Part shown: positions 1-64,000 of the stretch, in pieces
How the letters are laid out: the number at the start of each line of letters is the position of its first letter
How positions within the stretch are numbered: the stretch's first letter is position 1
From: an uncultured bacterium
GTDB lineage: Bacteria > Verrucomicrobiota > Verrucomicrobiia > Limisphaerales > UBA11358
Assembly: GCA_963723125.1 (NCBI GenBank)
Contig: CAVRPQ010000001.1
Span: 761,767 to 825,766, forward strand
Length of the DNA stretch: 64,000 nucleotides
Direction: 5' to 3'
Translations under genes and position numbers: made by a program
Notes under the pieces: generated by a model
Seen by the model: the letters and a program-made list of their open reading frames with translations, nothing else
Databases searched by the model: none
What the model was told of the DNA's origin: nothing

Positions 1-1
1 G

Positions 2-652
2 CTGTCCGTCAATGCGGGCGAGGTTTTTGGTTTTATCGGGCCGAACGGCGCGGGCAAAACCACGGCGATCAACGTGCTGCTCAGCTTTATCCCACCCACC
101 AGCGGCACGGCGTGTCTTTTTGGCATTGATGTGCGCCAGCCCATCGCGCGCCAGCGCATCGGGTATCTGCCGGAGATGACCTATTACTACAAATTTCTCA
201 CTGCCGAGGAACTGTTGCGTTTTTACGCGCGCATTTTCAGCCTGCCGCCATTGGAGGCCGACAAACGGATTGACCAATTGCTGAAGCTTGTTGAATTGGA
301 ATCGGCGCGCAAGCGGCTCATTAAAACTTATTCAAAGGGCATGCAACAGCGCGTCGGCATCGCGCAGGCGCTCATCAACAATCCCGACTTGCTGGTGCTG
401 GACGAACCCACCAGCGGGCTGGATCCGTTGGGTCGCATGAAAGTCCGCGAGATTATTCAACGCCTGAAAAATGAGGGGAAAACGGTCTTCTTCTCCTCGC
501 ACGAATTGGGCGAGGTGGAAACCATTTGCGACCGCGTGGCCATTTTGCACGAAGGCGAATTGTGTGCCGAAGGCAGAGTAAAGGATTTGGTCGCCAAGCA
601 TCAATGCAATCTGGAGCAGGTTTTCCTGCGTGTGATTGGCTTTCAAAATTAA
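2..652 (+). CDS. ABC transporter ATP-binding protein (5' end outside window)
   Basis: Frame stays open to the window start. Walker A GPNGAGKTT, ABC signature YSKGMQQR, Walker B LLVLDEPTSGLD, H-loop SSHEL. Confidence 0.9.
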   Translation: MSVNAGEVFGFIGPNGAGKTTAINVLLSFIPPTSGTACLFGIDVRQPIARQRIGYLPEMTYYYKFLTAEELLRFYARIFSLPPLEADKRIDQLLKLVELESARKRLIKTYSKGMQQRVGIAQALINNPDLLVLDEPTSGLDPLGRMKVREIIQRLKNEGKTVFFSSHELGEVETICDRVAILHEGELCAEGRVKDLVAKHQCNLEQVFLRVIGFQN

Positions 653-664
653 CTCTACGAACTT

Positions 665-1441
665 ATGAACACCATCTGGGCATTGAGCGGCGTCGTCATC
701 AAGGAACTGTACCGTCGGAAGGATTTTTATGTTTTATTCGTGCTCACGGCGGTCATCACTGTTGCAGCGGGCAGTGTGCGATTCTTCCAGGATCCCAATA
801 TCGTGCGATATGTGAAGGACCTTTGCATGTTGCTCATCTGGATTTCCGCCTTGCTCATCACTATTGTGATGGCGGCGCGGCAGATTCCCGCGGAACGCGA
901 AAGTCGCACGATTTTCCCGTTGCTGGCCAAGCCGGTCACGCGCGGACAGGTTATTCTCGGAAAATTCTTTGGCTGCTGGCTGGCCAGCGGTACCGCCCTA
1001 GCGGTGTTTTACATCTTTTTTGCGATTATCACGGGTTCGCGTGAGCAATATTGGCCGGTGCTGGATTATTTGCAGGCTTTTTTGCTGCAATGGATCATGC
1101 TGGGCATCGTGACGGCAATGACATTGCTCGGCTCGATTGTTTTTGCCGCGCCGTCGTCCACGGTCACCATTCTGTTCATTGTCGTCGCCGGCATTCTATT
1201 TCTGGGACGCCATCTGAATACGGTCGCGTTGCACAATGCCGAGCCGTTGCGGAGCATTATTTACACGATTTACTTCATCATCCCGCACCTGGAACTGTTT
1301 GATGTGCGCGAACGGGTGGTCAACGACTGGGGGTTGGTGAACTGGCTCGATTGCGGACTGGCAACGCTCTATGCGGCGGCTTACACCGGATTGTTTTTAA
1401 TGCTGACCTGGCTGGCGTTTCGTCGAAAAAGTTTGACCTGA
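665..1441 (+). CDS. ABC-2-type transporter permease (multi-pass membrane protein)
   Basis: 258-aa ORF 13 nt after the ATPase stop with several hydrophobic spans. Family call rests on context and architecture. Confidence 0.7.
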   Translation: MNTIWALSGVVIKELYRRKDFYVLFVLTAVITVAAGSVRFFQDPNIVRYVKDLCMLLIWISALLITIVMAARQIPAERESRTIFPLLAKPVTRGQVILGKFFGCWLASGTALAVFYIFFAIITGSREQYWPVLDYLQAFLLQWIMLGIVTAMTLLGSIVFAAPSSTVTILFIVVAGILFLGRHLNTVALHNAEPLRSIIYTIYFIIPHLELFDVRERVVNDWGLVNWLDCGLATLYAAAYTGLFLMLTWLAFRRKSLT

Positions 1442-2364
1442 TGAAAAGAATTTCATCCTACTGGTTGCTGGCCTTGCTGCTGACGGTATGTTTCACGCTG
1501 GGGACGGTGTTTGTGCCACGCGTCGGGTGGTGGAATGACGTGCGGCACGCCGCCGATTGGAACAAAGGCCCGTCAGAGTCGGACAACGTCTTCAAGCTGC
1601 TATTCGGCGAAGGGCGGCGGTTGTTTGCCAATGAATTCTTTGTGATGGCCGATGTGTACTTTCACAGCGGCTATTACCCGTCCATGTTTGACCGGCAGGA
1701 CCCCGATCGCGATGTCGCGGATCCGGCACACGGACAAGCTGACGACTCGAATTCGACCAGCGATGATTTTTTAGGCCCGCCGCCGGATTGGATCGCGGCC
1801 CTGGACCGCCAGTTTGTTCCCAACCGGCACACCCATTTAAGTTCGGGGGGCCCGTCGGGGCATGTGAAGGAAGTGGAAGTGCAGGAAATTCTGCCCTGGC
1901 TGAAACTTGCCACGGACATGAACCCGCAATATATCGAATCCTACACGGTCGGAGCTTACTGGTTGCGCCGCCTCCACATGCCCCAGCAAGCCCGCGACTT
2001 TTTGCTGGAGGGATTGCACAACAATCCAGGCAACAGCGAACTTCTCTTCGATCTGGGCTGGCTTTACAAGGAGAACCTGCATGATGCCAACCGTGCCCGC
2101 AACGTTTGGATGGCAGGGTTGCGCTGCTGGGAGGCACAAAGCGCCAATGTTAAGACAAACACCGAAAGCGAGTTGGTTTGCGAAGAAATCACCATGAACC
2201 TCGCGCACTTGGAGCAAAACGAAGGACATTGGCCACAAGCCATCCAGTATCTGAAAATAGTCAAGCAAGTCTCGCCCAACCCTGATGCCATACAGAAGCA
2301 GATTGACAAAGCCCGGGACAACCAGACTGCCAAGCCTTCCCCCTCGGCGAGCACGACTCATTAA
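1441..2364 (+). CDS. membrane-anchored TPR-like repeat protein
   Basis: ATG overlaps the permease stop (TGATG). N-terminal TM helix MKRISSYWLLALLLTVCF, then TPR-like helical repeats. Confidence 0.6.
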   Translation: MKRISSYWLLALLLTVCFTLGTVFVPRVGWWNDVRHAADWNKGPSESDNVFKLLFGEGRRLFANEFFVMADVYFHSGYYPSMFDRQDPDRDVADPAHGQADDSNSTSDDFLGPPPDWIAALDRQFVPNRHTHLSSGGPSGHVKEVEVQEILPWLKLATDMNPQYIESYTVGAYWLRRLHMPQQARDFLLEGLHNNPGNSELLFDLGWLYKENLHDANRARNVWMAGLRCWEAQSANVKTNTESELVCEEITMNLAHLEQNEGHWPQAIQYLKIVKQVSPNPDAIQKQIDKARDNQTAKPSPSASTTH

Positions 2365-2738
2365 CCTTCCGACGGGGCTGCAGGGGGGCTTGTGTGTTTT
2401 AACAAAAGTCGTTTTCAATTGTTTATTGCGAATGATTTGCGTTTGTGTAAATTATTCCATGCCTGACTTTGAAGAAGTGAAGACGGTCGGCCGAATCTGT
2501 CCATTGTTTATGAAAGATTTTATGCCAACTAACTGCCGTGAATATGCAAGGCGTGTTGAACTGTCATATGGGTGCAAATCGAACATCATCCGGCCACGAG
2601 TTGAAAGCGAACTGGCCCGTTTTTGTTTTCCTCCGGCAAGCCGGGTTCCGGCCGGCAACTCGGCTGGACAAACTCGATTTGCATCCTCTTTCTCTTGTTC
2701 GGGCTGACACTTGCCCATGCCATTACGCCAAATACATC

Positions 2739-2975
2739 ATGAAAAAACAGCACGGACTTATCGGAGCAATCTTTGTTGAATTGCTCACCTGTGGCCTTCT
2801 GAGTGGTTGCGCTCACGACCGATTGAAACCTACAAGCAATGCTACCAGTAAGCCCAAAAGTGGGACCGTGGTAAGCCCCATTACCGCAGTCATTTTGGTG
2901 CCCGGCACTAATGGGGCGCCGTCGTCTTATCGAGAGTACATTATCACAAACGTGCCACCTACGGCCAATCAGTAA
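2739..2975 (+). CDS. small lipoprotein (hypothetical)
   Basis: 78-codon ORF starting MKKQHGLIGAIFVELLTCGLLSGC (signal peptide plus lipobox). Confidence 0.45.
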   Translation: MKKQHGLIGAIFVELLTCGLLSGCAHDRLKPTSNATSKPKSGTVVSPITAVILVPGTNGAPSSYREYIITNVPPTANQ

Positions 2976-2979
2976 ATGT

Positions 2980-4014
2980 ATGCGTTACCAATATCTGCCT
3001 AGGCGGCATAATTATTTTGCGCTGTTTCTTGTCTTCGGGCTGACGCTTGCCCACGCTACCCAGCAGAAATTTGAAGCCGTCCATCTCGACGGCCAGAATT
3101 ATGTCCCGCTGGCCGACTGGGCGCGAGCGAACGATTTGAAATGGTTCTGGTTTGAAGGTGACAAAAAGGTCGAGGTAACAAATCACGCCATCCGGCTGGT
3201 GCTTGAGGCGAATTCAGACCAAGCGGAAGTTAATGGCGTCCGGGTGAGGCTCTCGTTCCCATTTGCGGTTGAGAAAGCAATTCCGCTCATCGCGCAACTC
3301 GATCTCGATACGGCCGTAGATCCGTTGTTGTTTCCGCCGCATTTTTCCGACTTCAAGCCAATCAAAATGATTTGCCTCGATCCCGGTCATGGCGGCAAAG
3401 ATTCTGGCAATCGCGTCGGCTGGCATGATGAAAAAAATTACACCCTGCCGCTCGCTTTGGAATTACGCGAACAATTAGGCAAAGCGGGGTTCAATGTGAT
3501 TCTGACCCGGACTACGGACAAGTATGTCACCTTGTCCGACCGTGCGGCGTTCGCGAATCGGCACGATGCGGATCTGTTCGTAAGCCTGCATTTCAACGCA
3601 ACCCCGACTGGGCGTGACGAGGCGGAAGGGCCGGAGACTTATTGCATCACGCCCGTCGGCGCGACTTCCAGTGATGAGTATGTCGAGCGCAGTGAGACCG
3701 GCCCCGCCGTTGGTGTCGGCCCGACGGTCGGCAACCGGAACGAACAGAAAAGCCTGTTGTTGGCCTATCAAGTCCAAAAATCGCTTGTGGAAGATCTGTC
3801 GGCGAGCGATCGGGGTGTAAAGCGTGCGCGGTTTGCCGTACTGCGCGACACGGCGATGCCCGCGATTTTGATTGAAGGCGGTTTCATGTCAAACCCGGTC
3901 GAGAGTAAAAAAATATACTCCGCCGCGTATCGCCGCCGGGTGGCGGAAGCCATCGTCAAAGGCATTCGGGATTATGAACGACGGCGATACAACGGATGGA
4001 ATTGTCGCTCCTGA
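2980..4014 (+). CDS. N-acetylmuramoyl-L-alanine amidase (Amidase_3 family)
   Basis: Signal peptide MRYQYLPRRHNYFALFLVFGLTLAHA. Motifs LDPGHGGKDSG, LFVSLHFNA, PAILIEGGFMSN. Confidence 0.85.
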   Translation: MRYQYLPRRHNYFALFLVFGLTLAHATQQKFEAVHLDGQNYVPLADWARANDLKWFWFEGDKKVEVTNHAIRLVLEANSDQAEVNGVRVRLSFPFAVEKAIPLIAQLDLDTAVDPLLFPPHFSDFKPIKMICLDPGHGGKDSGNRVGWHDEKNYTLPLALELREQLGKAGFNVILTRTTDKYVTLSDRAAFANRHDADLFVSLHFNATPTGRDEAEGPETYCITPVGATSSDEYVERSETGPAVGVGPTVGNRNEQKSLLLAYQVQKSLVEDLSASDRGVKRARFAVLRDTAMPAILIEGGFMSNPVESKKIYSAAYRRRVAEAIVKGIRDYERRRYNGWNCRS

Positions 4015-4207
4015 CAAAATTGCCGAGCGGCCAGCGCTCTTTGATTGCGGATGGCCAGCCGGAGATTCTCGAAATCGCTGTAAAAGAAGAGTCGCAGAAA
4101 AGCTCGGCAAAAGATGTTAAGGAGTGAACAGGGCGGCTTACGGTAGTTCATCTCTAAATTGAAATCAGGGCTTGCGCATATGCGCCTGATGGATTAAAAG
4201 TGGAAAA

Positions 4208-4296
4208 GGCAATGGTGTTTGCCGACCCGCTGAAGGGTGAACTGCCCGACGATTTTAGGGCTAATGACTCCTACCGAGACAATTTGTATCGGTGGG
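4208..4296 (+). promoter_or_regulatory. structured 5' leader, copy 1 of 5 (possibly the Pedo-repair RNA motif)
   Basis: GGCAA..TTGCC hairpin, CCC/GGG hairpin, conserved core GGCTAATGACTCCTAC, 3' helix CCTACCGA/TCGGTGGG. Sigma70-like TTGCGC-17-TAAAAG ends 7 nt upstream. Confidence 0.55.
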
Positions 4297-4419
4297 AATT
4301 TTTTATGCTCAATTATATTCGAGTCGGAGTGGGCAGCGCGAGAGGTGGTATCTCGCGCTATTGTGCTTTCTGGCCTGATGCCAATCTTTCCAGCCCAGTG
4401 AAAGGAGTTTAAGTTTAAT

Positions 4420-4788
4420 ATGCACCTCCCCCACGATGCCATGTTGTTGCGAATCTTCGTCAGCGAAAACGACCGCTGCGGGCACAAACCGCTCTACGAA
4501 GCCATCGTGCTCAAGGCGCGCGAAATGCACCTGGCGGGCGCGACGGTGCTGCGCGGGCCGATGGGTTTTGGCAAAACCAGCCGGCTGTACACCGCAAAAA
4601 TTCTCCGACTTTCATTGGACCTGCCGCTCGTGATTGACATCGTGGACGGCGAGGAAAAGATCAATTCATTCCTGCCAGTGCTCGATGAGACAATGAAAGG
4701 CGGTTTGGTAACGCTGGAAAAGGCGCGCGTCATTGACTACCGCTCTGATGAGGAGAACGCCATCGGTGTGGAGCAACTCAAAAGTTGA
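4420..4788 (+). CDS. DUF190 (PII-like fold) protein, first gene of the Ehr-type operon
   Basis: 122 aa. LRIFVSENDRCGHKPLYEAIVLKAREMHLAGATVLRGPMGFG is typical of DUF190. AAGGAG lies 12 nt upstream. Confidence 0.75.
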   Translation: MHLPHDAMLLRIFVSENDRCGHKPLYEAIVLKAREMHLAGATVLRGPMGFGKTSRLYTAKILRLSLDLPLVIDIVDGEEKINSFLPVLDETMKGGLVTLEKARVIDYRSDEENAIGVEQLKS

Positions 4789-4790
4789 TT

Positions 4791-5741
4791 ATGTTCAACC
4801 ACATTCTATTCAATCTGATTCAAGTTTTGGTTGTCATGGCCTTTGCGCCGCTGGCGTCCGGCGTGTTGTCGCGCCTCAAGGAAATGGTGCAGTCCAAACG
4901 CGGGCCGAGCATTTTCCAGCCTTATCGCGATTTGTGGAAACTGTTCCACAAGGACGAAATTGTGTCGGAAGACAGCTCGTGGATTTTCCGGTTCACGCCC
5001 TACATGGTTTTCGTCACGCCCATTTTTGTCACTTTGCTGATTCCGGTGCTGACGAATTATCCTCTCTTTTTCGCCTTTATGGGCGACATGATTGGCGCGG
5101 GGTTTATTTTATCGCTGGGCGGCTTTTTCGCCACGCTTGCGGCGATTGACACCGCCAATCCTTATGGTCCAGTCGGCGCCAGCCGCACGCGCATGGTGGG
5201 CTTTCTGGCCGAGCCGGTGTTCATGATTGTATTCTTCACCGTTTCCTTTGTGGCCGGTTCGACCATTCCCTACATCGTCCAGGAAAAATGGGTGACCCCG
5301 CTGGCAAATTTTTTCCTGCCCTCGCACGTGTTGCTGGTGTTGGCGTTTCTGATGCTGATTCTGGCCGAAGGCGGGCGCATTCCGGTGGACAATCCGACCG
5401 GCCATTTTGAACTGGCGATGATTGACGAGTCCAAGTCGCTCGAATACTCCGGGCGCGGCTTCGCGCTGATGAAATGGGGCGGGCAAATGAAATTGTTCGT
5501 GCTGATGATCGTTTTCCTCAACGTCCTGCTGACACCGTGGGGCTTGACAGGTGGTCAGACGCTTGGCGCGGTGCTGCTGGCCATTCCCCTTGTGCTGTTT
5601 AAAATATTCTGCTTCCTGCTCGTGCTGGTCGTCATTGAATCGTCATTGTCCAAGCTGCGGCTGTTCCGCATCGCGGAATTTTTAGGTGCGGCGTTCATCA
5701 CCTGCGTCGCGGCCATGATTGCCCAAGTCTTTTTATCTTGA
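4791..5741 (+). CDS. NuoH/HyfC/HycD-like membrane subunit (EhrB-like)
   Basis: Polytopic membrane protein. N-terminus ...SRLKEMVQSKRGPSIFQPYRDLWKLFHKDE matches the HycD/NuoH pattern. A TTG at 4785 overlapping the upstream stop is an alternative start. Confidence 0.85.
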   Translation: MFNHILFNLIQVLVVMAFAPLASGVLSRLKEMVQSKRGPSIFQPYRDLWKLFHKDEIVSEDSSWIFRFTPYMVFVTPIFVTLLIPVLTNYPLFFAFMGDMIGAGFILSLGGFFATLAAIDTANPYGPVGASRTRMVGFLAEPVFMIVFFTVSFVAGSTIPYIVQEKWVTPLANFFLPSHVLLVLAFLMLILAEGGRIPVDNPTGHFELAMIDESKSLEYSGRGFALMKWGGQMKLFVLMIVFLNVLLTPWGLTGGQTLGAVLLAIPLVLFKIFCFLLVLVVIESSLSKLRLFRIAEFLGAAFITCVAAMIAQVFLS

Positions 5742-5748
5742 ACGAAAA

Positions 5749-6459
5749 ATGAGCGACACCACCAATCAATTATTAAGTAATCTGAACTCCCTGGTGACAG
5801 GGCTGTTCTTACTGACGGCCTTTGGCATTGTGGCCATGCGGCAGGCGCGCGGCGTTTTGTATCTGTTCATCGTCCAATCCCTCCTGCTGGCCGCGTCCGC
5901 GGTGCTGCTGGCAATGCGTTACAATGCGGGACATCTTTACGGTGTGGCGCTGGTCAACCTCATCAGCAAACCCATCATCGTCCCGTGGCTGTTGCGCAAA
6001 ACTTCGCCGGCGGAAGTTTATACGCGCCGCGAAGTGACGCAGGCGCTGAACATCCCGATGGCCTTGCTCATCGCGCTGGCGCTGACGATTCTGGCCTACT
6101 TTTTGGGTCTGCCGCTGCTCAAGGCCGTCGCGCCGGAATTTCGCGGACCCAACGTGCCGATCGGCATCGCCGGCTTGCTGCTCGGCGCGTTCACCATCAC
6201 CGTGCGGCGCGAAGCCCTGCCGCTGCTCATCGGCCTGCTGGTCATGGAAAACGGCGCGTTTCTGGCGGGCATTGACATTGCCCGCAATCTTAAAATGCTG
6301 ATTGAACTGGCCATCGCCACGGACGGCTTGATCATTGTTTTCATCATGGGCGTGCTGACACGCGCCGTTCAAAAACAAATCGGCACCACGGCCGTCGGTG
6401 AACTGGCGACGTTGAAGGAAACGCCCACGGAATTCTTTAAGAAGGAGACAACGAAATGA
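5749..6459 (+). CDS. HyfE-like small membrane subunit (EhrC-like)
   Basis: About 236-aa hydrophobic protein between the NuoH-like and NuoN/M-like genes, as in hyf operons. Confidence 0.7.
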   Translation: MSDTTNQLLSNLNSLVTGLFLLTAFGIVAMRQARGVLYLFIVQSLLLAASAVLLAMRYNAGHLYGVALVNLISKPIIVPWLLRKTSPAEVYTRREVTQALNIPMALLIALALTILAYFLGLPLLKAVAPEFRGPNVPIGIAGLLLGAFTITVRREALPLLIGLLVMENGAFLAGIDIARNLKMLIELAIATDGLIIVFIMGVLTRAVQKQIGTTAVGELATLKETPTEFFKKETTK

Positions 6460-7955
6460 GCATTCCCATCATTTTGCTGCTGCCGCTGATTGCGACCGTG
6501 CTTGTTTGTCTGCCCTTGAAAAAAGCGTGGGCGTCGGGCGTGACCGTCGTGGCGCCGCTGGCGACTTTGATTTTATCCGCGCGAGTCGCGTGGCTGGTTT
6601 CCGCCGGCAATTCCGTCACCGCCGATTTGAGCGCCGGCTGGCATAATTGGATTGCCGTGGACGGCTTAGGCGCGCTGATTCTGGTGTTGATTGCGTTTGT
6701 CGCAACGACGGCGGCGATTTTCTCCGTCGGCTACATGGCGCATGGAAATTTGAAAGCGGGAAAACTCCGGCTCTACTACATCAATTACAACCTGTTCGTC
6801 TTTTCCATGCTGGCCATTCCGGTTTTGGCCGAGCCGACGTTGGTATGGATTGTCGTGGAAATAACCACGTTGGCTTCCGCGCTGCTCGTCTCGTTTGAAA
6901 ATACACGCGAGGCGCTGGAGGCGGCGTGGAAATACGTCGTCCTCTCGCTCATGGGCGCCGGCATGGCACTGTTCGGCTTCCTCGTTTTGTTCGCCGCGAT
7001 GCAGGCGTCGGGCAGCAACGATGCCTACACTTGGAATAACTTGATTGCCGCCGCGCCGCTGATGCCGCCGGTCCTGCTCCAAACAGCCTTTCTGCTGATT
7101 TTAATCGGTCTCGGAACAAAAGTTGGCTTGGTCCCGATGCACACCTGGCTGCCGGATGCACACAGCCAGGCGCCGTCGCCCGTGTGCGCGCTGCTTTCGG
7201 GCATTGAAACCACCTCCATCCTTTACGTCATTCTGCGGCTGTTTCCGGTGATGCAGGCCGCTCCCCATTCCCACGCCGAAACCTGGGCCGTCGTGCTCGG
7301 TCTGATTTCGGTCGGCACCGCCGCGTTTTTGCTGCTGCAAGTGAAAGATTACAAACGCATGTTCGCTTTCTCAACGGTTGAGCACATGGGAATCATTTTA
7401 ACGGCGGTTGGCCTGGGCGCATCGGTCGCCGGTTACGCCGCGATGCAACAAATCGTCAGCCATTGCGTGACCAAATCCTTCTGCTTCTTCGCTGCCGGCG
7501 CGGTGCTGCTGGCCGTGGAAACGCGCCAAATCGTCTCGGTGCGCGGCCTGATTCGACAATCGCCTTTCGCCGGCGCTGCCCTCGTTTTCGGCGGTCTGGC
7601 GATTGCCGGTGCGCCGCCGATGGCGGTTTTCTTGAGCGAATTTTCGATTCTCAAAGCCGGACTGACGCAGAAAGAATATATCGCCACGGGGTTGCTCGCC
7701 GTTTTCATCGTCATCGCCTTTTTCGGAATCATGTTGCACGTCAACCGCATGGTGTTCGGCGCGAGTGAAAGTGAAACAGGCAAAACAAATTACGAACTCC
7801 GAACTCCGAACTCCGAACTCCAGAAATTTCATTTGCCGTTCAGTTGCCGGCTGGCGCTGATTCTGGCCGCTGTGCCGGTCCTCGTTTTCGGCTTTTACAT
7901 TCCACAACCGTTGCACGACTTGTTGACTCAAGCTGCCGCTGCTTTGACGAAATGA
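6456..7955 (+). CDS. HyfF / NuoN-NuoM-like antiporter-type subunit (EhrD-like)
   Basis: 499 aa. ATGA overlap with the upstream stop. Proton-antiporter motifs (GLVPMHTWLPDAHSQAPSPV, FSTVEHMG). Confidence 0.85.
   Translation: MSIPIILLLPLIATVLVCLPLKKAWASGVTVVAPLATLILSARVAWLVSAGNSVTADLSAGWHNWIAVDGLGALILVLIAFVATTAAIFSVGYMAHGNLKAGKLRLYYINYNLFVFSMLAIPVLAEPTLVWIVVEITTLASALLVSFENTREALEAAWKYVVLSLMGAGMALFGFLVLFAAMQASGSNDAYTWNNLIAAAPLMPPVLLQTAFLLILIGLGTKVGLVPMHTWLPDAHSQAPSPVCALLSGIETTSILYVILRLFPVMQAAPHSHAETWAVVLGLISVGTAAFLLLQVKDYKRMFAFSTVEHMGIILTAVGLGASVAGYAAMQQIVSHCVTKSFCFFAAGAVLLAVETRQIVSVRGLIRQSPFAGAALVFGGLAIAGAPPMAVFLSEFSILKAGLTQKEYIATGLLAVFIVIAFFGIMLHVNRMVFGASESETGKTNYELRTPNSELQKFHLPFSCRLALILAAVPVLVFGFYIPQPLHDLLTQAAAALTK
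7794..7821. repeat. tandem heptamer (GAACTCC)x4 inside the HyfF-like CDS
   Basis: Direct read: gaactcc gaactcc gaactcc gaactcc, translated YELRTPNSELQ. Confidence 0.9.
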
Positions 7956-7968
7956 AAAATCAATCGCT

Positions 7969-9747
7969 ATGAACCGCACCGAATTAAAGACTGAAATTGA
8001 CCAACGCTGGCCCGCCCAGGTGCAGTGCCGGTCTGAATCCGCTTCACTGTGCGAACTGGCCTGCGCCCGCGCCGCGTTGCCGGAGCTGTGCGGACGCCTT
8101 TTCCTCGAATGGAATTTCAGCTTCGCGGGATTGATCGTCGAGGAAGGCGCGAGCGAATGGCAGTTGCGTTACGCCTTTTACGGCGACGTGGCTGCGGCGC
8201 CCCCGCCGCAGAATGTGCGCGCAACGTCTTCGTCGAGCGAAACGCAAATGGCGAAATCGGGCGACGTGGCGTCGCCTTCACTGACTGTGACGAAGGCGTC
8301 GCAGCCAATCGGTTGGGTTCATGTGCTGGTCACTGCGCCGCTCGCTGAAAAGACTTTTCCGAGTATTGTCAAATTCGTTCACGCCGCCGACTGGCACGAG
8401 CGCGAAGCGGAAGATTTGTTCGGCATCCACTTTGATGGCCATCCGCGTCTCGGCGACTTCATTCTGCACGACGACGCCTGGCAGGAAAACGTCGAGCCGA
8501 TGCGCCGGCATTTCGATCCGAAGGCGGCGATGCGCCATCGCAAGCCGGATGAAGACTGGCGGCCGCATCGTATTGTTCAAGAGCCGGGCGCGTTCGTGAT
8601 GCCGGTCGGACCAAAATATTCCGGCGTCACCGAGTCGGTTCATTTTCTGCTCGAAACGGTTGGCGAAGATGTCATCCGCTCCACGCCGCGCCTGTTCTAC
8701 AAATGGCGTGCGATTGAAAAACTCGCCGAGGGCAAAACGGCGGATGAAGTTTTGTTGCTGGCCGAACGGTTTGCGGCGACCACGGCCTTTGCTCACGGAC
8801 TCGCTTATTGTCAGGCCGTTGAAAGCATTTGCGGTGCGAATGTTCCGCCGCGCTCCAAGACCCTGCGTGTGTTTCTGGCTGAACTGGAACGGCTGCGCCA
8901 GCACGCCGGCGCGATTCAAGAAATTTGCGAGTCCACCGCACTGGCTGTGGCCAACGCACACGCAGGAATTTGCGAGGAGGAATTGCTGCGCATTTCCGGC
9001 GAACTCACCGGCCATCGCTATCTGTTTGGGCTGCTTGCGCTTGGCGGATTGCTTTGCGATTTGCCGAACGATGCCTGTGCCAAGGCGCTCGAAAAATCGC
9101 AGAAGGTTTTGACGCAACTGAACGTGCTGGAAAAGCATTTGCGCGTTTCCAGCAGTTTTTTGGACCGGCTGGAAGAAGTTGGCATCGTGCCGGAACGGAC
9201 GGCGATGGTTTATGGCTTGCTAGGACCCATTGCCCGCGCGTCGGGCATCATCCGCGACCTACGCCGCGCGCAACCGTATTTGGGTTACGAAAATCTTCAG
9301 TTCGACGTGCCGGGCGAGCAGGAAGGCGACGGCTATGCGCGGTTGCGGATTCTATTCGCCGAAGCAAGACAATCGGGTCGCATCATGGAACAAGCCGTTG
9401 CCGCATTGAACAAGGTAGGGCGGGCCAGTCCTCTGCCCGCCGCCCGTCAGCCTACGCAGGACGGCGCGCACGGAGTGGCGCGCCCTACCAACTCCAAGGA
9501 CAGCGATATTTGTGCGCCGTTTCAATTTCGCGCGGGCGCGGCGTTGGGCTGGGTCGAAGCCCCGCGCGGCGGCGCATTTCATTGGGTGCGGCTGGATGGA
9601 AATGGAAAAGTCGCGCGCTATCGCATCATCGCGCCTTCCTTTGCCAACTGGCACGGGTTCCATTTGTCCGTGGAGAAGTTCGCGTTCCAGGATTTTCCCA
9701 TCATGCTCTCCACGTTTGATCTGTCCGTGTCCGAGAACGACCGATGA
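7969..9747 (+). CDS. fused NuoC/NuoD-like 'large subunit' (HycE/HyfG homolog) lacking NiFe ligands (EhrL-like)
   Basis: 592 aa, alignable by eye to HycE. AERFAATTAFAHG replaces AERVCGICGFAHS. C-terminal FDLSVSENDR replaces DPCYSCTDR. Carries two in-frame repeat insertions. Confidence 0.85.
   Translation: MNRTELKTEIDQRWPAQVQCRSESASLCELACARAALPELCGRLFLEWNFSFAGLIVEEGASEWQLRYAFYGDVAAAPPPQNVRATSSSSETQMAKSGDVASPSLTVTKASQPIGWVHVLVTAPLAEKTFPSIVKFVHAADWHEREAEDLFGIHFDGHPRLGDFILHDDAWQENVEPMRRHFDPKAAMRHRKPDEDWRPHRIVQEPGAFVMPVGPKYSGVTESVHFLLETVGEDVIRSTPRLFYKWRAIEKLAEGKTADEVLLLAERFAATTAFAHGLAYCQAVESICGANVPPRSKTLRVFLAELERLRQHAGAIQEICESTALAVANAHAGICEEELLRISGELTGHRYLFGLLALGGLLCDLPNDACAKALEKSQKVLTQLNVLEKHLRVSSSFLDRLEEVGIVPERTAMVYGLLGPIARASGIIRDLRRAQPYLGYENLQFDVPGEQEGDGYARLRILFAEARQSGRIMEQAVAALNKVGRASPLPAARQPTQDGAHGVARPTNSKDSDICAPFQFRAGAALGWVEAPRGGAFHWVRLDGNGKVARYRIIAPSFANWHGFHLSVEKFAFQDFPIMLSTFDLSVSENDR
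8190..8306. repeat. palindromic element family B, copy B1 (in frame in the large-subunit gene)
   Basis: Termini GGCTGCGGCGCC ... GGCGTCGCAGCC. 117 nt encoding VAAAPPPQNVRATSSSSETQMAKSGDVASPSLTVTKASQP. Confidence 0.7.
9414..9489. repeat. palindromic element family A, copy A1 (in frame in the large-subunit gene)
   Basis: GGTAGGGCG...CGCCCTACC termini. Encodes VGRASPLPAARQPTQDGAHGVARPTN in a region where my recalled E. coli HycE sequence shows no comparable segment. Confidence 0.85.
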
Positions 9748-9781
9748 AATCGTCAATCGAAAATCTTAAATCGTAAATGCT

Positions 9782-10528
9782 ATGAGCCAATGGGTCATCA
9801 ACGGCATTCGCGCCGGAATCAAAACGACCGCGTATCCAGCCAAGCCGGAGGCTGGGGCAGGTGTGACGCCTGGTTTGCCGGTGGGCGGAGATTATCCCGC
9901 TAGCGAAATTGATTCACTAATTTCGCGTTGCCCAACCGATGTGTTCAGCGACAGCGACGGCCAAATTATCGCGGACGTTCGTCGCTGCATTCATTGTTAC
10001 CGCTGTGTTCGCGACATTGAACACCCGGTGAATTGGCAGCAATCCTATGAGTGGGGAATTGCCCGTGACGGCCAGCATGAATTCGGCCAGCCGTTCGAGC
10101 GTTCGATTCATATCTGCGTCGTGGACGCGGGCGATTGTGGCGCGTGCCTCAATGAAGTTCGGCAACTCAACAATCCGTATTACAACATGCACCGGCTCGG
10201 ATTTTTCATCACGCCTTCGCCGCGCCACGCGGACGTGCTGCTGGTTGTCGGCCCGGTAACGGACCACATGAAGTTCGCATTAAAGAAAGTTTATGATGCC
10301 ATGCCCACACCCAAGCGGGTCATCGCCGTCGGTGCGTGCGCTTTGACCGGCGGAGTGTTTGCCGGGAGTTTTGTCTGCGCCAAGGGAGTGGCGGACGTGT
10401 TGCCGGTGGACGTGGAAGTGCCCGGCAATCCGCCGCCGCCACTGGCAATTCTGCACGGGCTGCTTGTGGCGGTTGGTCGCAAAGCGCCGGCGGCGCGGGC
10501 AACTGAAAATAAGGTGGTGAAAGCATAA
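9782..10528 (+). CDS. NuoB/HycG-like small subunit with N-terminal ferredoxin remnant (EhrS-like)
   Basis: DCGACLNEV, SPRHADVLLVVGPVT and AVGACALTGG match HycG/NuoB. VPGNPPPP replaces PGCPP. The N-terminus keeps RCP...CIHCYRC (one 4Fe-4S-like motif). Confidence 0.85.
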   Translation: MSQWVINGIRAGIKTTAYPAKPEAGAGVTPGLPVGGDYPASEIDSLISRCPTDVFSDSDGQIIADVRRCIHCYRCVRDIEHPVNWQQSYEWGIARDGQHEFGQPFERSIHICVVDAGDCGACLNEVRQLNNPYYNMHRLGFFITPSPRHADVLLVVGPVTDHMKFALKKVYDAMPTPKRVIAVGACALTGGVFAGSFVCAKGVADVLPVDVEVPGNPPPPLAILHGLLVAVGRKAPAARATENKVVKA

Positions 10529-12757
10529 ATGGATACGCCAACGCTCATTTCAATCTTTTTTGCGCTTTGCGGCGTGGGCATTTTGCTGTCGCTGGCCGCA
10601 CCCCGGTCGCGTCAAGGCAACGTGCTTGCGTGGCTGGGTTGTCTCGCATCCATTGCTTTGATTTTGGCTGGCGCAAGCGCATTGCTGGCCGGAAAGACTT
10701 TCAACCAGCCGCTATGGACGTTGCCGGGATTGGCGGCCACGCTCACGGTAAAATTGGACTTCCTCTCGGCGGTGTTCATTTTCGTCACCGGCCTGGTGCT
10801 TTTTCCAGCTTCAATTTTCGGGCGTGGCTGCGACGCCTCGTCGCAGGCGCGTGGACGCGACGCCCGCGTCGCGCGAGAAACAGAGGGCGACGAGGCGTCG
10901 CCTTTACCTTCTGCGACGAGGGCGTCGCAGCCACGCGCGTTCACGGTATTCATGTTCGGCCTCTATGCGTCCATCGCCCTGATTTTTCTGGCGGGTGATG
11001 TCGTGCCGTTCCTTCTGGCATGGGAAGTGATGTCCATACTTTGTTGGCTGCTCATCGTGTGCGCACGGGAAAAGGGAAATGACCATGCTGGTTCGGGTTA
11101 TCTGCTGCTGGCGATGGGAGAAGCGGGAACGCTCGCGGCGGCGCTTGGTTTTCTTCTGCTCGCGGTTGGAACCGGATCATTGGATTTCGGCGGAATCAGG
11201 TCGGCGGCGTCAGGCTTGGACGCTGGAGTGCGATGGGCGGTCTTCCTGCTTTCATTCTTCGGCTTCGGCGTGAAGGCCGGATTGGTCCCGGTGAATTTCT
11301 GGTTGCCGCGCGCCTATGTCGCCGCGCCGCGCGCTTTTGTGCCAGTGCTGGCGGGCGCGACGCTGAACCTCGGCCTTTATGGAATTTTGCGAGTGAACGC
11401 CGACCTCATGCCGGCGACCCACACCGCGCCGGGCTTGGTCGCGCTCATTGTCGGCACACTCTCCGCTCTGATCGGGATTCTTTATGCGACGACGGACAAT
11501 GACCTCAAAATCATGCTGGCGCACAGTTCAATTGAGAACGTGGGCATCATCGTCGCCGGCTTCGGCGCGGGAATGGTTTTTGTGGCGACCAATCATCCGG
11601 CGCTGGCGGCAATCGCCTTCGTCGCGGCGCTGTATCATTTAATCAATCACTCGCTATACAAAACTCTGCTGTTCTTCGGCGTGGGGACGGTGGAAGCACA
11701 AACCGGCACGCGCGACATGGACCGGCTCGGCGGCTTGAGCAAATGGATGCCGCTCACCTCCCTTGGATTTCTCGTCGGCGCGCTTTCCATCGCCGGGCTG
11801 CCGCCGTTCAACGGTTTTGTGAGTGAATGGCTAACGCTGCAAACCATGCTGCGCTCGGCGGAACTTTCGGCGATTGGCGCAAAATTGGTTTTCGCCCTGT
11901 GTGGCGCGGGGCTGGCATTGACGGCGGCTTTGGCAGTCACTTGTTTCGTGAAAGTTTATGCGATGAGCTTTTTGGGAATGCGACGCCTGGAGGAAGAACA
12001 GAAAGTCAACGAAGCCAAATCCGGCTCGCTCACGCCAATGGCCATCCTTGCCGCGTTGTGCCTCGCGTTTGGCGTGCTGCCAACATACATAATTCCCGCG
12101 CTGGCCCTAGCGACCAATTCCTTGGATGGCGTGAGTGCCGCCGATGCGCTTGTGCCACCATTCTTTGCTTCCAGTCCGGCGCACGGCACGTTACCGCCCG
12201 CCTTCGTTGAAGATTTTCATAATATCGGCGCCCAAGTGGGACAAAGTATTCTACCCGGACGCGGCTTGGTCGTGCTCCATCGAGGCGGCACGGAAAATCC
12301 GGTGGTCTTCGCCATGTCCACTTCCTACATGATCGTGGTTTTGCTTGTTTTGCTGCTGCTGACATACGTTATTGTCTGCCTTTGGCTGACGCGCAGCCGG
12401 AAATTGACGCGGCGGCTGCGTTGGGACGGCGGCGTGCGAAATTTGCTGCCGGAGATGACTTACACGGCGACGGGCATTTCCAATCCAGTGCGGGTGATTT
12501 TCGACGCGGTGTTCCGGCCAACAACGGTGGAGGACACGCGCGAAACCGTGGCGGAACATTTTCGCACGGCCATCATCCGTGAGAAAGAGCGCGTGCATTT
12601 GGTGGACAAGCTGGTTTTTCATCCGGTCAGGACGGTGGTGATGTGGTTTGCCGGCCGTCTGGCGCGGATGCACCACGGACGATTCAACGCCTACGCGGCG
12701 TATGCGCTGTTGACGTTGCTGGTCGTGCTGGTCGTGTTTTTATTCCAAACATCGTAA
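10529..12757 (+). CDS. NuoL/HyfB-like antiporter subunit, paralog 1 (EhrA-like)
   Basis: 742 aa. Motifs WEVMSILCWLLI, FGFGVKAGLVPVNFWLPRAY, AHSSIENVG. HyfB-type C-terminal domain RWDGGVR..LPEMTYTATG. Confidence 0.9.
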   Translation: MDTPTLISIFFALCGVGILLSLAAPRSRQGNVLAWLGCLASIALILAGASALLAGKTFNQPLWTLPGLAATLTVKLDFLSAVFIFVTGLVLFPASIFGRGCDASSQARGRDARVARETEGDEASPLPSATRASQPRAFTVFMFGLYASIALIFLAGDVVPFLLAWEVMSILCWLLIVCAREKGNDHAGSGYLLLAMGEAGTLAAALGFLLLAVGTGSLDFGGIRSAASGLDAGVRWAVFLLSFFGFGVKAGLVPVNFWLPRAYVAAPRAFVPVLAGATLNLGLYGILRVNADLMPATHTAPGLVALIVGTLSALIGILYATTDNDLKIMLAHSSIENVGIIVAGFGAGMVFVATNHPALAAIAFVAALYHLINHSLYKTLLFFGVGTVEAQTGTRDMDRLGGLSKWMPLTSLGFLVGALSIAGLPPFNGFVSEWLTLQTMLRSAELSAIGAKLVFALCGAGLALTAALAVTCFVKVYAMSFLGMRRLEEEQKVNEAKSGSLTPMAILAALCLAFGVLPTYIIPALALATNSLDGVSAADALVPPFFASSPAHGTLPPAFVEDFHNIGAQVGQSILPGRGLVVLHRGGTENPVVFAMSTSYMIVVLLVLLLLTYVIVCLWLTRSRKLTRRLRWDGGVRNLLPEMTYTATGISNPVRVIFDAVFRPTTVEDTRETVAEHFRTAIIREKERVHLVDKLVFHPVRTVVMWFAGRLARMHHGRFNAYAAYALLTLLVVLVVFLFQTS
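10826..10932. repeat. palindromic element family B, copy B2 (in frame in paralog 1)
   Basis: GGCTGCGACGCC ... GGCGTCGCAGCC. Encodes [36 protein letters not shown]. Absent at this position in paralogs 2 and 3. Confidence 0.85.
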
Positions 12758-12768
12758 AACTTTTTCAA

Positions 12769-13011
12769 CCACGGATGGACGCGGATGAACACGGATAAAA
12801 AAAGCTGTGCGTGGTCAGAAATCGCGCCAGCGTCCTGGAGTGCGGTGGCAGAGCGCAGCGACGACACCGCTTTCCCACGCCGGACGGCACCCGCAGCGAT
12901 TGATACTCGTGCCGCCGAAAGCGGCGTCGCGCTCCGCTTGCCGCCGCAGTCCAAAACCTCGCGGCGGTTCGAGCGGAGTTTGAATCCGTGTCCATCCGTG
13001 TTCATCCGTGG
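12769..13011. repeat. MITE-like structured element of about 243 bp between paralogs 1 and 2
   Basis: Imperfect terminal inverted repeats built from ATCCGTG units (ccacggatggacgcggatgaacacggat / atccgtgtccatccgtgttcatccgtgg). Internal imperfect palindrome (gagtgcggtggcagagcgcagcg... / ...cgcgctccgcttgccgccgcagtc). Confidence 0.8.
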
Positions 13012-13025
13012 TTCAGATTGAATTT

Positions 13026-15227
13026 ATGAGCGCGGATGGATTGCTGCTCACGCTGATTTTCGCGCTGTGCTTTGCCGGCGCGCTGGCGGGAATTTTTGTC
13101 CCCGACCGGCGCAATCCGGCGCTGCTGGCCTGGACCGGATCGCTGGCGGCGCTCCTGACGTTGTGGGTCAGCGGCAATGTCCTGTGGTCGGGGCAAGTGT
13201 TCCAAGCCGAACTCTGGACGATTCGTGGTTTGGGAACGCTGACCGTTTCAATTGACCGTCTCTCGGCGCTCTTCCTGGCAGTGGCGGCGCTGGTGGTTCT
13301 GACCAGTTCGATTTTCTCGGCGGGTTATTTGAAACGCTATTCCGGCCACTACAACCTGAAGGCGCACAACGCCTGGTATCTGCTGCTGTTCGCTTCCATC
13401 GTGCTCATCCTGATTGCGAACGACGCGCTGTTGTTCCTGCTGGCGTGGGAGGCGATGTCCATTTTGAGCTATCTGCTCGTCAATTTCGAGCACCGTCGCG
13501 CCGAAACCAGCCGCGCGAGTTATCTCATGCTGGTAATGGGCGAAGCGGGCTTCATCGCGGTCGCGCTGGTGTTCCTGTTTCTCGCGGTGAAAACCGGCTC
13601 GCTGGATTTTTCTGCGTTCAGAACGGCGGGCGCTAACCTCGGCGGCTTTGCCCGCTGGACAATTTTTCTGCTGACGTTCTTTGGTTTCGGCGTCAAAGCC
13701 GGGTTGGTGCCGGTCAACACCTGGTTGCCGCGCGCCCACCCTGCCGCGCCTGCGAACGTCTCGGCAATTTTGTCCGGCACGATTTTGAACCTGGGACTTT
13801 ACGGTATTGTCCGCGTAAATCTCGACCTCGTGTCCGTCACGCAAAACGGAATGATTGGCGCGGGCGTGGTGGTGCTCATCATTGGGACAATTTCCGCACT
13901 GGTCGGAATCCTCTATGCGACCACCGAGAACGACCTCAAGGCCATGCTCGCACACAGCTCGATTGAAAACATCGGCATCGTCACCGCCGGCCTCGGCGCG
14001 GGCATGATTTTCACCTGCTACAACAAACCAGCACTGGCGGGCATCGCTTTCATCGCCGCGTTTTATCACATGATCAACCACTCGGTGTATAAATCGCTGC
14101 TGTTTTTTGGCGCGGGAACCGTGGACGACCGCGCCGGCACGCGCGATTTGAACAAACTCGGCGGCCTGATTCGCGCAATGCCGTGGACGGCGGGTGCGTT
14201 TTTGGTGGGCACGCTGGCGATTTCAGCGTTGCCGCCGTTCAACGGGTTCGTCAGCGAATGGCTCACGCTGCAAACGATGCTGCGCTCGGCGGAACTGCCC
14301 TCGACGCTCGTGAAATTGGTTTTCGCGTTATGTGGCGCGGGGCTGGCGCTCACGGCGGCACTGGCCGTGACGTGTTTCGTCAAGGCGTTTGCGATGGGCT
14401 TTCTCGGCATGTCGCGTTCAGAAGAAGCCGCCAAAGCCGTGGAAGCGAAAACTCCATCAATCGCGCCGATGATTCTTTTGGCATCGCTCTGTGTGCTGCT
14501 CGGCGTGCTGCCGACATACATAATTCCGGCGTTGGACACGGCGGTTCGTGGCTGCGACGCCTCGTCGCAGAGCGTGGGTGCGACGGGGGCGTCGCAGCCA
14601 CCAAATGCCGCCGACGCGCTGGTGCCGCCTTTCTTCGCCTCGAACCCGGCGCACAACACGTTGCCAACCGCGCTCGTGGAAGACTTTCATAATATCGGCG
14701 CGCAAGTTGGACAGAATGTATTGCCCGGACGCGGCTTGGTGGTGCTCCATCGCGGCGGCACGGAAAATCCGGTCGTTTTTGCCATGTCCACCTCCTACAT
14801 GGTCATCGTCTTAGGCGCATTGCTATTGGGGGTTTACGTTGTCATCCGCTTGTGGCTGACGCGAAATCGAAAGTTGGCTCGGCGGACACGCTGGGATGGC
14901 GGGGTGCGGCGTCTGTTGCCGGAAATGACTTACACGGGCACCGGCTTTTCCAATCCGGTGCGCGTGATTTTTGACGCGGTGTTTCGCCCAACCACGGTGG
15001 AGGACACGCGCGAAACCGTGGCGGAACATTTCCGCACCGCCATCCGGCGCGAGCGGGTGGCGGTGCATATCGTGGATCGCTGGTTCATCCAGCCGACCAA
15101 AAATGCCGTGATGGGATTGGCCCGTGGTCTGGCGGTGATGCACCACGGGCGCATCAACGCCTACGCCGGCTACGTGTTGCTGGCGCTGCTGGCGGTCGTG
15201 CTGTTTTTGCTGATACTGACATCGTGA
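13026..15227 (+). CDS. NuoL/HyfB-like antiporter subunit, paralog 2
   Basis: Start taken at ATG 13026 (MSADGLLL), just past the repeat element. Collinear with paralogs 1 and 3. Confidence 0.9.
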   Translation: MSADGLLLTLIFALCFAGALAGIFVPDRRNPALLAWTGSLAALLTLWVSGNVLWSGQVFQAELWTIRGLGTLTVSIDRLSALFLAVAALVVLTSSIFSAGYLKRYSGHYNLKAHNAWYLLLFASIVLILIANDALLFLLAWEAMSILSYLLVNFEHRRAETSRASYLMLVMGEAGFIAVALVFLFLAVKTGSLDFSAFRTAGANLGGFARWTIFLLTFFGFGVKAGLVPVNTWLPRAHPAAPANVSAILSGTILNLGLYGIVRVNLDLVSVTQNGMIGAGVVVLIIGTISALVGILYATTENDLKAMLAHSSIENIGIVTAGLGAGMIFTCYNKPALAGIAFIAAFYHMINHSVYKSLLFFGAGTVDDRAGTRDLNKLGGLIRAMPWTAGAFLVGTLAISALPPFNGFVSEWLTLQTMLRSAELPSTLVKLVFALCGAGLALTAALAVTCFVKAFAMGFLGMSRSEEAAKAVEAKTPSIAPMILLASLCVLLGVLPTYIIPALDTAVRGCDASSQSVGATGASQPPNAADALVPPFFASNPAHNTLPTALVEDFHNIGAQVGQNVLPGRGLVVLHRGGTENPVVFAMSTSYMVIVLGALLLGVYVVIRLWLTRNRKLARRTRWDGGVRRLLPEMTYTGTGFSNPVRVIFDAVFRPTTVEDTRETVAEHFRTAIRRERVAVHIVDRWFIQPTKNAVMGLARGLAVMHHGRINAYAGYVLLALLAVVLFLLILTS
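14550..14599. repeat. palindromic element family B, short copy B3 (in frame in paralog 2)
   Basis: ggctgcgacgcctcgtcgcagagcgtgggtgcgacgggggcgtcgcagcc, encoding GCDASSQSVGATGASQP. Paralogs 1 and 3 lack it at the same site. Confidence 0.85.
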
Positions 15228-15272
15228 TGAGTCCGACATTCGTCGAAGTCGTCGCGGCAGTGGAAAAGATTT

Positions 15273-17447
15273 ATGGCCGCGAATGGCCTGTTGCTGGAAT
15301 TGATTTTCGCGCTGTGCGTTGCGGGCGCGCTGGCGGGAATTGTTGTCTCCGACCGGCGCAGTCCCGCGCTGCTGGCCTGGGCCGGCTCGTTGGCGGCGCT
15401 GCTGGCGTTATGGGTCAGCGGAAGCGTCCTGTGGTCGGGCCGAATTTTTCAAGCCGAACTCTGGACCATTCCCGGCTGGGGAACGCTGACGATTTCTCTC
15501 GACCGTTTGTCGGCGTTCTTTCTGGCGGTGTCGGCGTTGGTGGTTTTGGCCAGTTCCATTTTTTCGGCGGGCTACCTAAAACGATACATTGGGCATTACA
15601 GCCTTCGTGCGCTGAATGCGTGGTATCTGCTGCTGTTCGCTTCCATCGTGCTGGTTTTAATTGCCAGCGACGCGCTCCTGTTTCTGCTGGCGTGGGAGGT
15701 GATGACGATTTTGAGTTATCTGCTGGTCAATTTCGAGCACCGGCGCGCGGAAACCAGTCGGGCAGGCTATCTCATGCTGGTGATGAGCGAGGCGGGATTC
15801 ATGGCGGTCGTCTTGGTCTTTCTGTTTTTGGGCGCAATGGCCGGCTCGCTGAACTTCGCTGCCTTGAAAGCCGCCGGGCCAAATTTGGGCGGTCTAGCGC
15901 GCTGGCTGATTTTCCTGTTGACGTTTTTCGGCTTTGGCGTCAAGGCGGGACTGGTGCCCGTGAATTCATGGCTGCCGCGCGCACACCCGGTCGCGCCGGG
16001 AAACATTTCCGTGATCCTCTCCGGCGTCATCGTGAATCTTGGCATCTATGGCATCATGCGCGTCAGCGTGGATTTGGTGCCGGTGACCAGCGTGATTCCG
16101 GGGCTGATTGTTCTGCTGGTGGGCGCGGCGTCGGCGTTGATCGGCGTATTGTATGCCAACATCGAGCACAATTTGAAGACCATGCTGGCGCACCATACTG
16201 TCGAGCAAATGGGGATTGTCACCATCGGGCTGGGGGCGGGACTGGTCTTCGTGGCGGCGGGGCGGCCCGTGCTGGCCACCATCGCCTTCATCGCTGCCAT
16301 TTATCACATGGCCAATCACTCGTTTTTCAAGGGACTGCTCTTTTTGTCGGCGGCTTCGGTGGATGCCACCGCCGGTGCGCGAAACATTGACCGGCTGGGG
16401 GGCTTGATCAAGCGGATGCCGTGGACGGCGTTCTTTTTCCTCATCGGCGCAATTTCACTGGTGGCGCTGCCGCCGTTCAACGGCTTTGTCAGCGAGTGGC
16501 TCACCCTGCAAGTGCTGCTGCGAAGCACGGAACTGTCCTTCACCGGCGCGACGGGCGCGAAAATTGTTTTCGTCCTGTGTGGCGCGGGCCTGGCGCTGGC
16601 GACGGCGCTGGCGGTCAATTGCTTTGTAAAGGCTTTCGCCATGACCTTCCTCGGCGTGGGACGGTCCGACGACGTGAACGCAGCGAGGGAAGCGCCCCAT
16701 TCTATGACTTGGGCGATGGGGCTGCTGGCGGCGTTGTGCCTCGGCTGTGGCGTGTTGCCGACTTATATCATCCCGGTTTTGAATAACGTGATTACGCCGT
16801 TGACGGGCGGAAATGCGATAGACGCGCTGGTGCCGCCATTTTTCGTTTCCAATCCGGCGCACAACACGTTGCCGCCCGCGTTCGCGCAGGATTTTCACAA
16901 CCTGGGGGCGCAAGTCGGGCAAAATGTTTTGCCCGGACGCGGGCTGGTGGTCATGCACCGCGGCGGCGCGGAAAATCCGGTCGTTTTCGCCATGTCCACT
17001 TCCTACATGGTTGTTGTGCTCATAGGCTTGCTGGTGATAACCTACGTCGTCCTGCGCTTGTGGCTGACGCGCCGCCAGAAACTGGTGCGGCGGCAACGGT
17101 GGGATGGCGGCGTGCGGCGGCTGTTGCCGGAGATGACCTACACGGCGACGGGCTTTTCCAATCCGGTGCGCGTCATTTTCGACGCCGTGTTCCGCCCGAC
17201 GACGATTTCGGACACGCGCGAGACCGTGGCGCAACATTTCCGCACGGCCATCCACCGCGAGCGCGTGGAAGTGCATGTGGTGGACCGATGGTTCCTCCAG
17301 CCGATGCGGAATACCGTGACGAATTTGGCCCGCCGCCTCGCGGTCATGCACCACGGGCGCCTCAACGCCTACGCCGCTTATGTGCTGCTGGCGGCAATGC
17401 TGGCCGTGGCGATTGGGGTGATTGGCTTATTACTTTGGTCAAACTGA
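15273..17447 (+). CDS. NuoL/HyfB-like antiporter subunit, paralog 3
   Basis: 724 aa, collinear with paralog 2 (same motifs and same C-terminal domain). Confidence 0.9.
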   Translation: MAANGLLLELIFALCVAGALAGIVVSDRRSPALLAWAGSLAALLALWVSGSVLWSGRIFQAELWTIPGWGTLTISLDRLSAFFLAVSALVVLASSIFSAGYLKRYIGHYSLRALNAWYLLLFASIVLVLIASDALLFLLAWEVMTILSYLLVNFEHRRAETSRAGYLMLVMSEAGFMAVVLVFLFLGAMAGSLNFAALKAAGPNLGGLARWLIFLLTFFGFGVKAGLVPVNSWLPRAHPVAPGNISVILSGVIVNLGIYGIMRVSVDLVPVTSVIPGLIVLLVGAASALIGVLYANIEHNLKTMLAHHTVEQMGIVTIGLGAGLVFVAAGRPVLATIAFIAAIYHMANHSFFKGLLFLSAASVDATAGARNIDRLGGLIKRMPWTAFFFLIGAISLVALPPFNGFVSEWLTLQVLLRSTELSFTGATGAKIVFVLCGAGLALATALAVNCFVKAFAMTFLGVGRSDDVNAAREAPHSMTWAMGLLAALCLGCGVLPTYIIPVLNNVITPLTGGNAIDALVPPFFVSNPAHNTLPPAFAQDFHNLGAQVGQNVLPGRGLVVMHRGGAENPVVFAMSTSYMVVVLIGLLVITYVVLRLWLTRRQKLVRRQRWDGGVRRLLPEMTYTATGFSNPVRVIFDAVFRPTTISDTRETVAQHFRTAIHRERVEVHVVDRWFLQPMRNTVTNLARRLAVMHHGRLNAYAAYVLLAAMLAVAIGVIGLLLWSN

Positions 17448-17471
17448 AACCAAAACTTGAAACCGAAAACT

Positions 17472-18827
17472 ATGAGTAAAATTGAAAACATAAACGCACA
17501 GGAAATTCTGGATTCGCGCGGCAACCCGACCGTCATGGTCACGCTCACGCTCGAGAATGGCATTACCACGTCGGCCTGCGTGCCGTCCGGCGCGTCCACC
17601 GGCATTCGCGAAGCCGTGGAACTCCGCGACGGCGACGCCAAACGCTACGGCGGCAAAGGCGTGCTCAATGCAGTCGCCAACGTCAACAAAATCATCGCGC
17701 CAAAACTCAAGGGCAAATCGCCGCAGGCCCATAAGGAAATTGACGAATTGATGATCAAATTGGATGGCACGGAAAACAAATCCAAACTCGGCGCGAACGC
17801 CATTCTGGGCGTTTCGATGGCCGTTTGCCGCGCGGCGGCGCTGGATTCCGACACCCCGCTTTACGCTTACATCTCCAAGTTGCATGGTAGGGCGCGTCAC
17901 TCCGTGCGCGCCGAACGAGGTGGTCACGAAAGCGGCGCGCAGGGGACTGACGCGCCCTACCTTTTGCCCGCGCCGCAAATGAACGTGCTCAATGGCGGCG
18001 CGCACGCGACCAACAACGTGGATTTTCAGGAATTCATGCTGTTCCCCATCGGCGCGCCGAGTTTTGCCGAGGCCTTGCGCTATGCGGCGGAAACGTTTCA
18101 TACGCTCAAAAAAATTCTGCAAAAGCGCGGACTGGTTTCCGCCGTCGGCGACGAGGGCGGTTTCGCGCCGAGCCTCAAAACGAACGACGAAGCGGTGGAG
18201 TTGATTCTTGAAGCCATTAACGCTGCCGGTTACAAACCGGGGAAGGACATCGCACTCGCCATTGATCCGGCCGCCAGCGAGTTTTACGACAGCGGCGCTT
18301 ACGTCTTCAAAAAATCCGACAACTCGCGCAAATCGCCAGCCGAAATGGTCGAACTGTATCGCGGCTGGCTGGACAAATATCCCATTCTCTCGCTCGAAGA
18401 CGGCATGGGTGAGGAAGATAACGACGGTTGGAAAGCGTTGACCGCCGCTCTTGGCAAAAAACGGCAACTCGTCGGCGACGACAATTTCGTCACCAACCCG
18501 AAAATTTTTGCCGAAGGCATTCGTGACGGCATTGCCAACGCGATTCTCATCAAATTGAACCAAATCGGCACGGTCAGCGAGACGCTCGAAACGGTGGCGA
18601 TGGCGCAAAAGGCCGGTTACGGCACGGTGATTTCACATCGTTTGGGCGAAACCGAGGATGCCTTTATCGCGGATTTCGCCGTTGGCACCGGCGCGGGCCA
18701 GATCAAGACCGGCTCGCTTTGCCGGTCGGAACGAATTGCAAAATACAATCGCCTGCTCGCCATTGAACGCGAGTTGGGCAAAAAATCGCGCTACGGTGGC
18801 GCGGCGTTTAATGCCCGTTGGAAGTGA
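17472..18827 (+). CDS. eno: enolase (phosphopyruvate hydratase) carrying an in-frame repeat insertion
   Basis: [21 protein letters not shown]..., [44 protein letters not shown]. Confidence 0.95.
17886..17961. repeat. palindromic element family A, copy A2 (reverse orientation, in frame in eno)
   Basis: ggtagggcgcgtcactccgtgcgcgcc...gcgccctacc, encoding [25 protein letters not shown] between YISKLH and [13 protein letters not shown]. Confidence 0.9.
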
Positions 18828-18999
18828 TAGTATGATTTGGGAGCGCCGCGACTTGGATCCACTAGGCAAACTCCATTACCCGCGGGAGGGGCCGGGAGAA
18901 ATCCGGTCACCACATTCAAGGCGTGTGCGCTCCCTTTAACCGCTCTGTAGAGTGCCGGGATGGTTGTTATTCGTCCCAAAGGATGGTAAAGTTTTAGCA

Positions 19000-19085
19000 G
19001 GCAATGAAGTTTGCCCGTCCGCCTTTGCGGCGAACCGCCTTATGGCTAATGACTTCTACCGAAACTGAACCAGTATCGGTAACGA
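19000..19085 (+). promoter_or_regulatory. structured 5' leader, copy 2
   Basis: GGCAA/TTGCC, CCGC/GCGG, core GGCTAATGACTTCTAC, TACCGA/TCGGTA helix ending just before ATG 19089. TTGTTA-17-TAAAGT promoter upstream. Confidence 0.6.
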
Positions 19086-19088
19086 GTC

Positions 19089-20786
19089 ATGCAAACAACC
19101 AGTTCAGACGAGCGCCTCGAACTGAAGGCGTGTTCAGCGGGCCAGCAGGGGGAAGCGGCGATTCGCGTGATCGCTCCTTCCAATAGGGGCTTCCAAAGTA
19201 TTCTTTTTGAATCTCCCGGCTCTGGAAACCTCGGAGATAACGTTGAGCCGCCGGCCTTTTTTCGGGATTTGAACCTCAATCAGATCGTGGACGCCATCAC
19301 AGCGGGCTGCGAAGAATACAATCTCAAGCCATTCTTTTACACCCGCCCGAATGATCTTGCGGCGATTATTTACCGGCAGGAAGTCATGCGCGACCTTGAA
19401 ACCGCACCGCTGTTCGAGGGCATCAAATCGTTCTCAAACCAAACGCACACGATGCGCAATCATCTCGCCGCTGCGAAAAATTGGCACTACAAGTTCTCGA
19501 AGGGCCGGTGGTTTCTCGATGCTGCGGAAATCTATTGTGCGGCGGTTGTGGAATTGCGGCGCATTCTCGAACACGCCAGTCCCACTTCGCGCGGCCTGCA
19601 CGCCTTTCGGGAATATCTGGCGCAGTATGTTGAATCCGACCGTTTCAAAACACTATGCCGAGAAGCGGAAAATGTGAAATCCGGTTTGTCGGCCATCCGC
19701 TATAGTGTGCGCATCAAGGGCGGCAGCGTTACGGCGAGTCCTTATGATTCCGAGATTGATTACACCGCCGCCGTCGAGGAAACGTTCGCCAAATTCAAGC
19801 AAGGTGCGGTGAAGGATTATCGCTGCAAGTCCACGTCGCTACCGGGCATGAATCACGTCGAAGCCGGAATTCTTGACCGTGTAGCACATTTGAATCCCCA
19901 AGCGTTTCGCGCGCTGGACGACTTTTGCGCGAAGCACGAAAATTTCCTCGAAAAACCAATTGCCGATTTCGACCGCGAAATTCAGTTTTACGTCGCGTAT
20001 TTGGAGTATGCGGAAACCTTCAAACGCGCCGGACTGAAATTCTGTTATCCGCAAGTATCAGACACGCGCAAGGAAGTTTGCAACCGCGATGGATTCGACC
20101 TGGCGTTGGCCGGCAAACTTTTAGGTAGGGCGGGCAGTCCTCTGCCCGCCGTCCCGCAAGGCGAAACCAACGAACGGCGCGCACGGAGTGACGCGCCCTA
20201 CCGCATCGTTTGCAATGATTTCTCTTTGAGTGGGCCGGAACGGATTTTCGTCGTCACGGGACCGAATCAAGGCGGCAAGACGACGTTTGCGCGCACGTTC
20301 GGACAATTGCATTATTTGGCGAGCCTCGGCTGTCCCGTCCCCGGCTCGGAAGCGCGACTTTTTCTCTTCGACCGCCTGTTCACCCATTTTGAGCGCGAGG
20401 AGGACATCAGAACGTTACGCGGCAAGTTGCAAGATGATCTGGTTAGGATTCATCACGTTCTTGAACAAGCCACGCCGAACAGCATCGTCATCATCAACGA
20501 AATTTTTTCCTCCACGAGCGTCAAGGACGGCGTTCATCTGGGCAAGAAAGTGTTGGAACGTCTGTCTCAACTTGATGTGTTGGGCGTTTGCGTGACCTTT
20601 CTGGATGAACTCGCCTCCTTCAATGAAAAGACCGTGAGCGTGGTCGCTGCCGTCGCGCCGGAAAATCCCACGCAGCGCACTTACAAGGTTGAGCGAAGGC
20701 TGGCGGACGGACTGGCCTATGCGCTGGCGATTGCCGAGAAATACCGGCTCACCTACGACCAGCTGAAAGCGAGATTAAAGCCGTGA
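19089..20786 (+). CDS. MutS-family ATPase (domain V type, no recognisable mismatch-binding or Smr domain), paralog A
   Basis: [20 protein letters not shown] (Walker A), [13 protein letters not shown] (Walker B region), VTFLDEL. Confidence 0.8.
20124..20202. repeat. palindromic element family A, copy A3 (in frame in MutS-like A)
   Basis: ggtagggcgggcagtcctctgcccgcc...gacgcgccctacc, encoding [26 protein letters not shown]. Confidence 0.9.
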
Positions 20787-22519
20787 AAGCGCACCTGCTG
20801 TATCGCGACCGCGATTTCGATCTGCAACAGAAATTGCCGGCGAACGAACCGGCGCTGACGCAAGATTTGGAACTGAACACGCTGTTCCGCGCAATGGCCG
20901 GCGGTGACGAATTTCTGTTTCACGTGGCAAAGCGAACGGTCTTGTCGGGTTTGGAAAATGATCTTGCAACCATCCTCTATCGCCAAGCCATCCTCAAGGA
21001 TTGCCTGCGGAACGAAGCCGCCGTAAGGGAAATTTACGACATCGCCGTTGAAGCTATTGAAACCAAACGGACGCATTGGCTGGGTGTTTTCAGCCGCTAT
21101 CCAAGTGGCATCTTGTATGAAGCGGTGAAATTGCTACAAATGTTGATGGGCGTGCTGGCCAAGCTGAAGCGCGTGGCCGATGAGGCCGGTAGGGCGCGCA
21201 GTCCTCTGAGCGCCGTGAACGCTGAGGGACAAACTTCAATTTCCGAACGGCGCGCACGGAGTGACGCGCCCTACCAATTCGAGTCGGAAGGTTTCAAAAC
21301 CTTCTTCGAGATGCTTAAGGCGGAATTGGCGGATGATTATTTTGCCGCCGTCGAAGCGCAACTCAAGGAACTGGAATTCAAGGATGGCGTGTTGGTGAGC
21401 GCGGAATTGGGCGAAGGCAATCAGGGTGTCAATTATGTCCTGCGCAAATCGCTGCGCCCCAGGCCGGGTTGGTTCCAGCGGATTTTTTTACGAAATTCCT
21501 CCGCCTACACCTTCCACATTGACCCACGCGATGACGGCGGTTTCCGTGCTTTGTCGGAATTGCAGGACCGGGGAATCAATTTGGCGGCAAATGCCGTCGC
21601 CCAAGCCGCCGACCACATTACAAGTTTCTTCGTCATGTTGCGGACGGAACTGGCGTTTTACATCGGCTGTCTGAATTTGCAGCATCAGCTTGCGTGGAAA
21701 GGGATGCCGGTTTGCTTTCCGGTTCCCGTGCCGTCCGGCACTCGCAAGCAAACCTGTGTCGGGTTGCGCGACGCCTGTCTTGCGCTGGTTTGTGGCCGCG
21801 ACGCCTCGGCGCGCGAAAAAAAGACCGTGCCATCTGGTTTGCCCATCGGCACAGGTGACGCGGCGTCACCTTTACCTTCTGCGACTAGGGCGTCGCAGCC
21901 ACCTGTCGTCGGCAATGACTTGGCTGCCGATGGAAAGAACCTCATCATCATCACCGGCGCTAATCAAGGCGGCAAATCCACCTTCTTGCGTGGCGTGGGC
22001 CTGGCGCAATTGATGATGCAATGCGGCATGTTCGTCGCTGCCGATTCTTTCAGCGCCGACCTATGCCGCAGCCTGTTCACGCATTACAAGCGCGAGGAGG
22101 ACGCTACGATGACAAGCGGGAAGTTCGATGAGGAACTCGCCCGCATGAGCGGCATTGCCGATGCGCTGACGTCCACCCTCCGCAGTGCTACGGAGGACGG
22201 GTCGGATTCGCTGCTGCTGTTCAACGAGTCCTTCGCCGCGACCAACGAACGGGAAGGTTCGGAGATTGCCCGGCAGATTGTCCGCGCGCTGCTGGAAACG
22301 CGTGTGAAAATCTTTTTTGTGACGCATCTCTACGAATTCGCCCGAACCTTTTGGGAAGATAAAATGGACAGTGCCGTTTTTCTGCGCGCCGAAAGGCAAG
22401 CCGATGGGCAAAGAACTTTCAAGTTGCTGCCGGGCGAGCCGTTGGAAACCAGTTTTGGCGCGGACTTGTATCAAGAGGTTTTTGAAAGTGGCAATGAGCG
22501 CAAAGTTTTGACTCCATGA
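20783..22519 (+). CDS. MutS-family ATPase (domain V type), paralog B
   Basis: GTGA overlap (GTG start) with the upstream stop. [48 protein letters not shown]. Confidence 0.8.
21188..21275. repeat. palindromic element family A, copy A4 (in frame in MutS-like B)
   Basis: ggtagggcgcgcagtcctctgagcgcc...gacgcgccctacc, encoding [29 protein letters not shown]. Confidence 0.9.
21794..21900. repeat. palindromic element family B, copy B4 (in frame in MutS-like B)
   Basis: ggccgcgacgcc ... ggcgtcgcagcc, encoding [36 protein letters not shown]. The right half is near-identical to B2. Confidence 0.85.
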
Positions 22520-23238
22520 ATAACTCAATTCCATTTATCGGCCGCGAAAAGGAAATTGCGCGGTTGCGCCAGTTGCACAAAGAACGTCGGCATGTGCTGA
22601 TTCTTGGCGCGGAAGGGGTGGGCAAATCGGCCCTTGTTGCGCATCTGCGCAAATCGCTCCGCTTGCGCGTCTGTCCGGCGTCGCAACGTTTAAGCGAAAT
22701 TTGTGACGCGCTGGAGCGAGACCTTGGCCTTGAAACCGGCGAACTGCATCTGATTGCGCGCAAGAATCGCGTGCTGAAATCGCTCAAGGAAGCGAAGCGC
22801 ACCGTGGTGGTTTTTGACGGCGCAAGCTGGACAACGCCCAGACTCGGCTCGTTCATCGAAAATGTCAGCGAGCGTGTGCCGGTATGGTTATGCGTCCGTT
22901 CGGAACATCCGTGGGACGTTGGCCGTATCTGGCCGTTGCTGGTGCGGTTCGAGCACGTCGAGTTGAAACCGTTTCGTCCGGTGGAAAGCCGGACGCTGGT
23001 CGAAGCGGCTATTCGGGGCAGTCATGTTCCAGAGAAGACTTTGGACGTTGTTGACTGGCTGCATCGGCGGTCGGCGGGCAATCCAAAAATCTTGTGTGAG
23101 CTGTTGGTGGAAATCGCCCACGGCCATTACAACTTGAGTAACACACACGCGCTGCAACGGCTGGATTTGGACCGGCGCATCCATGAGATTTTTCCGATGG
23201 GAATGAGTGGTGGGAAAACAAGGGTTCAGGATGAATGA
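22516..23238 (+). CDS. AAA/ORC-like P-loop ATPase
   Basis: ATGA overlap with the upstream stop. FIGREKEIARLRQL...VLILGAEGVGKSALV (Walker A), TVVVFDG (Walker B-like). Confidence 0.7.
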   Translation: MNNSIPFIGREKEIARLRQLHKERRHVLILGAEGVGKSALVAHLRKSLRLRVCPASQRLSEICDALERDLGLETGELHLIARKNRVLKSLKEAKRTVVVFDGASWTTPRLGSFIENVSERVPVWLCVRSEHPWDVGRIWPLLVRFEHVELKPFRPVESRTLVEAAIRGSHVPEKTLDVVDWLHRRSAGNPKILCELLVEIAHGHYNLSNTHALQRLDLDRRIHEIFPMGMSGGKTRVQDE

Positions 23239-23647
23239 GGCAATGCTTGTGGCGCTCGCAGGGGCCGTGGCTTTGTTCATGGTTACACTGGTCAAGGCGG
23301 AGTTCTCTCCCGATTTGAGAGCTGCCATTCGCACCACGGTCATCGTGGCCTTGGGATGGAGCTTTGCTTACGCTCGCTACGGAATGAAAACGTGGGCAAA
23401 CTTGACGTGGCAAACGCTATGGATGCTAGGGATTTCCGCGCTGGCAGTAATTCTCGCGTGGCTGTTTTATTGTCGCGCAAGCCGGAAGCAAACCGTTCCG
23501 CGCGTGGCGGTGATGGATCGTGTCAATGCCGGTCTGGCAATCCTTTTCGCCGTCCTGTTTCTGTTGCAACAAGTGTCCGCACAATCCACGCTCACCGGGT
23601 TCGCCCTGGTTGGCGGCGCGTTGTTTTTTGTCCTCGGCTCACGATGA
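23231..23647 (+). CDS. small 4-TM membrane protein (EamA/SMR-like)
   Basis: MNEAMLVALAGAVALFMV... with four hydrophobic spans. Start overlaps the upstream stop (ATGAATGA). Confidence 0.6.
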   Translation: MNEAMLVALAGAVALFMVTLVKAEFSPDLRAAIRTTVIVALGWSFAYARYGMKTWANLTWQTLWMLGISALAVILAWLFYCRASRKQTVPRVAVMDRVNAGLAILFAVLFLLQQVSAQSTLTGFALVGGALFFVLGSR

Positions 23648-25665
23648 ACGAAAACCACCAACGCCATCTGCTCGCCACGTTTCAACACGTGGACAATCTG
23701 CTTTCCGAGGCGGATCACATTCTGGCGTCCGCCGGTTCGTCCTCGCCGTTTCAGGAATACTCGCAGGATTCCACGCCGGTTCAGCGTAAGGTGACGCACG
23801 ATTACATTTTGCGCGTGCGCGAAACCATGCGGCGCATCCTTGACGAACTGAGAATCCCGCCGAAGCCGCCAGTCTCCGGCGCGTTGTGGGCGGCGCGCAA
23901 TCACACGGCCTTCGCCGGTATCGCGGTCACGGAACTCGAACCGGAACACATGCTCGGTTACGGAAAACTCTCGGATGAAGACCAGCAAACACTCGACCGG
24001 ATTGTCGCGGAACTAAACTCGGTTCTCAATCGTCTCAATGCTTATCTCGCTCAAGGAACAGACGCCGATTTGCAGACGCGCCTGCAACGGCTCGAACAAA
24101 CCAAGGACGAGGTGAAATTGCTGCGCGAGTTGGAACGAATCATTACCGCGCACGGTCTGGTTGAATTTCGCGTCACCCTGGCACTTTTGCTCGACCGGCT
24201 GGAAATGAACACGTTTGAAATTGGCGTCTTCGGGCGGGTCAGTTCCGGCAAATCGTCTTTGCTCAATCATCTGCTCGACGGCGAATTTCTGCCGGTGGGC
24301 GTGACGCCCGTGACGGCTGTGCCGACGCGAATCAGTTTTGGTCCGCAGCCGGAAGCCACGGTTGAATTTGCAGAAAGCAAACCGCAAATCGTTGAGTTGA
24401 CACGCCTCGCTGAATTCTCCACGGAGCAACAAAACCCCGGCAACGCCAAACACGTCACGCGGATTCACGTTCAAATCCCGGCGAAGCGCCTTCGCGAAGG
24501 TGTCACCTTCGTGGACACGCCCGGCCTCGGCTCGCTGGCAACTTCAGGCGCGGAAGAAACCGCCGCTTACCTGCCGCGTTGCGATTTGGGAATCGTGTTG
24601 CTCGACGCGGGCGCGGCGTTGACACAAGAAGACCTTGTCGTGGTTCGGTCGCTTTATCGCGCCGGCGCAACGGCAACAGTGCTCATTAGCAAGGCGGATT
24701 TGATCGCCCCACCCGACCGCGAGCGAATGATTGCCTACGTTCGCCGGCACTTGCTCTCGGAACTGAACTTGAACCTGTCGGTGCATCCAGTCAGTGTGGT
24801 TGCTGCGGAAATGCAGCTTTGCGACGAATGGTTTGAGCACGAATTAAAACCTTTGCTCGAATTACATCGGGAAAATGCCGTCACGTCATTGAAACGCAAA
24901 ATCGGCGGCTTGCGCGAAACTGTGGAGCGCATGCTTGAAACCCGACTTGAAAACACACGTGGCGGCGACACTCAAGGTGCTACAACTTCAGTTTCCCAGC
25001 GCAAGGAAGCCGCCGAGGCGCTCCGAAATGCCGACGCGATTCTGGAAACCGCGCAACGAAGCGGCGATTCGCTGGCTTACAAGATTCGTTCGCTGGTGGA
25101 ACAAGTTATTGAAGTTCTTGCCGACGACGTTGCCGCCGTCTGGAGCAAAGCAAATGGAAAATCCAAAACGGCTGCGGAAATCGTTTCCGACTCGTTGAGC
25201 CAAATCGTTTCGAGTCAAGGCGCAAAGTGTGTCGCTGCGCTGGCCCAAGTGCGGGAGCAACTCGCGCAAACGTTGCAATCAGCACATCGGGCGTCGCGCG
25301 TCACCCGCGAGCCGCCCGAAGCATTACCGGAAGCGAGCGGATTGCCGTTGATTGATGTCTCGCCGGTTTCCCGCAGGATCACCCTCAAAAAGCCGATGCT
25401 GTTGCCGATTTTCGGCCAAGCCGTTCTGCGAAGCTACGTCCGCCAGCAGTTGAAGCAACAACTCGGCGATGCTTTTTCCGAATTTTTAGGGCTGGCGGGC
25501 AAACAATGGGAGCAATGGTATCGGCGCGCGCTGGCTGAATTGCAAAGAACCTTTGCCGCCAGCGCCGGAATTTATCAGGCACAGTTACAGCAATTGTCGG
25601 GCACCGCATCCGGCGAATCGGAACTTCAAAAAGACCTGGATGTTTTGAAAAGCTGGCCCAAATAA
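23644..25665 (+). CDS. dynamin-like GTPase, paralog 1
   Basis: ATGA overlap with the upstream stop. G1 GRVSSGKSSLLN, G3 FVDTPGLGS, G4 ISKADL, followed by a long helical stalk. Confidence 0.8.
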   Translation: MNENHQRHLLATFQHVDNLLSEADHILASAGSSSPFQEYSQDSTPVQRKVTHDYILRVRETMRRILDELRIPPKPPVSGALWAARNHTAFAGIAVTELEPEHMLGYGKLSDEDQQTLDRIVAELNSVLNRLNAYLAQGTDADLQTRLQRLEQTKDEVKLLRELERIITAHGLVEFRVTLALLLDRLEMNTFEIGVFGRVSSGKSSLLNHLLDGEFLPVGVTPVTAVPTRISFGPQPEATVEFAESKPQIVELTRLAEFSTEQQNPGNAKHVTRIHVQIPAKRLREGVTFVDTPGLGSLATSGAEETAAYLPRCDLGIVLLDAGAALTQEDLVVVRSLYRAGATATVLISKADLIAPPDRERMIAYVRRHLLSELNLNLSVHPVSVVAAEMQLCDEWFEHELKPLLELHRENAVTSLKRKIGGLRETVERMLETRLENTRGGDTQGATTSVSQRKEAAEALRNADAILETAQRSGDSLAYKIRSLVEQVIEVLADDVAAVWSKANGKSKTAAEIVSDSLSQIVSSQGAKCVAALAQVREQLAQTLQSAHRASRVTREPPEALPEASGLPLIDVSPVSRRITLKKPMLLPIFGQAVLRSYVRQQLKQQLGDAFSEFLGLAGKQWEQWYRRALAELQRTFAASAGIYQAQLQQLSGTASGESELQKDLDVLKSWPK

Positions 25666-25869
25666 CATTCCGCCGCTAAACCGGATCACTGCGGAATTGA
25701 AAGAACTGCTCGGCAGCCTAGACAATCACCTCGCCCAAGGCGGCACAGACGCGGATTCGCCGGAAGCAAAACCGCTGAACAATTTGTGAATCCTCTGAGT
25801 TTTGAAAAATAACCGACATAGCATTGAAGCCTGCCGGCAAGCTGGTATGCTTCCGCCAGCGCGAATCAA

Positions 25870-27777
25870 ATGCCCAAGAAAATCCAACGAACCAGTAGAG
25901 CCAAACGCCAGCAAAACAGCTCTGCCGCTCTGCATGAAGACACGCTGCCGTATCGCGTCAATAGCACTATTGTTGGTCAAGAGCGCAAGGTCTTATTTAA
26001 CGCCGCGCGCTCGCCAAAGCATGTGGACAAGCCATTCAGTGGAGACATTGCTGCGGGCAAAAACACCTACGTTTACGACGCTCACACCTACCACACAAAA
26101 GTTCCGCCTCAAGGCATTGAGAAGTTGATTGAGTATTACACGCGCCCCGGTGACGTCGTGCTTGATCCTTTTTGCGGCTCCGGCATGACGGGTGTTGCTG
26201 CGACGCAGCGTGGGCGCAAAGCGTTGTTGAGCGATTTATCGCCGGCGGCGGTTTTCATCGCGCGAAATCTCAATACGCCGGCGGATGCGGACAAGTATCT
26301 ACAAGCGGTTCGCGCCATGCTGGAATCGTCTTCAAAGATTGAACACTCGCTTTACGACACGCGCTGCCGGCGTTGTGGCGAGCGGGTCCCGATGCTTTAC
26401 ATGGTTTGGAGTTACGGCGTCATTTGTCCGCACTGTGAACGCGAGATTGTTCTTTGGGACGTGGCGCGCGACGAACGGGAAAGCGTGCGCGAGAGTAAAA
26501 TCCTTTCTGAATTCAATTGTCCACATTGCAAGAGCCATTTGAAAAAGCGCGGCTTGAAGCGAACAAAACGCCATGCAGTTCAGGTGGGTTACAAATGCTG
26601 CACTCGCAGCTTAAAGGAAGCGACTGCGCCGCTGGATGATTTTGACAAATCGCAACTACAGCGGATCGGGCGGGCCGGCGTGCCGCGCGGGTTGTGGTAT
26701 CCAACCGCCGCTTTTCCGCCCGGGATCAACACGCGCCAGCCGATTGCCGCTGGCATCACGACTGTGGACAAAGCTTACACGCCGCGCGCCCTCTACGCGA
26801 TGGCTCACCTCTGGGATGCCGCCTCCCGCTGGCCGGACAAAGCAATGCGTGAAAAATTGCACTTCACGCTGACTTCGCTCTACCAGCGCGTGACGCTTTT
26901 TTCAGAATTCCGATTTTGGGGCGGCAGTGGGAATACTGCCAACTACAACGTCCCGTTCATCATAAATGAACAAAACGTCTTTCGCACGTTTGCCCGCAAG
27001 GCCAATACCATCAGTTGGTATTTCAAGACCGCGCCGCGCGTTCCGCGAGAGGTCGAAGTTCGCACCCAATCCGCGTGTCGTCTGACGCATATTCCCGACA
27101 AATCCGTGGATTACATCTTTACCGATCCGCCGTTTGGCGGAAATATCAACTATTCAGAAATGAATTATCTTTGGGAAAGCTGGCTGGGTGAGCGCACGGA
27201 AACAGCAGAGGAAGCCATCATCAATTCCGTTCAGGGCAAAGGCGCGCCGGAATATCGCGCGCTGCTTTGCAAGGCGTTTCGCGAATGCCGGCGCGTGCTC
27301 AAAGACGACGCTTGGATGACCGTGATTTTCCACAATTCATCCGACGAAGTATGGAAGGCGTTGCAAGGAGCACTCATGGACGCGGGATTTGCGGTGGAGG
27401 GAACGCAGACCTTCGACAAGGAACACGGCACATTCAAGCAGTTCGTTTCCGAAAATGCGGTTGGCTACGATTTGGTTTTGCACTGCCGCAAGACCGAGAC
27501 CGCGCGGACGTTCAGCGTGCAAACTCAAAAACAAATCATCTCGGACGCCGCTGAATTTATTCGCAGCCGGCTGGCTGGCAACGGCGAACGATACTTGGTC
27601 CATTATCTTCATGTTGACCGCGCCGCAGAAGTTGACTACCGAAAACTTTACGCGGAATGGCTGGCCATTGCCGTTCCTGATACGCTAGTTTCAATCGGTT
27701 TCGAGGAATTCCGCGCCGTGGCAGAAAAAGTCGCGCCCAAATTGAAGCTTCAACCCAAACAACTCGCATTTGTCTGA
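25870..27777 (+). CDS. DNA methyltransferase (N6-A or N4-C), alpha-type motif order
   Basis: Motif I VVLDPFCGSGMTG, motif IV IFTDPPFGG about 300 aa downstream. Cys pairs CRRCG...CPHCE and CPHCKSH lie between them. Confidence 0.85.
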   Translation: MPKKIQRTSRAKRQQNSSAALHEDTLPYRVNSTIVGQERKVLFNAARSPKHVDKPFSGDIAAGKNTYVYDAHTYHTKVPPQGIEKLIEYYTRPGDVVLDPFCGSGMTGVAATQRGRKALLSDLSPAAVFIARNLNTPADADKYLQAVRAMLESSSKIEHSLYDTRCRRCGERVPMLYMVWSYGVICPHCEREIVLWDVARDERESVRESKILSEFNCPHCKSHLKKRGLKRTKRHAVQVGYKCCTRSLKEATAPLDDFDKSQLQRIGRAGVPRGLWYPTAAFPPGINTRQPIAAGITTVDKAYTPRALYAMAHLWDAASRWPDKAMREKLHFTLTSLYQRVTLFSEFRFWGGSGNTANYNVPFIINEQNVFRTFARKANTISWYFKTAPRVPREVEVRTQSACRLTHIPDKSVDYIFTDPPFGGNINYSEMNYLWESWLGERTETAEEAIINSVQGKGAPEYRALLCKAFRECRRVLKDDAWMTVIFHNSSDEVWKALQGALMDAGFAVEGTQTFDKEHGTFKQFVSENAVGYDLVLHCRKTETARTFSVQTQKQIISDAAEFIRSRLAGNGERYLVHYLHVDRAAEVDYRKLYAEWLAIAVPDTLVSIGFEEFRAVAEKVAPKLKLQPKQLAFV

Positions 27778-27779
27778 TC

Positions 27780-28759
27780 ATGGCCAAAGTTCAAACTCTT
27801 CCAGCGTTCACGCTCGACCAAAGGACCAGAGCACATGCGCTGCTCGCTGCGAAAGTCGCCTACATGATGGGGCGCAAATTTGAGGAGGGTGACTGGGCGG
27901 AAGTTTATTGCAAGGCCAAGGGCATTCCGGTCCGGGGTTGGAGCAACCTGAACATTGACCTCATGCACGAGGGCCTCGGCGTCGAACACAAGATGCTCTG
28001 TTACCGTTCGGATGCCGACCTCGCGGAAGCCTTCGGGCAAACGCTCATGCACCCGGCAGCAACGCGTTCCATCCGGGTGCCGCCGACCAACGTTGCCGCT
28101 GACAAAGCGATGCGGGACATTTTCCAACAGTATGCGGCGCTGATTCAGCAACGGACAAACAAAGTCAGCGAAACCGCGCCGAAGGGCAAAGAATCGGATA
28201 TGCGGACCGGCTGGCTTTTGTGGCAGGAAAGCTTGCGCCAGTTCCTGTATTTTGAAGAACCGATGCTCGCTCCCGATCCGAAGGATTTTTATGCCGAGTG
28301 GCACGATAGCGGTGGTGGCGCGCGCAAGGCTAGTCGTAATCTCTGGGTTTTGACAAAGCCACCGGCCACAAACGCTATTCCATCACCACATCCGCCGGCG
28401 CAAAAATTCAGCCCTACTTCGATGTGCCGCCGCCGAACGATCCAAACGTGTATCTGTTCACCGTCATCGGTGAAGTGATCGGGGTCGGGATGGTGCGGGT
28501 CTGGCTGACCATCGCGACATTTCGGGAATTGAAACGCGTGCTCGGCGAATTCGACACAGCCAAGCTCAGTGAGTTTGTATTGCGGAAACTGGAGGGTATC
28601 TCACCGAGCCTGACAATTCGGGAGGGAAATGAACCTGCCGCTGAATCCATTATTTTGACGGCAGACGCTTATTTGAAGCTCAAGGCCGTGTTCCCCGGCG
28701 TAAACGACGACAACAGTTTTCAGTTATTTCTCGAACTTCTGGGTGGCAGACAATCATAA
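27780..28759 (+). pseudogene. putative PD-(D/E)xK restriction endonuclease, frameshifted
   Basis: Starts 2 nt after the methyltransferase stop. Candidate catalytic NIDLMHEGLGVEHK. The reading frame jumps at G3T4 (28345-28351); one extra T restores ...RNLWVFDKATGHKRYSITTS... (326 aa). Confidence 0.6.
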
Positions 28760-28828
28760 ATTTCATTTTTAAGATATTGCTGGTTTTGCGGCGCTTGCCA
28801 TTGAAGCAGCGGATGCTATATTGAATCC

Positions 28829-28911
28829 GGCAATGGAATCTGCCTCCCGGCTCGCGGGAAAACGCCCTCCGGCTAATGACTCCTACCAAAACAAAATGAA
28901 ATGGTAGTGGG
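28829..28911 (+). promoter_or_regulatory. structured 5' leader, copy 3
   Basis: GGCA/TGCC, CCCG/CGGG, core GGCTAATGACTCCTAC, 3' arm GGTAGTGGG ending 2 nt before ATG 28914. TTGCCA-16-TATATT promoter at 28795-28822. Confidence 0.65.
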
Positions 28912-28913
28912 TT

Positions 28914-29668
28914 ATGAAAGTGCTCATCCTCTCCGATGTTCACGGTAACTGGCCGGCGCTCCGCGCCGTTCTCGAAACCGAATCTGATGCCGACCAGATT
29001 CTCTTTCTGGGCGACCTCGTCAATTTTGGTCCGCAGCCCGCCGAATGCGTGGCTTGGGCGAAGGAACTCGTGCCGCCGGAATGGGTGATTCAGGGGAACC
29101 ACGACCGGGCGGTCGGATGCGGTGAAGACCCGCATTGTTCGTCCGCTTACGCAGTGCTGGCCAAAGCAACGCAGCCGATCAGCGAACGGATGCTCGCGCC
29201 GGAACTGAAACAATTTCTCGCCAAACTTGAGCCGCTGCACCGCTGCGAGTTGGGAAAGGCGGAATGTGTCGCCTGCCACGCCACTCCGAATGATCCGCTT
29301 TACGGTTACCTGCCTGAAACCGCGCCGGCGACACTTTGGAACGCCGAACTGCTCGCGGCAGGGCTGCCGGACTTTTTTTCCTCGGGCATACGCATGTTCC
29401 AATGAAAACACGGCTGATGAAAATGCTCATTGTCAATCCTGGCAGCGTTGGCTTGCCGCAACACGGCGATCCGCAGGCGGCTTATGCAGTTTGGGAGGAC
29501 GGCGAGGTTGAGCTTCGTCGCAAGGCTTATGATGTCGAGGAAACCATTCGCGCTTACTACGAGCTTGGGATTGCACCAAAGGTGCTGGAACGATTGACGG
29601 AAATGTTGCGAACCGGAAAAGGGCTGTCGCCGGAACATTTCGACGACGTTGTAAAAACCCCGGCGTAA
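28914..29668 (+). pseudogene. YfcE-like metallophosphoesterase, paralog 1, frameshifted at a T7 run
   Basis: SDVHGNWPAL, LGDLVNFG, GNHD. The frame changes at T7 (29373-29379); T8 would give PDFFFLGHTHVPMKT, collinear with paralog 2. Confidence 0.75.
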
Positions 29669-29681
29669 AAGGCAATGAACC

Positions 29682-30818
29682 ATGAAAATGCTTCTCATAT
29701 CCGACATCCACGGCAACTGGCCTGCGCTGCAAGCGGTGTTGGCGGCCGAGCCAGATGCCGATCAGATTCTTTGTCTCGGCGACCTCGTCAACTACGGACC
29801 GCAGCCGGCGGAATGTGTCGCTTGGGCGATGAAAACGCTGACTGCCGAATGGCTGATTCAAGGCAACCATGACCGCGCCGTGGCGCTGGACGAAGACCCG
29901 CGTTCGTCCGTGCCTTACAAGGCGCTGGCGACCGCGACTCAAGAATTAAGCGCGAGTGTGGTTTCACCGGAGATGAAACAGTTCCTCGCCGCATTGCAGC
30001 CGCTGCAACGGTTCAAGTTGAATGAAATCATGTGCGTTGCGTGCCACGCCGTGCCGTCGGACCCGCTCTACACCTATCTGCCGGAAACCGCTTCAGTGCC
30101 GCTTTGGGAATCCGAACTGAATGGCATTGGCTATCCCGATTTTTTATTCATCGGCCACACGCACAAGCCGACGAAAACACGCTTTCGCCGGACGCTGATC
30201 GTGAACCCCGGCAGTGTCGGGCAGCCCAAAGACGGCGACCCGCGCGCGGCGTATGCCATTTGGGAGGACGGCGAAGTAACGCTGCGTCGCGCGGCTTACG
30301 ATGTTGAGGAAACCATTCGCGCCTGCCGCAGCACACGACTCGATCCGCAGATGGTAGATGCGTTGGCCGAAGTGTTGCGCACCGGCGGGCACTTGCCGCT
30401 TGATCAAAACCCTTATGAACAATTCAACGCCCATTTCCAAAAGCATCCAGACAAGCTCGCCGGACTTTTTCACCTGCAAAAGCTATTGAACAAACGCATC
30501 GGCGTGGACACGGACAAGATGACCGAAGCCCAGCGGCGGCAATGGCTTCTAAACTATTGCCTGGCGATGGACCAGGAACTGTCCGAGTTGGTGAATTGCG
30601 TGCCGTGGAAGTGGTGGGCGAGTTATCAGAAATTCGACAAACAAAACGCACGGGTTGAAATCGTGGACTTGTTGCACTTCCTCATTTCGCTGGCACAAGT
30701 GATGGAAATGACGCCGGACGAATTATTCGAGGCTTACACGAAGAAACATATCGTCAATCTCGCGCGGCAAGACTCCGGTTACACCGTCAAAGATGAAAGC
30801 GACAACAAGCACATTTGA
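29682..30818 (+). CDS. metallophosphoesterase fused to a dimeric-dUTPase-like (all-alpha NTP pyrophosphatase) domain
   Basis: N-terminal half: SDIHGNWPAL, GDLVNYG, GNHD, GHTH. C-terminal half: LAMDQELSELVNCVPWKWW...ARVEIVDLLHFLISLA resembles dUTPase_2/MazG-type folds. Confidence 0.7.
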   Translation: MKMLLISDIHGNWPALQAVLAAEPDADQILCLGDLVNYGPQPAECVAWAMKTLTAEWLIQGNHDRAVALDEDPRSSVPYKALATATQELSASVVSPEMKQFLAALQPLQRFKLNEIMCVACHAVPSDPLYTYLPETASVPLWESELNGIGYPDFLFIGHTHKPTKTRFRRTLIVNPGSVGQPKDGDPRAAYAIWEDGEVTLRRAAYDVEETIRACRSTRLDPQMVDALAEVLRTGGHLPLDQNPYEQFNAHFQKHPDKLAGLFHLQKLLNKRIGVDTDKMTEAQRRQWLLNYCLAMDQELSELVNCVPWKWWASYQKFDKQNARVEIVDLLHFLISLAQVMEMTPDELFEAYTKKHIVNLARQDSGYTVKDESDNKHI

Positions 30819-30821
30819 AAC

Positions 30822-32462
30822 ATGAATCAGGTGGATGGCATTCTCAACCGCGTCTCCGGTTTGGCCGGGGAATTGAAGCTGGCCAATCTCCAGCCGCAAA
30901 TCGCCGCGTGCCGGAAACAATTCAACGGCAGCAGCCACGGCATTGACGTGGCGGTATTTGGCCGGTTCAAAGCAGGTAAAAGTTCGTTCCTCAACCATTT
31001 GACCGGACGCGCCGTGCTGCCCATCGGCGTCGTGCCGCTTACGGCGGTCATCACGCGGCTGCGCTTTGGGCCTGCCGAGAAGGTCACGGTGCGTTTCCTG
31101 AACGGCAGCGCCAAAACCATTCCGCTTGGAGAAATCGGTCTCTACGTTGGCGAGAAGGAAAATCCGAACAATCAAAAGCAGGTTGGGTCAGTCGAAGTCG
31201 AACTGCCCGCACTCAAGCTGCTGGAGCCGCTGGAATTCGTGGACACGCCGGGCCTCGGCAGCGCATTCACGCACAACACCGAAACCACCTTCCAATGGCT
31301 GCCCTATGTTGGCGCCGCGCTCGTGGCGGTCAGTTGCGACGCGCCATTGTCGGAGCGCGACTTGGCGCTGCTGGACGAATTGCGCCGTCACACGCCGAAA
31401 ATCGTTTTGCTGTTGACGAAAGCAGATTTGCTGAACGAACCGCAGCGCGCCGAAGTGTTGTCGTTTGTCCGCCAGCAACTCCGCCAGAAATTGGAAACGG
31501 ACTTGCCGGTTTTTTTCTATTCCGTGAAGCCGGAATGCACGACTCTGAAGACCGAACTCGAACAAAATCTTTTATCACCGCTTATCCGCAATCGCGGCGA
31601 AGCCGCTGACCAGATTGGACGGCACAAACTGCTCTCGCTGGTGGGGCGGACGCTGGATTATCTGCGTGTCGCGCTGGCTGCGGCGACGCAGGCGGAATCT
31701 TCGCGCGCGGCGTTGCGCGAAAAACTGGCGGACGAACGCCGCCAGTTCGATTTGTTCCGCGAAGAACTTCAGGTGCTATCGCGCCAGTGGTCGGCCCAGG
31801 CGCTGAATCAGTCGCTGCTCAAATTGAAACCGCGACAAGAAGCCTTACAGGAACAAATCACAACCGGGTTGCAGGCGCAGCTTCCGCATTGGCCGTCGCG
31901 ATTGCCGCCGCTGTTGCGAACGTGGCGTGAATGGTTGCAAAACATCCTGAACCATGAACTCACCGATATTTCGAGCGCGGAAAAGACGACCTTCCTTGAA
32001 CCGCTAAAGCGCGTGGAACAACACCTGATGCGGACGCTTCAAGCCCTTCAGCATCGGCTCGCCGGACATGTGCAAGCTGCGCTCGGCGTCACGCTCGCGC
32101 CACACGATATTGTCCTCGAAGTGCCCGAACCTGCCGCGCCGCCGATTGACATCGGTTATGTGGACGCGGCATTCAGCCTCATCAGCCCGCTCATTCCGAT
32201 GAGTTTATTCAGTCCGGCGATTGAACGGTCGCTGCTGCGGAAATCGCGCTGGGAAACCGAGAAAAATCTTTCGCGCCTGGCATCCAACTGGCGCGACCGC
32301 GTAGCCAAAGGCATCAGCGAGTTGACCCGGCAGGCCGAGCAGCAGGCGCTGGACGAACTGGCTGCGCTCGAACACACGCTGAAGCAAACCGCCTCCAAAG
32401 CGCCCGAATTGAAACGAGCCATTGAGGAGTTGGAACAGTTCCAGGAGCGATTACGTGGATGA
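30822..32462 (+). CDS. dynamin-like GTPase, paralog 2
   Basis: G1 GRFKAGKSSFLN, G3 FVDTPGLGS, G4 LTKADL. The GTPase domain is collinear with paralog 1 (23644-25665). Confidence 0.8.
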   Translation: MNQVDGILNRVSGLAGELKLANLQPQIAACRKQFNGSSHGIDVAVFGRFKAGKSSFLNHLTGRAVLPIGVVPLTAVITRLRFGPAEKVTVRFLNGSAKTIPLGEIGLYVGEKENPNNQKQVGSVEVELPALKLLEPLEFVDTPGLGSAFTHNTETTFQWLPYVGAALVAVSCDAPLSERDLALLDELRRHTPKIVLLLTKADLLNEPQRAEVLSFVRQQLRQKLETDLPVFFYSVKPECTTLKTELEQNLLSPLIRNRGEAADQIGRHKLLSLVGRTLDYLRVALAAATQAESSRAALREKLADERRQFDLFREELQVLSRQWSAQALNQSLLKLKPRQEALQEQITTGLQAQLPHWPSRLPPLLRTWREWLQNILNHELTDISSAEKTTFLEPLKRVEQHLMRTLQALQHRLAGHVQAALGVTLAPHDIVLEVPEPAAPPIDIGYVDAAFSLISPLIPMSLFSPAIERSLLRKSRWETEKNLSRLASNWRDRVAKGISELTRQAEQQALDELAALEHTLKQTASKAPELKRAIEELEQFQERLRG

Positions 32463-32542
32463 TTTACGATTTACAATTTGCGATTTACGCGGTTCAGATG
32501 AAACCGGCGCGCTCGTAAATCGTAAATCTGAAATCGTAAATC
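32461..32542. repeat. long hairpin built from heptamer arrays (GATTTAC-type)
   Basis: Left arm gatttacgatttacaatttgcgatttacg, right arm cgtaaatcgtaaatctgaaatcgtaaatc, loop of about 24 nt. Begins at the stop codon of the GTPase gene. Confidence 0.8.
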
Positions 32543-32556
32543 CCAAGGATGGTTCG

Positions 32557-33360
32557 GTGCTGCGGCTGATTCCGGCGGGCGGGTTTATCATGGGTTCAAC
32601 GCCGGAGCAGATTGAAGCCGCGCGGCTGATGGACATCGGCGGGCACGAGTTCCTGCTGTTGGACGAACTGCCGCAGTTCCGCGCGTTCCTGCCGGATTTT
32701 TATTTGAGCGAATGCACTGTGACAAACGAGCAATTCGCAAAGTTTCTAAACGCGACATGCCCGCCGCCTGCACAACTGAAACTTTGGGTGCCGTCGTTGG
32801 AGCGAATCAGTATCCCTGCGGACAAAAACGAAATTTATCGTGTCGCATCCGGTTTTGAAAAACATCCGGTCGTTCACGTCTCATGGTTCGGCGCGGATGC
32901 CTACTGCCACTGGGCCGGGTTGCGTCTGCCGACGGAACTGGAATGGGAAAAGGCCGCGCGCGGCACGGACGGACGGCTTTATCCGTGGGGCAACGAATGG
33001 CATGACGATGTTCTGCGCTGGCACAACACGGCGAAGCACGGCTTGACGACCGCGCCGGTGGACAATTATCCGCAAGGCCGTTCGCCGTTCGGCATTTTCC
33101 AAATGGCCGGCAACGTGGATGAATGGTGCGCCGACCCGTATCAATGGGACATTTATCGACGTTACTCCATCGGTGATTTGCGTCCGCCATCAAACGGCGC
33201 AACGCGCATCATTCGCGGCGGAACGTGCATTGGCTGGCAGAAAATCCGTTTCCGCTGCGCGCACCGGCGCGGCAACGACGCGGCCATCGTAAATATTCAT
33301 TACACCGGCATCCGCTGCGCGTGCGACGCGGCGCAACTGGGGCAGACAACAAAACCATAA
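32557..33360 (+). CDS. FGE/SUMF1-like (formylglycine-generating enzyme family) protein
   Basis: HPVVHVSWFGADAYCHWAGLRLPTELEWEKAARGTDGRLYPWGNEW, MAGNVDEWC, RIIRGG. Start is uncertain: GTG 32557 is chosen so the hairpin stays intergenic, but the ORF is open from 32422. Confidence 0.75.
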   Translation: MLRLIPAGGFIMGSTPEQIEAARLMDIGGHEFLLLDELPQFRAFLPDFYLSECTVTNEQFAKFLNATCPPPAQLKLWVPSLERISIPADKNEIYRVASGFEKHPVVHVSWFGADAYCHWAGLRLPTELEWEKAARGTDGRLYPWGNEWHDDVLRWHNTAKHGLTTAPVDNYPQGRSPFGIFQMAGNVDEWCADPYQWDIYRRYSIGDLRPPSNGATRIIRGGTCIGWQKIRFRCAHRRGNDAAIVNIHYTGIRCACDAAQLGQTTKP

Positions 33361-33492
33361 ACACAGCAATCTTTTATTTAGAACTGTGTCCTTAATTTCA
33401 GAAAGTTTAACAATAAATATCAACGTCACTGCTAGTTGTCGAAATCCGACGAGAATTGTTGTCGTCGAGACAAAAAAGCTATGTTGTTAGTA

Positions 33493-33584
33493 GGCAATGG
33501 ATGTCTGCCCATCCCGGCCAACGGGTAAAGCGCCTTCCGGCTAATGACTCCTACTGAACAAAGACAATTTGTCCCGGTAGCGAG
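33493..33584 (+). promoter_or_regulatory. structured 5' leader, copy 4
   Basis: GGCA/TGCC, CCCG/CGGG, core GGCTAATGACTCCTAC, GGTAGCGAG arm ending 2 nt before ATG 33587. TTGTTG-18-TATGTT promoter upstream. Confidence 0.6.
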
Positions 33585-33795
33585 TTATGAATGTGAAGTT
33601 CACATCCTGCGTTTACGGCCCATGCAACAACGCCTGCATTCGAGCTGCAAGAAACTTCACTAAAACCGCTGCCGGGACAGTATTGGGAACTGAGAGGCGT
33701 GCCGGTAGTTCTTCGCAATTCGTGACAATTGTTTTTGTCACAGAGGCATTTCCCGTCGTCATTCACCGCGAAACCAATTTTCTTCAACCCGTTCG

Positions 33796-33870
33796 GGCAA
33801 TGGAGTTTGCCCGCTGCTTGGCAGCAAACCGCCGATCGGTGGATGACTCCCACCGAAACCACCTCACTGG
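33796..33870 (+). promoter_or_regulatory. structured 5' leader, copy 5 (divergent)
   Basis: GGGCAA/TTGCCC, GCTGC/GCAGC, divergent core GGTGGATGACTCCCAC. Lies 15 nt upstream of ATG 33885. No clear promoter of its own. Confidence 0.45.
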
Positions 33871-33884
33871 AAAGGAAAAGAATT

Positions 33885-34316
33885 ATGAAAGTGCTTATTG
33901 TATCCGACATTCATGGTAATTGGCCGGCACTCCGCACCGTTTTGGAGGCTGAACCCAAATTCGACCAAATCCTGTGCCTGGGTGATTTGGTCAATTACGG
34001 CTCACAGCCGGTGGAATGCGTCACGTGGGCACAGGAAATCGCCTCGGACGCGATTGTTTTGCAGGGCAACCATGACCGGGCGTTGGGACTGAACCTTGAC
34101 CCGCATTGTTCGGCCGCCTACGAAACGCTCGCGGCGGCGACGCAGGAAATCACTGAGCGGATGTTGACGCCGGAACTCAAGGCGTTTCTCGCCGGGCTTC
34201 GTCCCTTGCGGCGTTTTCATCTGGACAAGGCCAAATGCTTTGCCTGCCATGCCTCGGCCAGAGATCCGCTTTACCATTACCTGCCCGCAGAGGGTGAGCT
34301 GCGAACCATTGTATAA
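33885..34316 (+). pseudogene. YfcE-like metallophosphoesterase, paralog 3, 3'-truncated
   Basis: Collinear with paralogs 1 and 2 up to ...DPLYHYLPAE. It then diverges and stops, so the GHTH and C-terminal half are missing. Confidence 0.7.
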
Positions 34317-34487
34317 GTCCTTTACCAGACCGTCGGCGTGTCGTTTGGCCTGTGAGTAGGAAGCAAACGACACCATCTGCCGGCGTCCGGCCACGCGCCA
34401 AGCTACACGGTAAGAATCACGTCCTTTGCACTTGCGGTAGATCGCGGCGAGGATTTTGCCAGAAATTTTATGCGCTTTGGATATTTC
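34299..34487 (-). pseudogene. integrase N-terminal fragment (tentative)
   Basis: Minus-strand frame reads ...KISGKILAAIYRKCKGRDSYRVAWRVAGRRQMVSFASYSQAKRHADGLVKDLYNGSQ, resembling arm-type N-termini of tyrosine recombinases. No start codon. Abuts the truncated phosphoesterase gene. Confidence 0.3.
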
Positions 34488-34644
34488 ACTTTTGCGCCCT
34501 CGATTTTAGCCTCTTCATGTGTCAGGGCCGTGTCAGAACTGCAAGAAACCTCAATTTCATTGGATTTATTGGCTCCCTAGGTCATTCCATAGAAAGAACT
34601 TTTAAAATCACAGTTTCACTTGGCAGATCAGGACGCAGAAGGCC

Positions 34645-35421
34645 TTATATTGCCATCGTTTTCCATGTCGAAACTTTCTGGAACAATGCGCCTTCGGTCG
34701 GCAGTTGTTTCAAAAGCCGTTCCAGGCGCGGACCAATTTTGAGCGTGCAAAGTTGGCCGGTTTTCTGGCGGCGGAAAGACAGAATGCGGTTTTGCCAATC
34801 AATGTTCTCTGCTGTGAGATTTGCTCCATCGGTTTGCGCCGCGCCGATTTCCCAGAGCAATTCGTAATACAATCTCCGTTCGGCGTTTTTCTCGGTGGAA
34901 ATAAGCCATTCGTGTTCTTCCGCCGTGATGGCACGCTTTGGCTTGGTGTGAATTTCCGGCCACAGTTTGCGCGGCAACACCGGCCACGGCAGCCAGCCAA
35001 GCCCTTCGGCCAGATTATGCAGGCAGCGCAAAAGATAATGCGCCATGACGCCGCCATCTTCCAATACGGCGAAAAAGTCATCGGCGCTGGTTTCAATAAG
35101 TTTGAGCGGGCGGATGTGGTCGAAACATTTGCCGCGAAAGGCGCGCTTGCGCCGGTCTTGTGTCTGCTCCTTGCCGCGAGTGCAAAAATTGTCAATCACG
35201 TCCTGCCATGTCCGTTTGGCAATCTCCGCATCATGCGCGGTCAAATAGGCTTTAGCCAATGACATGCCCAAAACCGGACGATTGGTGGCGTCGTTACGGG
35301 CGTTGCGGATGCGTTCGGCCTCGGCGCGGTCGCGCGTGTGCAGACTCTCTTTTTGTCGTGTTTCGGCGTCTTGCAGGTAATAAACGCCGTTCCGTTTCCA
35401 TAACCAGAATCTCATTTTCAT
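34645..35421 (-). pseudogene. tyrosine recombinase/integrase, C-terminally truncated
   Basis: 258 aa starting MKMRFWLWKRNGVYYLQDAETRQ. Core-binding region and first catalytic Arg (KPKRAITAEEHEWL) are present; the HxxR and Tyr region is absent. Lies 187 nt from the 3' end of tRNA-Asn. Confidence 0.65.
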
Positions 35422-35608
35422 AGCGTCATAACGCTACCGTGACCGAGATTCAGACCTGAAATTAGTATGGGGACAGTAAGTGAACCATTCTCACCATTAT
35501 GCAGTAGTGACGCTGCAAAAGGCGTTTTCCCCCTCACTTTCCCCCTCACTTTGGCCTTTTTCGACCTGCCACTGGCTCAAAACCCCTCAAAAATAAGGGC
35601 TTTTGAAA

Positions 35609-35683
35609 TGGCTCCAGAGGCAGGGCTCGAACCTGCAACCCGCCGGTTAACAGCCGGCTGCTCTACCATTGAGCTACTCTGGA
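35609..35683 (-). tRNA. tRNA-Asn (anticodon GTT), CCA encoded
   Basis: Hand-folded cloverleaf: TCCAGAG-TA-GCTC-AATGGTA-GAGC-A-GCCGG-CTGTTAA-CCGGC-GGGTT-GCAGG-TTCGAGC-CCTGC-CTCTGGA-G-CCA. Confidence 0.9.
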
Positions 35684-35751
35684 ACCCAAGCAGGACAGGA
35701 AATCTACAAACCGGAGGACGACGCGTCAAACGGATTCCACGTTGTTCCATG

Positions 35752-36603
35752 TTAGATACGCTGGCAATGCGGACAATAAAACGTGCTCCGCGCCGCCTGG
35801 GTCATGCGCCGGATCGGACGACGGCAATTCACACAGGGCTGTCCTTCCCGGCCATAAACCCGCAACCGTTCCTCGTAAAAATCCGGCGTTCCCGGCGCAC
35901 GGCCGAAATAAAAAAGCCCGTCTGATTTAACGCCGCCGACACTCAACGGCACGGTGCTGCCCCGTCGAATGGCCTCGGTCAGGACCTTCCGGATTGCTCC
36001 CCACAACCGCCCGATTTGCCCGGACGTCAGTTTGTTTGCCGCCTGTTTCGGCGAAAGCCGCGCGCGAAAGAGCGCTTCACTCGCATAGATATTTCCCACC
36101 CCAGCCACCAGCATTTGATCCAACAATTTGACCTTGATTGCCTGTCGGGAACGTCTCAACGCGCGAGCGAACGTCATCGGTTGAAAATCTCTGCTCAAAG
36201 GTTCCGGCCCCAATTTCTCCGTCGCCGAGCCATCCAGCGTCAGGCGTCCAAAATAGCGCGTGTCTTCGTAAACAAAACTTTCCCTGCCCAGATTAAAAAC
36301 TACCGCCGCGTGCGCTGGCAGACGCTCATTCTTGCGGGCAAGAAACATCCGCCCCGTCATGCCCAGGTGACCCAGCAATGTCACCGGGCCGCCAGCCGTC
36401 TTGCCGTTGAGCTGAAACAGCAGATACTTTCCGCGCCGTGAGAGACCGGTGAATTTTGCGCCGGACAAAGTCCGGCGGAATTCTCCCGGCCTGGTCGGCC
36501 TCAGAACCTTTGGGCGCCTCACGTTGACACCACGGATGGTTTTGCCGAGCAACAACGGGCGCAGATGGCGCGTGAGCACTTCAACTTCGGGAAGTTCAGG
36601 CAT
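35752..36603 (-). CDS. mutM: formamidopyrimidine-DNA glycosylase
   Basis: MPELPEVEV N-terminus, H2TH region, C-terminal zinc finger CVNCRRPI...CPHCQ. Confidence 0.9.
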   Translation of the reverse strand: MPELPEVEVLTRHLRPLLLGKTIRGVNVRRPKVLRPTRPGEFRRTLSGAKFTGLSRRGKYLLFQLNGKTAGGPVTLLGHLGMTGRMFLARKNERLPAHAAVVFNLGRESFVYEDTRYFGRLTLDGSATEKLGPEPLSRDFQPMTFARALRRSRQAIKVKLLDQMLVAGVGNIYASEALFRARLSPKQAANKLTSGQIGRLWGAIRKVLTEAIRRGSTVPLSVGGVKSDGLFYFGRAPGTPDFYEERLRVYGREGQPCVNCRRPIRRMTQAARSTFYCPHCQRI

Positions 36604-36632
36604 GTGGATTTTTGAAAAAAATGTTGGCCGGT

Positions 36633-37274
36633 TCATTCCTCGCGCAGCGCCGCGGCGTGCAGCAACGCGAGAACCTCTTCATCATTCGTTTGTGAAAATT
36701 CATCATAATACTGGCCAACCGCTTCAAAACCCGGGTCGGTGATCAAGGTGACCACTTCATCTGCCACGCGCCGCAACCGTTCGACTGCGCCGGTCGAAGC
36801 CACCGGCGCGGCCATGGTCGTCCGGCGCGCACCCTGCCGTTTGGCCGAAAGCACTGCGGCTTCGGCCGTCGCGCCCGTCGCCAGACCGTCGTCAATCAGC
36901 AACACGCTCTTGTCCTGGAGCACTGGTGGATGGGAACCGTGAAAATGAGAGCAGTACTCGTGCAATCGGGCAATCTCCTCAGCCACCACCCTGTCCAATT
37001 GACCGCGCGGGGCCGGAACTTCCGCCAGGGTTGCCCGGTCAAAAATGACCACGTCCGGTTCAGCCAAAGCTCCCACCGCAAACTCACGGTGCCATGGATG
37101 CCCGATTTTGCGGACCACCAGCACATCCAGTGGCCGCTGCAATCGGCGCGCCGCCTCGGCCGCGACCACCACGCCGCCGCGCGGCAAACCCAGCACCAGG
37201 TCAACCTCGACACCCTGTTTGCGCAGGTGCTGCCCAAGTTGACGGCCCGCCTCCTGGCGAGAGGTGAATCTCAT
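36633..37274 (-). CDS. phosphoribosyltransferase-family protein
   Basis: VLGLPRGGVVVAAEAA and the PRPP loop VLLIDDGLATGATA. Confidence 0.75.
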   Translation of the reverse strand: MRFTSRQEAGRQLGQHLRKQGVEVDLVLGLPRGGVVVAAEAARRLQRPLDVLVVRKIGHPWHREFAVGALAEPDVVIFDRATLAEVPAPRGQLDRVVAEEIARLHEYCSHFHGSHPPVLQDKSVLLIDDGLATGATAEAAVLSAKRQGARRTTMAAPVASTGAVERLRRVADEVVTLITDPGFEAVGQYYDEFSQTNDEEVLALLHAAALREE

Positions 37275-37355
37275 AAGACATCAATCCTCCCATTTCAGAG
37301 AAATTGCAACCCGGGAAATACCGATGGCCTTCAGGCTCGGATAACCATCACCGCG

Positions 37356-38138
<783 letters not shown>

Positions 38139-38271
38139 TCAAACCAAAGCGACGAAGGTTGGTTACAGCTTGGTGGGGCGGGCTACTGAGAGCCGGCTCG
38201 CGGGGACGCTCACCGAAGGTTGCAAAAACGTGCCACCACTCCGGAAGGGAGGCTTCCGCCTCCGGTGAGGG

Positions 38272-39120
38272 TCAGTTGGTCAGACTCTCACCCACTTGAA
38301 ACCGGACGAATCGGCGGACGGAGATTTCGTCGCCGAGTTGCTTGGCGATTTGGGCGACGTGTTCCTTCACGCTCACCTCGGAATTCCGTTTTACGAACCC
38401 CTGGTCCACGAGACAATAGGTTTGATAAAACTTTTCCAGAACACCTTGCAGAATCTTCTCCATCGCCTGTGCCGGTTTACCTTTCAAACGGTCGGACTGT
38501 GCCGCAATCTCGCGTTCCTTGGCGATAACGTCTGCTGGAACCTGTTCACGGGAAACCGCGTGCGGATGTCCCGCCGCAATTTGCAACGTGATGTCCTTGA
38601 CGAGCTGTTTGAATTCGTCCCGGGCCACCGTTTCAGCCTTGCCCGCGCCCACTTCCACCAGCACGCCCACTTTGGCGCCGGTATGAATGTACCCGGCAAT
38701 CAACCCGTTGCCATTGACTTCCATTTTCGCGTGCCGGGCGATTTTGATGTTCTCCCGGATTTTGGCGACGATCGCCTCGCGTTCGGCCTCGAAATTGGGA
38801 TTGGTTTCGGTCGCATAACGTTTGGCAACCTCATCACAAAACGCGCGGAATGTGTCATTACGCGCCACAAAATCCGTTTCGCTGTTCACCTCCACGAGCA
38901 CGCCCAGCTTTCCCGCCGGCGCGATGTATTGGGCAATGGCGCCCTCTTTCGCGTCGCGCGCCGATTTTACGGCGGCCGTCGCCTGGCCCTTTTTACGCAG
39001 AATTTCCACGGCAATATCGAGGGCGCCTTTCGCTTCGACGAGCGCTTTTTTGCAATCCATCATGCCGGCCCCGGTCATTTCGCGGAGTTTGCCAACGTCA
39101 GCAGCAGTAATTTCAGCCAT
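38272..39120 (-). CDS. tsf: translation elongation factor Ts
   Basis: MAEITAADVGKLREMTGAGMMDCKKALVEAKG and the remainder are collinear with EF-Ts. Confidence 0.95.
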   Translation of the reverse strand: MAEITAADVGKLREMTGAGMMDCKKALVEAKGALDIAVEILRKKGQATAAVKSARDAKEGAIAQYIAPAGKLGVLVEVNSETDFVARNDTFRAFCDEVAKRYATETNPNFEAEREAIVAKIRENIKIARHAKMEVNGNGLIAGYIHTGAKVGVLVEVGAGKAETVARDEFKQLVKDITLQIAAGHPHAVSREQVPADVIAKEREIAAQSDRLKGKPAQAMEKILQGVLEKFYQTYCLVDQGFVKRNSEVSVKEHVAQIAKQLGDEISVRRFVRFQVGESLTN

Positions 39121-39166
39121 ATTAATGGGTTAAGAGTTCAATGTTGAAAGTTGAGAGCAACCAGGC

Positions 39167-39973
39167 TTACGCAGGTGGCGATGCGGCCTCAACGGCAGCC
39201 GGAGCGGCTCCCGCAGGCGCGGTCTCAGTGGCCTGTGTTCCCGCCGGGGCAACCTCTTCCGGCGCGGGCCGGCGCGCGTGTTTGGCCTCGAACTCGGCGC
39301 TCGCCTGCGTGATGACCTGGCCAATCGTGGCCAGAATCATGCGCACGGAACGGATGGCGTCGTCGTTCGCGGCGATGGGAAAATCCACCAGGTCGGGATC
39401 GCAATTGGTGTCCACCAGCGCGACAATCGGCAGCTTGAGCTTGCGCGCCTCGGCGACGGCATTGTGCTCGCGTTTGATGTCCACAACGAACATCGCGGCG
39501 GGAATCCGGTCCATCGCGCGGATGCCATCAAAATACTTTTGCAACCGGCCGGCTTCGCGGCGGATGACCGCTTGCTCCTGCTTGCCGTAATGGGCCAGTG
39601 TGCCATCGGCGTCCATCTTCTCGATTTCCTTGAGCCGCGCGATGGAACGCTTGATGGTGTTGAAATTTGTCAACGTGCCGCCGAGCCAGCGTTCGGTGAC
39701 GTAAAACTGGCCGCAGTCCCGGGCCATTTCCTTGACGCATTGCTGCGCCTGTTTTTTGGTGCCGACAAAAACTACTTTTCCGCCTTTGCGGACCGTTTCA
39801 GACAGAAAGTTACACGCCGCCTCGAGCTGGGTGAGTGTTTTGCTGAGGTCAATGATGTGAATGCCATTGCGCGCGTCGAAGATGAATGGCTTCATCTTGG
39901 GGTTCCAACGCCGCGTCTGGTGTCCGAAATGGACGCCCGATTCCAACAATTCTTTGATGCCAATGCTAAGCAC
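39167..39973 (-). CDS. rpsB: 30S ribosomal protein S2
   Basis: ...IKELLESGVHFGHQTRRWNPKM... GTG start preceded by AAAGGAAACCT. Ala/Pro-rich C-terminal tail. The longer ORF to 40258 would run through a repeat element. Confidence 0.9.
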   Translation of the reverse strand: MLSIGIKELLESGVHFGHQTRRWNPKMKPFIFDARNGIHIIDLSKTLTQLEAACNFLSETVRKGGKVVFVGTKKQAQQCVKEMARDCGQFYVTERWLGGTLTNFNTIKRSIARLKEIEKMDADGTLAHYGKQEQAVIRREAGRLQKYFDGIRAMDRIPAAMFVVDIKREHNAVAEARKLKLPIVALVDTNCDPDLVDFPIAANDDAIRSVRMILATIGQVITQASAEFEAKHARRPAPEEVAPAGTQATETAPAGAAPAAVEAASPPA

Positions 39974-40008
39974 AGGTTTCCTTTGGTTAAGACCGTGCGA
40001 ATAATCCT

Positions 40009-40064
40009 GGTAGGGCGGGCAGTCCTCTGCCAGCCGCGGCGCGCACGGAGTGGCGCGCCCTACC
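40009..40064. repeat. palindromic element family A, short intergenic copy A5
   Basis: ggtagggcgggcagtcctctgccagccgcggcgcgcacggagtggcgcgccctacc, between the divergent rpsB and protease genes. Confidence 0.9.
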
Positions 40065-40286
40065 AAGATCTCAACACAGCATCCCGCGGAACACGGGATT
40101 ATGTTTGATGTTGTTCGGCCTCCGCCTTCACTTAAAAGCGGAAATTCAGGGCCGTTTTCCTTCCGCCGCTGGTGGCGAAAGAGCGGGTGAGCATAGCAGA
40201 ATCGCCGCAATCGGCAATGGTTATTTTGGATGAAATTCGGCTGCCGTTTACTTGTCAAAACCCCGCGGTTGCGTTACTTTCCAGAA

Positions 40287-41255
40287 ATGTCGTTTAATAA
40301 GTATTTAGTGTTGTCGGCCTTGTTCTTCTGCGGACTGGGCACCGCATTCGCCGATACCATCCAACTCAAGGGCAACGATGCCGTCACCGGCAAAATTCTC
40401 ATTGAAAAGCCGGATGCCGTGGTGGTGGACGTGGGTTACACCGTGCTGGTGGTGCCGCGCAACGCCATTCTCAAAATTTCCCAGGCCAACAAGGCGCTGA
40501 CGCAACTGACGGCCACCGCCACCCCGCTCCTGGGCGTCAACGCGCCGGCGCAGTTCTACAACAGTGACGGGGCACACGCCGCCACCGTGAGCGACGTGCG
40601 CGATCTCGTCAAACAAATCGGCGAGGCCGTCGTGCAGGTGCGCACCCCCAGCGGTCTGGGTTCGGGATTTTTCATCAACGCGGACGGTTATCTCATCACC
40701 AATTTTCACGTCATCGAGGGTGAAACGGAAATCACCGTCGAGGTTTACCGGCAGGTGGACGGCCAACTGGATCGCGAGTCGTATAAAAAGGTGCGCATCA
40801 TGGCCATCAACAAATTTCAAGACCTGGCGCTGTTGAAAATTGAAGACAAGAACGCGCCCCGGTTCAAGTACGTCACGCTCGGCAACTCGGACGCGCTGAA
40901 TGTGGGCGAGCAGGTTTTCGCCATCGGCAGCCCGATGGGTCTGGAACGCACGGTGACCGAGGGCATCCTGAGCACCAAGACGCGCGAACTGGAAGGCGAG
41001 CTTTACCTGCAAACCACCGCGCAAATCAATCCCGGCAACAGCGGTGGACCGCTGTTTGACATGGCCGGCAATGTCATCGGCATCACCAATATGAAAATCA
41101 TGTTCGGTGAGGGACTGGGTTTTGCCATTCCCGTTGAACTGGTGAAAAATTTTCTGGATCATCGCGACGCTTTTGCGTATTCCACCGATAATCCAAACAC
41201 GCCCTATCGTTATCTTGAACCGCCCGGCCCCACCAGCCACAAGCCGGCAGAATAA
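40287..41255 (+). CDS. trypsin-like serine protease (HtrA/S1C-like), secreted
   Basis: Signal peptide. Catalytic-triad contexts ITNFHVIEG, DLALLKI, GNSGGPLFD. No obvious PDZ domain. Confidence 0.8.
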   Translation: MSFNKYLVLSALFFCGLGTAFADTIQLKGNDAVTGKILIEKPDAVVVDVGYTVLVVPRNAILKISQANKALTQLTATATPLLGVNAPAQFYNSDGAHAATVSDVRDLVKQIGEAVVQVRTPSGLGSGFFINADGYLITNFHVIEGETEITVEVYRQVDGQLDRESYKKVRIMAINKFQDLALLKIEDKNAPRFKYVTLGNSDALNVGEQVFAIGSPMGLERTVTEGILSTKTRELEGELYLQTTAQINPGNSGGPLFDMAGNVIGITNMKIMFGEGLGFAIPVELVKNFLDHRDAFAYSTDNPNTPYRYLEPPGPTSHKPAE

Positions 41256-41356
41256 TGAATCAATTTCACCCCTCACCCGTTCTGCGGACGCTCTCTCCCC
41301 GCATGGCGGGGCGCGTCCAATTTTAATTTTGTAAGTTTTAAAAAGCAGGATCTTAT

Positions 41357-43296
41357 ATGAAAACAAAGCCGATTTCTTTGACCCACGGATGGACGGCCGG
41401 GATTTTCCCAATACTGTTTGCCGCTCTGTTGACGCTGGCCAGCCCCGCTCATGCCGCGATTCCACCCGTGGAAAATCTGCTGCCGGCGGACACCCTGTTT
41501 CTGCTGGATGCACCCGATTGCGCGGCGTTGCGGGCCGCCAGCCATCAATCACCCCAATGGCTTTTTTGGAACGACCCGGCGATGAAACCGTTTCACGACA
41601 GGTTTGTCGCAAAATGGGAGGCGGAATTCATCGCCCCACTCGAACGTGATTTGGGGGTGAAGCTGGACGATTTTGCCGACCTGCCGCAGGGACAGTTCGC
41701 TTTCGCCCTCACGCAGAACGGATGGACCGGCACCAACGACGCCAACCCCGGCCTGCTGCTGCTGCTCGACACCAAAAACAAAAGCAATCTGCTCAAAACC
41801 AATCTGGCCAATCTCCGCCAAAAATGGGTGCAGACGGGCAAATCACTCCAGACGGAAACCTTGCACGGCATTCAGTTCTCGGTCGTGACGCTTTCCAGCA
41901 ACGACATGCTCGGCATCCTCGCCAAAATTTTCCCCATGGCCCAGCCGGTTCAGGAACTGGGCAAGGAAAACAAGCCGCCGCCACCGGGCAAGCTGTTTGT
42001 CGGCCAATTTGAATCGCTGTTGATCGCCGGCAATTCGCAATCGGCCATTGAAACCGTATCTGCCCGGCTGACCGGGGGGTCCAACCCTTCCCTGAGCGAC
42101 AACCCGCTTTTCGCCGCGGACCGGCTTTCGCAATTTCACGGCTCGCCGCTGTACTACGGCTGGTTCAACACCAGGGATTTTTTTAACGTGCTGGCTCAAA
42201 TTCCGGAGGCGGAGCCGAACCCTGATGCCCCCAGCCCATTCCCGGCCATTCCGTGGACGAAAGTCCTCCAGGCGTCGGGACTGACCGGCTTGAAGAGCAT
42301 CAGTTTCGCCTGCCGCCAATCGCCCGAGGGGGCCAAGGCCGACTTTTTCATCTCTGCGCCGGAGGCCGACCGGCAAGGATTGTTCAAAATGATCAGCGCG
42401 AACCAGAAGGATGCGAATCCGCCATCCTTTGTGCCAGCCGACGCCGTCAAATTCTTCCGCTGGCGCGTGGACGGCCAGCAAGCCTGGGCCACCCTCCAGA
42501 AAATGCTCGGTGAAATTTCACCCATGGCGCTCGCCAGCCTTAATTCGTTCATTGCCATCGCCAATTCCAGCGCCCAACAGCAGGATCCGGACTTCGACAT
42601 TCGCAAGAATATCATCGGCAACCTTGGCGACGACTGGATGAGTTACGAAAAGAAACCCACGGGCACGACCCTGGCCGAGTTGAATCAGCCGCCGTCCATT
42701 TTCATCTTCGCCTCGCCCCACCCTGATCAGATTGCCCTGGCGCTCAAGAGCGTCATGGGACTTGGCGCGTCAGCGGACAATCCGGCGCCGACGCGGGATT
42801 TTCTGGGCCGGAAAATTTATACCATTCCATTGAGCCCCGGCGCACGGCGGAAACGACACAGCCCACGCCGCGTTCGCTTTACTGTACCGCCAGCGGCGGT
42901 TACGTTGCCGTTTCCGGGAGCGAGTCCATGGTTGAAGATTATCTGCGAAGTGCCGAGAGCCACGCCAAACCCCTGCGTGAGACGGACGGCCTGACTGATG
43001 CCATCCATCATGTCGGCGGCACCGGCAATGGTTTGTTTGGTTATGAAAACCAGCGCGAGCTGATGCGCACATTTTTTGCCGCCTTGAAAAACGACCCCAA
43101 CTCAACGGCCAGCATGAATAACCTTCTGATGCGCATGTGGAGCGGCAGTCTGGGCGACTGGCTGGATTTTTCGTTGCTGCCCGATTACGACCAGGTGGCC
43201 AAATACTTTTACTTTACCGTGTACAGCGGCAAGACCAGCGCGGACGGCCTGACCTTCGAATTTTTCACCCCCCGCCCGCCGCAGTTGAGACAATAA
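41357..43296 (+). pseudogene. secreted protein of unknown function, frameshifted near 42835
   Basis: Signal peptide ...LLTLASPAHA. The frame-1 tail looks non-coding after IYTIPLSP. Frame 2 is open and protein-like (..RSLYCTASGGYVAVSGSESMVEDYL..). C4 to C5 at 42835-42838 would join them (647 codons). Confidence 0.6.
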
Positions 43297-43308
43297 GCAG
43301 ACCGGCAT

Positions 43309-43354
43309 TGTAGCGTCGGTCTATGACCGGCGACGGCACTGACACAGCGCCGCC
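43309..43354. repeat. TGTAGCGTCGGTCT...-type palindromic unit between convergent genes
   Basis: tgtagcgtcggtctatgaccggcgacggcactgacacagcgccgcc. Homologous to the reverse complement of 63888-63958. Confidence 0.7.
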
Positions 43355-43356
43355 TT

Positions 43357-44304
43357 TCAAGGCGCGCTAACCCCTTCATCCGACTTTAGGTTCTTCAACA
43401 AATTCTGTTTTGGATCAAATTCCACATTACGGTCGTTGGGCGTGGGATTCAGGTAGTAGCTGAACTGCATGAAATCACCGTAAATCTTGCCGTAATGGGC
43501 GCTTACGATATTCCCCCTCTCATCCATTACCGTTCGCACACGAAAGAAATAATTGCGATTGAGGTTTCGATTGGTTTTTATCGGAGTTTTCGGTTTTCTG
43601 TTGTCAAATTGAACCCAATGTGATTGATAGCCATCTGTCGGTGCTTTGTGGGGTGAACGCAAGCTACTTCCTTTTTCAGCGTCCGGCACAGTAAATTCCT
43701 GAATGCCATCGCCAGTTTTTGGGAAGCTCACGGTTAACATGTAGTCGGATTCACCGTTCGTATATTTGTCAAAATGACCCGTAAAAAGAATGTCGGCGTT
43801 GATTCCCTTACCATAAGGCCCGACCCAGTCGCCAGTCGTTAAATCGAAACCAACTGGCTGTTCAAAAACGGGCATCCTCAAATTTACTGACTTTGCATAC
43901 ATCGGGATTGGCTTGCCGATTTTTTTTAAGAGCAAGTCAAAAGTTGGATCCCATGGCTCATAACGCACTTTGGCGTTCATATTGAGGTCATAAAGCTTAG
44001 TGGCAGAATAAAAACCCGATTTAGCCATGTGCAAATACAGTCGAACCCAGGAATGTCCTGTTGCAGTAAAAAGTCCATCGGTATCGGTTTTACCGTCTGA
44101 TCGAACAGCTTCACCAGATGTGCTGGGCTTGATAGACTCAACTTCAGCCTGTGCATCGGATACTGGCTTACCAGATTCGTCTACCGCTCGCAATGTCACC
44201 TTCCATTCTGGCGGTGTTGGCAATGGCAAAGGTGTTTGGGCAGCAAGTGGAACAATGCCAAGTGGAATCGCAGCCGCGATGATAATAATGAATTTGTTTT
44301 TCAT
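43357..44304 (-). CDS. secreted hypothetical protein
   Basis: 315-aa ORF with signal peptide MKNKFIIIIAAAIPLGIVPLAAQ. No family recognised. Confidence 0.6.
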   Translation of the reverse strand: MKNKFIIIIAAAIPLGIVPLAAQTPLPLPTPPEWKVTLRAVDESGKPVSDAQAEVESIKPSTSGEAVRSDGKTDTDGLFTATGHSWVRLYLHMAKSGFYSATKLYDLNMNAKVRYEPWDPTFDLLLKKIGKPIPMYAKSVNLRMPVFEQPVGFDLTTGDWVGPYGKGINADILFTGHFDKYTNGESDYMLTVSFPKTGDGIQEFTVPDAEKGSSLRSPHKAPTDGYQSHWVQFDNRKPKTPIKTNRNLNRNYFFRVRTVMDERGNIVSAHYGKIYGDFMQFSYYLNPTPNDRNVEFDPKQNLLKNLKSDEGVSAP

Positions 44305-45028
44305 AATTATTTTAGGTCTCCAACATTCACAATTTGGTTAAATAACTTGTAATTGTAGGGATATGCCACGTAATCAAAATCCGAATGATGCCATTCCCGA
44401 ATGGGAGAACCTATTGACACTTGGGGACGAGTCGTCGGCCAACCATTTTCAAAACCAGCCTGCATGTCAAAATTTCGGTCAGGCTGGCCTTGGGGAACAA
44501 GCTTATCAACGTGATTTGCTCCCACCGGTAATGTCAGCGCCGGAAACGCATCCGCCAGTAATTGGATGTTTTTGGCTGGGTCGGCAGCAACCGTGCTGCC
44601 TGATTCCGCTTGATACAAGCCCAGAATCCAGCTTGGGGCGGTGAAATATTGAATGTCCGTAGTGACATAAACCTGATCTGGATTATTGGCTTGGTAGGCG
44701 CCCCAGCCGCTATCGAACAGCGGATTAAACTGGCTGCCGTTCAACAAATCAGTGGCGACCGTTCCAATTTCCGACGGTGTCTTGATACGCCTCCCATTAG
44801 GCGACCCCACATACCAGATTGGATATTGCGGAAGGTATCCGTCCATGAAATTGAAGCCCCACCCCCCGTAGTCGCTGCCGATGAAGGCATTCCCTGACAT
44901 AATACCTTTGCATTTCTCCTGCCAGACCCACACAAAAGCGCCTCCTTCACCTTCTAGAAAGGCAAGGATTTGATCGTATAACGCCGAAACCAAAATAGCA
45001 GGCGGCGAACCGGACTGCGTGCGCAGGA

Positions 45029-46501
45029 GGGCGCATCTCAGTTTCTTGCAGGGTTGAATGTGGTGTGAGGGAAGAGCAGGTGCCAGCGGTCGTTGCGCCA
45101 GAATGTTTCCAAACACAATAAGGCTTCATCACCAGCCTGACTCCAGAACTGGCCCGGGCGTTTGAACCGGCATTGGGTCTGCCGGCAGGTCGCCTCCACC
45201 GGACCACTGCCAATCGGTTCGCCCGCTCGCCGCCCGGCCCGGTAATCCATTCGCTGTTGATGGTCGTGGAAGTATTCCAATTCTTTGGCCACCGCCGCGG
45301 TGGCCGGCCCGCCGGGCATTGTGGCCAAGGCCTCTTCCAATTGACGGATCACTTTGAGCGAGGATTCGTTCTTGAGTTGTTGGACCAAGGGTCTGAGCCA
45401 GGCCTTGAGCTTTTCTTTGTCTTCGCCAAAGAGCGCTCGGCCCACAGCGGCCAAGTGTTGTAGGGCATGATAGAAGTCAAGTCGCTGGCGGGCTTGTGGC
45501 CAGCGGTCGTCGGCCAGACGCCAGATCCATACGGCCCCATCACCAATGACCAGCGCGCTGGCGGCTTGGCCCAGGCCGCGGCGCAAGGCTTCGGCGTGCA
45601 GTTGTTCGCGCAAGGCGTCAATGCCCGCACGCGTGGCGACGAAGCCCCGTTGGGTGATGACGGGCCGTCCGCCCGCGGTCTGGCCGCGGTGATCGAGTCG
45701 AAAACAGGTGCCGGTGTAAACCCAATGCCAGCGTTCAGGTTCTTTGCCCTGGCGGCGCAACGCCTCACTCTGGCCCCAGGCATCGCGTTCGCGGATGTTC
45801 CAGGCGTCCAGTTGGAGGATCATCTGGTAGGGTTCGAGGGTCAGTTCAAGTTGGTTCTGGGCGGTGGCGGCTTGCTGATCAAGGTGGGTGCGCAACCGTT
45901 GGGCGCGTTCGCCTTGCCGACGGGCTTCGCGATCCAGTGTGGCGCGGGGCAATTTGACGCCGGTGAGATGTTCCAGCACGGCGCTGGCGTCCTCGATGGG
46001 CATTTTGCTGGCCAAGAGCGCCGCCATGTTTTGCACGGCGGGTGAGTAGCCGGCACTTTCTTCTAACCCCAGGGCGGCGTCGGCGGGCACGCGCCATTTG
46101 CGACAGCGTTTGCAGTAGCCGCGGGTGCGTTTGACGGTGATCGAACCAAAGCGCGACTCGAAGGTGCGTGGCTGGTCAGTGGAAAGGCGGGTGAGGGTTT
46201 GTCCACAGACCGGGCAGACCGGTGGCGTAGCGTCGGCTTTGGCTTGAGCACCACGTTCGATCGTTTGGCCAAGCAGTTCCTGGACATCCCGAACGGCTTG
46301 GACTTCGAGATGGCCGAGGTTTTGATCGCTGGCCAGCACGAGGCGTTGGATCGAATGTTCCAAGGCGCACGCCGCACGGGCGGCCAGCACCGCCAGCGGT
46401 TCGGATGAGGTCCCAGAGGTTATCGTGGAACCCACAGCTTCAAGGCAGGGAGTTGTCATGCCCTGAGCTTACACTACTCTGCAAGAAACTGAGATGCGCC
46501 C
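45029..46501 (-). mobile_element. IS element copy 1 (1473 bp, ISKra4-family-like)
   Basis: 23-bp perfect terminal IRs GGGCGCATCTCAGTTTCTTGCAG. 9-bp TSD TGCGCAGGA at 45020-45028 and 46502-46510. Confidence 0.9.
45038..46459 (-). CDS. IS transposase (473 aa)
   Basis: Protein identical to the ORFs at 48161-49582 and 56959-58380. N-terminal Cys pairs CPVCG...CKRC. Confidence 0.85.
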   Translation of the reverse strand: MTTPCLEAVGSTITSGTSSEPLAVLAARAACALEHSIQRLVLASDQNLGHLEVQAVRDVQELLGQTIERGAQAKADATPPVCPVCGQTLTRLSTDQPRTFESRFGSITVKRTRGYCKRCRKWRVPADAALGLEESAGYSPAVQNMAALLASKMPIEDASAVLEHLTGVKLPRATLDREARRQGERAQRLRTHLDQQAATAQNQLELTLEPYQMILQLDAWNIRERDAWGQSEALRRQGKEPERWHWVYTGTCFRLDHRGQTAGGRPVITQRGFVATRAGIDALREQLHAEALRRGLGQAASALVIGDGAVWIWRLADDRWPQARQRLDFYHALQHLAAVGRALFGEDKEKLKAWLRPLVQQLKNESSLKVIRQLEEALATMPGGPATAAVAKELEYFHDHQQRMDYRAGRRAGEPIGSGPVEATCRQTQCRFKRPGQFWSQAGDEALLCLETFWRNDRWHLLFPHTTFNPARN

Positions 46502-48118
46502 TGCGCAGGACTTCCTCACCGCTTGAATAGAAATTATACACGTCTGCACCATTAAGATTTGAAAAGCGGTCGCGCCAGGTCAATGTGTTACGCGCATCGT
46601 TTGTGGGAAACAGGCTGTGCCATTCGCTCGCCCAAAGCCGGGTGTCGTAACCATTCCAACTCGGATTCATCATATCAGCATCTGTCGCCGCACTGCCGTC
46701 GAGCGCTTCGATTGGCACAGCGGCATCAATCATAAAGTATTTGTTTATTCTCGCGTTGTCGTCATTAAGCGCGCTCAGGACCACCATGTTCCCCAGGCTA
46801 TGCGCTACCACTACTGTACTCCCGGACAAGGTGCCTAAAAAGCCCGCGAGCACAGGCGCAGTTGAAACCGCGTGCATCTCATTAGTATGATAGTTGGGCG
46901 TGGTATAACTGAGCACTTGCGAATCCGCTCCATTCCATGTCACACCATAAAACTTTGCCTTGGAACCAGACCAGTAAAAACGTTTGAACATTTCACTCTC
47001 CACTCCGCGCGCCTGCTGCTGGTTCACATTGTAGCCGTGAATAAAGACGAGATTCTTGCCGTCGGTCTGCGGTTCGTTCGGCGCAGAGGCGCGGCTGGGG
47101 TTGTTGGGATCCACAGTTCCGTTCACGTAGCAGAAGTTTGCGTGCCGGAACATCTGCTCCACGCCACTAATGCTCAGATACAACGGCGTTCCGCCCAACA
47201 ATTTACCGTTATGCCAAATTTCCAGCATCAACGGGTGCGGCGTGGCAGCACAACCTTCCACCAGAATGATTCCCGTGCCGCCGGTGGCCTGTACCTGCGC
47301 CAGCCAGTTTGTGTCCAACGCAGTATCAGGGTTCACCTGGATTGTGTCTGCCGCGTAAGCCGGCTCGTCAGAATTGACACCATAACCGGCAGTCGCCGTT
47401 ACGTTGGCAAGGTAATCAAAAGCGTTGGACGGTGTGAGACTCGTATATATAAACTTCACCGCGCCGCAAAGCGGCCCGCTATCTGCGTCATAAAGGTGAT
47501 ATTCATACCCATCTGTCAGCGGCAATAATTGCAAGGTGTTGCTCAAACACAAGGCTATAGGAAAGAAATTCACCACATCACTGCGTCCTTGCACCTGACT
47601 ATGCGCAAAGTTCGGGTATGCCGATTGTTGAACTGAATTGTAAGCAATTCCGGGAATCTGATCGTCCGCTTCACCCTCGCTGGTTTCATCATCATCATGT
47701 TCCTGCGAATCATTGATCCAAAAGCGGTAAGGGTTGGCAACAGTGGTCTGATCCTGCGCATCAAAAGTGATTTGCCCGTCGCGGTTGTTGTCCACCGCCA
47801 TTTGCAGGCCCAATTCCTTGGACTGCACGTCGAAGTGGTAACTCCCAAAGGCCACTGGCGTCGCATCCACCTCGGCACCTGCCGGCGCCTGTATCACTGT
47901 TTGTCCCCAAATCGAGCCGCCAGCATCCGTGACGGGCATCAACGTTTGGCCCCGGATTTGCAGTGAATTGGGAGGCAACGCTTCAGCGTATCCGCCCGTT
48001 GAGTTCAATCTCCAAGCCCGGGCTTGGACCACATAGGTTACGGTCTTGCCGGCAACAGCCGGATCTGATGTCTGGATCATCACTTTTGATTGGGTATCAG
48101 AGGTGCTCTCCCATTGGG

Positions 48119-49591
48119 GGGCGCATCTCAGTTTCTTGCAGAGTAGTGTAAGCTCAGGGCATGACAACTCCCTGCCTTGAAGCTGTGGGTTCCACGATAA
48201 CCTCTGGGACCTCATCCGAACCGCTGGCGGTGCTGGCCGCCCGTGCGGCGTGCGCCTTGGAACATTCGATCCAACGCCTCGTGCTGGCCAGCGATCAAAA
48301 CCTCGGCCATCTCGAAGTCCAAGCCGTTCGGGATGTCCAGGAACTGCTTGGCCAAACGATCGAACGTGGTGCTCAAGCCAAAGCCGACGCTACGCCACCG
48401 GTCTGCCCGGTCTGTGGACAAACCCTCACCCGCCTTTCCACTGACCAGCCACGCACCTTCGAGTCGCGCTTTGGTTCGATCACCGTCAAACGCACCCGCG
48501 GCTACTGCAAACGCTGTCGCAAATGGCGCGTGCCCGCCGACGCCGCCCTGGGGTTAGAAGAAAGTGCCGGCTACTCACCCGCCGTGCAAAACATGGCGGC
48601 GCTCTTGGCCAGCAAAATGCCCATCGAGGACGCCAGCGCCGTGCTGGAACATCTCACCGGCGTCAAATTGCCCCGCGCCACACTGGATCGCGAAGCCCGT
48701 CGGCAAGGCGAACGCGCCCAACGGTTGCGCACCCACCTTGATCAGCAAGCCGCCACCGCCCAGAACCAACTTGAACTGACCCTCGAACCCTACCAGATGA
48801 TCCTCCAACTGGACGCCTGGAACATCCGCGAACGCGATGCCTGGGGCCAGAGTGAGGCGTTGCGCCGCCAGGGCAAAGAACCTGAACGCTGGCATTGGGT
48901 TTACACCGGCACCTGTTTTCGACTCGATCACCGCGGCCAGACCGCGGGCGGACGGCCCGTCATCACCCAACGGGGCTTCGTCGCCACGCGTGCGGGCATT
49001 GACGCCTTGCGCGAACAACTGCACGCCGAAGCCTTGCGCCGCGGCCTGGGCCAAGCCGCCAGCGCGCTGGTCATTGGTGATGGGGCCGTATGGATCTGGC
49101 GTCTGGCCGACGACCGCTGGCCACAAGCCCGCCAGCGACTTGACTTCTATCATGCCCTACAACACTTGGCCGCTGTGGGCCGAGCGCTCTTTGGCGAAGA
49201 CAAAGAAAAGCTCAAGGCCTGGCTCAGACCCTTGGTCCAACAACTCAAGAACGAATCCTCGCTCAAAGTGATCCGTCAATTGGAAGAGGCCTTGGCCACA
49301 ATGCCCGGCGGGCCGGCCACCGCGGCGGTGGCCAAAGAATTGGAATACTTCCACGACCATCAACAGCGAATGGATTACCGGGCCGGGCGGCGAGCGGGCG
49401 AACCGATTGGCAGTGGTCCGGTGGAGGCGACCTGCCGGCAGACCCAATGCCGGTTCAAACGCCCGGGCCAGTTCTGGAGTCAGGCTGGTGATGAAGCCTT
49501 ATTGTGTTTGGAAACATTCTGGCGCAACGACCGCTGGCACCTGCTCTTCCCTCACACCACATTCAACCCTGCAAGAAACTGAGATGCGCCC
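48119..49591 (+). mobile_element. IS element copy 2
   Basis: Same IRs. 9-bp TSD CCCATTGGG at 48110-48118 and 49592-49600. Confidence 0.9.
48161..49582 (+). CDS. IS transposase (473 aa)
   Basis: Identical translation to the other two copies. Confidence 0.85.
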   Translation: MTTPCLEAVGSTITSGTSSEPLAVLAARAACALEHSIQRLVLASDQNLGHLEVQAVRDVQELLGQTIERGAQAKADATPPVCPVCGQTLTRLSTDQPRTFESRFGSITVKRTRGYCKRCRKWRVPADAALGLEESAGYSPAVQNMAALLASKMPIEDASAVLEHLTGVKLPRATLDREARRQGERAQRLRTHLDQQAATAQNQLELTLEPYQMILQLDAWNIRERDAWGQSEALRRQGKEPERWHWVYTGTCFRLDHRGQTAGGRPVITQRGFVATRAGIDALREQLHAEALRRGLGQAASALVIGDGAVWIWRLADDRWPQARQRLDFYHALQHLAAVGRALFGEDKEKLKAWLRPLVQQLKNESSLKVIRQLEEALATMPGGPATAAVAKELEYFHDHQQRMDYRAGRRAGEPIGSGPVEATCRQTQCRFKRPGQFWSQAGDEALLCLETFWRNDRWHLLFPHTTFNPARN

Positions 49592-52500
49592 CCCATTGGG
49601 GGCCTCCAAAGAAATCCGTTGAGTATTTGTTCAAAATCAAATTCTCTCCGGGAGACAGAACTTGGTCCCATGCCTGATCGTACATAGAAGACCAGCCTGC
49701 TCCCCATGTAGTTGCTCCTGTATAGTAGGCATAACCAACATCACTGCCTCCCGATTGATGAGTCCATTCGACTTCCTCCGCCGCATTTTCAAAAACGGGT
49801 CCAGCAATTCCCTGCGCATTATTATAAAGCCCAAACCACCCATCATACGGCCAACCCCAATCATAAAAAAAGTAGCGGGCCTTGCGCCAAAAAGTCTCCG
49901 TAACGACGGCCGCAGGCTGTGTCTGAATAAAACTTTGCGAAGCAATCAGATTGTTGCCATTGTCATAAACTGCGGCATTAAAGATTGCCTGGCCGGATGA
50001 GTTCACCGGCACATCCGCCGTCCACGTTCCATCGCCTTTGATTGCAGCAGTCTGGCCATTAACAACAATCGCGCCACCGGAATTGCCAATCGAACCGGAA
50101 ATCGTCACGAACGATTGGTTTAACTGGTCGCTGGTCAAAGGGTTTAACGTCAAGCCCACGTCGTTTCTGAATAAGGCGAAATTTGCGGTACTGCTTCCCG
50201 CCACGCCGGTGGTTGTGACTGTTACCGCATTCGTGCCATTGCCAAGCGGCACGTTGTTTGCCCAAACCGCTCCATCCCTGGCGACCGTTCCGGAAACAAT
50301 GTTTGTATTTCCATCGCCATCCGCGACAGAAATCATGACCGTTGCTGTTGGATCGCTCACCGAGCCCTGCAAGATAAAATTGGCACCGCTAATCGCCATC
50401 CCGTCTTGCGGCCAAACCAGAACAAACACTGGTGGATTGGTGTCCATTGAGTAATCAACCGTGAGGCTGAGGTTGGTGGTAAACGGATTACCCGCCAAAT
50501 CGGCTGCACGAAGCGTGAGCACATTCGGTCCGTTGGTGGCCAAAACAATGTCGTAACACTGAAACCAGTTGGTGGTAATTGTCCGCAGATTAGTGTCATA
50601 AAACTGTCCGGTGAAATAACCCTCTTGATTGGTCCAAACGCCGGCGACATTACTAATATCGTAAGTCAAGCTACCTAAAGATTTATTAGCGTACCCTTGC
50701 AACTGAATCATCGGTCGGGCGACCATGCTGGCAACAGGATTGGTAACCACGAGCACCGGGGGCACAGTATCCAAAATAAGCGGCATCCACTGCCATATCG
50801 GTTGAGCGTCCGGCGCAAGGCCTTTCACCCCAACCCATACATTGTAATCGCCATCACCCGAATTCAGAAAGGCAATGATATTTGGACTATATGGCTGCCA
50901 CGCTGCATTGCTGAAGTTAAGAGTGGTGCCGAATGGCTGGTACTTTGCATCGGGCGGATTGGTATTATCAACCATGATGGCCATGAAAACTGGTTCGCCA
51001 CCGATGACATTTATCTGAACCGGCACCGTATTGGTGTTGACGTATCGGTTTGTGGCCGACAGCGAAAAACTGATCACGTTGGGATCCCGGCCGCGTTGGT
51101 AATCAAGCCAGAGAGTGAAGCCATCTCCAACCGGCTGGAATTCCGGGTCCAGCCCTGCGCGCCCAAAATACTTCACCTCCCACCAGTCCGGAATTTGACT
51201 GTCATAAGTGGCAGCGTCGGTTGCGCTGAGAGGATAATCAAAAGTTTGCAGTTCGTCGAAAGCGCCTTCAGCCTGATCGGAGCCGCCCAGATCACTGCCA
51301 ATCCTGAAACCATTGGCCAGTTCATTGGTGCCAGGATAGTAAGTGACCCCGATACCATTGGCCAGCAACTGGCCATCCACATACAAGGCGCTGCTTGCAG
51401 GTGAATAAGTCAGCGCAATCTGATGCCATTCATTTGAGGCCCAGGAGATGTTCGCTGACAAATTTGCCATGCCGCCACCATTAGTGGACGTGCCAAACGA
51501 CAGTTGTGTGCCATCGGGGCTCAAATACAATGCCCACCAGCCGTTGCTGGAACCGGTCAACAGCGTATTGCCCACGGTGTCCAGATTGGTATCTGACAAG
51601 GCCACCGTCCCGAAATATTTCCAAAACCACCAGTCCGGCACGGTGTTGCCGTTTTCCGTCACGCCCGTCCAGTCCGCTGCCCGGATAAACAACGCTTTGG
51701 TCCGGTCCGGAATCGAAACGGTGAAAGGCATGACGGTTGAATTCGTTGGCCACACTTCGCCCGGCTCAATCGTCCAATTCGTTAGCGTCAAATCGGTTTT
51801 GCTCAGTACTTCATAAACCTGGTTGGTCGCATTGTTCAGAATCAAGCTGGCCATCCCATTGGTGATACCGGTGATCTGCAACCACAAAGAGTCGGTTGAA
51901 AAGTTGAAGGCCGGAGCAAACTTGCCTCTGTCATTCTCATCCCCCGCTGGCAAGCTATAGATAATCTGACGAGAAGCCGCGGTTAGCGACTGCACCACTT
52001 CGGCATCATTTACCTTGGTGACAACAGGCAAAGCCGCACCATATTGAACCGGTATCACGGCGTGTTGGGCGTGAAGAAAATGGAGTCCGATAATCAATCC
52101 CGTCACCAGCAACCATCCGGTTGGAAAACTTCTGAATGCTTTCATCGTCTCGTTTCCGCACAAAGCGTTTAGAGCCTTTGTGATGGAACAAAATCGCAAA
52201 AACCCGGCGCCCCGGTTGGGGGCACTGCCGAACACCCGTCACTCGAGAGCCGAGCTACCCCACGATTAGGCAGGAACCTGGCAAGACCTTATGAGAAAAA
52301 TTTGGCGGTTTCCAATCATAACTTGACCAAAGCCGCGCAAATTCAGTTCTACGTTGCTATTAAAACTTCTCGATGACAATCCGTCTTTACGCCGTTCACC
52401 GAAGCTTGCCAAGAAATTTTTAAAAAAATTTCAACCCGTCTTTTGTCGCAGCCAGGGCATTATACGTTCAGCCATTGTTTCGCCGATTCCTGCGGATAGA

Positions 52501-52647
52501 CCAGAACCCGCTCGTGCACCACCCCGATCAGGCCGCATTAATGCGGTCACGCAATTTGGCGCTTTTTATTCGCAAATCGGCGGTTGATAATCGCAGGCTA
52601 TAAACGATGCAAAGGCTATGGTGCCATAACCTCCGCCAAATCCGCTT

Positions 52648-53181
52648 ATGAGACTAAAAACCAATGCCACATTCTTTTTTCTTTGCGCCTTGTTCGTCAC
52701 GGCTTCGACCGCGCGGGCGCAGGTGTATGAGTTTCAATTCATCACCAGCGCGTCCGGCTTCGGCGGCGATCTTTTTTTTAACGCTCCCTCTGGAAGCGGG
52801 CCTGCCGGCGAAGTCCTCTATGGCGACTCCTTTATCACCACTCCTGACGGGACGTTTACGGGGTCCGAGAGCATACCCGGCGGTCCCATTGTCAATCCCC
52901 CGCCTGCGATTGTTTGGAGTCCTGGTGGCATCACCGCCTTGAACCTCAACTTATACGAGTCACTCAACTCCCAGATGTATAATTGGACCGCCACACCCAC
53001 CTCCATTGCCGACTCGCCGGTGGCCGGTATTCCCCTCGATCCCAGCGCCAGCGGCACATGGGAGTACGTTGGTGCCGTCCCTGAACCGGGCGCGATGCTG
53101 CTGACGGCCCTCGGCGTCGCGGCCACGCTTATCTGGCCCATCCGCCATAATTCATTAATTCGAAGAACACGCATCAATTGA
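52648..53181 (+). CDS. PEP-CTERM sorting-domain protein
   Basis: Signal peptide, then C-terminal VPEPGAMLLTALGVAATLIWPIRHNSLIRRTR (PEP motif, TM helix, basic tail). Confidence 0.8.
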   Translation: MRLKTNATFFFLCALFVTASTARAQVYEFQFITSASGFGGDLFFNAPSGSGPAGEVLYGDSFITTPDGTFTGSESIPGGPIVNPPPAIVWSPGGITALNLNLYESLNSQMYNWTATPTSIADSPVAGIPLDPSASGTWEYVGAVPEPGAMLLTALGVAATLIWPIRHNSLIRRTRIN

Positions 53182-53376
53182 GGAGTCATTTGCGGCTGAG
53201 CATTCTTAGGACCAGAAGGTCAAGAGGCGTACGCGGGCAAGTAGTTGTTGGCTGCCTTGAATTTATCTCGCCAGAAGATGACGCCGCCCAGCACGGCGCT
53301 GGAGCCAACTCCGATGAACAGCGTCGCGAGCAGGCTTGCCACCGCGTCTTGAGATTTGGATTTGATTGGCGGCAAT

Positions 53377-53694
53377 TTAACGCCAGTGCGCTTCGACCCA
53401 AACCCGGTGATGCCCGCGCCAACCCCAGCCGCCGTGTACCCACACTGCTCCCGGATGCGGGCGCGCGCCCCAGCGGCCTCCGACCCAGACCCATTGCCCA
53501 CGCCATACCCACTCTCCTGGAATCCAGAACCAAACGTCCGGCGGGCCGGGCGCAACAGGCACGACTTCCGTTTGCGCTGGTGGCGGCGCAGCTACGGCGG
53601 CTGGCTGTTGTTCATAAACCACACAACCGGCCAGCAATGGCAGGCTTGCCGCAGTCAGCAACGATTTTATCAGGTTTGATTTTTTCATAGTCAT
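53377..53694 (-). CDS. YXWGXW-repeat lipoprotein
   Basis: Lipobox LPLLAGC. Trp/Gly-rich repeats WIPGEWVWRGQWVWVGGRWG, VWVHGGWGWRG. Confidence 0.7.
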   Translation of the reverse strand: MTMKKSNLIKSLLTAASLPLLAGCVVYEQQPAAVAAPPPAQTEVVPVAPGPPDVWFWIPGEWVWRGQWVWVGGRWGARPHPGAVWVHGGWGWRGHHRVWVEAHWR

Positions 53695-54151
53695 CGTCTT
53701 GGACGGAGATTGGTGCCAATTCGTTACAAGGAATTACCTTTGGTTGCAACACATTTTCGCTCCTCGCTGATTTGAGGCAGCGCCTTCCGCGTTTTGTTCG
53801 ATACAGCGACGGATTCTCCGACAGCGTTTGGGGTGGTTAACAAACTTCCCGGCGCTCAAACCATCGTGCGGCGTTCATGACCGGAGTTTAACCAACTCGT
53901 GGGACTGTGGCGGTCCAACCCGCTTGGATATGCGACTGTCGGTTCGTATATCAGACAGTCGAAACGCTGATTTCCAACGGTTTGTGAACAGCAGATTGCC
54001 GGGAAAAGACAATTTTGATATACGAACCAGCAGTCGTATAATCACAGTTAGGCTGCAAATGTGTGCCACCCTTGAAATGTAACATTTTCGCCATTGATGT
54101 TTTGCCGGGTTTGTTCTATTCTAATTTCAACAAGCCTTTGTAATTGCCGGA

Positions 54152-55324
54152 ATGGAGTTATTGAATCAGACTCCATGTTGCATGAAAGCGATGAGTCTCT
54201 TACCGACCGCAAGACGATGCGGATTGTTGGTTATGCTCTATTGTCTGGTATCTCTCCCGTCGGCTTTCGCTCAACAGGATTACGACCCCATCGCCGGACC
54301 TCTGCCGAGAATCATCAGTCCGGCAAACCACGCTGTTTTCTTTGCGCCAGTGGACATCCCGCTGTTCGCGTTTGCCATACGCACCAATGTGGAGTTTTAT
54401 GCAGGCACAAACGATTTGGGACGCGGATACAATCTTGGCCTGGGTGCAGATGACCTTCAACCGGGTGGCTTCCAGTTTGATTTCGTCATCGCCGGACACA
54501 TTCCGCAGCTCAGCCATATTTTTTATCGGATGTGGACAAATGTGCCGCCGGGTTCCTATGCTCTGACTGCGGTGACAACCGATGGCATTGACGATCTGGA
54601 CAACAGGACTTCACCACCCGTGAACATCACTGTCCTCTCTTCAACAAACACTACCGGAACGCGCGTGGTCAGCATTTTTGCCGCAGATCCAATCGCAATT
54701 TCAGGCACAAATTCGTGGGTGTGGCTGGGCACCACAAATGAGACGCCAGCGTGGACCGACTGGCCACCGCCGATCTGGCACTCCTTTACCAATTGGGGTC
54801 CTAGGAATGCGCTTTTCCTTGTTCAATCCTCCGGCAACACCAGTGACACTTTTGCCGTCACCTACAATATCAGTGGTACTGCCAGCAACGGCGTAGACTA
54901 CGACGCCTTACCCGGTTCGGTGACGATTCCCGCTGGCAAATCGCACGCTTGGATTCCCATTGTGCCCATTGACAATGGCCCGCCTTATATTCCCAAGACC
55001 GTTATTCTTACGCTCACCCCGGCCACCAATGGCCCGCCTCCGCTTTATGTCTTGGGCAGCCCCACCAATGCCGAGGCGTTAATACTTCATGACTGGCCGG
55101 TTTCGTTCCCGTTCCTGTTGCCTGACGGAACCTTCCATGTGAATGCCACCGGACCCGACGGTGCGTGGTTTTCGATTCAAATTTCCAGCGATTTACAAAA
55201 TTGGTCGTCCGTTTCCACCAATCAAGTATTCCAAGGCTCGATTGATTTTATTGACCCGACTGCACCGAATAATTCCAGCCAGTTCTATCGCGCGGAGCCG
55301 GTGACAAACACCCCGACGAATTAA
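54152..55324 (+). CDS. secreted protein with Calx-beta-like domain
   Basis: Signal peptide ...LVSLPSAFAQQ (the true start may be ATG 54182). YNISGTASNGVDYDALPGSVTIPAGKSHAWIPIVPIDNG resembles Calx-beta. Confidence 0.65.
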   Translation: MELLNQTPCCMKAMSLLPTARRCGLLVMLYCLVSLPSAFAQQDYDPIAGPLPRIISPANHAVFFAPVDIPLFAFAIRTNVEFYAGTNDLGRGYNLGLGADDLQPGGFQFDFVIAGHIPQLSHIFYRMWTNVPPGSYALTAVTTDGIDDLDNRTSPPVNITVLSSTNTTGTRVVSIFAADPIAISGTNSWVWLGTTNETPAWTDWPPPIWHSFTNWGPRNALFLVQSSGNTSDTFAVTYNISGTASNGVDYDALPGSVTIPAGKSHAWIPIVPIDNGPPYIPKTVILTLTPATNGPPPLYVLGSPTNAEALILHDWPVSFPFLLPDGTFHVNATGPDGAWFSIQISSDLQNWSSVSTNQVFQGSIDFIDPTAPNNSSQFYRAEPVTNTPTN

Positions 55325-55752
55325 TATTCAAGCGTCCGGCGGAGCATTTCGGGAATGTTACACAACTGCGTATGGCTCAAGAAACATTGATGGGTATGAA
55401 AACAAAGCAAGCCGCCTAACACCCCGCGAGGCCGTGTGAAAAGTCCCGGACCCGCAAAAATTTCGCTCAGATTTGGCTTATGACGCATTTTAATGAACTG
55501 AGCAGACCGGTGGATGGTCAAAAAATGAGTTTTCACACAGCCTCCCGCTGGTGCCAACTCCGATGAACAGCGTCGCGAGCAGGCTTGCCACTGCCCCTTC
55601 CGCCTTCGCTCCCAGCTGCGTTGCACTTCGACGCGGCGGGTCGTTACGGCGCGACAAGTGAGTTTTGGCGGCTTTCGGAGCTTGACTTCCGGTTGGCGTG
55701 GCTTTGGATCGTTAGGCGGTGCTGCATCGTTGCAGCGAGAAAGGACAAGATT

Positions 55753-56016
55753 ATGAGTTTGCTACAAAAGTTGCTTGTGACACTTCTTCCCAGGAAGTGG
55801 GCCGAAAGCATGGAAGCGGCATCTCGCAATTGGACAGCCCGTTGCCCCTGTGGTTTCGAGCGGTCGTTTTGGGAAGCCGGAGGCATCCGTTGGAAAGCCG
55901 GGGGCAAAGAGAAGATTTATCTTTCCTGCCCGCAATGTGGGCAGTCTCAATGGCACACAATTTACAGGAAGCCGGCTACCGGCAAGGCAAGCGTTGCTCC
56001 TGATCATCCGGCGTGA
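55753..56016 (+). CDS. small zinc-ribbon protein (hypothetical)
   Basis: 87 aa with Cys pairs CPCG ... CPQCG. Start chosen at the internal ATG. Confidence 0.4.
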   Translation: MSLLQKLLVTLLPRKWAESMEAASRNWTARCPCGFERSFWEAGGIRWKAGGKEKIYLSCPQCGQSQWHTIYRKPATGKASVAPDHPA

Positions 56017-56295
56017 GATGGAATTGGCTGTTCACACCCCCTGGCACCGCGCTGGAGCCAGGGAAACAGAGGACGAATGTCAGAGAACAGATGACGGACA
56101 AAGATTGAGCCGTGAGATTTGAGAGTCTGGACTGCAGTGATTCGCGCCGTAATTGCCAGCTTCGCTCTGCTCGAGCAACGCCGGACCAGGCAGTTCTGGA
56201 ACGTCAGGCGGCATTGGGCGCGTATCAAAAATATCAATGCCGGGTGATGAATTATCAATTAACATGTTCATTTACGGCCCGGTAGAGTAACGGGC

Positions 56296-56742
56296 ATGAG
56301 AACTTTAATCATTGGACTGGTCGTTCTGATGTTGACCGGCTCCATGGTTGCGCAGCCTTCCCGGCAGGATCCAATCAAGCAGGACCTGAATGGAATCCAA
56401 GGGACCTGGAAGATCGTCGCTCTGGAAGTTGACGGCCAACAGGCCCCTACGGAAATAGTCGCTACGTTGAAGCTCGTGTTCAAGGATGATACGCTTATGT
56501 TCACGCCCGGCGAACCCGGCTTCACGAACTACAAGTTCAAACTCGACCCGGCTTCGAAGCCGGCGGGCTTCGCCATGACCCACGCCGACGGCACGCAAAA
56601 AGGCAAAACCGACAAGGGTATCTATGCGTTGGAGAGCGACCGCCTCAAGATTTGCTTTTGCCTTTCTGGCAAGATTCCAAAAGAATTCACGGTGAAAGCC
56701 AGGTCCGGGCAGTGGATGTATTCCCTGGAGCGGGAGAAATGA
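56296..56742 (+). CDS. TIGR03067-like secreted protein
   Basis: Signal peptide, then LNGIQGTWKIVALEVDGQQAP...KGIYALESDRLKICF pattern as recalled for TIGR03067. Confidence 0.65.
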   Translation: MRTLIIGLVVLMLTGSMVAQPSRQDPIKQDLNGIQGTWKIVALEVDGQQAPTEIVATLKLVFKDDTLMFTPGEPGFTNYKFKLDPASKPAGFAMTHADGTQKGKTDKGIYALESDRLKICFCLSGKIPKEFTVKARSGQWMYSLEREK

Positions 56743-56916
56743 ATGATCAGAGATACATATTGCTGCCCATCCGGTCGCCGGAGCCAACCGCTGCAGGCGC
56801 TTTCAGTTCCGCTATCGCAGTCCGGCAGTGGCTCGACAATCCATGTTATGCAGCAAGGCACATCATATCCAAACGACCAGTGAAAACGGCATTAAAATGC
56901 GCGTTTCTATTGGCGG

Positions 56917-58389
56917 GGGCGCATCTCAGTTTCTTGCAGAGTAGTGTAAGCTCAGGGCATGACAACTCCCTGCCTTGAAGCTGTGGGTTCCACGATAACC
57001 TCTGGGACCTCATCCGAACCGCTGGCGGTGCTGGCCGCCCGTGCGGCGTGCGCCTTGGAACATTCGATCCAACGCCTCGTGCTGGCCAGCGATCAAAACC
57101 TCGGCCATCTCGAAGTCCAAGCCGTTCGGGATGTCCAGGAACTGCTTGGCCAAACGATCGAACGTGGTGCTCAAGCCAAAGCCGACGCTACGCCACCGGT
57201 CTGCCCGGTCTGTGGACAAACCCTCACCCGCCTTTCCACTGACCAGCCACGCACCTTCGAGTCGCGCTTTGGTTCGATCACCGTCAAACGCACCCGCGGC
57301 TACTGCAAACGCTGTCGCAAATGGCGCGTGCCCGCCGACGCCGCCCTGGGGTTAGAAGAAAGTGCCGGCTACTCACCCGCCGTGCAAAACATGGCGGCGC
57401 TCTTGGCCAGCAAAATGCCCATCGAGGACGCCAGCGCCGTGCTGGAACATCTCACCGGCGTCAAATTGCCCCGCGCCACACTGGATCGCGAAGCCCGTCG
57501 GCAAGGCGAACGCGCCCAACGGTTGCGCACCCACCTTGATCAGCAAGCCGCCACCGCCCAGAACCAACTTGAACTGACCCTCGAACCCTACCAGATGATC
57601 CTCCAACTGGACGCCTGGAACATCCGCGAACGCGATGCCTGGGGCCAGAGTGAGGCGTTGCGCCGCCAGGGCAAAGAACCTGAACGCTGGCATTGGGTTT
57701 ACACCGGCACCTGTTTTCGACTCGATCACCGCGGCCAGACCGCGGGCGGACGGCCCGTCATCACCCAACGGGGCTTCGTCGCCACGCGTGCGGGCATTGA
57801 CGCCTTGCGCGAACAACTGCACGCCGAAGCCTTGCGCCGCGGCCTGGGCCAAGCCGCCAGCGCGCTGGTCATTGGTGATGGGGCCGTATGGATCTGGCGT
57901 CTGGCCGACGACCGCTGGCCACAAGCCCGCCAGCGACTTGACTTCTATCATGCCCTACAACACTTGGCCGCTGTGGGCCGAGCGCTCTTTGGCGAAGACA
58001 AAGAAAAGCTCAAGGCCTGGCTCAGACCCTTGGTCCAACAACTCAAGAACGAATCCTCGCTCAAAGTGATCCGTCAATTGGAAGAGGCCTTGGCCACAAT
58101 GCCCGGCGGGCCGGCCACCGCGGCGGTGGCCAAAGAATTGGAATACTTCCACGACCATCAACAGCGAATGGATTACCGGGCCGGGCGGCGAGCGGGCGAA
58201 CCGATTGGCAGTGGTCCGGTGGAGGCGACCTGCCGGCAGACCCAATGCCGGTTCAAACGCCCGGGCCAGTTCTGGAGTCAGGCTGGTGATGAAGCCTTAT
58301 TGTGTTTGGAAACATTCTGGCGCAACGACCGCTGGCACCTGCTCTTCCCTCACACCACATTCAACCCTGCAAGAAACTGAGATGCGCCC
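56917..58389 (+). mobile_element. IS element copy 3
   Basis: Same IRs. 9-bp TSD TATTGGCGG at 56908-56916 and 58390-58398. Confidence 0.9.
56959..58380 (+). CDS. IS transposase (473 aa)
   Basis: Identical translation to the other two copies. Confidence 0.85.
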   Translation: MTTPCLEAVGSTITSGTSSEPLAVLAARAACALEHSIQRLVLASDQNLGHLEVQAVRDVQELLGQTIERGAQAKADATPPVCPVCGQTLTRLSTDQPRTFESRFGSITVKRTRGYCKRCRKWRVPADAALGLEESAGYSPAVQNMAALLASKMPIEDASAVLEHLTGVKLPRATLDREARRQGERAQRLRTHLDQQAATAQNQLELTLEPYQMILQLDAWNIRERDAWGQSEALRRQGKEPERWHWVYTGTCFRLDHRGQTAGGRPVITQRGFVATRAGIDALREQLHAEALRRGLGQAASALVIGDGAVWIWRLADDRWPQARQRLDFYHALQHLAAVGRALFGEDKEKLKAWLRPLVQQLKNESSLKVIRQLEEALATMPGGPATAAVAKELEYFHDHQQRMDYRAGRRAGEPIGSGPVEATCRQTQCRFKRPGQFWSQAGDEALLCLETFWRNDRWHLLFPHTTFNPARN

Positions 58390-58925
58390 TATTGGCGGCC
58401 GTGTGCGGTTTGCTGTTTTCTCTGGCTGGTTGCACTCCATACCGCTCATACCGTATTGGTGGACTTAACCAAGGCCTGGTTCGCGGTGGCGGCTATTCCG
58501 ACAAGCAGTTGGCTCCCGATGCGTTCAGAATTGACTTTGATGGCAATGCTTTCACCTCCTGGAGACGCACCCAGGATTTTGCGATGCTTCGCGCTGCTGA
58601 CGTTGTCACAGAGCATAACTTTAAATATTTCGCCATCACTTCCGGTGGAAACAGCTCTTACGATGGCAGCACTTCCATCAGCCCGACCTATACGCAGCCG
58701 AGCACAGGCTATCCGTTATTCAATCCCGTGTCGGCTCTTACTATTCGCTGCTTCAGTGAAAAGCCGGAGGGTGTTTACACATTTGATGCGGTTTACCTGC
58801 AACAGACGCTGAGGAAAAAATACAACCTCAAGCCGCCTGACCCGGCGCCGGCACTAAAGCCGTCAAAAGCCGGGGGTTGAGGCAACCGACGGCAGAGGAC
58901 GGATGGCCATTGAGCCACACGTCAT

Positions 58926-61253
58926 TTATTCCTGCGGATAAACCAGAATGCGGTCATGCACGACTACGATCAGATCGTTTTTCTTGCCGCCGGTCACGTT
59001 CGCCACCAGCGCTTCGCGCGGTTCCGGCAAAGCGTCCGTCGCCCCCCGGAAGGTGTGCTCTTCAAAGACCTGCCAGCGAATGGCCGGCACCAGTTTGTGC
59101 TGCCGGCTGAAATTGACGATGTCGAGATAGTTCTTGGCCGTCTCCAGAAAAATCAGCTCCTTGCGGCCGTCATTGTTCAAATCACCGGCCGACACGTCAT
59201 TCAGATAGCCGTCCTTGATGGGTGTGTCGTAACCGTCGAGCGCCTCCAGGTCCCACACTTCGCCTCCCAATGGCATCCAGGCCACGGCGTTTTGGCCCAG
59301 AAACGCAATGCTCTGAGTGTCCCGACCGCCCAGCGACACGGATTGCACACCGTTGAAATCGGAGACCGGCAGGTCCACGTTGCGCCGAACCTGCCAGACG
59401 CCCGCCGCATCGCGTTCACACAAGGTCAAACAGCCATGTTCCGCGTCGAGCAGGAAAATGGAAGGGGCCGCATTGTTGCCATTTCGCAACGCCGTGGCGC
59501 CAACGATGCGCGAATCACTCCACGAACCGTTGATCTGGTCCTTCACCCGAAACACCCACTCCGACCGGTTGGTGGTGCCTGCGATTTCCGTTTCCTTTTC
59601 GAGCACGACCGCGCGCACGAAATTCTTCTGGGGCAGCAACAATTCCGGTTTGCCATCACCATCCACATCCACCGACGTGAGCCAGGGCCGTTCCATCGCA
59701 CCGCCGGGCGGGTCCACATCTTCTTCATCAAAACTCCCGTCGGATTTTTGCAGCAGGACCTTGATTTTTTCATAGGGAATCAGCACCACCAGATCCGGCA
59801 ATCCGTCCTGATTCACGTCCTGAATCGCCATCCCCACCGGGTTGGAGGTAAACGTTTCACTCAGCTTTTGGGTCCGGATTTTGCCGTCCGCGGCGCGGAT
59901 CACCAGAAAACGCTGTCCATTCTGATCCACAATCATCGCCAGGACCGGCTTGGCGCCGGGACGCAAGACGCCCACCGCCATCACCAGCGGCTTGCCATCA
60001 ATCGGCAGGAGCGTGGGAAACGGCAGCCGGCCGCTTTTATCAAATTGCGTCATGCCCACCGCGTTTTCGCTCTGGCTCAGGAGAAAAATTTCCGATTTGC
60101 CGTCGTTGTTCCAATCCGCCGCCGCCAACTGGCTCACGCCGGCCAGGGTTGGAAACGTCTGCGGTTCAGCCAGTGACCCGTCCGGTCGCTGCAAATACAC
60201 CGAGACTTGCCCGCTGTCCGGCTGGGCCACGAGCAAATCCGGCCGGCCATCACCGTTGACATCGGCCCAAAGCACTCCGCGTTGCGCCGCATCCGTCTTG
60301 GTCAGCGGCAGGATTTGAAATTGTCCCTGGCGGAAGGCACCGGACAAAGGCTCGGCCGGTTTGCGGATGAATTGTGAAACCTCCGCCCGACCGGAGCTTT
60401 GCGCGATGGTGACCACATAATTTTTGGCATTCCCTTCCAGATTGTCCGCAGTGTACGAGCGGATGGGCGGTGATTTGAAATAAATCTCCGGGCCGAGCTG
60501 GCCGGAAGCGCTTTGCAACCGGAAACGAAACGGCGTCGGGCTGTCCCAATCCACCAACAACAAATCCTTTCGGCCATCGCCGTTCACGTCCACGATTTGC
60601 GCGGCCTCCGGTGTGCCCGAATATGCGATTTTTTGCGGCTCACCCAGCGTGTGGTCCGCCAATTGCGGCAGAAAGTACAGCGAGCCGTTGTCGCCCAGCA
60701 AAACGAGGTCCGCGCGCCCGTCGCCGTTCAAATCGCCCTCGGTCAGCGCGTTGGCGTCGGTCCGCCCGTTCTCAATGTGCCAGCGTTTGGGGTCGCTCCA
60801 GCCGTTGGTTCCCTGATTGTAAACCACCTCCAGGTCCTTGCCGTCGCCATAAAAGGCAATATCCGGTCTGCCGTCACCATTGAGGTCGGCCACCACCATG
60901 GCGCTGATGTGTTCATCCACAGGAATGGAATCAATGCGAAAACGCGAGCCGGGCGGCAACTGATTGATCTCCAGCGGTTGCGATGAATCCACGGCGGCTT
61001 TGACATTGGTTTTGCCGGTCTGATTGTAGAGCAGCATGATTTTCGAGCGCAGATTGTTGGCCACAACGAGATCGTTCAAGCCATTGCCGGTCAAATCCGC
61101 CGCGTGCAACAGGCTGATTTGCTGGTCAATCGGAAAGATTTCCGGACCGGTAAACACGAGTTCCGGCGCGGTCGTTTTGCCGGAGCCATCGGAAACAAAA
61201 TTGAAAATCACTGCCGTCAGGACGGCACACCATGAAAATTTCATGCCGCGCAA
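58926..61253 (-). CDS. FG-GAP/VCBS-repeat (integrin-alpha-like beta-propeller) secreted protein
   Basis: Signal peptide. Repeated DLNGDGRPDI, DVNGDGRKDLL, DVDGDGKPELL, DLNNDGRKELI motifs. Confidence 0.85.
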   Translation of the reverse strand: MRGMKFSWCAVLTAVIFNFVSDGSGKTTAPELVFTGPEIFPIDQQISLLHAADLTGNGLNDLVVANNLRSKIMLLYNQTGKTNVKAAVDSSQPLEINQLPPGSRFRIDSIPVDEHISAMVVADLNGDGRPDIAFYGDGKDLEVVYNQGTNGWSDPKRWHIENGRTDANALTEGDLNGDGRADLVLLGDNGSLYFLPQLADHTLGEPQKIAYSGTPEAAQIVDVNGDGRKDLLLVDWDSPTPFRFRLQSASGQLGPEIYFKSPPIRSYTADNLEGNAKNYVVTIAQSSGRAEVSQFIRKPAEPLSGAFRQGQFQILPLTKTDAAQRGVLWADVNGDGRPDLLVAQPDSGQVSVYLQRPDGSLAEPQTFPTLAGVSQLAAADWNNDGKSEIFLLSQSENAVGMTQFDKSGRLPFPTLLPIDGKPLVMAVGVLRPGAKPVLAMIVDQNGQRFLVIRAADGKIRTQKLSETFTSNPVGMAIQDVNQDGLPDLVVLIPYEKIKVLLQKSDGSFDEEDVDPPGGAMERPWLTSVDVDGDGKPELLLPQKNFVRAVVLEKETEIAGTTNRSEWVFRVKDQINGSWSDSRIVGATALRNGNNAAPSIFLLDAEHGCLTLCERDAAGVWQVRRNVDLPVSDFNGVQSVSLGGRDTQSIAFLGQNAVAWMPLGGEVWDLEALDGYDTPIKDGYLNDVSAGDLNNDGRKELIFLETAKNYLDIVNFSRQHKLVPAIRWQVFEEHTFRGATDALPEPREALVANVTGGKKNDLIVVVHDRILVYPQE

Positions 61254-61386
61254 CCTGCCATCTGCCGGCGCGCTTGGCCAGTTTATTCGCCGATGAATAG
61301 TGGATCACTTTTACTGGCAGGGACCGTGTCGCCGACGCGTCCGGACGGCTGGCGTTGCAGGCCGTCTCTGCCTTCCCAATCGCCTG

Positions 61387-61806
61387 CTATTCGCCGATGA
61401 AATGCAGCACGACGTGGCGCGCGTGCCCGTGGAGGCGGTGTTCCCACAGGTAAATCCCCTGCCAGGTGCCCAGGGCCAGCCGGCCCTTGCGCACGGGAAG
61501 GCTCAGATTCACGGTGGTGAGCGCCGTGCGGATATGCGCCGGCATGTCGTCGTCACCTTCCAGCGTGTGCTCGAATAGCGGGTCGCCATCGGGCACCAGT
61601 CGTTTGAAAAATGCCTCCAGATCACGCCGCGCATCGGGGCTGGCGTTTTCCTGTAGCAATAACGAAGCTGAGGTGTGTTGCAAATGAATTGTCAGCAAAC
61701 CCTCTTTGCATTTGTTTTTGTCCACCCAGCCCTCGAGCTCATGGGTGAACTCATACAGGCCGCGCCCGCGGGTGGCAATGGTCAGTTCATGCGATAGTTG
61801 AATCAT
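61387..61806 (-). CDS. YjbQ/UPF0047-family protein
   Basis: 139 aa. LLTIHLQHTSASLLLQENASPD..., DMPAHIRTAL, LALGTWQGIYLWEHR are typical of UPF0047. Confidence 0.8.
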   Translation of the reverse strand: MIQLSHELTIATRGRGLYEFTHELEGWVDKNKCKEGLLTIHLQHTSASLLLQENASPDARRDLEAFFKRLVPDGDPLFEHTLEGDDDMPAHIRTALTTVNLSLPVRKGRLALGTWQGIYLWEHRLHGHARHVVLHFIGE

Positions 61807-61866
61807 TTATGATTTGACGCGAGCCTCGTCCACACAATCGAAAATCATCAATCATAAATCACAGAT

Positions 61867-63720
61867 TCACTGCGACACCGGCGCGCCTTTTTCGGCCAGC
61901 ATTTTTTCCAGGGCCGGATTGTGCGGCTGGCCGGCGGCGAGCGCCTTTTCATAATGCCAGCGCGCGAGTTCCACCATCGGCGGCTGCTGGGTGAGGTAAA
62001 TCACCGCCAGATTGTTGTGGGCCGCGCCGTAGTTGGGATCCAGTTGCACCGCCCGGCGCAACGCCGTTTCCGCCTGGGTGCGCAACCCCTTTTGCGCCAG
62101 CGTCACCCCCAGATAATTCTCAATGTCCGGATTCTGCGGGTCGAGTTTTGCCGCGCGGCTCAACGCGTCGAGCGCCTCGTCATATTTGGCTTCGGCGAAC
62201 TGGATGCGGCCCTGGACGGTCAGGTTATAGGCGTCATTCGGACTCTGGGCCAGCGCCGCCTGGATGTGTTTGTCCGCGTTGTCCAGCTTGTTTTCCTCCA
62301 GCTCAATCGCGGCCAGATTGGCCAGGGCCAGGCCGTTGTTCTCGTCCTGTTTCAAAATTTGCTGGTAATCGGCCTCGGCCTTGCCGTATTCCCGGGTGGA
62401 AAAATAATTCTGCGCCTCGGCCACCAGGGAAGCCGCGCCGCTGGGCAGTTCATGAACCGATTTCTTCTCCGCGTTGGGATTGGCAGTCAACGCAGGCGTT
62501 GATTGCTTGAACAAGGCCAGTTCCTCGGGTGTGTAGGGAACCGCCTGCGCCTCATCCACCGCTATCCGCGCGCGCAAGGTATCCAACTGCTGCGCCAGCG
62601 CGTCAATCTGCGCTGCCGCATCCTGATTTTTGGCGCCGTAAAGCTTCTTGTTCGCGTCACCCAGCCGCGCCAGCAAATCGTCGCGTTCCTGTTCCAACTC
62701 GCGGATACGCGCCTCGTTTTCGGCCTGGCTCGGCCCCGCCACCGTCGGCGGCGGCTTCGGCGCCATGCCTTGCAATTGTTTCACGCGGTTTTCCAGCGCT
62801 ATTTTCTCCAGCAGGTTCACCTCCGACGCCGATCGCAGGGCGGCAATCTGCGTCTGCGCCCTGGCCAGTTCGGCGGCCGCGTTGCCGGTTCCCACGACCG
62901 CAGCCGGGGCCGATTGGAGACTGGCCACTTGTTTCTTGAGCAGTTCGTTTTCCTGGCGCAAGGCCTCGGCGGCGTCCGCGCTGGCCAGCAGGGATTGCAG
63001 GCGCGTTTGCAGCGTCTGATTTTCCTGTGCCAGCTTGTCGGCGCGCTCCGTTTGGGCGGCCAGTTTCTGGTTGGCCTCGGCCAGCGCCTGTTTCAACAAT
63101 TCGAAGGCTTTGGCGTCCACGCCCGCTGCCGCGTTGCCGCTTCCTTGCGCCAGGCTCACCTTCAGCAAATCATTTTCCTTCATCAACAACCGCAGTTGTT
63201 GCTGGACCTGGGCCAACTGGTCCGGCGACACCGTCGCCGGCTGCGCTGCGAGCGCTTCCTTGAGTTTGGACTGCAACGTTTCATTGTCGCCCCGCAACCG
63301 TCTGACCTGCTCATGCAAGGCGTCGAGCTGCGATTGGAGTTCAGCCGTGGCGGCGGCGGTATTGGCTGCCACCGGCGGTGCGCCGGGCGCCGCGGGCACC
63401 GCTGCCGCTGGTGGAGGCGCATTGGTTGACGGAAGTCTGGCGGTCACCTCGGCGATTTTTTCAGCCAGATAATTCAACCGGAAATTGACGATCCGGGGAT
63501 TCCAGTCCGGGAAGACTTTTTCGAACTTTTGCAGATCGTCCTGCGCCTCGGCATAATCGTCCAACGCCCGGCGGGGTTCGCCCGAATTGTTGAACGCGTC
63601 CGCCTGCTGTATCAGGGCGTAGATGATGAGGTACTGATCATCGGGATTTCCCTGCGCACGCGCCATCGGCGACAGCAAGAGCGCGGCAAACAAAACCGCA
63701 AATACAGCCAGGCATTTCAT
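61867..63720 (-). CDS. secreted coiled-coil plus TPR-repeat protein
   Basis: Start at the internal ATG (MKCLAVFAVLFAALLLSPMARAQG). Long Ala/Gln/Leu coiled-coil region. C-terminal TPR repeats (AYNLTVQGRIQFAEAKYDEALDALSRAAKLDPQN...). Confidence 0.75.
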   Translation of the reverse strand: MKCLAVFAVLFAALLLSPMARAQGNPDDQYLIIYALIQQADAFNNSGEPRRALDDYAEAQDDLQKFEKVFPDWNPRIVNFRLNYLAEKIAEVTARLPSTNAPPPAAAVPAAPGAPPVAANTAAATAELQSQLDALHEQVRRLRGDNETLQSKLKEALAAQPATVSPDQLAQVQQQLRLLMKENDLLKVSLAQGSGNAAAGVDAKAFELLKQALAEANQKLAAQTERADKLAQENQTLQTRLQSLLASADAAEALRQENELLKKQVASLQSAPAAVVGTGNAAAELARAQTQIAALRSASEVNLLEKIALENRVKQLQGMAPKPPPTVAGPSQAENEARIRELEQERDDLLARLGDANKKLYGAKNQDAAAQIDALAQQLDTLRARIAVDEAQAVPYTPEELALFKQSTPALTANPNAEKKSVHELPSGAASLVAEAQNYFSTREYGKAEADYQQILKQDENNGLALANLAAIELEENKLDNADKHIQAALAQSPNDAYNLTVQGRIQFAEAKYDEALDALSRAAKLDPQNPDIENYLGVTLAQKGLRTQAETALRRAVQLDPNYGAAHNNLAVIYLTQQPPMVELARWHYEKALAAGQPHNPALEKMLAEKGAPVSQ

Positions 63721-63775
63721 GTTGGCAAAATACCCCAAGAGAACGTGATTTGGCAACGCCGACTCGTCCCTGCCT

Positions 63776-63803
63776 CCCTCTCCCCGTCCAAGCGGGGAGA
63801 GGG
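63776..63803. repeat. GC-rich hairpin CCCTCTCCCCG-N6-CGGGGAGAGGG
   Basis: Perfect 11-bp stem read directly, just upstream of the TPR gene start on the minus strand. Confidence 0.8.
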
Positions 63804-63820
63804 GGCAAGCATGGCGGCGC

Positions 63821-63987
63821 GTCGGTAGCCTCGCCCCACCCAAGTGCCGCTTTCGTTCGGTGGGGCGAGCGTACTCGCGAGCCGGGCCTGTAGCGGCGCT
63901 GTGTCAGCCCCGATTTTCACAAACGGCCGCCGATGTCGGTCACAGACCGACGCTACAGATTCGGCTCGTCGGTAGCCTCGCCCCACC
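63821..63987. repeat. cluster of palindromic repeat units at the window end
   Basis: GTCGGTAGCCTCGCCCCACC occurs twice (63821-63840, 63968-63987). CTCGCCCCACC pairs with GGTGGGGCGAG (63859-63869). Unit 63888-63958 (ctgtagcg...cgctacag) is homologous to 43309-43354. Confidence 0.8.
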
Positions 63988-64000
63988 AGAGCAGCCCACC

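Follow-up and report, generated by a model that had tools for sequence, protein, structure and literature searches.

What might a Hydrogenase-4-like membrane complex do once its catalytic subunit has lost every cysteine that would hold a NiFe site? The locus that raises this question lies in a 64-kb stretch of DNA (hereafter the window), in which a sequence-only reading had described a nine-gene operon at 4420-17447 and assigned it to the Ehr-type complexes of uncharacterised function. ORF calls combined with Pfam searches confirmed the nine-gene order and its coordinates, with all nine reading frames intact, but the unit had been drawn too small: the transcription unit spans 4199-18827, from a riboswitch through an enolase gene, as follows.

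4199..4280, + strand: fluoride riboswitch aptamer (crcB RNA motif, RF01734), by Rfam cmscan.
4268..4305, + strand: expression platform with terminator hairpin, from RNA folding and sequence reading.
4305..4409, + strand: 35-codon remnant of a truncated crcB (Fluc fluoride channel) gene, by alignment to the full-length CrcB of relatives.
4420..4788, + strand: DUF190/COG1993 protein (Pfam PF02641, E=7.4e-37; PDB 2dcl_A, 2e-24).
4785..5741, + strand: NuoH/HycD-like membrane anchor (Pfam NADHdh; HycD 7z0s_D, 3.9e-44).
5719..6459, + strand: HyfE-like (NuoK-type) membrane subunit (NCBIfam hydrogenase-4 membrane subunit, 1e-23, below cut-off; weak Pfam Oxidored_q2).
6456..7955, + strand: HyfF/NuoN-like antiporter-type subunit (Pfam Proton_antipo_M, 1.4e-44; NCBIfam hydrogenase 4 subunit F, 1e-99, below cut-off).
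7969..9747, + strand: fused NuoC-NuoD/HycE-like large subunit (Pfam; phmmer alignment to HycE).
9782..10528, + strand: NuoB/HycG-like small subunit carrying a reduced HycF/NuoI-type domain as an N-terminal fusion (Pfam; HycG/MbhJ alignment).
10529..12757, + strand: HyfB/NuoL-like subunit, copy 1 (Pfam Proton_antipo_M; NCBIfam hydrogenase 4 subunit B, 5e-148, below cut-off).
13008..15227, + strand: HyfB/NuoL-like subunit, copy 2 (Pfam, NCBIfam; HycC 7z0s_C, 1.2e-60).
15273..17447, + strand: HyfB/NuoL-like subunit, copy 3 (Pfam, NCBIfam).
17457..18827, + strand: enolase (Pfam Enolase_N and Enolase_C, 1.7e-116).

The DUF190 stop codon overlaps the start of the NuoH-like gene, and the HyfE-like protein, 236 aa as called in the source record, probably starts at 5749 rather than 5719. 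All nine operon proteins scored below the NCBIfam equivalog cut-offs.

The riboswitch is a full-length match to the Rfam model, at 53.4 bits against a gathering score of 34 (E=5.6e-12), and our own riboswitch model (R2) gives the same element 56 bits. The aptamer ends 140 nt upstream of the DUF190 gene and is overlapped by a terminator hairpin with arms CCUACCGAG and UCGGUGGG, then AAUUUUUU; the fold of 4255-4312 reaches -21 kcal/mol (z=-5.15), and none of 200 shuffles folded as well. Given that this hairpin sequesters the 3' aptamer strand, fluoride binding should turn transcription on, a logic that we infer from the known behaviour of the riboswitch class (PMC2864571, PMC11139923). At the other end, the enolase gene begins 10-25 nt past the last HyfB-like gene, with no riboswitch between them and no + strand terminator in 17300-19120, and is presumed to be the final gene of the fluoride-controlled transcript.

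In the crcB remnant, the first ~20 residues (MLNYIRVGVGSARGGISRY) align with the N-terminal end of the full-length CrcB of two relatives (L073, L009), and a Pfam PF02537 match at a related locus confirmed the CrcB family; the 64-kb window holds no full-length crcB. Three further fluoride riboswitches lie downstream in the window, which also encodes MutS_V proteins and phosphoesterases. The operon stands in a fluoride island, with riboswitches, the crcB remnant and enolase around it, and enolase is inhibited by fluoride and induced via a riboswitch in E. cloacae (PMC5533749). Taken with the riboswitch, the crcB remnant and an enolase presumed to share its transcript, this island provides a physiological context for the complex.

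This linkage is universal among the relatives. Upstream sequence was available for 72 related loci, representing at least 10 phyla, and in every one of them a same-strand fluoride riboswitch precedes the NuoH-like gene, always within 2.1 kb and mostly 30-250 nt from that gene; Rfam confirmed it at each of six related loci tested and found it at four of four more distant relatives (41-56% identity), while both Bacteroidota-type Ehr loci lacked it. The co-location with crcB, DUF190 and enolase also recurs: crcB is present at 32 of 80 related loci, often as the first gene of the same operon, DUF190 adjoins the operon in at least 21, and enolase lies no more than 10 kb away in about 35 of 80, in several phyla. 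Several loci have the order riboswitch-crcB-DUF190-nuoH, and USP and MutS_V are recurrent neighbours; no electron donor or acceptor gene was linked at any locus. The close relatives retrieved were all MAGs, and the record titles of related MAGs give bog, palsa, peat and soil as their sources.

The large subunit matches E. coli HycE (7z0s_E) by phmmer with E=2.9e-50, and in this alignment ERFAATTAFAH pairs with HycE DRVCGICGFAH and DLSVSEND with DPCYSCTD, so that A269, T272, S586 and E589 occupy the four NiFe cysteine positions and no CxxC pair is found there, as the sequence-only reading had claimed by eye. The protein stops at an Arg where HycE continues for the 32 residues of its maturation peptide, and the quinone-binding His38 and Tyr87 of T. 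thermophilus Nqo4 align to T221 and A270. Judged by these alignments, the large subunit lacks the NiFe cysteines, the quinone-binding His/Tyr pair and the C-terminal maturation peptide, and the complex would be unable to make or use H2. The large subunit also carries two lineage-specific low-complexity insertions. A sequencing artefact, which had been named as a possible cause of the missing cysteines, is excluded: ERFAATTAFAHG and DLSVAENDR hardly vary across 120 homologous clusters (68-83% identity), and dN/dS against one relative is 0.06-0.12, indicating strong purifying selection, so that the altered motifs reflect neither chance nor sequencing error. The residues in and around the former NiFe site (T271, T272, S586, E589, with E266, H276 and D591 nearby) are invariant, and polar or acidic, in the fluoride-linked clade, and its acidic fourth former-ligand position contrasts with Gly in Bacteroidota-type Ehr.

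In the small subunit (HycG match 3.6e-26), VPGNPP pairs with VPGCPP of MbhJ and HycG, so that the proximal cluster retains C119, C122 and C186 with N216 in place of the fourth cysteine, in agreement with the earlier count of three ligands in four. One further [4Fe-4S] site is predicted, liganded by C50, C69, C72 and C75; the N-terminal ferredoxin part had rightly been described as a single set, but the motif order had been reversed, since C50-P51 precedes C69xxC72xxC75. All seven Fe-S cysteines are conserved among 75 sequences (C50 in 75, C69 in 74, C72 in 69, C75 in 74, and C119, C122 and C186 in 75 each), whereas position 216 is N in 51, Q in 12, H in 7, C in 2, S in 2 and D in 1. Deeper fluoride-linked relatives (L087, L089, L092) retain GCPP, and one keeps a full two-cluster ferredoxin domain; the three-Cys proximal state is therefore derived rather than defining, and ligands were lost along the lineage in the order NiFe site, distal cluster, fourth proximal Cys.

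The NuoH-like protein is the most conserved subunit, with a median identity of 88% across 74 loci against 64% for the large subunit; conservation reaches at least 98% at 52% of its positions, and the non-canonical sequence of its TM5-6 loop, PVDNPTGHFELAMIDES, does not vary. HyfB-like copy 2 is 60% identical to copy 1 and 71% to copy 3, and compared with HycC (7z0s_C) it keeps the TM5 Glu, TM7 Lys, TM8 His, TM11 Lys and TM12 Glu motifs; the proton-path motifs of the HyfB-like subunits were found in ~85 of 99 family members. Most relatives carry one HyfB-like copy (32 loci) or two (18 loci), and three were seen in only one other locus, while L007, L008 and L021 have separate extra HyfB-like genes, each with its own fluoride riboswitch.

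The reading that we favour, and to which we give about an even chance, is that this is a fluoride-induced complex that translocates ions and so defends cytoplasmic pH and the proton-motive force. As cytoplasmic fluoride rises, the aptamer would fold, the overlapping terminator would not form, and the whole operon would be transcribed, giving DUF190, an Ehr-type membrane complex and extra enolase. The membrane part would comprise the NuoH-like anchor, the HyfE-like subunit, one HyfF-like and three HyfB-like antiporter modules, and the peripheral arm the NuoCD-like subunit, without NiFe or quinone site, and the NuoB-like subunit with two Fe-S clusters. HF would diffuse in and dissociate, F- would leave via Fluc/CrcB, and this cycle would act as a protonophore, draining the gradients that the complex would restore by moving, most likely, protons. 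Weak-acid accumulation of HF does reduce cytoplasmic pH and proton-motive force, and pH-homeostasis transporters rank second in frequency among riboswitch-associated classes (PMC11139923, PMC2864571). Assembly, ion translocation, its direction and its energy source are what we infer here; the drive might be a soluble low-potential donor passing electrons through the retained medial and proximal clusters to some acceptor, or Mrp-like ion exchange.

The universal riboswitch linkage, the neighbours, the proton-path residues, the purifying selection, the Fe-S ligands, the habitats and the separately riboswitched HyfB-like genes all support the ion-translocation reading. Mrp-type cation/proton antiporters have homologous MrpA/MrpD subunits of NuoL/M/N type with conserved Lys/Glu proton-path residues, making a role in pH and ion homeostasis plausible; however, the window lacks MrpB, E, F and G equivalents, and Mrp has neither the NuoH-like anchor nor the peripheral arm with its Fe-S clusters. 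Against ion translocation, the absence of both NiFe and quinone sites leaves a redox drive with no identified chemistry, while seven conserved Fe-S cysteines and a highly conserved peripheral arm would be superfluous in a pure antiporter. Variation from one to three HyfB-like modules in close relatives would be unexpected for a redox pump of fixed energy (energy and module numbers of such pumps are given in PMC8165549), and the exceptional conservation of the NuoH-like subunit and its cavity loop could instead indicate a bound or translocated substrate.

Such a substrate might be fluoride itself. In this rather unlikely alternative the complex would be an energy-coupled exporter of F- or HF, with fluoride, perhaps as Mg-F species, binding in the NuoCD/NuoB/NuoH-like cavity where the NiFe and quinone sites once lay, and proton flow through the antiporter-like subunits driving expulsion, so that HyfB-like module number would set the H+/F- ratio. 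In acidic habitats this could be important, as a passive Fluc channel, which relies on membrane potential only, may be insufficient there. The NuoH-like conservation and invariant loop, the polar and acidic filling of the former NiFe site in the fluoride-linked clade, the variable HyfB-like number and the deletion of crcB from an operon that kept the complex all favour it, and a precedent appears to exist in the DAB2 complex, where, as outlined in PMC13144422, an antiporter-type module powers vectorial chemistry of a non-redox kind. Yet the presence of crcB at 32 of 80 loci, often at the head of the same operon, suggests complementary rather than redundant roles, we found no known fluoride-binding motif, the conserved Fe-S ligands are left without explanation, and proton influx as the drive would aggravate acidification.

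More doubtful still is a redox enzyme acting on a new substrate, in which ferredoxin electrons would enter at the retained medial cluster, the open iron of the three-Cys proximal [4Fe-4S] would be the catalytic site, and fluoride induction would answer a metabolic shift or oxidative stress, not ion homeostasis per se. The model for this is MBS/Mbx, the membrane-bound sulfane reductase of Pyrococcus (PDB 6U8Y), a complex-I-like system that has lost hydrogenase activity and whose three-Cys proximal [4Fe-4S] has been proposed to be catalytic (PMC8165549). The N-terminal-domain cluster neighbours the proximal one and shows the MbsN medial-cluster pattern (CP in motif 1, CxxCxxC in motif 2; PMC8165549), and the three proximal Cys are invariant, 70 of the 75 sequences having N, Q or H in place of the fourth. 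Nevertheless, the three-Cys state is derived, six of the 75 sequences have another residue instead of C72, and no locus links a candidate substrate or partner oxidoreductase. MBS also has two of the four NiFe cysteines, a separate two-cluster MbsN and a full Mrp-type module, none of which the window has, and similarity to it is much lower (large subunit 1e-24, NuoH-like 3e-8).

That the operon encodes a true formate hydrogenlyase or a group 4 [NiFe]-hydrogenase, its missing cysteines being errors or compensated, is very improbable and is contradicted by the sequence. Relatives are auto-annotated as 'formate hydrogenlyase subunit 5' or 'Ni,Fe-hydrogenase III large subunit', and formate hydrogen lyase is listed among riboswitch-associated genes (PMC2864571, PMC11139923). 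Against this, all four NiFe ligands are gone and their replacements conserved, every subunit falls under the NCBIfam cut-offs, and the maturation peptide, separate HycF/HyfH, HycB/HyfA, FdhF, hyp and hycI of Hyc/Hyf are absent from the operon. We found no FdhF, HycB, separate HycF or hyp in the window or related loci, and the 64-kb window holds neither hyp nor formate dehydrogenase genes, as had been noted. E. coli Hyc (PDB 7Z0S) and hydrogenase-4 (Hyf/FHL-2) give the top matches for every subunit, the membrane subunits being of HyfB, C, E and F types; unlike them, the operon has a three-Cys proximal cluster and is controlled by fluoride, not by formate through FhlA. Scarcely credible is a decaying, non-functional hydrogenase remnant, which the stepwise ligand loss and adjoining truncated crcB might suggest and which the conservation data contradict (the low dN/dS, nine intact frames, and subunit identities of 55-97% with conserved gene order and regulation over at least 10 phyla).

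By the published definition (a group-4-hydrogenase-like gene set with a NiFe-cysteine-free large subunit and antiporter-like subunits; PMC6349859, PMC10284858), sequence comparison supports the Ehr-type identity first proposed for the operon, although that proposal missed the upstream riboswitch and fluoride context; both papers still call Ehr function unknown. The operon shares NuoL-, NuoH-, HyfE- and NuoN-like and large and small subunits (names as in PMC7894505) with Ehr complexes, which are named for Geobacter sulfurreducens GSU0739-45, and the NiFe cysteines are likewise missing from Ehr large subunits in genome surveys (PMC6349859, PMC7894505, PMC10284858). Those three papers make no mention of fluoride, whereas the window's clade is defined by the fluoride riboswitch, by the order H-E-F-CD-B-L (L-H-E-F-CD-FerB in Bacteroidota-type Ehr) and by its acidic fourth 'ligand' position. 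Ehr is heterogeneous, the window belonging to a fluoride-linked clade distinct from the riboswitch-free Bacteroidota type.

The same RNA element governs the known fluoride regulon (crcB, eriC-F, enolase, pyrophosphatase, Na+/H+ antiporters, MutS-related genes and 'formate hydrogen lyase'), with which the window shares the crcB remnant, DUF190, enolase, MutS_V and phosphoesterases. Of the riboswitch-associated classes, 'formate hydrogen lyase' is one of the commonest (PMC11139923, PMC2864571), and the window operon fits that class (PMC2864571, PMC11139923, PMC5533749); that literature takes the class as true FHL signalling a fermentation shift, but here it is an Ehr-type complex without NiFe ligands. 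Being fluoride-linked and NiFe-less, the operon corresponds to the literature's "formate hydrogenlyase" class and yet cannot be FHL. The riboswitch here and in every fluoride-clade relative examined ties an Ehr-type complex to fluoride stress.

Nine open reading frames were called on the + strand across 4420-17447, and Pfam recognized in them the series of subunits set out below, so that the nine-gene operon described in the sequence-only reading is borne out.

Genes of the operon, with Pfam matches in gene order
4420-4788 (+), DUF190 protein; DUF190
4785-5741 (+), NuoH-like subunit; NADHdh (NuoH-type)
5719-6459 (+), HyfE-like subunit; weak NuoK-type match
6456-7955 (+), HyfF-like subunit; Proton_antipo_M
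7969-9747 (+), large subunit (NuoC-NuoD/HycE-like); Complex1_30kDa and Complex1_49kDa
9782-10528 (+), small subunit (NuoB/HycG-like); Oxidored_q6
10529-12757, 13008-15227 and 15273-17447 (+), HyfB-like copies 1 to 3; Proton_antipo_M in each

For every subunit the nearest NCBIfam models were those of hydrogenase-4, formate hydrogenlyase (FHL) or Nuo, all below their curated cut-offs, and the top matches to solved structures were chains of E. coli FHL: the large subunit matched HycE at 2.9e-50, the NuoH-like subunit HycD at 3.9e-44, and the HyfB-like subunit HycC at 1.2e-60, while the small subunit matched HycG at 3.6e-26 and MbhJ at 1.5e-27.

The large subunit of a group 4 [NiFe]-hydrogenase binds its NiFe centre through two CxxC pairs, in the motifs L1 (RxCGxCxxxH) and L2 (DPCxxCxx[H/R]), and carries a C-terminal extension that is cleaved off by a protease, and the small subunit holds a proximal [4Fe-4S] cluster on four cysteines. 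The complex in the window, in contrast, has neither CxxC pair, nor the maturation extension, nor the fourth proximal cysteine. When its large subunit was aligned with HycE, ERFAATTAFAH fell opposite DRVCGICGFAH and DLSVSEND opposite DPCYSCTD, the four NiFe cysteine positions being occupied by A269, T272, S586 and E589. The protein ends at R592, aligned with the Arg that precedes the last 32 residues of the HycE chain 7z0s_E, and by this alignment it has no extension for a maturation protease to remove. ERFAATTAFAHG and DLSVAENDR hardly vary among 120 homologous clusters (68-83% identity), and dN/dS for four subunits, measured against one relative, was 0.06-0.12; together these argue that the missing cysteines are not errors, and thus the loss of all four NiFe ligands claimed from inspection holds and a sequencing artefact is ruled out as its source. 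Two insertions of low complexity, with abundant Ala, Pro and Ser (residues ~74-113 and ~483-516), account for the length of the protein, 592 aa, almost all relatives being 525-526 aa long.

In the small subunit VPGNPP lies opposite the VPGCPP of MbhJ and HycG, confirming the GNPP-for-GCPP substitution first noticed by eye, and the CxxC is of the hydrogenase type (C119-G-A-C122). C119, C122 and C186 are present in every one of 75 small subunits compared, and the fourth proximal-cluster position is N in 51, Q in 12, H in 7, C in 2, S in 2 and D in 1. The ferredoxin-type cysteines are kept nearly as well in the same 75 proteins (C50 in 75, C69 in 74, C72 in 69, C75 in 74). That a single such set remains had been recognized correctly, but its order had not: C50-P51 comes first, followed by C69xxC72xxC75. 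In the ligand scheme of MbsN a motif 1 CP and a motif 2 CxxCxxC form the medial cluster, the neighbour of the proximal cluster (PMC8165549), and by analogy the retained cluster is the medial one, the distal cluster having been lost.

These traits fit the published definition of the Ehr complexes, as had been proposed: a group-4-like set with antiporter-like subunits and a large subunit that lacks the NiFe-binding cysteines (PMC6349859, PMC10284858, PMC7894505). The same papers call the function of Ehr unknown and do not mention fluoride. The complex also differs from complex I (Nuo/NDH-1) in its large subunit, which lacks the quinone His/Tyr, and in its small subunit, which lacks tandem-Cys ligation of N2. 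Complex I is characterized by the quinone His and Tyr of NuoD, ligation of N2 by tandem cysteines (CC), NuoA, NuoJ and NuoI, and an electron-input module. His38 and Tyr87 of T. thermophilus Nqo4 (2fug_4), the quinone-binding pair as numbered in that species, align with T221 and A270 of the large subunit, both invariant in alignment A1, and Pfam found no NuoA, NuoJ, NuoI, NuoE, NuoF or NuoG gene in the operon.

The Rfam scan located four fluoride riboswitches (RF01734) in the window, all on the + strand, the first of which (4199-4280) scored 53.4 bits against a gathering score of 34 and lies 140 nt upstream of the DUF190 gene. Its 3' strand also forms part of a strong hairpin that a U-run follows (RNA folding gives -21 kcal/mol and z=-5.15), and this overlap makes up an expression platform of the terminator type known for this riboswitch class (PMC2864571). 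The operon thus shares with the fluoride riboswitch regulon both a coding-strand RF01734 leader and an expression platform, and the prediction that fluoride switches the operon on is well supported. Between the riboswitch and DUF190 lies a 35-codon ORF that begins with ~20 residues like those at the N-terminus of CrcB, the Fluc fluoride channel, from close relatives before diverging and reaching a stop; this match marks it as an apparent crcB truncation, and the 64-kb window contains no intact copy. At the other end an enolase gene (17457-18827) follows the last HyfB-like gene after 10-25 nt, with no terminator between them. In three Verrucomicrobiota relatives (L005, L012, L021) the operon is flanked by two enolase genes: the downstream one is on the same strand and ~85% identical to the enolase in the window, and the upstream one is on the opposite strand, ~55% identical and without a riboswitch. 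These pairs may represent a stress copy and a housekeeping copy.

The four riboswitches and the genes that follow them make up a fluoride-response island of ~30 kb, of which the hydrogenase-like operon is the largest unit.

Other features of the island and its surroundings
4305-4409 (+), 35-codon ORF between the first riboswitch and DUF190
18991-19065 (+), riboswitch 2, preceding two MutS_V proteins, an AAA_16 ATPase and a dynamin-like GTPase
19089-25665 (+), the MutS_V, AAA_16 and dynamin-like genes that follow riboswitch 2
28820-28892 (+), riboswitch 3, preceding two metallophosphoesterases, a dynamin-like GTPase and an FGE-sulfatase protein
33484-33560 (+), riboswitch 4, preceding another metallophosphoesterase
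28914-33360 and 33729-34316 (+), the riboswitch-preceded metallophosphoesterases, second dynamin-like GTPase and FGE-sulfatase-family protein
33787-33859, possible fifth riboswitch, found by our own model only (35 bits) and possibly in tandem with the fourth
35612-35683 (-), tRNA gene (Rfam, 70 bits), end of the island
45038-46459 (-), 48161-49582 (+) and 56959-58380 (+), three 473-aa ORFs of equal length with the same weak UPF0236 match

The MutS_V, AAA_16 and dynamin-like families adjoin the operon again in ~15 related loci. One of the two metallophosphoesterases after riboswitch 3 is fused to a dUTPase_2 domain, and we suspect that the proteins encoded at 28914-33360 and 33729-34316 belong to enzyme classes inhibited by fluoride, of which they may be replacement or extra copies. 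Past the tRNA gene are housekeeping genes (fpg-like, pyrH-like, tsf, rpsB), and the three 473-aa ORFs probably each belong to a copy of the same mobile element.

Close relatives of the large subunit are encoded at 366 loci found by scanning 185,579 species genomes. All of the best 80 among these 366 come from metagenome-assembled genomes, largely from bog, palsa, peat and soil, and bear the labels Verrucomicrobiota, Acidobacteriota, Beta- and Gammaproteobacteria, Actinomycetes, Nitrospira, Planctomycetota, Gemmatimonadales, Binatia and others; on plasmids, where a relative in a tractable host was sought by tblastn against 72,556 sequences, identity did not exceed 33.6%. The core order NuoH-HyfE-HyfF-large subunit-small subunit-HyfB is constant in the related loci. 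A covariance model built from the four riboswitch copies in the window (R1) detected a riboswitch in 31 of 71 loci, but Rfam found one in all six loci examined that R1 had missed. R1 was therefore biased and was replaced by a broader model (R2) trained on 20 diverse copies, of which Rfam had validated many; with this model a fluoride riboswitch was found on the same strand within 2.1 kb upstream of the NuoH-like gene in every locus with upstream sequence (72/72). The intervening distance is usually 30-250 nt, or ~500-850 nt where crcB and/or DUF190 lies between, and all 10 loci of this gene-order clade that were run through Rfam contain RF01734. crcB is present in 32 of the 80 loci and enolase lies within 10 kb in ~35; DUF190, USP and MutS_V proteins, dynamin-like GTPases, AAA_16 ATPases and metallophosphoesterases are also repeated neighbours. 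FdhF, HycB, HycF, hyp and hycI, the electron-input and maturation genes of an FHL-type hydrogenase, are found neither in the 64-kb window, where the lack of hyp and formate dehydrogenase genes had already been remarked on, nor among the recurrent neighbours in the 80 loci.

The association extends to deeper relatives. At 56, 46, 43 and 41% identity the gene order is the same, and RF01734 lies just upstream in all four. At ~35% identity, L096 is surrounded by USP, MFS, enolase, DUF190, CrcB, His_Phos_1 and MutS_V genes on an apparently frameshifted contig, with an upstream element scoring 32.5 bits with our own model and below the Rfam threshold, and is a probable fluoride-linked member. A search of 1.8 billion representatives yielded many clusters of large subunits without the cysteines; three distant representatives (P0150, P0170, P0161) were on contigs too short for gene context. 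Ehr loci of the Bacteroidota/Ignavibacteria type have another gene order, and neither of the two examined has a riboswitch. A rough neighbour-joining tree of representatives contains several distinct clades lacking the cysteines, and sets the fluoride-linked and Bacteroidota/Ignavibacteria-type groups apart, with true four-Cys hydrogenases between them. Three fluoride-linked relatives with 41-46% large-subunit identity (L087, L089, L092) retain GCPP, and in the small subunit of L089 the N-terminal domain is HycF-like and complete, with both clusters (matching HycF at 4e-7 and MbsN at 3e-6), which points to a HycF-HycG fusion as the ancestor and implies a stepwise loss of Fe-S ligands within the fluoride-linked clade.

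The membrane arm is extremely conserved. The NuoH-like protein is the most conserved subunit, with a median identity to the window of 88%, as against 80% for the HyfE-like, 74% for the HyfF-like, 70% for the small, 70% for the HyfB-like and 64% for the large subunit, and its TM5-6 loop, PVDNPTGHFELAMIDES (PFDLAEAEQEL in HycD), is invariant. The HyfB-like proteins retain the TM5 Glu, TM7 Lys, TM8 His, TM11 Lys and TM12 Glu motifs. A single copy is present in 32 loci, a pair in 18 and a set of three in one, the three in the window being 55-71% identical to one another. Copies 1 and 2 are separated by an unusually long gap (12758-13007, 250 nt; ~20-110 nt in relatives), in which the gene caller placed a 78-aa ORF on a near-identical contig. 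Three relatives have an extra HyfB-like gene several kb from the operon with a fluoride riboswitch of its own (L007 18642-18714, L008 18934-19006, L021 14827-14899), suggesting that the antiporter-like module is useful by itself under fluoride stress.

HF enters cells by weak-acid accumulation and acidifies the cytoplasm, export of F- through Fluc uses up membrane potential, and transporters for pH homeostasis are the second most common class under riboswitch control (PMC11139923). We favour a role for the complex in translocating ions: fluoride would turn the operon on, and the complex would then defend pH and proton-motive force. The frequent co-transcription with crcB, the intact proton-path residues and the stand-alone riboswitch-controlled HyfB-like genes all fit such a role. 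As to its energy source, conservation of the medial and proximal clusters favours an input of electrons, but the lack of an evident acceptor site or partner enzyme and the variable number of modules in close relatives argue against it.

The main rival is that the complex itself handles fluoride, which would account for why the NuoH-like cavity subunit is so extremely conserved and why an invariant polar site stands in place of the NiFe centre, but leaves the Fe-S clusters unexplained. In its most specific form, which we consider unlikely, the former NiFe/quinone cavity would bind fluoride, possibly as Mg-F on the invariant Thr/Thr/Ser/Glu residues or on the iron left open by the three-Cys cluster, and the antiporter-like subunits would couple proton flow to its active expulsion. 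Were this so, the clade would represent a novel type of machine derived from complex I, no active anion pump, primary or secondary, having preceded it on that scaffold, and fluoride-linked Ehr would join Fluc and CLC-F as a third class of fluoride exporter.

A third option, catalysis at the three-Cys cluster by analogy with the sulfane reductase MBS/Mbx, is weakened by the four-Cys state of deeper members; this cluster is the only trait the two share, as MBS/Mbx has two residual NiFe cysteines, a separate two-cluster ferredoxin subunit and an Mrp module, none of which the complex in the window possesses (Pfam found no MbsN-like or Mrp B/E/F/G gene in the operon). Nor is it an Mrp antiporter, which has seven subunits (MrpA-G) and no peripheral arm, whereas the window encodes only MrpA/D-type and NuoK-type homologues together with a NuoH-like anchor and an Fe-S peripheral arm. 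Without NiFe ligands, and without FHL partner genes in the loci of the clade, identity with formate hydrogenlyase is ruled out. DAB/CupA-like CO2 hydration, suggested by the DUF190 and NuoL-like genes, was rejected on finding the riboswitch and no linked carbonic-anhydrase-like gene.

The same genes have been treated in two unconnected literatures, as widespread complexes of unknown function in Ehr surveys and as 'formate hydrogen lyase' in papers on fluoride riboswitches. Such genes were noted behind crcB motifs in 2010 (PMC2864571), and FHL is still ranked with the commonest riboswitch-controlled genes and interpreted as fermentative (PMC11139923); among papers open without subscription, we found none joining Ehr with fluoride riboswitches. 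As judged from its genes, the riboswitch-controlled class in the window and its 72 relatives is a NiFe-less Ehr-type complex and cannot be formate hydrogenlyase, which for the fluoride field corrects the reading of a shift to fermentation. Toxicity of fluoride limits both the biodegradation of organofluorines and PFAS and acid bioleaching, and there the finding has a practical stake. The stepwise loss of ligands beside an extremely conserved membrane part makes the clade a natural experiment in coupling machinery without its usual chemistry, and this Ehr clade gains a defined inducing signal, with tolerance of fluoride and of acid, internal pH and proton-motive force as the obvious candidate phenotype.

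Follow-up and report, generated by a model that had tools for sequence, protein, structure and literature searches.

In-frame REP/REPIN-type elements in core genes of Verrucomicrobiota and their probable mobilisation by a RAYT transposase

REPs are by definition extragenic, and REPINs and RAYTs (REP-associated Y1/HUH tyrosine transposases) are treated as extragenic, vertically inherited passengers. Rickettsia palindromic elements (RPEs) are palindromic repeats that lie in frame in functional genes and are tolerated in surface regions; MITEs descend from DDE insertion sequences and are bordered by target duplications. Exceptions to the extragenic rule for REPs are already on record: according to the accessible text of Di Nocera et al (2013; PMC3733652), Opitutus terrae harbours intragenic GTAG REPs (GTGG in one family), which occur as singles and dimers in frame in many known proteins, DNA-repair ones included. 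The same text classes RPEs as CGTC-tagged and proposes RAYTs as mobilisers of GTAG REPs (PMC3733652).

Here, we describe family B, palindromic inserts of the form GTGGCTGCGACGCC...GGCGTCGCAGCCAC, four copies of which lie in frame in NuoCD-like, MutS-like, and two HyfB-like genes of a 64 kb window (the whole stretch of DNA analysed). With a probability of roughly 0.8, we regard family B as a REP/REPIN-type non-autonomous mobile element of Verrucomicrobiota that is moved by a RAYT and tolerated in frame in genes. As in-frame REPs have already been described in Opitutus terrae and Rickettsia, a habit that is known but rarely studied, the window element is a new repeat with a known habit.

Anatomy of family B and its four copies in the window

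Each family-B unit consists of a GC hairpin of 15-16 nt, GCGACG-loop-CGTCGC with a loop of 3-4 nt, preceded at a distance of two bases by a GT(G/A)G head (GTGG-NN-GCGACG-(3-4 nt)-CGTCGC; with CT spacer, GTGG-CT-GCGACGCCTCGTCGC). It is stop-free in all six frames and the elements have no coding capacity of their own. Two inverted units make up the short form (54 nt, 18 codons), while in long forms (111-138 nt) a second pair is nested inside the first, so that the two forms, whose relationship the sequence-only reading had raised, differ by the inner pair of hairpin units. The elements are small and end in 14-nt terminal inverted repeats, which are included in full in the limits given below. Heads of the GTAG type occur in an orthologous copy of a related MAG (L122) and in two further relatives (L246, L248), and GTGG-headed units in the window are confined to the four elements.

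The four copies pointed out by the sequence-only reading are all present and far above chance. The 12-mer GGCTGCGACGCC, with at most one mismatch, matches 10 times in the window against 0.99 expected, a count reached by none of 100 shuffles, and eight of these hits correspond to the two ends of each element. A longer pattern for the ends (20-21 nt) matches six times against 0.00 expected. The same elements are found at this locus in three independent public assemblies (L001-L003) and are therefore no assembly artefact. No Rfam family matches them.

The focal copy is a long form on the plus strand (10824-10934; 111 nt, 37 codons), which occupies residues 99-135 of HyfB-like paralogue 1, in the loop that follows predicted helix 3, and consists of four hairpin units, with one inverted pair nested within the other. 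Unit 1 (10824-10846, plus strand) comprises the head GTGG, the spacer CT, the hairpin GCGACG-CCT-CGTCGC (10830-10844), and AG. Unit 2 (10851-10874, plus strand) has the same orientation, with head GTGG, spacer AC, and hairpin GCGACG-CCCG-CGTCGC (10857-10872). Unit 3 (10885-10907, minus strand) is inverted, its hairpin GCGACG-AGG-CGTCGC (10887-10901) being followed by CTTTAC, which on the opposite strand reads as a degenerate GTAA head. Unit 4 (10911-10934, minus strand), the inverted partner of unit 1, is formed by the hairpin GCGACG-AGGG-CGTCGC (10913-10928), AG, and CCAC. The focal copy is predicted to fold at -50.5 kcal/mol as single-stranded DNA (z -8.4) and at -84.2 kcal/mol as RNA (z -9.6). 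In an AlphaFold model of the host protein, pLDDT is 46-61 in the insert versus 83-95 in the flanking helices, at a moderate mean of 65.5. A hydropathy script applied to the HyfB loops returned overlapping segments and an ambiguous positive-inside count.

The short form (14548-14601, plus strand; 54 nt, 18 codons) is a REPIN-like doublet of two inverted units at residues 514-531 of HyfB-like paralogue 2 and folds into a single hairpin (DNA -27.5 kcal/mol, RNA -44.1 kcal/mol, z -6.35). A further long form (21792-21902, plus strand; 111 nt) lies at residues 337-373 of MutS-like B, just upstream of the MutS_V ATPase domain; its left inner unit has decayed, and its right half hardly differs from the corresponding half of the focal copy. 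The most diverged copy (8188-8307, plus strand; 120 nt) splits the NuoC-like N-terminal domain of the NuoCD-like large subunit at residues 74-113, and its first unit is the variant GCGGCG-CCCC-CGCCGC. The long copies of the window hold three or four hairpin units in 111-120 nt. The elements are predicted to fold very stably, with z from -3 to -9.6 and with RNA hairpins of -44 to -84 kcal/mol.

All four copies lie in frame in genes, as had been claimed, each in a long ORF with a Pfam-supported identity: 7969-9747 (Complex1_30kDa and 49kDa) for the NuoCD-like copy, 10529-12757 and 13008-15227 (Proton_antipo_M) for the two HyfB-like copies, and 20783-22519 (MutS_V) for the MutS-like copy. None of them contains a stop codon in the host frame. 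The claim of one common phase holds for three of the four, which enter as xGT GGC TGC GAC (R/C-G-C/R-D-A-S), but not for the NuoCD-like copy (placed at 8190 in that reading), which enters one phase earlier (GTG GCT GCG, VAAAPPPQ) and reaches the common ...ASQP phase only at its 3' end. Predicted junction peptides of the inserts include SIFGRGCDASSQAR and ATRASQPRAFTVF. As a side observation, the window contains about ten in-frame REP inserts of two families, and in MutS-like A, the linker equivalent to the insert site of MutS-like B holds a GTAG element of family A.

Family B has the anatomy of REPs and REPINs. It shares with REP/BIME and REPIN systems the one-sided GT(A/G)G head beside a short GC-rich imperfect palindrome as well as inverted doublets folding into one long hairpin, the long forms being nested doublets, and the flanks of the four window copies show neither a shared direct repeat nor a target-site duplication, as is likewise typical of REPs. 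In contrast to classical REPs and REPINs, which are almost entirely extragenic, family-B dimers lie mostly in ORFs and in frame. With RPEs, only this in-frame habit is shared, whereas the GTGG/GTAG heads, the Verrucomicrobiota hosts, and the unrelated sequence set family B apart. The GTAG REPs of Opitutus terrae share the phylum, the in-frame habit, and the GTAG/GTGG heads (PMC3733652). Judged by peptides, the repeat differs from GTAG-17 to GTAG-20, since CDAS, ASQP, and VAATP are absent from the table of REP-encoded residues, and the accessible text of that study reports neither a reading-phase bias nor a RAYT inside a host gene (PMC3733652).

Spread and reading phase in public genomes

Public Verrucomicrobial genomes and metagenomes contain at least about 140 family-B elements. 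In a scan of species-representative genomes, which yielded many single chance matches in GC-rich phyla and of which only loci with paired ends were retained, all 26 paired elements fall in Verrucomicrobiota MAGs; a metagenome scan added at least 120 further matching stretches, and 2.9 million viral contigs contained no family-B copy. Several MAGs yielded more than one locus, for example MFD05502.bin.2.32 (L023, L045, and L077), and the window has its four copies in 64 kb. Additional in-frame copies reside in aconitase (at one site shared by L115 and L035), PutA, MnmA, ABC-F, and CP_ATPgrasp/Alpha-E.

Among the matches listed, 70 of 109 elements (64%) lie in long ORFs versus 75% of random points, where genic means a frame that stays open for 60 codons or more to either side, open frames and GC3 serve as gene proxies, and about a dozen hosts were checked against Pfam. 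Of the 45 dimers in the same set, whose modal length is 54 nt, 40 are genic. At the 53 unique genic sites among the matches listed, the three entry phases occur 36:15:2 (chi-square 33, p about 6e-8); the favoured phase encodes GxDAS...ASQP, and the Arg/Trp-rich phase is almost absent. A profile built from the four window peptides retrieved only five sequences from 1.84 billion representatives, namely an unrelated ORF with tandem repeats and small ORFs that overlap long elements, and a 43-residue insert peptide, a short low-complexity query, found no candidate sharing three words in a set of 5.8 billion proteins. Such short queries have little power for a protein-level census.

Orthologous sites with and without the element

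In the closest HyfB orthologues (712 aa, 86% identity), the 8-residue loop AGGSQVQS takes the place of the 37-codon element, while the element is found at the focal site in a related MAG (L122) and in a metagenome contig (L186). The NuoCD orthologue of L122 lacks the 8188 copy, which is present in L186. Similarly, an orthologue of HyfB-like paralogue 2 (L121) is devoid of the short copy, and two others (P0035, P0056) accommodate long family-B elements in that loop. Since the closest orthologues lack the inserts, these are interpreted as secondary. Empty sites are thereby available for three of the four copies, and, together with the recurrence of the elements elsewhere and their lack of conservation in distant homologues, they support the sequence-only reading of a dispersed palindromic family inserted secondarily and in frame. 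Its internal control was also correct, in that paralogue 2 carries an extra segment relative to paralogues 1 and 3.

Each of the three pairs of filled and empty sites shows a net gain in length that falls short of the element (90 versus 111 nt, 114 versus 120 nt, and 42 versus 54 nt), and the 'empty' alleles contain short REP-like motifs (GGCTCC...CAGTCC; GGTGACGCC). Therefore, insertion and partial deletion both fit, the exact inserted unit and its target can be drawn in more than one way, and because the loops are hypervariable, the insertion boundaries cannot be fixed from the empty sites.

As an alternative to merely tolerated selfish DNA, the elements could be kept because their hosts use them, either as regulatory mRNA or DNA hairpins in operons (attenuation, mRNA stabilisation, or protein binding) or as selected linker peptides. 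The great stability of the RNA hairpins, the bias in reading phase, and the repeated occupation of identical loops across genomes and paralogues speak for such a use, as does a REP dimer in clpB with a dS of 0.18, far below the 0.6-1.7 of its flanks. However, recent transposition with purifying selection would produce low dS and phase bias just as well, close orthologues manage without the inserts, and the host genes are functionally unrelated. Moreover, one loop holds different REP families in different lineages (the window has family A there, L122 and L186 have family B), and copies decay, the left half of the L122 copy having lost its pairing like that of the 21792 copy. We thus consider host use unlikely.

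A RAYT clade flanked by family-B units

The case for family B as a mobile REP/REPIN-type element extends to its putative transposase. In one RAYT clade, all seven loci examined (L138, L169, L244, L245, L246, L247, and L248, related loci only) are flanked by dimers of GT(A/G)G-NN-GCG(A/G)CG-loop-CG(T/C)CGC, an arrangement also seen for the Y1/HUH genes of E. coli TnpArep (PDB 4ER8) and of Pseudomonas fluorescens REPINs with their repeats. A search of the 64 kb window found no RAYT, so that the link between family B and the RAYT rests on related genomes. The family-B-flanked RAYT scores above the cut-off for Pfam Y1_Tnp, has E. coli TnpArep (4ER8) as its best solved relative, and is best matched in NCBIfam by the REP-associated tyrosine transposase (66.7 bits versus 27.2 for the IS200 model); JGI names its relatives 'REP element-mobilizing transposase RayT'. 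Compared with the E. coli RAYT, the clade has an extra insertion of about 50 residues. IS200/IS605 elements share the Y1_Tnp superfamily, hairpin ends, and the lack of target duplication, and differ in that family B is non-coding.

Other RAYTs do not qualify as the family-B transposase: that of L115 is ruled out by a different flanking repeat (GGAGCGCCGGCCTCC), and those of L199 and L237 adjoin no family-B doublet, the L237 gene being flanked by another repeat. At L020, a degraded transposase fragment lies beside a single unit.

The unexpected part of the findings is that in three of the seven loci, all outside the window, clpB houses a complete RAYT in the same reading frame. This RAYT lacks separate start and stop codons, carries in-frame REP dimers on its flanks, and is under strong purifying selection, with a dN/dS of 0.04 between two diverged contigs.

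Could the repeats instead have spread, or now persist, through recombination or gene conversion with slipped-strand events, the RAYT being a mere co-resident? A window free of RAYTs, net gains that differ from element length, and the exchange of families A and B in one loop, which could be a replacement, fit this explanation. It is made very unlikely by copies in unrelated genes with no flanking homology, by the purifying selection on the RAYT, and by the distribution of repeats, with cognate units at seven of seven loci of one clade and other repeats at L115, L199, and L237 of another. Finally, a classical MITE, derived by deletion from an insertion sequence of the DDE-transposase type and bounded by terminal inverted repeats, is hardly credible: family B resembles DDE-type MITEs (Correia/NEMIS, ERIC, RUP) in its small size, 14-nt inverted termini, and occasional place in transcribed regions, but this reading is rejected because target duplications are absent (0/4 copies), and, further, both termini are themselves hairpins with a GT(A/G)G head, a module that the inner units repeat, the associated gene is a Y1 transposase, the only insertion sequence of the window (ISKra4 family, 48105-49603 and 56903-58401) lies by position outside every family-B unit and copy, and no parent insertion sequence with family-B ends was encountered among the loci read.

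As related RAYTs of a single clade regularly have these repeats on both sides, we infer that RAYT-type transposases most likely move family-B elements in trans. The transposed form would be single-stranded hairpins, inserted without target duplication. In genes, copies are seen where the reading frame is kept, no stop arises, and a permissive surface loop or linker is hit, and we take these to be the only conditions under which they survive. Surviving copies are presumably translated into short peptides rich in Gly, Ser, Asp, Ala, Pro, and Gln (G-C/G-D-A-S-S-P/Q ... A-T-R/G-A-S-Q-P), and the window copies would be such survivors in variable loops of NuoCD-like, HyfB-like, and MutS-like proteins. 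More tentatively, family B and its RAYT may even be a REPIN-RAYT lineage specialised for life inside protein-coding genes, which we regard as conceivable but less than even odds. The doublet would then act as an 18-codon stop-free module, a flexible linker in its favoured phase, and the transposase would be synthesised as a domain within the heat-shock chaperone ClpB; if so, the supply of transposase would follow clpB expression, and loss of the element would be difficult.

Family B places REPs routinely inside core Verrucomicrobiota genes, among them respiratory-complex subunits, aconitase, PutA, MnmA, ClpB, and MutS-like proteins, with consequences for gene calling, protein-family alignments, and structure prediction in an abundant phylum of soil and peat. 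The inserts provide a natural map of permissive loops, and their strong phase bias is a measurable signature of selection on a repeat-encoded peptide. If expressed as a fusion, the clpB-embedded RAYT would represent a new way of housing and regulating a domesticated transposase.

Family-B elements lie in frame within four genes

With at most one mismatch, the 12-mer GGCTGCGACGCC matches the window ten times (0.99 expected), and eight of these ten form the inverted ends of the four family-B elements; a longer end pattern gives six matches against 0.00 expected. The full inverted repeat of the copies is GTGGCTGCGACGCC / GGCGTCGCAGCCA(C). One copy lies at 8188-8307 (120 nt) in the NuoC+NuoD-like large subunit (ORF 7969-9747), two at 10824-10934 (111 nt) and 14548-14601 (54 nt) in HyfB-like antiporter subunits (ORFs 10529-12757 and 13008-15227; paralogues 1 and 2), and the fourth at 21792-21902 (111 nt) in a MutS_V-domain protein (ORF 20783-22519). 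The sequence-only reading had called all four genic, and indeed each is located within a long, clearly identified ORF. None of the four inserts introduces a stop codon, and the same elements are present in three independent public assemblies of the locus (L001-L003). A translation phase common to all four copies, as also claimed, holds only in part: the NuoCD-like copy enters as VAAAPPPQ, whereas its 3' end joins the ...ASQP phase. The inserts are presumably translated.

Family-B elements are modular, their unit combining a GTGG head and, two bases further downstream, the hairpin GCGACG-(3-4 nt)-CGTCGC. Clean GTGG-headed units are confined to the four elements in the window. While the 54-nt form consists of two inverted units, the 111-nt form at 10824 comprises GTGG-headed units at 10824-10846 and 10851-10874 followed by inverted units at 10885-10907 and 10911-10934, and is a doublet nested within a doublet. 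The long and short forms, whose relation the earlier reading had wished to see tested, thus differ by the inner unit pair, and public copies likewise group by size into two-, three-, and four-unit classes. The flanks of the four window copies show no target-site duplication. DNA folding energies are -50.5 (10824 copy), -27.5 (54-nt copy), -29.6, and -37.4 kcal/mol (z -8.4 to -3.0, far beyond shuffles), and the RNA folding that had been proposed as a check gives, in the same order, -84.2, -44.1, -55.9, and -63.9 kcal/mol (z -9.6 to -4.3 versus shuffles). Rfam holds no family matching the elements.

A second REP-like family, the GTAG-headed family A (GGTAGGGCG(C/G)GC...GCGCGCCCTACC; 12 motif matches versus 1.25 expected), occurs in the window at 9414-9489, 17886-17961, 20124-20202, 21188-21275, and 40009-40064, with variants near 38172 and at 63815-63987; the four copies between 9414 and 21275 sit within ORFs (NuoCD-like, enolase, MutS-like A, and MutS-like B). 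A fluoride riboswitch at 18991-19065 (+) (Rfam RF01734, 50.2 bits, E 1.5e-11) closely follows enolase and the Hyf/Ehr-like complex and is itself closely followed by the two MutS_V-domain genes. The window also contains two ~98.7% identical copies of a ~1.5-kb insertion sequence, 8.8 kb apart (48105-49603 and 56903-58401), encoding an ISKra4-family transposase (NCBIfam NF033572, 226 bits), as well as two inverted repeats. The first (32461-32542) consists of tandem GATTTAC(G/A)-type heptamers; its arms of 29 nt are separated by 24 nt and show 86% complementarity. The second (53929-54040; 25-nt arms TATGCGACTGTCGGTTCGTATATCA, 88% complementary, 62 nt apart) lacks the REP families' GC-rich hairpin motif.

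Empty and filled orthologous sites

The gaps among the three window HyfB paralogues coincide exactly with the elements, which upholds the earlier reading's use of this comparison as a control for secondary insertion. Moreover, nearly all of 120 orthologues of HyfB paralogue 1 (73-86% identical) have a short, very variable loop at the element site, where the closest read SIFAGGSQVQSRAF. An element occupies this same site in P0003 (MAG GCA_021780375.1, locus L122), with a GTAG head, and in metagenome contig L186. The NuoCD copy is absent from L122, which reads YGE-GDA-GW there, and the short copy from the paralogue 2 orthologue in locus L121. Each of the three comparisons of a filled with an empty site shows a net gain smaller than the element (90 versus 111 nt, 114 versus 120, and 42 versus 54). 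Further, the "empty" alleles hold short motifs resembling element ends or core (GGCTCC...CAGTCC; GGTGACGCC), as seen for window 10824-10934 against L121:1149-3287 and window 8188-8307 against L122:7356-8966. These motifs could reflect target preference, post-insertion loop turnover, or footprints of partial deletion.

The same loops are used repeatedly. Orthologues P0035 and P0056 have long family-B elements in the paralogue 2 loop that bears the short copy in the window; a second NuoCD loop, occupied in the window by a GTAG element of family A, has a family-B doublet in both L122 and L186; and the linker before the ATPase domain carries a family-B element in MutS-like B but one of family A in MutS-like A. 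In the AlphaFold model of HyfB paralogue 1 (mean pLDDT 65.5), the insert scores 46-61 against 83-95 for the flanking helices. In orthologues of this subunit, further recurrent insert peptides (e.g. WKMEDGRENRAAQSSTL, ISQMNAD...) fill loops after consensus position 159 (P0025, P0034, P0038, P0046, P0003), 464-466 (P0020, P0115, P0099), or 107 (P0008, P0085), which suggests additional in-frame repeat families in other genomes.

Distribution and reading phase of family B

With each species represented by one genome, a scan yielded many chance singletons in GC-rich phyla, and loci with properly paired ends were singled out. Among the matches listed, these loci (at least 26) all belong to Verrucomicrobiota MAGs, of Limisphaerales, subdivision 3, Chthoniobacterales, and "Spartobacteria"; the window's orthologues are labelled Verrucomicrobiia or Limisphaerales. 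A stricter pattern matched at least 120 metagenome stretches and none of the viral contigs. In other genomes, well-defined enzymes contain family B in frame: it interrupts aconitase at the same site in two loci (L115 and L035), separates the two catalytic domains of PutA and the cassettes of an ABC-F ATPase, and lies within MnmA and a CP_ATPgrasp/Alpha-E protein.

For a census of 109 elements lying no closer than 200 nt to a locus end, genes were proxied by ORF length and GC3, and an element counted as genic if its frame ran on without a stop for 60 codons or more to either side. By this measure 70 of the 109 (64%) are genic versus 75% of random points in the same loci, so that family B shows hardly any depletion from genes. 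Two-unit doublets, whose length clusters at 54 nt, are genic in 40 of 45 cases; four-unit forms are so in 17 of 41, the non-genic ones being mostly 135-138 nt. At 53 genic sites, with orthologous sites merged, the entry phases are GxDAS (36), VAATP (15), and WLRR (2) (chi-square 33, 2 d.f., p ~6e-8), and the split is 7:3:0 when hosts checked against Pfam and the four window copies are pooled. This bias probably arises from selection rather than target choice.

A cognate RAYT and its residence in clpB

An HMM for RAYT, the REP-associated Y1/HUH tyrosine transposase, was built from the alignment in the supplement of PMC3733652 and run against all fetched loci; it finds no match in the window. 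In metagenome contigs L138 and L169, a Y1/HUH transposase has family-B doublets on both sides. It matches Pfam Y1_Tnp (37.4 bits, cut-off 23). Among NCBIfam models it scores best with REP-associated tyrosine transposase (66.7 bits), short of that model's equivalog cut-off of 80, and E. coli TnpArep (4ER8) is its best relative with a solved structure. Of its 1169 relatives, most are standalone PVC-group proteins 190-340 aa long, and many carry the name RayT from JGI. Doublets of the form GT(A/G)G-NN-GCG(A/G)CG-loop-CG(T/C)CGC flank the RAYT in all five further loci of the clade examined (L244, L245 (GCA_964402695.1), L246, L247 (GCA_964587655.1), and L248), while no family-B doublet lies beside the RAYTs of L199 and L237. 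A RAYT of a different clade (L115:3362-4281) has another REP family (GGAGCGCCGGCCTCCGGGCACGGCGCG) in its flanks, which fits cognate pairing. This L115 gene contains an in-frame doublet of the GGAGCGCCGGCCTCCGGGCACGGCGCG family and lies directly downstream of the aconitase gene carrying a family-B doublet.

In three independent assemblies (L138:496-1245; L169:4975-5829, minus strand; L244:4138-6501), clpB houses the whole unit of doublet, RAYT, and repeat cluster between the M-domain region and the second ATPase domain. The RAYT is in one continuous frame with ClpB in L138 and L169, the L169 ORF being a complete ClpB of 1156 aa with Y1_Tnp at residues 695-773. No ATG, GTG, or TTG lies between the upstream doublet and the conserved RAYT N-terminus, and no stop codon follows before ClpB resumes. 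Compared with standalone relatives the embedded RAYT is full length, and it retains the HUH motif (NHVHV) and the tyrosine. It is under selection: between L138 and L169 the RAYT has a dN/dS of 0.039, whereas the ClpB flanks reach 0.075-0.084. Synonymous divergence in the REP doublet is unusually low (dS 0.18). The RAYT itself carries an extra in-frame doublet in L169 and L244; the L244 sequence is also broken downstream of the HUH motif, which may be a sequencing error. No paper describing such a RAYT-ClpB link came up in a full-text literature search.

Family B belongs to the REP/REPIN-RAYT class because of its anatomy, lack of target duplication, dispersal, and cognate RAYT. The sole defining feature of the class from which it departs is extragenic location, and in-frame insertion into genes has been reported for Opitutus terrae REPs and likewise for Rickettsia RPEs (Di Nocera et al., PMC3733652). 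The table in that paper does not include the family-B peptides, and family B is consequently a different family. It would be mobilised by the RAYT.

Follow-up and report, generated by a model that had tools for sequence, protein, structure and literature searches.

A probable REPIN-type family of GTAG-tagged REP doublets carried in frame within enolase and other genes of Verrucomicrobiota

Element copies and host genes in the window

The window, a 64-kb stretch of DNA, contains five copies of a short repeated element. Four of these lie within the following genes.

7969..9747, + strand: NuoC/NuoD-fusion gene (hydrogenase large-subunit-like), 592 aa versus 525 aa in the relative L120; Pfam Complex1_30kDa+49kDa fusion
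17457..18827, + strand: enolase (eno), likely start ATG 17472, giving 451 aa; empty orthologues have 432-434 aa; the window's enolase shows the variant S391L
19089..20786, + strand: MutS domain-V protein A (MutS-like A), 565 aa; Pfam MutS_V
20783..22519, + strand: MutS domain-V protein B (MutS-like B), 578 aa versus 514 aa in L120; Pfam MutS_V

The copies themselves, with their component arms, are arranged as follows.

9414..9489, + strand: copy 1, 76 nt, REP doublet within the NuoCD-like gene, in frame; the B-type arm (9414-9441) carries a 1-nt insertion, and the A'-type arm (9463-9489) follows after the spacer
17886..17961, - strand: copy 2, 76 nt, in frame in enolase with a 25-residue reading and oriented opposite to the other copies; an A-type arm (17886-17912) and a spacer (17913-17933) are followed by a degenerate B/A-like arm that ends at 17961
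20124..20202, + strand: copy 3, 79 nt, in frame in MutS-like A with a 26-residue reading; B arm 20124-20150, spacer, A' arm 20176-20202
21188..21275, + strand: copy 4, 88 nt, in frame in MutS-like B with a 29-residue reading; B-variant arm 21188-21214 (compensated stem), spacer, A' arm 21249-21275
40009..40064, + strand: copy 5, 56 nt with a 2-nt spacer, in the rpsB 5' leader (rpsB is on the minus strand); B arm 40009-40035, A' arm 40038-40064

An earlier note on this DNA had proposed five copies at these positions, and an exact search for the 9-mer GGTAGGGCG confirmed them, as its 10 occurrences in the window all fall within five inverted pairs. The 22-nt inner hairpin GGCGCGCACGGAGTGNCGCGCC has 5 matches in the window against 0.01 expected by chance. 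A fuzzy search of the window revealed no solitary or degenerate arms beyond the five pairs. None of the four genic copies introduces a stop, which leaves the host frame open as had been reported, and the enolase copy is indeed oriented opposite to the others. Termini reading GRA...APY, previously ascribed to every genic copy, are present in three of the four; the NuoCD-like (Ehr) copy lacks them because it uses the other open phase and is translated as V-GRASPLPAARQPTQDGAHGVARPT. Copy 5 had been called intergenic. It is outside the conserved S2 coding part, yet it sits inside an open ORF, about 14 codons (~40 nt) upstream of the conserved S2 N-terminus.

In the syntenic relative L120, whose enolase is 92% identical, each of the four genic sites is empty. 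Comparison with such empty relatives indicates that the insertions were not clean but, in net terms, took the place of a few native codons. The view that the inserts add residues holds for the net gain, 17-19 aa in enolase, but 3-8 native loop codons are replaced in the process. The broader claim of a dispersed, palindromic mobile family residing, in either orientation and without breaking the frame, within enolase and three other genes is supported, with relatives empty.

Hairpin architecture and genomic distribution

Each copy is composed of two GTAG-tagged 22-nt hairpins, inverted and heads-out, on either side of a variable spacer of 2-60 nt. The inverted layout agrees with the original description of a palindromic element; however, the copies are not single palindromes, each being built from two different hairpin modules. 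In both modules a loop of 3-5 nt caps a stem some 9 bp long, with type A defined as GGCGCG(T)CAC-TCC-GTGCGCGCC and type B as GGCGGGCAG-TCCT-CTGCCCGCC. The sequence (G)GTAG opens 10 of the 10 window arms, and the arms of the fetched loci likewise. Window and fetched loci together gave 101 elements of ≤130 nt, including 32 with A/A' and 55 with B/A' arm pairs. Single-strand folding of the elements yielded z-scores of -2.7 to -7.0. The stems also display two-sided compensatory swaps, such as pair 10-23 of the B arm, where 18 distinct variants have G-C and 7 have C-G.

At the element ends, only the frame holding the TAG of GTAG is closed, so that a copy usually offers four open frames out of six. 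Target-site duplications were sought at the 5 window copies and in 181 arm flanks, and none was seen; flank preference is weak, with about 76% A/T at position -1, beside GGTAG. The in-frame copies fall into all three classes of length modulo 3 (class 0, n=12; class 1, n=7; class 2, n=1). Nothing was concluded from this about how precise the insertion is, since the host may have supplied the outermost G and C, which makes every class explicable. Rfam detected no family over the elements, nor any intron, intein or other RNA family, and a literature search for the exact REP head returned irrelevant matches only.

The family is widespread. Exact matches to an arm 28-mer come from at least 119 contigs, belonging to about 80 species-representative Verrucomicrobiota assemblies; in these loci arm identity is by construction, because the exact 28-mer was the query. 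Sequences bearing the family include the closed chromosomes OY969763.1 (6.03 Mb) and OY969416.1 and the 4.64-Mb contig CAWDIX010000002.1. The carrier clade comprises Limisphaerales/Pedosphaera-like bacteria, Udaeobacter and other Verrucomicrobiota. The window has 5 copies in 64 kb; elsewhere, a single 8-kb locus can hold several, as it does in some of the genomes.

Genic residence was judged by codon-usage frame classifiers together with Pfam validation. These replaced an ORF-span test with a minimum of 60 codons to either side, which was too noisy in GC-rich DNA and chose the antisense frame for eno. With a home-made codon-usage classifier, 30 of 90 copies were in frame within genes, compared to 48% of random segments, corresponding to a 0.7-fold depletion of copies in gene interiors. 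A stricter classifier placed 20 copies in frame and 0 out of frame. Out-of-frame genic copies numbered 0, against 1.8% of random controls. Outside the window, all 18 of the 18 hosts tested were genuine Pfam-supported genes, among them Gln/GluRS, LeuRS, MetH, MnmE, PrmC and HrpA, and the host genes of the element are functionally unrelated to each other. The predominantly extragenic location usual for REPs was not seen in the window, where four of the five copies are in frame in genes.

A candidate transposase and related repeat systems

In three related loci (L063, L009 and L098), an ORF with an HUH...Y signature sits between element copies. The sole PDB relative of this HUH/Tyr protein is 4ER8, E. 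coli TnpA_REP, matched with E=8.6e-6 from a single sequence and E=1.8e-9 with a profile, over a region that starts ahead of the HUH motif and extends to the catalytic-Tyr motif. The NCBIfam model NF047646, 'REP-associated tyrosine transposase', scored 86.6 bits (cutoff 80) on one protein and 67.3 bits on another, and Pfam Y1_Tnp remained sub-threshold at 17.9 bits (cutoff 23). There are ~1480 homologues, many of them named RayT by JGI. To survey the flanks, 80 metagenomic loci were picked by protein similarity and the REP head was sought within 250 nt of the RAYT gene. Among assessable loci, the head was found upstream in 64 of 66, downstream in 67 of 68, and on both sides in 51 of 54. The window's A and B 27-mers recur as the flanking arms, and RAYT protein identity across these loci is 58-82%. 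In related genomes the putative cognate RAYT is flanked by the same REPs. The 64-kb window itself contains no RAYT gene detectable by tblastn and motif search. The catalytic motifs are conserved in this protein, which would bind and cleave its REP as single-stranded DNA.

Together, these features indicate that family A is very probably a REPIN-type element, a GTAG REP doublet served by a RAYT and carried in frame inside working genes. The element, having no coding capacity of its own, would probably be mobilised in trans by the small RAYT, a TnpA_REP-like HUH/Tyr single-strand DNA transposase, by extension of the E. coli TnpA_REP paradigm. In the carrier clade, coding sequence receives copies about as readily as other DNA does. 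Copies persist where the net change is a multiple of three, where they are read in an open frame, and where the site is a tolerant loop or interdomain linker. The insert may then be translated, giving a peptide 19-39 aa long and rich in Gly/Arg/Ala/Ser/Pro, for example GRAGSPLPA... or GRARHSVRA...DAPY, which would be a passenger. The arms are kept constant at the nucleotide level, be it by a RAYT- or hairpin-related constraint or by gene conversion from other copies. For transposition, RAYT-REP binding and insert translation alike, we infer these steps from sequence.

The closest known parallel lies in the same phylum. The earlier note knew of no equivalent description for this lineage, which was not borne out. 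Intragenic GTAG-REP dimers encoding 20-30 aa have been described in the Verrucomicrobium Opitutus terrae, where they are most numerous (Di Nocera, De Gregorio and Rocco 2013, PMC3733652), in families designated GTAG-17 to GTAG-20. Like family A, they have a GTAG (or GTGG) tag with a short GC-rich hairpin and form dimers with variable spacers. Many copies lie wholly within known genes, encoding, for example, VGPALAAGREQRARLPAAGERPPY; hosts include HrpA, tRNA synthetases and repair genes, and RAYT genes are REP-flanked (PMC3733652). The rule of extragenic location for REPs was already broken in O. terrae. The insert peptides differ: those given as text in that study (VGPALAAG..., GTGVPPV and HGRHARAT) include none with an initial GRA, a comparison of the families made by peptide text only. 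These peptides set family A apart and indirectly suggest that it may be a sequence family distinct from GTAG-17 to GTAG-20. The carriers also differ, O. terrae belonging to Opitutales and family A to Limisphaerales/Pedosphaera-like bacteria and Udaeobacter.

The REPIN-RAYT systems of Pseudomonas and Enterobacteria (Bertels and Rainey 2011, PMC3116915; 4ER8) share with family A the inverted doublets and the capacity to fold into a long hairpin. Further likenesses are the REP-flanked small HUH/Tyr gene, the lack of target duplication, and long persistence at orthologous positions. In contrast to those systems, which are overwhelmingly extragenic, about a third of family A copies are genic and in frame. 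The RAYT of family A is also divergent, being sub-threshold for Pfam Y1_Tnp and reaching E=1.8e-9 with 4ER8 with a profile only. Abundant REPs have been tied only to RAYT Groups 2 and 3 (Bertels et al. 2017, bioRxiv 10.1101/119735).

The resemblance to Rickettsia palindromic elements (RPEs) raised in the earlier note stands as a parallel in behaviour, as both are palindromic repeats in frame in functional genes that add a peptide at tolerant sites, but not as identity, since family A is a GTAG REP doublet with a RAYT. RPE-4 and RPE-6 are classed as CGTC-tagged, and RAYTs are linked to GTAG repeats and not to CGTC ones (PMC3733652). Family A is GTAG-tagged, has no sequence relation to RPEs and resides in another host phylum, Verrucomicrobiota. 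Classical MITEs (Correia/NEMIS, RUP, ERIC) are likewise small, non-autonomous, dispersed, bounded by inverted ends and occasionally intragenic. Their terminal inverted repeats derive from DDE-type IS elements, and they make target-site duplications. Family A makes no such duplication, each of its ends is itself a hairpin, and its partner would be a Y1 HUH transposase.

An orphan MITE or RPE-like family, one with no REP/RAYT relation that merely resembles the Rickettsia elements, is very unlikely. Residence in frame in functional genes does parallel RPEs, and the window is without a transposase. However, the GTAG tag and hairpin depart from the CGTC reported for RPE-4 and RPE-6, the same arms occur on both sides of the RAYT gene in 51 of 54 loci, and target-site duplications were not found.

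What is new here is the occurrence in about 80 species-level genomes and the quantified in-frame share, along with an orthologous insert retained across lineages and the synonymous-site invariance of its arms. REPIN-RAYT work has concentrated mainly on Gammaproteobacteria, and the systems are regarded as extragenic. The present family broadens that view, being widespread and conserved in a different phylum and residing to a large extent in frame within genes. Because the underlying phenomenon has been on record since 2013, the result extends what is known and is not the discovery of a new kind. For annotation, hundreds of Verrucomicrobiota proteins (enolase, aminoacyl-tRNA synthetases, MetH, MnmE) are expected to bear 19-39-residue REP-encoded inserts. 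Such inserts split domain matches and inflate apparent protein diversity; recognition of the family permits their masking or modelling.

The enolase insertion and alternative explanations

The enolase insert lies between Pfam domains Enolase_N (9-139) and Enolase_C (168-452) and directly precedes LPxPxMN(V/I)LNGG, in agreement with its earlier placement in the loop before the conserved MMN(V/I)LNGG segment. Mapping by sequence on solved enolases positions it between the consecutive residues 136 and 137 of Coxiella enolase 3TQP, and the solved enolases contain no segment like the insert. An AlphaFold model of the filled enolase, built from a shallow alignment (mean pLDDT 56), was left unused.

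The insert is orthologous in five lineages with 81-86% protein identity. The same filled enolase is encoded in three independent NCBI assemblies, and four more distant assemblies (JGI, NCBI, Logan) carry the same insert. This sharing indicates that the insertion is old and was inherited or exchanged. The enolase copy is common to several lineages and interleaved with empty alleles. Across the five filled alleles, variable third-codon positions number 0 of 18 in the arms, 6 of 7 in the spacer and 298 of 421 (71%) in the rest of the gene, and the contrast between arms and gene is significant (Fisher p=6e-10). Third-position divergence of the gene across these lineages is about 40%. The invariance of the arm third positions indicates that the arms evolve as a DNA or RNA element and not as protein. 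Enolase thus offers a natural experiment in which nucleotide-level maintenance of the arms is separable from protein-level selection.

The earlier note had treated the same segment in orthologous enolases of unrelated taxa as a sign of ancestral sequence, and this holds in part, with five lineages sharing it. That sharing is the case for host-ancestral or convergent low-complexity loops instead of inserted elements, but it is not proof of host ancestry, because closer relatives are empty, at all four positions, and the arms are identical to copies in unrelated genes. With nearly identical 27-nt arms also in non-coding DNA, solved enolases without the segment, and invariant arm third positions beside a variable spacer and gene, ancestral loops are hardly credible. 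Neither does assembly error, the other doubt raised earlier, fit the data. The sequences come from MAGs, and repeats can mislead assemblers into chimeras or binning artefacts. Yet at least seven independent assemblies, drawn from four sources, contain one and the same filled enolase allele, the reading frames are undisturbed and the flanking sequence runs colinear with that of the syntenic relative, leaving an artefact next to no probability. Removal or bypass of the element, by mRNA splicing, protein excision or ribosome skipping, would yield host proteins without the insert, and the strong hairpin potential might favour it. Frame and stops would then be irrelevant, which disfavours removal, given 20-30 in-frame, stop-free copies and 0 out-of-frame genic copies against 1.8% of random controls. 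The lack of any detected intron, intein or other RNA family over the elements also argues against it, and we consider removal highly improbable.

A different question is why the arms of the REPIN-type element are kept. They might serve the RAYT system or the host, for instance in RAYT docking, in mRNA stability or translation pausing through their structure, or in recombination, rather than being tolerated junk homogenised by gene conversion. The invariant third positions in lineages ~40% diverged at such sites, the compensatory stem changes, and the flanking of RAYTs of 58-82% identity by the same arms across metagenomic loci are all consistent with use. However, gene conversion among many copies yields the same pattern, host genes are functionally unrelated, close relatives manage without inserts, and decay is visible in the most divergent enolase allele, whose right arm has 4-6 differences over 28 nt. 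We regard arm use as unlikely. A wider joint reading, possible but on the doubtful side, is that coding sequence is an ordinary REPIN habitat, that intragenic arms are actively maintained, and that short-patch recombination swaps filled and empty alleles between lineages. On this reading, intragenic arms would be live REPs in essential genes, kept until hosts reach ~40% third-position divergence, with upkeep through RAYT-linked selection or templated conversion. Intragenic REPINs would then form a persistent, self-maintaining sequence layer in proteins and a systematic source of new surface loops.

Two other accounts of the enolase site were rejected. Five separate insertions do not fit, as site, orientation, length and spacer are all homologous, and the empty loop is not a decayed element, since a homologous loop, G-x-K-A-G/D-A-P/S-Y, is common to the empty alleles of both clades. 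The corresponding position of Coxiella enolase reads GPF. With the empty loops homologous and GPF in Coxiella, P-(Y/F) of the enolase loop is ancestral. The sequence GACGCTCCCTAC in an empty enolase allele resembles GACGCGCCCTAC at the element terminus, which hints that integration in this case may have been guided by a native site mimicking the REP head.

Hairpin structure and the partner transposase

Family A copies, described in the earlier note as palindromic, are not single palindromes; each is composed of two hairpin modules. Each end carries GGTAG followed by its own 22-nt hairpin, with module A reading GGCGCG(T)CAC-TCC-GTGCGCGCC and module B reading GGCGGGCAG-TCCT-CTGCCCGCC. The two REP heads face outward and are separated by a variable spacer. 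Single-strand folding of the window copies was much stronger than that of shuffled controls (z-scores −2.7 to −7.0). Among 101 elements, the arm combinations included A/A' (32) and B/A' (55), and the stem positions of the arms displayed compensatory swaps on both sides. Taken together, a GTAG tag, a short hairpin rich in GC and an inverted doublet arrangement define REP, BIME and REPIN elements.

REP-associated tyrosine transposases (RAYTs) were sought with an E. coli RayT query, whose sequence matches the alignment in the PMC3733652 supplement, and with a HUH...Y motif search. A 155-aa ORF with HUH...Y is positioned between family A copies in three genomes. Its sole PDB relative is 4ER8, E. 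coli TnpA_REP (E=8.6e-6 with a single sequence, 1.8e-9 with a 15-sequence profile), and the profile alignment, residues 17 to 143, takes in both the HUH and the catalytic-Tyr motifs. NCBIfam NF047646, 'REP-associated tyrosine transposase', gave 86.6 bits for one protein (cutoff 80) and 67.3 bits for another. Pfam Y1_Tnp stayed below threshold. The ORF has ~1480 homologues, many named RayT by JGI. We collected 80 metagenomic RAYT loci through the similarity of their proteins, so that the sampling did not depend on the repeat. The REP head GTAGGGCG[CG]G was present within 250 nt upstream of the RAYT gene at 64 of 66 loci, downstream at 67 of 68 and on both sides at 51 of 54, and the A and B arms of the window copies recur in the flanking doublets. 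The 64-kb window itself encodes no RAYT gene. The earlier reading of a mobile palindromic family residing in frame stands, but family A is a REP doublet with a RAYT and not an orphan resembling the Rickettsia palindromic elements (RPEs).

A different, more divergent RAYT-like ORF on L113, a contig from a related genome (3398-4267), is associated with another REP type (TGTAGGCCGGGT...), so at least one such genome has more than one RAYT/REP pair.

Residence in coding sequence

The window contains the exact 9-mer GGTAGGGCG ten times, exclusively as five inverted pairs, which confirms the five copies reported earlier:

9414-9489, 76 nt, in a NuoCD-like gene
17886-17961, 76 nt, in the enolase gene
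20124-20202, 79 nt, in MutS-like A
21188-21275, 88 nt, in MutS-like B
40009-40064, 56 nt, in the rpsB 5' leader

The 22-nt inner motif has five matches in the window compared to 0.01 expected by chance, and a fuzzy search of the window found no additional solitary or degenerate arms. By Pfam, the four ORFs that host copies encode a Complex1_30kDa+49kDa fusion (NuoCD- or hydrogenase-large-subunit-like), an enolase and two MutS domain-V proteins. As the earlier note had it, all four genic copies are stop-free in the host frame and the one in enolase has the opposite orientation to the rest. The GRA...APY ends hold for three of the four; the NuoCD copy uses the other open phase (V-GRA...RPT). The fifth copy, thought to be intergenic, lies inside a long minus-strand open frame, yet upstream of conserved S2. 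Its position in the rpsB 5' leader follows from the Pfam S2 domain, which begins at residue 103 of the open frame, and from the conserved N-terminus of S2 (VLSIGIKELLESGVHFGH), which starts ~14 codons past the element.

A syntenic relative (L120/L121, 92% enolase identity) is empty at all four genic positions. A few different codons stand in place of each insert, indicating that the inserts are net replacements in short variable loops. No target-site duplication was seen at family A copies, and the flanks show only a weak A/T preference.

A codon-usage frame classifier trained on window genes recovered the true frame in 107 of 116 300-nt segments, a measure of self-consistency on its training genes. 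With the strict classifier, 20 of 88 copies were genic and in frame and none was genic and out of phase, compared to 30.5% and 1.8%, respectively, for random controls. The sensitive classifier, correct for all five window copies, placed 30 of 90 in frame versus 48% of random segments (ratio 0.70). A REPIN family nearly indifferent to coding sequence is one main point of interest. All 18 hosts tested outside the window proved to be genuine genes, strongly supported by Pfam; they include Gln/Glu-tRNA synthetase, LeuRS, MetH, MnmE, PrmC, an HrpA-like helicase, a radical-SAM enzyme and two Ser/Thr kinases. The element usually occupies an alignment gap within a domain or an interdomain linker, and recurrently encodes GRAGSPLPA... 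and VGRV(T/S)P... peptides with APY or RPT ends. The complete absence of out-of-frame genic copies argues, at the sequence level, that the inserts would be translated and not removed.

In one MAG (L084), two paralogous Ser/Thr protein kinases each carry a 66-nt family A copy (1600-1665 and 6843-6908) at the equivalent kinase-domain position, encoding GRARHS(V/E)RAEHAQNEDGVTRPT, which suggests that the gene was duplicated after insertion.

The arm 28-mer is found verbatim in at least 119 contigs, with ~80 species-representative assemblies among the matches listed; nearly all contigs among these are labelled Verrucomicrobiota (Limisphaerales, Pedosphaera, subdivision 3, Udaeobacter). Several family A contigs (among L010, L011, L017, L025-L027, L037, L041, L055 and others) are from MAG bins assigned to Bifidobacterium, Klebsiella, Akkermansia muciniphila, Hyphomicrobiales or Sulfotelmatobacter; these assignments are probably wrong, or the bins contaminated.

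The enolase insertion

The enolase insert is located between Pfam Enolase_N and Enolase_C, in agreement with the site first proposed. Mapped onto the solved structure 3TQP (Coxiella enolase), it separates neighbouring residues 136 and 137 within the connector ahead of the first barrel strand. Five lineages (81-86% protein identity) have the insert at an identical site, orientation and length, with homologous spacers whose divergence tracks the host gene, indicating one orthologous insertion. A neighbour-joining tree interleaves filled (f) and empty (e) alleles, (window,(L120e,L124e)) versus (L127f,(L122f,(L126f,(L125f,L123e)))), and the dip in divergence between the window and L125 is limited to ~100-150 nt around the element. 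Empty alleles of either clade have one homologous native loop, G-x-K-A-G/D-A-P/S-Y, matched in Coxiella by GPF, which makes the empty loop the ancestral form. We infer that allelic exchange or sorting best explains the filled/empty pattern. One empty allele has GACGCTCCCTAC where the element terminus has GACGCGCCCTAC, a likeness that could reflect integration microhomology or selection keeping the conserved P-Y.

Comparison of the five filled alleles shows variation at 0 of 18 third-codon positions in the arms, 6 of 7 in the spacer and 298 of 421 in the remaining gene (Fisher p=6e-10); the right arm's few changes are at codon positions 1-2. Judged from these alleles, the arms thus evolve under nucleotide-level maintenance, through either structure- or RAYT-related selection or gene conversion, and not as protein. 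The interest of family A lies mainly in this maintenance of intragenic arms.

Over the aligned region, the window enolase shows 100% identity to that of one Limisphaerales MAG. At codon 391 of the 451-aa protein (18642-18644) it reads SHRLGETED (TTG) versus the conserved SHRSGETED; Ser is present in near-identical enolases from three independent NCBI assemblies (P0001-P0003) and in all 17 aligned homologues. It may represent a sequencing error, a rare variant or an inactivating substitution.

Precedents and other repeats of the window

The REP superfamilies tagged GTAG and CGTC were defined by Di Nocera, De Gregorio and Rocco (2013), who recorded GTAG repeats in the PVC superphylum, described GTAG-REP dimers inside genes that code for 20-30 aa and are most abundant in the Verrucomicrobium Opitutus terrae, and classed the R. 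conorii RPE-4/-6 repeats as CGTC-tagged. Their additional file gives ~70 entries for O. terrae (e.g., VGPALAAGREQRARLPAAGERPPY), HrpA being among the hosts (PMC3733652). The phylum thus has a precedent, contrary to the supposed lack of an equivalent description. Family A behaves like RPEs, yet is of the GTAG-REP/RAYT kind; its closest likeness is to the O. terrae GTAG-REPs, from which it differs in sequence, as judged from the insert peptides, and in host order. Only RAYT Groups 2 and 3 were linked to abundant REPs by Bertels et al. (2017), whose main text leaves Verrucomicrobia unmentioned (bioRxiv 10.1101/119735). A literature search for the exact REP head found no occurrence in a relevant context, and no Rfam family covers the family A copies. 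New for family A are its breadth (~80 species-level genomes among the matches listed), a RAYT linkage backed by statistics, the proportion of copies in frame and the invariance of synonymous sites.

A second intragenic palindromic family (~70-120 nt; termini GTGGCTGCG(A/G)CGCC ... GGCGTCGCAGCCA(C)) is a GTGG-tagged relative of GTAG REPs:

8194-8310, in the NuoCD-like gene
10819-10939 and 14539-14610, in two Proton_antipo_M genes
21794-21904, in MutS-like B

The copies at 8194-8310 and 21794-21904 are in frame, missing from syntenic L120 and strongly folded (−68 and −61 kcal/mol), and one peptide ends ...GDVASPSLTVTKASQPI. MutS-like B has a further 10-aa in-frame insertion versus L120 at residues ~446-455 (approximately 22120-22150), not obviously palindromic. 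A third palindromic type with GTGG heads (GGTGGGGCGAGG...CCTCGCCCCACC) clusters at 63815-63987, at the 5' end of minus-strand ORF 61867-63840 and just past its start, and is reminiscent of the GTGG variants recorded for the GTAG-20 family of O. terrae.

Four fluoride riboswitches (Rfam RF01734, 38.6-53.4 bits) fall within 30 kb, one between enolase and MutS-like A:

4199-4280, plus strand
18991-19065, plus strand
28820-28892, plus strand
33484-33560, plus strand

With enolase, a DUF190 protein, the MutS-like genes and, in relatives, Usp, the window resembles a gene neighbourhood for fluoride response. An AT-rich inverted/tandem repeat (GATTTACGATTTACAATTTGCGATTTACG and its complement), unlike the GC-rich REPs, is positioned at a gene junction (32461-32542).

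Follow-up and report, generated by a model that had tools for sequence, protein, structure and literature searches.

Five probable fluoride riboswitches of a linker-hairpin sub-type and their putative translational control in a verrucomicrobial genome region

Introduction

The closest described relatives of the RNAs analysed here are the crcB-motif RNAs of Rfam family RF01734 (Weinberg 2010, Baker 2012). They lie in 5' leaders and combine the helices P1 and P2 with a pseudoknot that the P1 loop forms with the 3' tail. They carry the conserved blocks GGCRAUGG and GGCURAUGACUCCUAC and regulate by an ON logic, the pseudoknot being in competition with an alternative helix. Their ligand is fluoride (Baker et al. 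2012, as cited in the review PMC7266159). Genes associated with crcB-motif RNAs include mutS and formate hydrogen lyase (Weinberg 2010, PMC2864571), and a 2024 review names enolase, formate hydrogen lyase and phosphatases among the genes of fluoride riboswitches (PMC11139923). The 2010 seed alignment shows broad insertion columns following P1, and Verrucomicrobia are listed (Weinberg 2010 supplement, PMC2864571). The Pedo-repair RNA (RF01715) is likewise a candidate cis-regulatory leader RNA near repair-type genes. It was described from Pedobacter (Bacteroidetes), not from Pedosphaera (Weinberg 2010, PMC2864571).

The five leader RNAs of the present locus agree with RF01734 in P1, P2, pseudoknot, 5' leader position, conserved blocks and proposed ON logic, and also in their targets, among them enolase, MutS-like proteins and a formate-hydrogen-lyase-like complex. 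They differ from the Rfam model by a linker hairpin of 12–17 nt, which is an existing variation of the family, from terminator-type members by a platform that probably acts on translation, and from exporter-linked members by the presence of a CrcB remnant only, with no exporter. To Pedo-repair there is no match in sequence or structure, its phylum is a different one, and a ligand is known only for the fluoride family. A short 3' strand common to the aptamer pseudoknot and the translation-initiation region also occurs in the preQ1-II and SAM-II riboswitches. There the ligand buries the ribosome-binding site, resulting in an OFF switch. Unlike in those classes, ligand binding here would free the site (ON) by drawing the anti-RBS strand into the pseudoknot.

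Identification of the leader RNAs

We searched the window, i.e. the whole 64-kb stretch of DNA under analysis, with Rfam models. All five repeats match the Fluoride riboswitch family RF01734 (crcB motif) in this cmscan search. Copies 1–4 score 53.4, 50.2, 48.3 and 38.6 bits (E-values from 4e-7 to 6e-12, with 5.6e-12 for copy 1) and pass the curated gathering threshold of 34 bits; copy 5 is found below the threshold (28.3 bits, E = 9e-4). The matches span positions 4199–4280, 18991–19065, 28820–28892, 33484–33560 and 33787–33859. A lineage-specific covariance model (R1) was built from three seed sequences of equal length, because MAFFT mis-registered the variable hairpin. In the 64-kb window this model recovers precisely the five copies at E ≤ 1e-11 (49.9–81 bits). 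Both searches confirm the five positions given by an earlier, sequence-only reading of this DNA. The sole additional R1 match (minus strand, 18830–18880, 13.5 bits, E = 0.056) was rejected as a sixth copy and is taken as chance or relic.

We therefore consider it very probable that the five elements are fluoride riboswitches of a linker-hairpin sub-type, with a probable translational ON control in copies 1–4. Family membership suggests that these particular copies bind fluoride and that fluoride induces the operons behind them.

Structure of the aptamers

The aptamers have the following layout:

4208–4274, plus strand: copy 1 aptamer, with P1 at 4208–4223, linker hairpin at 4225–4238 and P2 at 4244–4261 (model R1, 55.9 bits)
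4266–4271, plus strand: pseudoknot 3' strand of copy 1, GACUCC; the loop GGUGU gives one U-U mismatch
19000–19059, plus strand: copy 2 aptamer, with P1 at 19000–19015, linker hairpin at 19016–19032 and P2 at 19037–19046
19051–19056, plus strand: pseudoknot 3' strand of copy 2, GACUUC; loop GAAGU, tail ACUUC
28829–28886, plus strand: copy 3 aptamer, with P1 at 28829–28844, linker hairpin at 28845–28859 and P2 at 28864–28873
28878–28883, plus strand: pseudoknot 3' strand of copy 3; the loop GGAAUC gives one A-C mismatch
33493–33554, plus strand: copy 4 aptamer, with linker hairpin at 33513–33525 (model R1, 55.7 bits)
33796–33853, plus strand: copy 5 aptamer, with linker hairpin at 33813–33825 (model R1, 49.9 bits)

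The first hairpin of the sequence-only reading (GGCA...UGCC) corresponds to helix P1. Its second hairpin, which varies in sequence from copy to copy, is real and represents an optional hairpin in the linker between P1 and P2. The strands of this hairpin are ACCC/GGGU (copy 1), CCGC/GCGG (copy 2), UCCCG/CGGGA (copy 3), CCCG/CGGG (copy 4) and GCUGC/GCAGC (copy 5). The conserved core block GGCTAATGACTCCTAC is present as well, with the deviations noted earlier (ACTTC in copy 2 and GGTGGATGACTCCCAC in copy 5), but it is not simply single-stranded: GGC forms the 3' strand of P2, and GACUCC is the 3' strand of the pseudoknot, whose partner is the P1 loop. With P2 and the pseudoknot missing, the earlier architecture was incomplete.

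The pseudoknot contains one imperfection in each of copies 1, 3 and 4. In copies 1 and 3 these are the mismatches listed above, and in copy 4 the P1 loop has one extra base (AUGGAUGUC), resulting in a one-base bulge. In copy 2 the combination GAAGU/ACUUC contains a compensatory A-U pair. The AUG in the P1 loop as well as AUGA and CUAC are all kept in copies 1–4. Copy 5 has CCAC in place of CUAC and carries GGUGGAUGACUCCCAC where the others have GGCUAAUGACUCCUAC. The crystal structure of the Thermotoga petrophila fluoride riboswitch was reportedly determined by Ren in 2012. We take its ligand site, in the T. petrophila numbering of that structure, to be formed by A6, U7 and G8, by U41 and G42 and by the A40-U48 pair. 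The C of copy 5 presumably replaces the conserved U of CUAC that corresponds to U48, the partner of A40.

We aligned homologous aptamers in two sets and in both cases fitted them to the model structure. A DNA-pattern scan of genomes, in which the pattern fixed part of the sequence, yielded the 122 aptamers of the first set. The second set contains 75 aptamers located beside metallophosphoesterase homologues and was chosen by protein, not by RNA. In the first set 95.8% of the cells are paired compared to 87.5% in shuffled alignments and 28–61% with the partners slid out of register; in the second set the paired fraction is 96.0%, with changes on both sides in 13 of 18 pairs. None of 500 shuffles was as high in either set, so the check for covariation with more homologues supports the structure. 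The proposal that the repeats are cis-acting structured leaders is supported, too.

All four helices covary in both sets. P1 and P2 have 99–100% of their cells paired. Pair 4 of P1 is G-C in 66 and A-U in 54 members of the first set, and A-U in 54 and G-C in 14 members of the second, independent set, in which all three P2 pairs vary on both sides. All five pairs of the linker hairpin do so in the first set. For the pseudoknot (P1 loop GGAGUU with tail GACUCC) 96.7–98.5% of the cells are paired. Its columns 8–119 hold G-C in 117 aptamers of the first set and A-U in 5, with none unpaired, and columns 10–156 of the second set hold G-C in 50 and A-U in 13. Compensation from G-C to A-U is thus seen at two pseudoknot positions (5/122 and 13/69), one of which is the change carried by copy 2. 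The compensatory changes show that pairing with the P1 loop is the reason for the conservation of the pseudoknot strand.

The linker hairpin (12–17 nt) is scored as an insertion by the Rfam model. It is present in about half of the long-linker members sampled, in several phyla. Elsewhere, aptamers with this hairpin are located directly 5' of canonical genes for fluoride exporters, which suggests the same class of ligand: CrcB genes in three loci (L105, L060 and L081) and CLC genes in two (L009, Methylobacterium fujisawaense, and L110). In other genomes the sub-type is also found 5' of enolase.

Expression platforms

Downstream of the aptamers we observed an alternative helix in four of the leaders:

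4269–4297, plus strand: copy 1 platform, UCCUACCGA (4269–4277) paired with UCGGUGGGA (4289–4297) in the minimum-free-energy fold; −13.2 kcal/mol, z = −3.6, matched by 3 of 500 shuffles
19049–19090, plus strand: copy 2 platform, AUGACUU-C-UACCGA (19049–19062) paired with UCGGUA-AC-GAGUCAU (19076–19090); −13.3 kcal/mol, z = −3.8, matched by 2 of 500 shuffles
28876–28915, plus strand: copy 3 platform, AUGACUCCUACCA (28876–28888) paired with UGGUAG-U-GGGUUAU (28902–28915), reaching the start codon at 28914; −16.0 kcal/mol, z = −4.8, matched by 0 of 500 shuffles
33544–33588, plus strand: copy 4 platform, AUGACUCCUACUG (33544–33556) paired with CCGGUAG-C-GAGUUAU (33575–33588), reaching the ATG at 33587; −15.5 kcal/mol, z = −5.1, matched by 0 of 500 shuffles

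The CUCCUACC/GGUAG-n-GAG helix is part of the minimum-free-energy fold in copies 1–4. In copy 5, for which it had also been claimed, no sequestering helix was found (duplex z = +1.0). The GAG ends 2 nt 5' of the ATG in copies 2–4 (19089, 28914 and 33587), as described before, and the helix reaches the A and U of the start codon, in copy 2 that at 19089. In copy 1 the helix covers the ribosome-binding region GGUGGGA, 8 nt 5' of the ATG at 4305. Across 115 homologues the alternative helix has a median z of −2.4. The sequence GGUAGCGAGUCAUG, the complement of the aptamer strand, recurs 5' of unrelated first genes in other Verrucomicrobiota.

Intrinsic terminators were considered as the platform and discarded: no terminator-like site is located between aptamer and start codon in any of the five leaders. 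Since terminators are absent there, we infer a translational ON switch. A terminator-like hairpin was observed at 4335–4359, inside the short open reading frame that follows copy 1.

Based on these pairings we propose the following mechanism. The aptamer 3' strand (A)UGACUCCUACC of copies 1–4 would have two mutually exclusive partners, with P1-loop/GACUCC competing against GACUCCUACC/GGUAG-GAGUCAU. Fluoride would be bound through Mg2+, as in the solved structures of fluoride riboswitches. In its presence GACUCC and the P1 loop (GGAGUU) would close the pseudoknot, leaving the ribosome-binding region and the start codon free for translation. Without fluoride the 3' strand would pair with GGUAG-n-GAGUCAU, run into the start codon and switch translation off. 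Cytoplasmic fluoride would in this way induce the four operons after copies 1–4. The ribosome-binding sequences are weak, with GGUAGCGAG instead of AGGAGG, and masking of the start codon may carry more weight. The CUCC strand can mask the ribosome-binding region in copies 1–4, as suggested earlier; that suggestion was built on the likeness of CUCCU to the 16S anti-SD sequence, which matters only indirectly.

Sigma-70 promoters had been assigned to four of the copies. Only the copy 3 leader passes a formal scan among the five leaders:

28795–28822, plus strand: sigma-70-like promoter of copy 3, TTGCCA-16-TATATT with extended TG; transcription would start at about the first base of P1

For copies 1, 2 and 4 weaker TTG...TAnnnT matches are visible by eye in the alignment. 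Promoters at copies other than copy 3 are weak but plausible.

Downstream genes

The genes behind the riboswitches include the MutS_V proteins, the metallophosphoesterases and the Ehr-type complex recognized earlier. Copy 1 is followed by:

4305–4412, plus strand: leader ORF of 35 codons, an N-terminal remnant of the fluoride channel CrcB
4420–18827, plus strand: operon after copy 1 (Pfam)
4420–4788, plus strand: DUF190 gene (Pfam)
4785–17447, plus strand: eight subunits of a complex I/Mrp/hydrogenase-4-like, Ehr-type complex (Pfam)
17457–18827, plus strand: enolase (Pfam)

The CrcB protein of locus L105 matches positions 4299–4373 with 56% identity (tblastn, E = 9e-4), and the leader ORF ends 8 nt 5' of the DUF190 gene. 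A comparable remnant ORF of 50 codons abuts the first Ehr gene in L031. Apart from this remnant, no intact fluoride exporter gene was found in the 64-kb window, including the regions 3' of all five copies. Driving the 14.5-kb operon via a 35-codon leader ORF would need an extra coupling step. The NuoD/HycE-like subunit is devoid of the C-terminal Ni-Fe cysteine motif. The gene content of the locus (enolase, DUF190, formate-hydrogen-lyase-like complex, MutS-like proteins) fits the published fluoride regulon.

The region behind copy 2 was annotated with Pfam, NCBIfam and PADLOC:

19089–25665, plus strand: operon after copy 2
19089–20786, plus strand: MutS-like ATPase 1 (MutS_V protein)
20783–22519, plus strand: MutS-like ATPase 2 (MutS_V protein)
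22516–23238, plus strand: AAA_16 P-loop NTPase
23356–25665, plus strand: dynamin-like GTPase
25870–27777, plus strand: PglX-like methyltransferase (strong PADLOC match)
27780–28478, plus strand: ORF with no assigned family, adjoining the methyltransferase

The order of MutS-like, AAA_16 and dynamin-like genes recurs 3' of a riboswitch in L019 and L066. The methyltransferase and the adjoining ORF are absent from all related riboswitch loci and for this reason are probably an unrelated insertion. An anti-phage defence role of the cargo was considered and rejected, the dynamin-like proteins giving only weak LeoA-like matches in PADLOC.

Behind copies 3–5 the following genes are found:

28914–33360, plus strand: operon after copy 3 (Pfam)
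28914–29405, continuing in another frame to about 29626, plus strand: frameshifted metallophosphoesterase (tblastn)
29682–30818, plus strand: metallophosphoesterase fused to a dUTPase_2 domain
30822–32462, plus strand: dynamin-like GTPase
32422–33360, plus strand: FGE-sulfatase-like protein
33587 (start ATG), plus strand: 110-codon orphan ORF after copy 4, of no recognisable family
33885–34316, plus strand: truncated metallophosphoesterase after copy 5 (tblastn, Pfam)

The ORF after copy 4 has no Pfam match. It extends through copy 5 and is matched in one of 79 metagenome loci, a near-identical contig. Relative to its homologues of about 243 residues, the gene after copy 5 encodes residues 1–133 only; an integrase-like fragment lies directly next to it. 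Since copy 5 has no sequestering helix, a substitution in the core and a truncated gene downstream, it is probably a decaying duplicate. Part of the array may be non-functional, considering the frameshift after copy 3, the unrecognisable ORF after copy 4 and the truncation after copy 5.

A fluoride riboswitch lies upstream, in the same orientation, of 48 of the 53 metagenome homologues that share 50% identity or more with the phosphoesterase; for more distant homologues the number is 4 of 22. Dynamin-like genes are located next to the metallophosphoesterase homologues in 42–44 of the 79 metagenome loci and FGE genes in 22. The module also occurs 3' of riboswitches outside Verrucomicrobiota (L010, L058 and L108). 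Most of the sampled genomes are metagenome assemblies, but L055 (Acidobacteriaceae bacterium TAA 166), with phosphoesterase and MutS-like genes linked to riboswitches, is a cultured strain. We tentatively suggest that the riboswitch array may mark a conserved, fluoride-induced gene module consisting of a YfcE-like metallophosphoesterase subfamily and a dynamin-like GTPase. Frequent companions are an AAA_16/STAND-like NTPase, an FGE-sulfatase-like protein or the pair of MutS-like ATPases. In the searchable papers we found no description of this module, nothing on fluoride riboswitches together with dynamin, and a single unrelated table entry on fluoride riboswitches together with metallophosphoesterases.

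Discussion

The interpretation of the sequence-only reading as a whole is partly supported. It had tentatively named the elements Pedo-repair RNAs (RF01715), candidate cis-regulators of repair genes with an unknown ligand, and placed this motif in Pedosphaera. We discarded this identity and give it practically no credence. Its sole support is a loose association with MutS-like, "repair-type" genes; against it, an Rfam cmscan with permissive filters, run over both strands of the 64-kb window, gives no RF01715 match at E ≤ 1, RF01734 claims all five loci, and a motif of Pedobacter contrasts with the nearest relatives of the window's genes, which are Verrucomicrobiae metagenome-assembled genomes (78–90% protein identity to L019). 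Within the fluoride family, one could imagine that the linker-hairpin sub-type is a variant aptamer sensing a ligand other than fluoride, which would explain the unusual cargo. Indeed, the MutS-like, AAA_16, dynamin-like and metallophosphoesterase genes have no obvious link to fluoride, and the added hairpin is an insertion in terms of the Rfam model. However, copies 1–4 have the conserved core unchanged, the insertion lying outside it, and aptamers with and without the hairpin are mixed in the same loci. Moreover, the sub-type precedes CrcB, CLC and enolase elsewhere and is accompanied by enolase and DUF190 here. A different ligand is hence very improbable.

Regarding the mode of control, fluoride riboswitches acting mainly on transcription, by intrinsic or Rho-dependent termination, appear unlikely here. 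Rho termination is a general risk for untranslated leaders, and translation of the copy 1 leader ORF, which contains the hairpin at 4335–4359, could gate read-through. It also fits this mode that many crcB-motif RNAs overlap terminators (PMC2864571). Nevertheless, a stem followed by a U-tract is absent between every aptamer and its start codon, and the alternative helix ends inside the start codon in copies 2–4, which is a signature of translational control. Copies 4 and 5 are 240 nt apart, on one strand and with one gene downstream, and riboswitch clusters are common in relatives, with four within 8 kb of L118 (Acidomonas methanolica) and three each in L099 and L097. A functional tandem that gives the downstream metallophosphoesterase a sharper response, or one with two thresholds, is nonetheless quite unlikely: copy 5 is under the Rfam cut-off, has a C for the conserved U of CUAC, is devoid of the sequestering helix and precedes a gene of 133 residues out of about 243 that abuts an integrase-like fragment, and the ORF that begins after copy 4 and runs through copy 5 has no homologue apart from that in one near-identical metagenome contig. 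We thus retain the reading of the five elements as fluoride riboswitches, with probable translational ON control in copies 1–4 and a decaying fifth copy.

The leader RNA class itself is ordinary and already known, and the main value on the RNA side is the correct annotation, for which an ordinary Rfam scan suffices. As the ligand of the family is known to be fluoride, the "unknown trigger" of the earlier reading vanishes. With one strand alternating between the pseudoknot of the aptamer and a start-codon-masking helix, the window would be a clean natural example of such a switch. Copies 1–4 differ in the flaws of their pseudoknots and in the strength of the masking helix, which could set operon-specific fluoride thresholds.

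Some of the controlled genes are poorly understood, and this cargo is a more useful lead than the RNA. The link between MutS-like genes and fluoride riboswitches has been noted since 2010 (PMC2864571); here the pair travels with AAA_16 and dynamin-like NTPases, and the metallophosphoesterase subfamily is almost always riboswitch-controlled. As to the role of the module, one may speculate about repair of damage by HF or fluoride to membrane or nucleic acid, about fluoride-tolerant stand-ins for inhibited phosphoryl-transfer enzymes, or about trapping of fluoride as metal-fluoride-nucleotide complexes. The MutS-like, AAA_16 and dynamin-like genes and the metallophosphoesterase subfamily are candidate fluoride-response proteins that are open to genetic tests.

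Identity of the leader RNAs

An alignment of the five leader RNAs (copies 1-5, numbered 5' to 3') confirmed a common leader at all five loci where it had been proposed from the sequence. We scanned the whole window against Rfam 15 and obtained four matches above threshold, all to RF01734, the "Fluoride riboswitch aptamer (crcB RNA motif)", which has a curated cut-off of 34 bits. Copy 5 scored below this value and was detected with permissive filters. A custom, lineage-specific covariance model recovered precisely copies 1-5 at E<=1e-11.

Leader copies (all plus strand): RF01734 match; arms of the masking helix with duplex energy and z-score (relative to dinucleotide-shuffled downstream segments); genes that follow.
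Copy 1: 4199-4280, 53.4 bits; 4269-4277/4289-4297, -13.2 kcal/mol, z -3.6; DUF190, eight complex I / Mrp / hydrogenase-4-like subunits, enolase
Copy 2: 18991-19065, 50.2 bits; 19049-19062/19076-19090, -13.3 kcal/mol, z -3.8; two MutS-domain-V proteins, AAA_16 NTPase, dynamin-like GTPase (19089-25665)
Copy 3: 28820-28892, 48.3 bits; 28876-28888/28902-28915, -16.0 kcal/mol, z -4.8; metallophosphoesterases (one fused to dUTPase_2), dynamin-like GTPase, FGE-sulfatase-like protein
Copy 4: 33484-33560, 38.6 bits; 33544-33556/33575-33588, -15.5 kcal/mol, z -5.1; ORF without a family
Copy 5: 33787-33859, 28.3 bits, E 9e-4; no masking helix, z +1.0; truncated metallophosphoesterase

The sequence-only reading had suggested the Pedo-repair motif, with an unknown ligand. 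Both suggestions were wrong: Pedo-repair (RF01715) had no match in the window at E<=1 in the permissive-filter Rfam scan, and the loci belong to the fluoride riboswitch family. The observation itself is sound; since the family is well characterised and found by routine annotation, the RNA is already known. On the minus strand the aptamer model also matched weakly at 18830-18880 (13.5 bits, E 0.056), between the enolase gene and copy 2; this stretch, which contains a good P1 (GGUAAUGGAGUUUGCC), is either a chance hit or the relic of an inverted copy.

Architecture of the aptamers

The features of the leader were re-assigned from Rfam alignments and folding. The first hairpin recognized earlier is helix P1. 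The second is a real hairpin but not a core helix; it is an insert of 12-17 nt in the linker between P1 and P2, handled as an insertion by the Rfam model. The genuine P2 (GCC...GGC) had been overlooked, and the supposedly invariant single-stranded core GGCUAAUGACUCCUAC actually comprises the 3' strand of P2 (GGC), a conserved junction (UAAU) and GACUCC, the strand that closes the family pseudoknot by pairing with the P1 loop GGAGUU. In copy 2 the loop GAAGU and the tail ACUUC represent a compensatory change inside the window.

Aptamers with the linker hairpin are found elsewhere directly upstream of the canonical fluoride exporter genes, namely CrcB (loci L105, L060 and L081) and CLC (L009 from Methylobacterium fujisawaense, and L110). 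The conserved aptamer core is unaltered in copies 1-4. The seed alignment of 2010, with Verrucomicrobia among its taxa, has wide insertion columns after P1 (PMC2864571). Because of this exporter context, the intact core and the insertion columns, the linker hairpin is existing variation of the family and not a new class. Three to four fluoride riboswitches within 8 kb were observed in L118 (Acidomonas methanolica DSM 5432, a cultured acetic acid bacterium), L099 and L097; the five-copy array is therefore unexceptional.

Covariation was analyzed in two sets of homologues. For the first, 185,579 species genomes were scanned with a pattern demanding a long distance between P1 and the core, yielding at least 120 stretches (L002-L121). 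The matches listed stem from Verrucomicrobiota, Acidobacteriota, Alphaproteobacteria (Methylobacterium, Aureimonas, Acidomonas), Bacillota, Planctomycetota and others. Among them, the linker hairpin is the source of the extra length in 44 of 116 distinct sequences, and a long P2 loop supplies it in most of the remainder. The model aligned 122 aptamers from these matches, with standard pairing in 95.8% of cells compared to 87.5% after shuffling (reached by 0 of 500 shuffles) and 28-61% in a control with slid partners. All five pairs of the linker hairpin show changes on both sides, and at pseudoknot pair 8-119, 117 sequences have GC, 5 have AU and none is unpaired. Since this set had been picked by RNA pattern, the second was chosen by protein, i.e. 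metagenome loci encoding metallophosphoesterase relatives. The 75 aptamers found there by the model have 96.0% of cells paired, both-side changes in 13 of 18 pairs and GC (50) or AU (13) at pseudoknot pair 10-156; none of 500 shuffles attained any measure. Both alignments were fitted to the model, which biases them toward its structure. Arguments for a real signal come from the pseudoknot, with its fully compensatory changes, and from the control with slid partners. The structure is thus supported by covariation in both sets.

Proposed switching mechanism

The minimum-free-energy folds of copies 1-4 place the strand (A)UGACUCCUACC in a helix with bases just 5' of the start codon; in copies 2-4 this helix extends into the start codon. 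The earlier idea of an occluded initiation region is right in outline. Holding GACUCC unpaired costs 6.6-11.3 kcal/mol in the folding of these copies. In other Verrucomicrobiota the complement GGUAGCGAGUCAUG is repeated before varied first genes (metallophosphoesterase, MutS-like, AAA_16). Across 115 homologues, complementarity of the pseudoknot strand to the next 57 nt exceeds expectation (median z -2.4; below -2 in 66). No terminator-like site was found between aptamer and start codon for any copy. From the masking helix, the complementarity in homologues and the absence of terminators we infer a translational ON switch: fluoride would stabilize the pseudoknot, withdrawing the masking strand and exposing the initiation region. 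This agrees with the logic proposed for the crcB family, in which bound ligand blocks formation of a competing stem (PMC2864571), but the copies in the window would act on translation instead of termination.

The first ORF after copy 1 has 35 codons (4305-4412) and is what remains of the N-terminal part of the fluoride channel CrcB, which it matches at 56% identity across 22 residues. It contains a terminator-like hairpin and stops 8 nt 5' of DUF190; in L031 a similar remnant abuts the first Ehr gene. Translation of the leader ORF may link the switch to expression of the 14.5-kb operon. The 64-kb window contains no intact exporter gene of the crcB or CLC type.

Probable decay and insertions around the array

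Copy 5 carries GGUGGAUGACUCCCAC in place of GGCUAAUGACUCCUAC; C substitutes for a U that we take to be the partner of A40 in the T. petrophila structure. Its metallophosphoesterase gene (33885-34316) encodes only residues 1-133 of ~243, and the ORF after copy 4 extends through copy 5. Near 29340-29400 the metallophosphoesterase gene that opens the copy 3 operon (28914-29626) passes from one reading frame to another, owing to a frameshift or else a sequencing error; gene calls on the contig of GCA_049591015.1 split the same gene (163 + 88 residues). Given these defects, the right-hand part of the array appears to consist of duplicated riboswitch-gene units that are decaying. The truncated gene is followed immediately by an integrase-like ORF fragment without Pfam match (34645-35683, minus strand) and tRNA-Asn(GTT), and the right end may be an integration site of a mobile element.

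Two genes between the riboswitch operons (25870-28478) encode a PglX-like (DUF1156-type) DNA methyltransferase, shorter than its model (PADLOC E 1.9e-127), and a 232-residue protein without known family. Since both are missing from the related riboswitch loci among the matches listed, they are probably the remnant of a defence-system insertion. A 1,475-bp element occurs three times with 99.9-100% identity (45026-46501, minus; 48117-49591 and 56915-58389, plus). Its 473-residue product weakly matches UPF0236 (transposase-like), and the element is presumably an active insertion sequence.

Genes associated with the riboswitches

An identical MutS-like protein and the same gene order are present in NCBI assembly GCA_049591015.1. 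The closest species-level relative among the matches listed is the uncultured Verrucomicrobiae genome L019 (68-90% protein identity over the region). The large NuoD/HycE-like subunit after copy 1 (7969-9747) lacks the C-terminal Ni-Fe cysteine motif, which identifies the complex as Ehr-type. Published associations of the riboswitch include MutS and formate hydrogen lyase (PMC2864571) as well as enolase and formate hydrogen lyase (PMC11139923); where the cysteine motif is missing, as here, "formate hydrogen lyase" may mean non-hydrogenase Ehr/Mrp-type complexes.

The operon orders are conserved in riboswitch loci of other genomes among the matches listed, whose 8-kb loci contain DUF190 (22), enolase (16), dynamin-like (13-15), AAA_16 (11) and metallophosphoesterase (8) genes and the MutS-like pair (6). 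ATPase domain V is the sole recognisable and common part of this tandem pair, ~370 N-terminal residues being without assignment. The riboswitch-linked MutS-like pair occurs in L019, L066, L099, L105, L055 and L071, among them an Acidobacteriaceae isolate and a proteobacterial metagenome-assembled genome; in the closest relatives listed (L019, L066) the next genes encode AAA_16 and dynamin-like NTPases.

For the phosphoesterase we used the protein-anchored metagenome sample (79 loci, L122-L200). Among 53 testable homologues with at least 50% identity, 42 have an aptamer within 250 nt upstream, mostly at 23-35 nt, and 6 have one on the same strand farther upstream (48/53 in total). At 40-50% identity the numbers drop to 2 of 22 within 250 nt and 2 farther upstream (4/22). 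Judged from these loci, a subfamily of ~243-residue, YfcE-like metallophosphoesterases has a fluoride riboswitch upstream almost always. Its gene, represented in the window at 28914-30818 and 33885-34316, is usually followed by that of a dynamin-like GTPase; companions in the 79 loci are dynamin-like (42-44), FGE-like (22) and AAA_16 (19) proteins. In the literature searched, to which the supplementary gene list of Baker et al. 2012 did not belong, no paper tied fluoride riboswitches to dynamin or to this phosphoesterase. What remains of interest at the locus is the array itself, as a natural series of translational fluoride switches, together with its little-studied cargo of NTPases and phosphoesterases.
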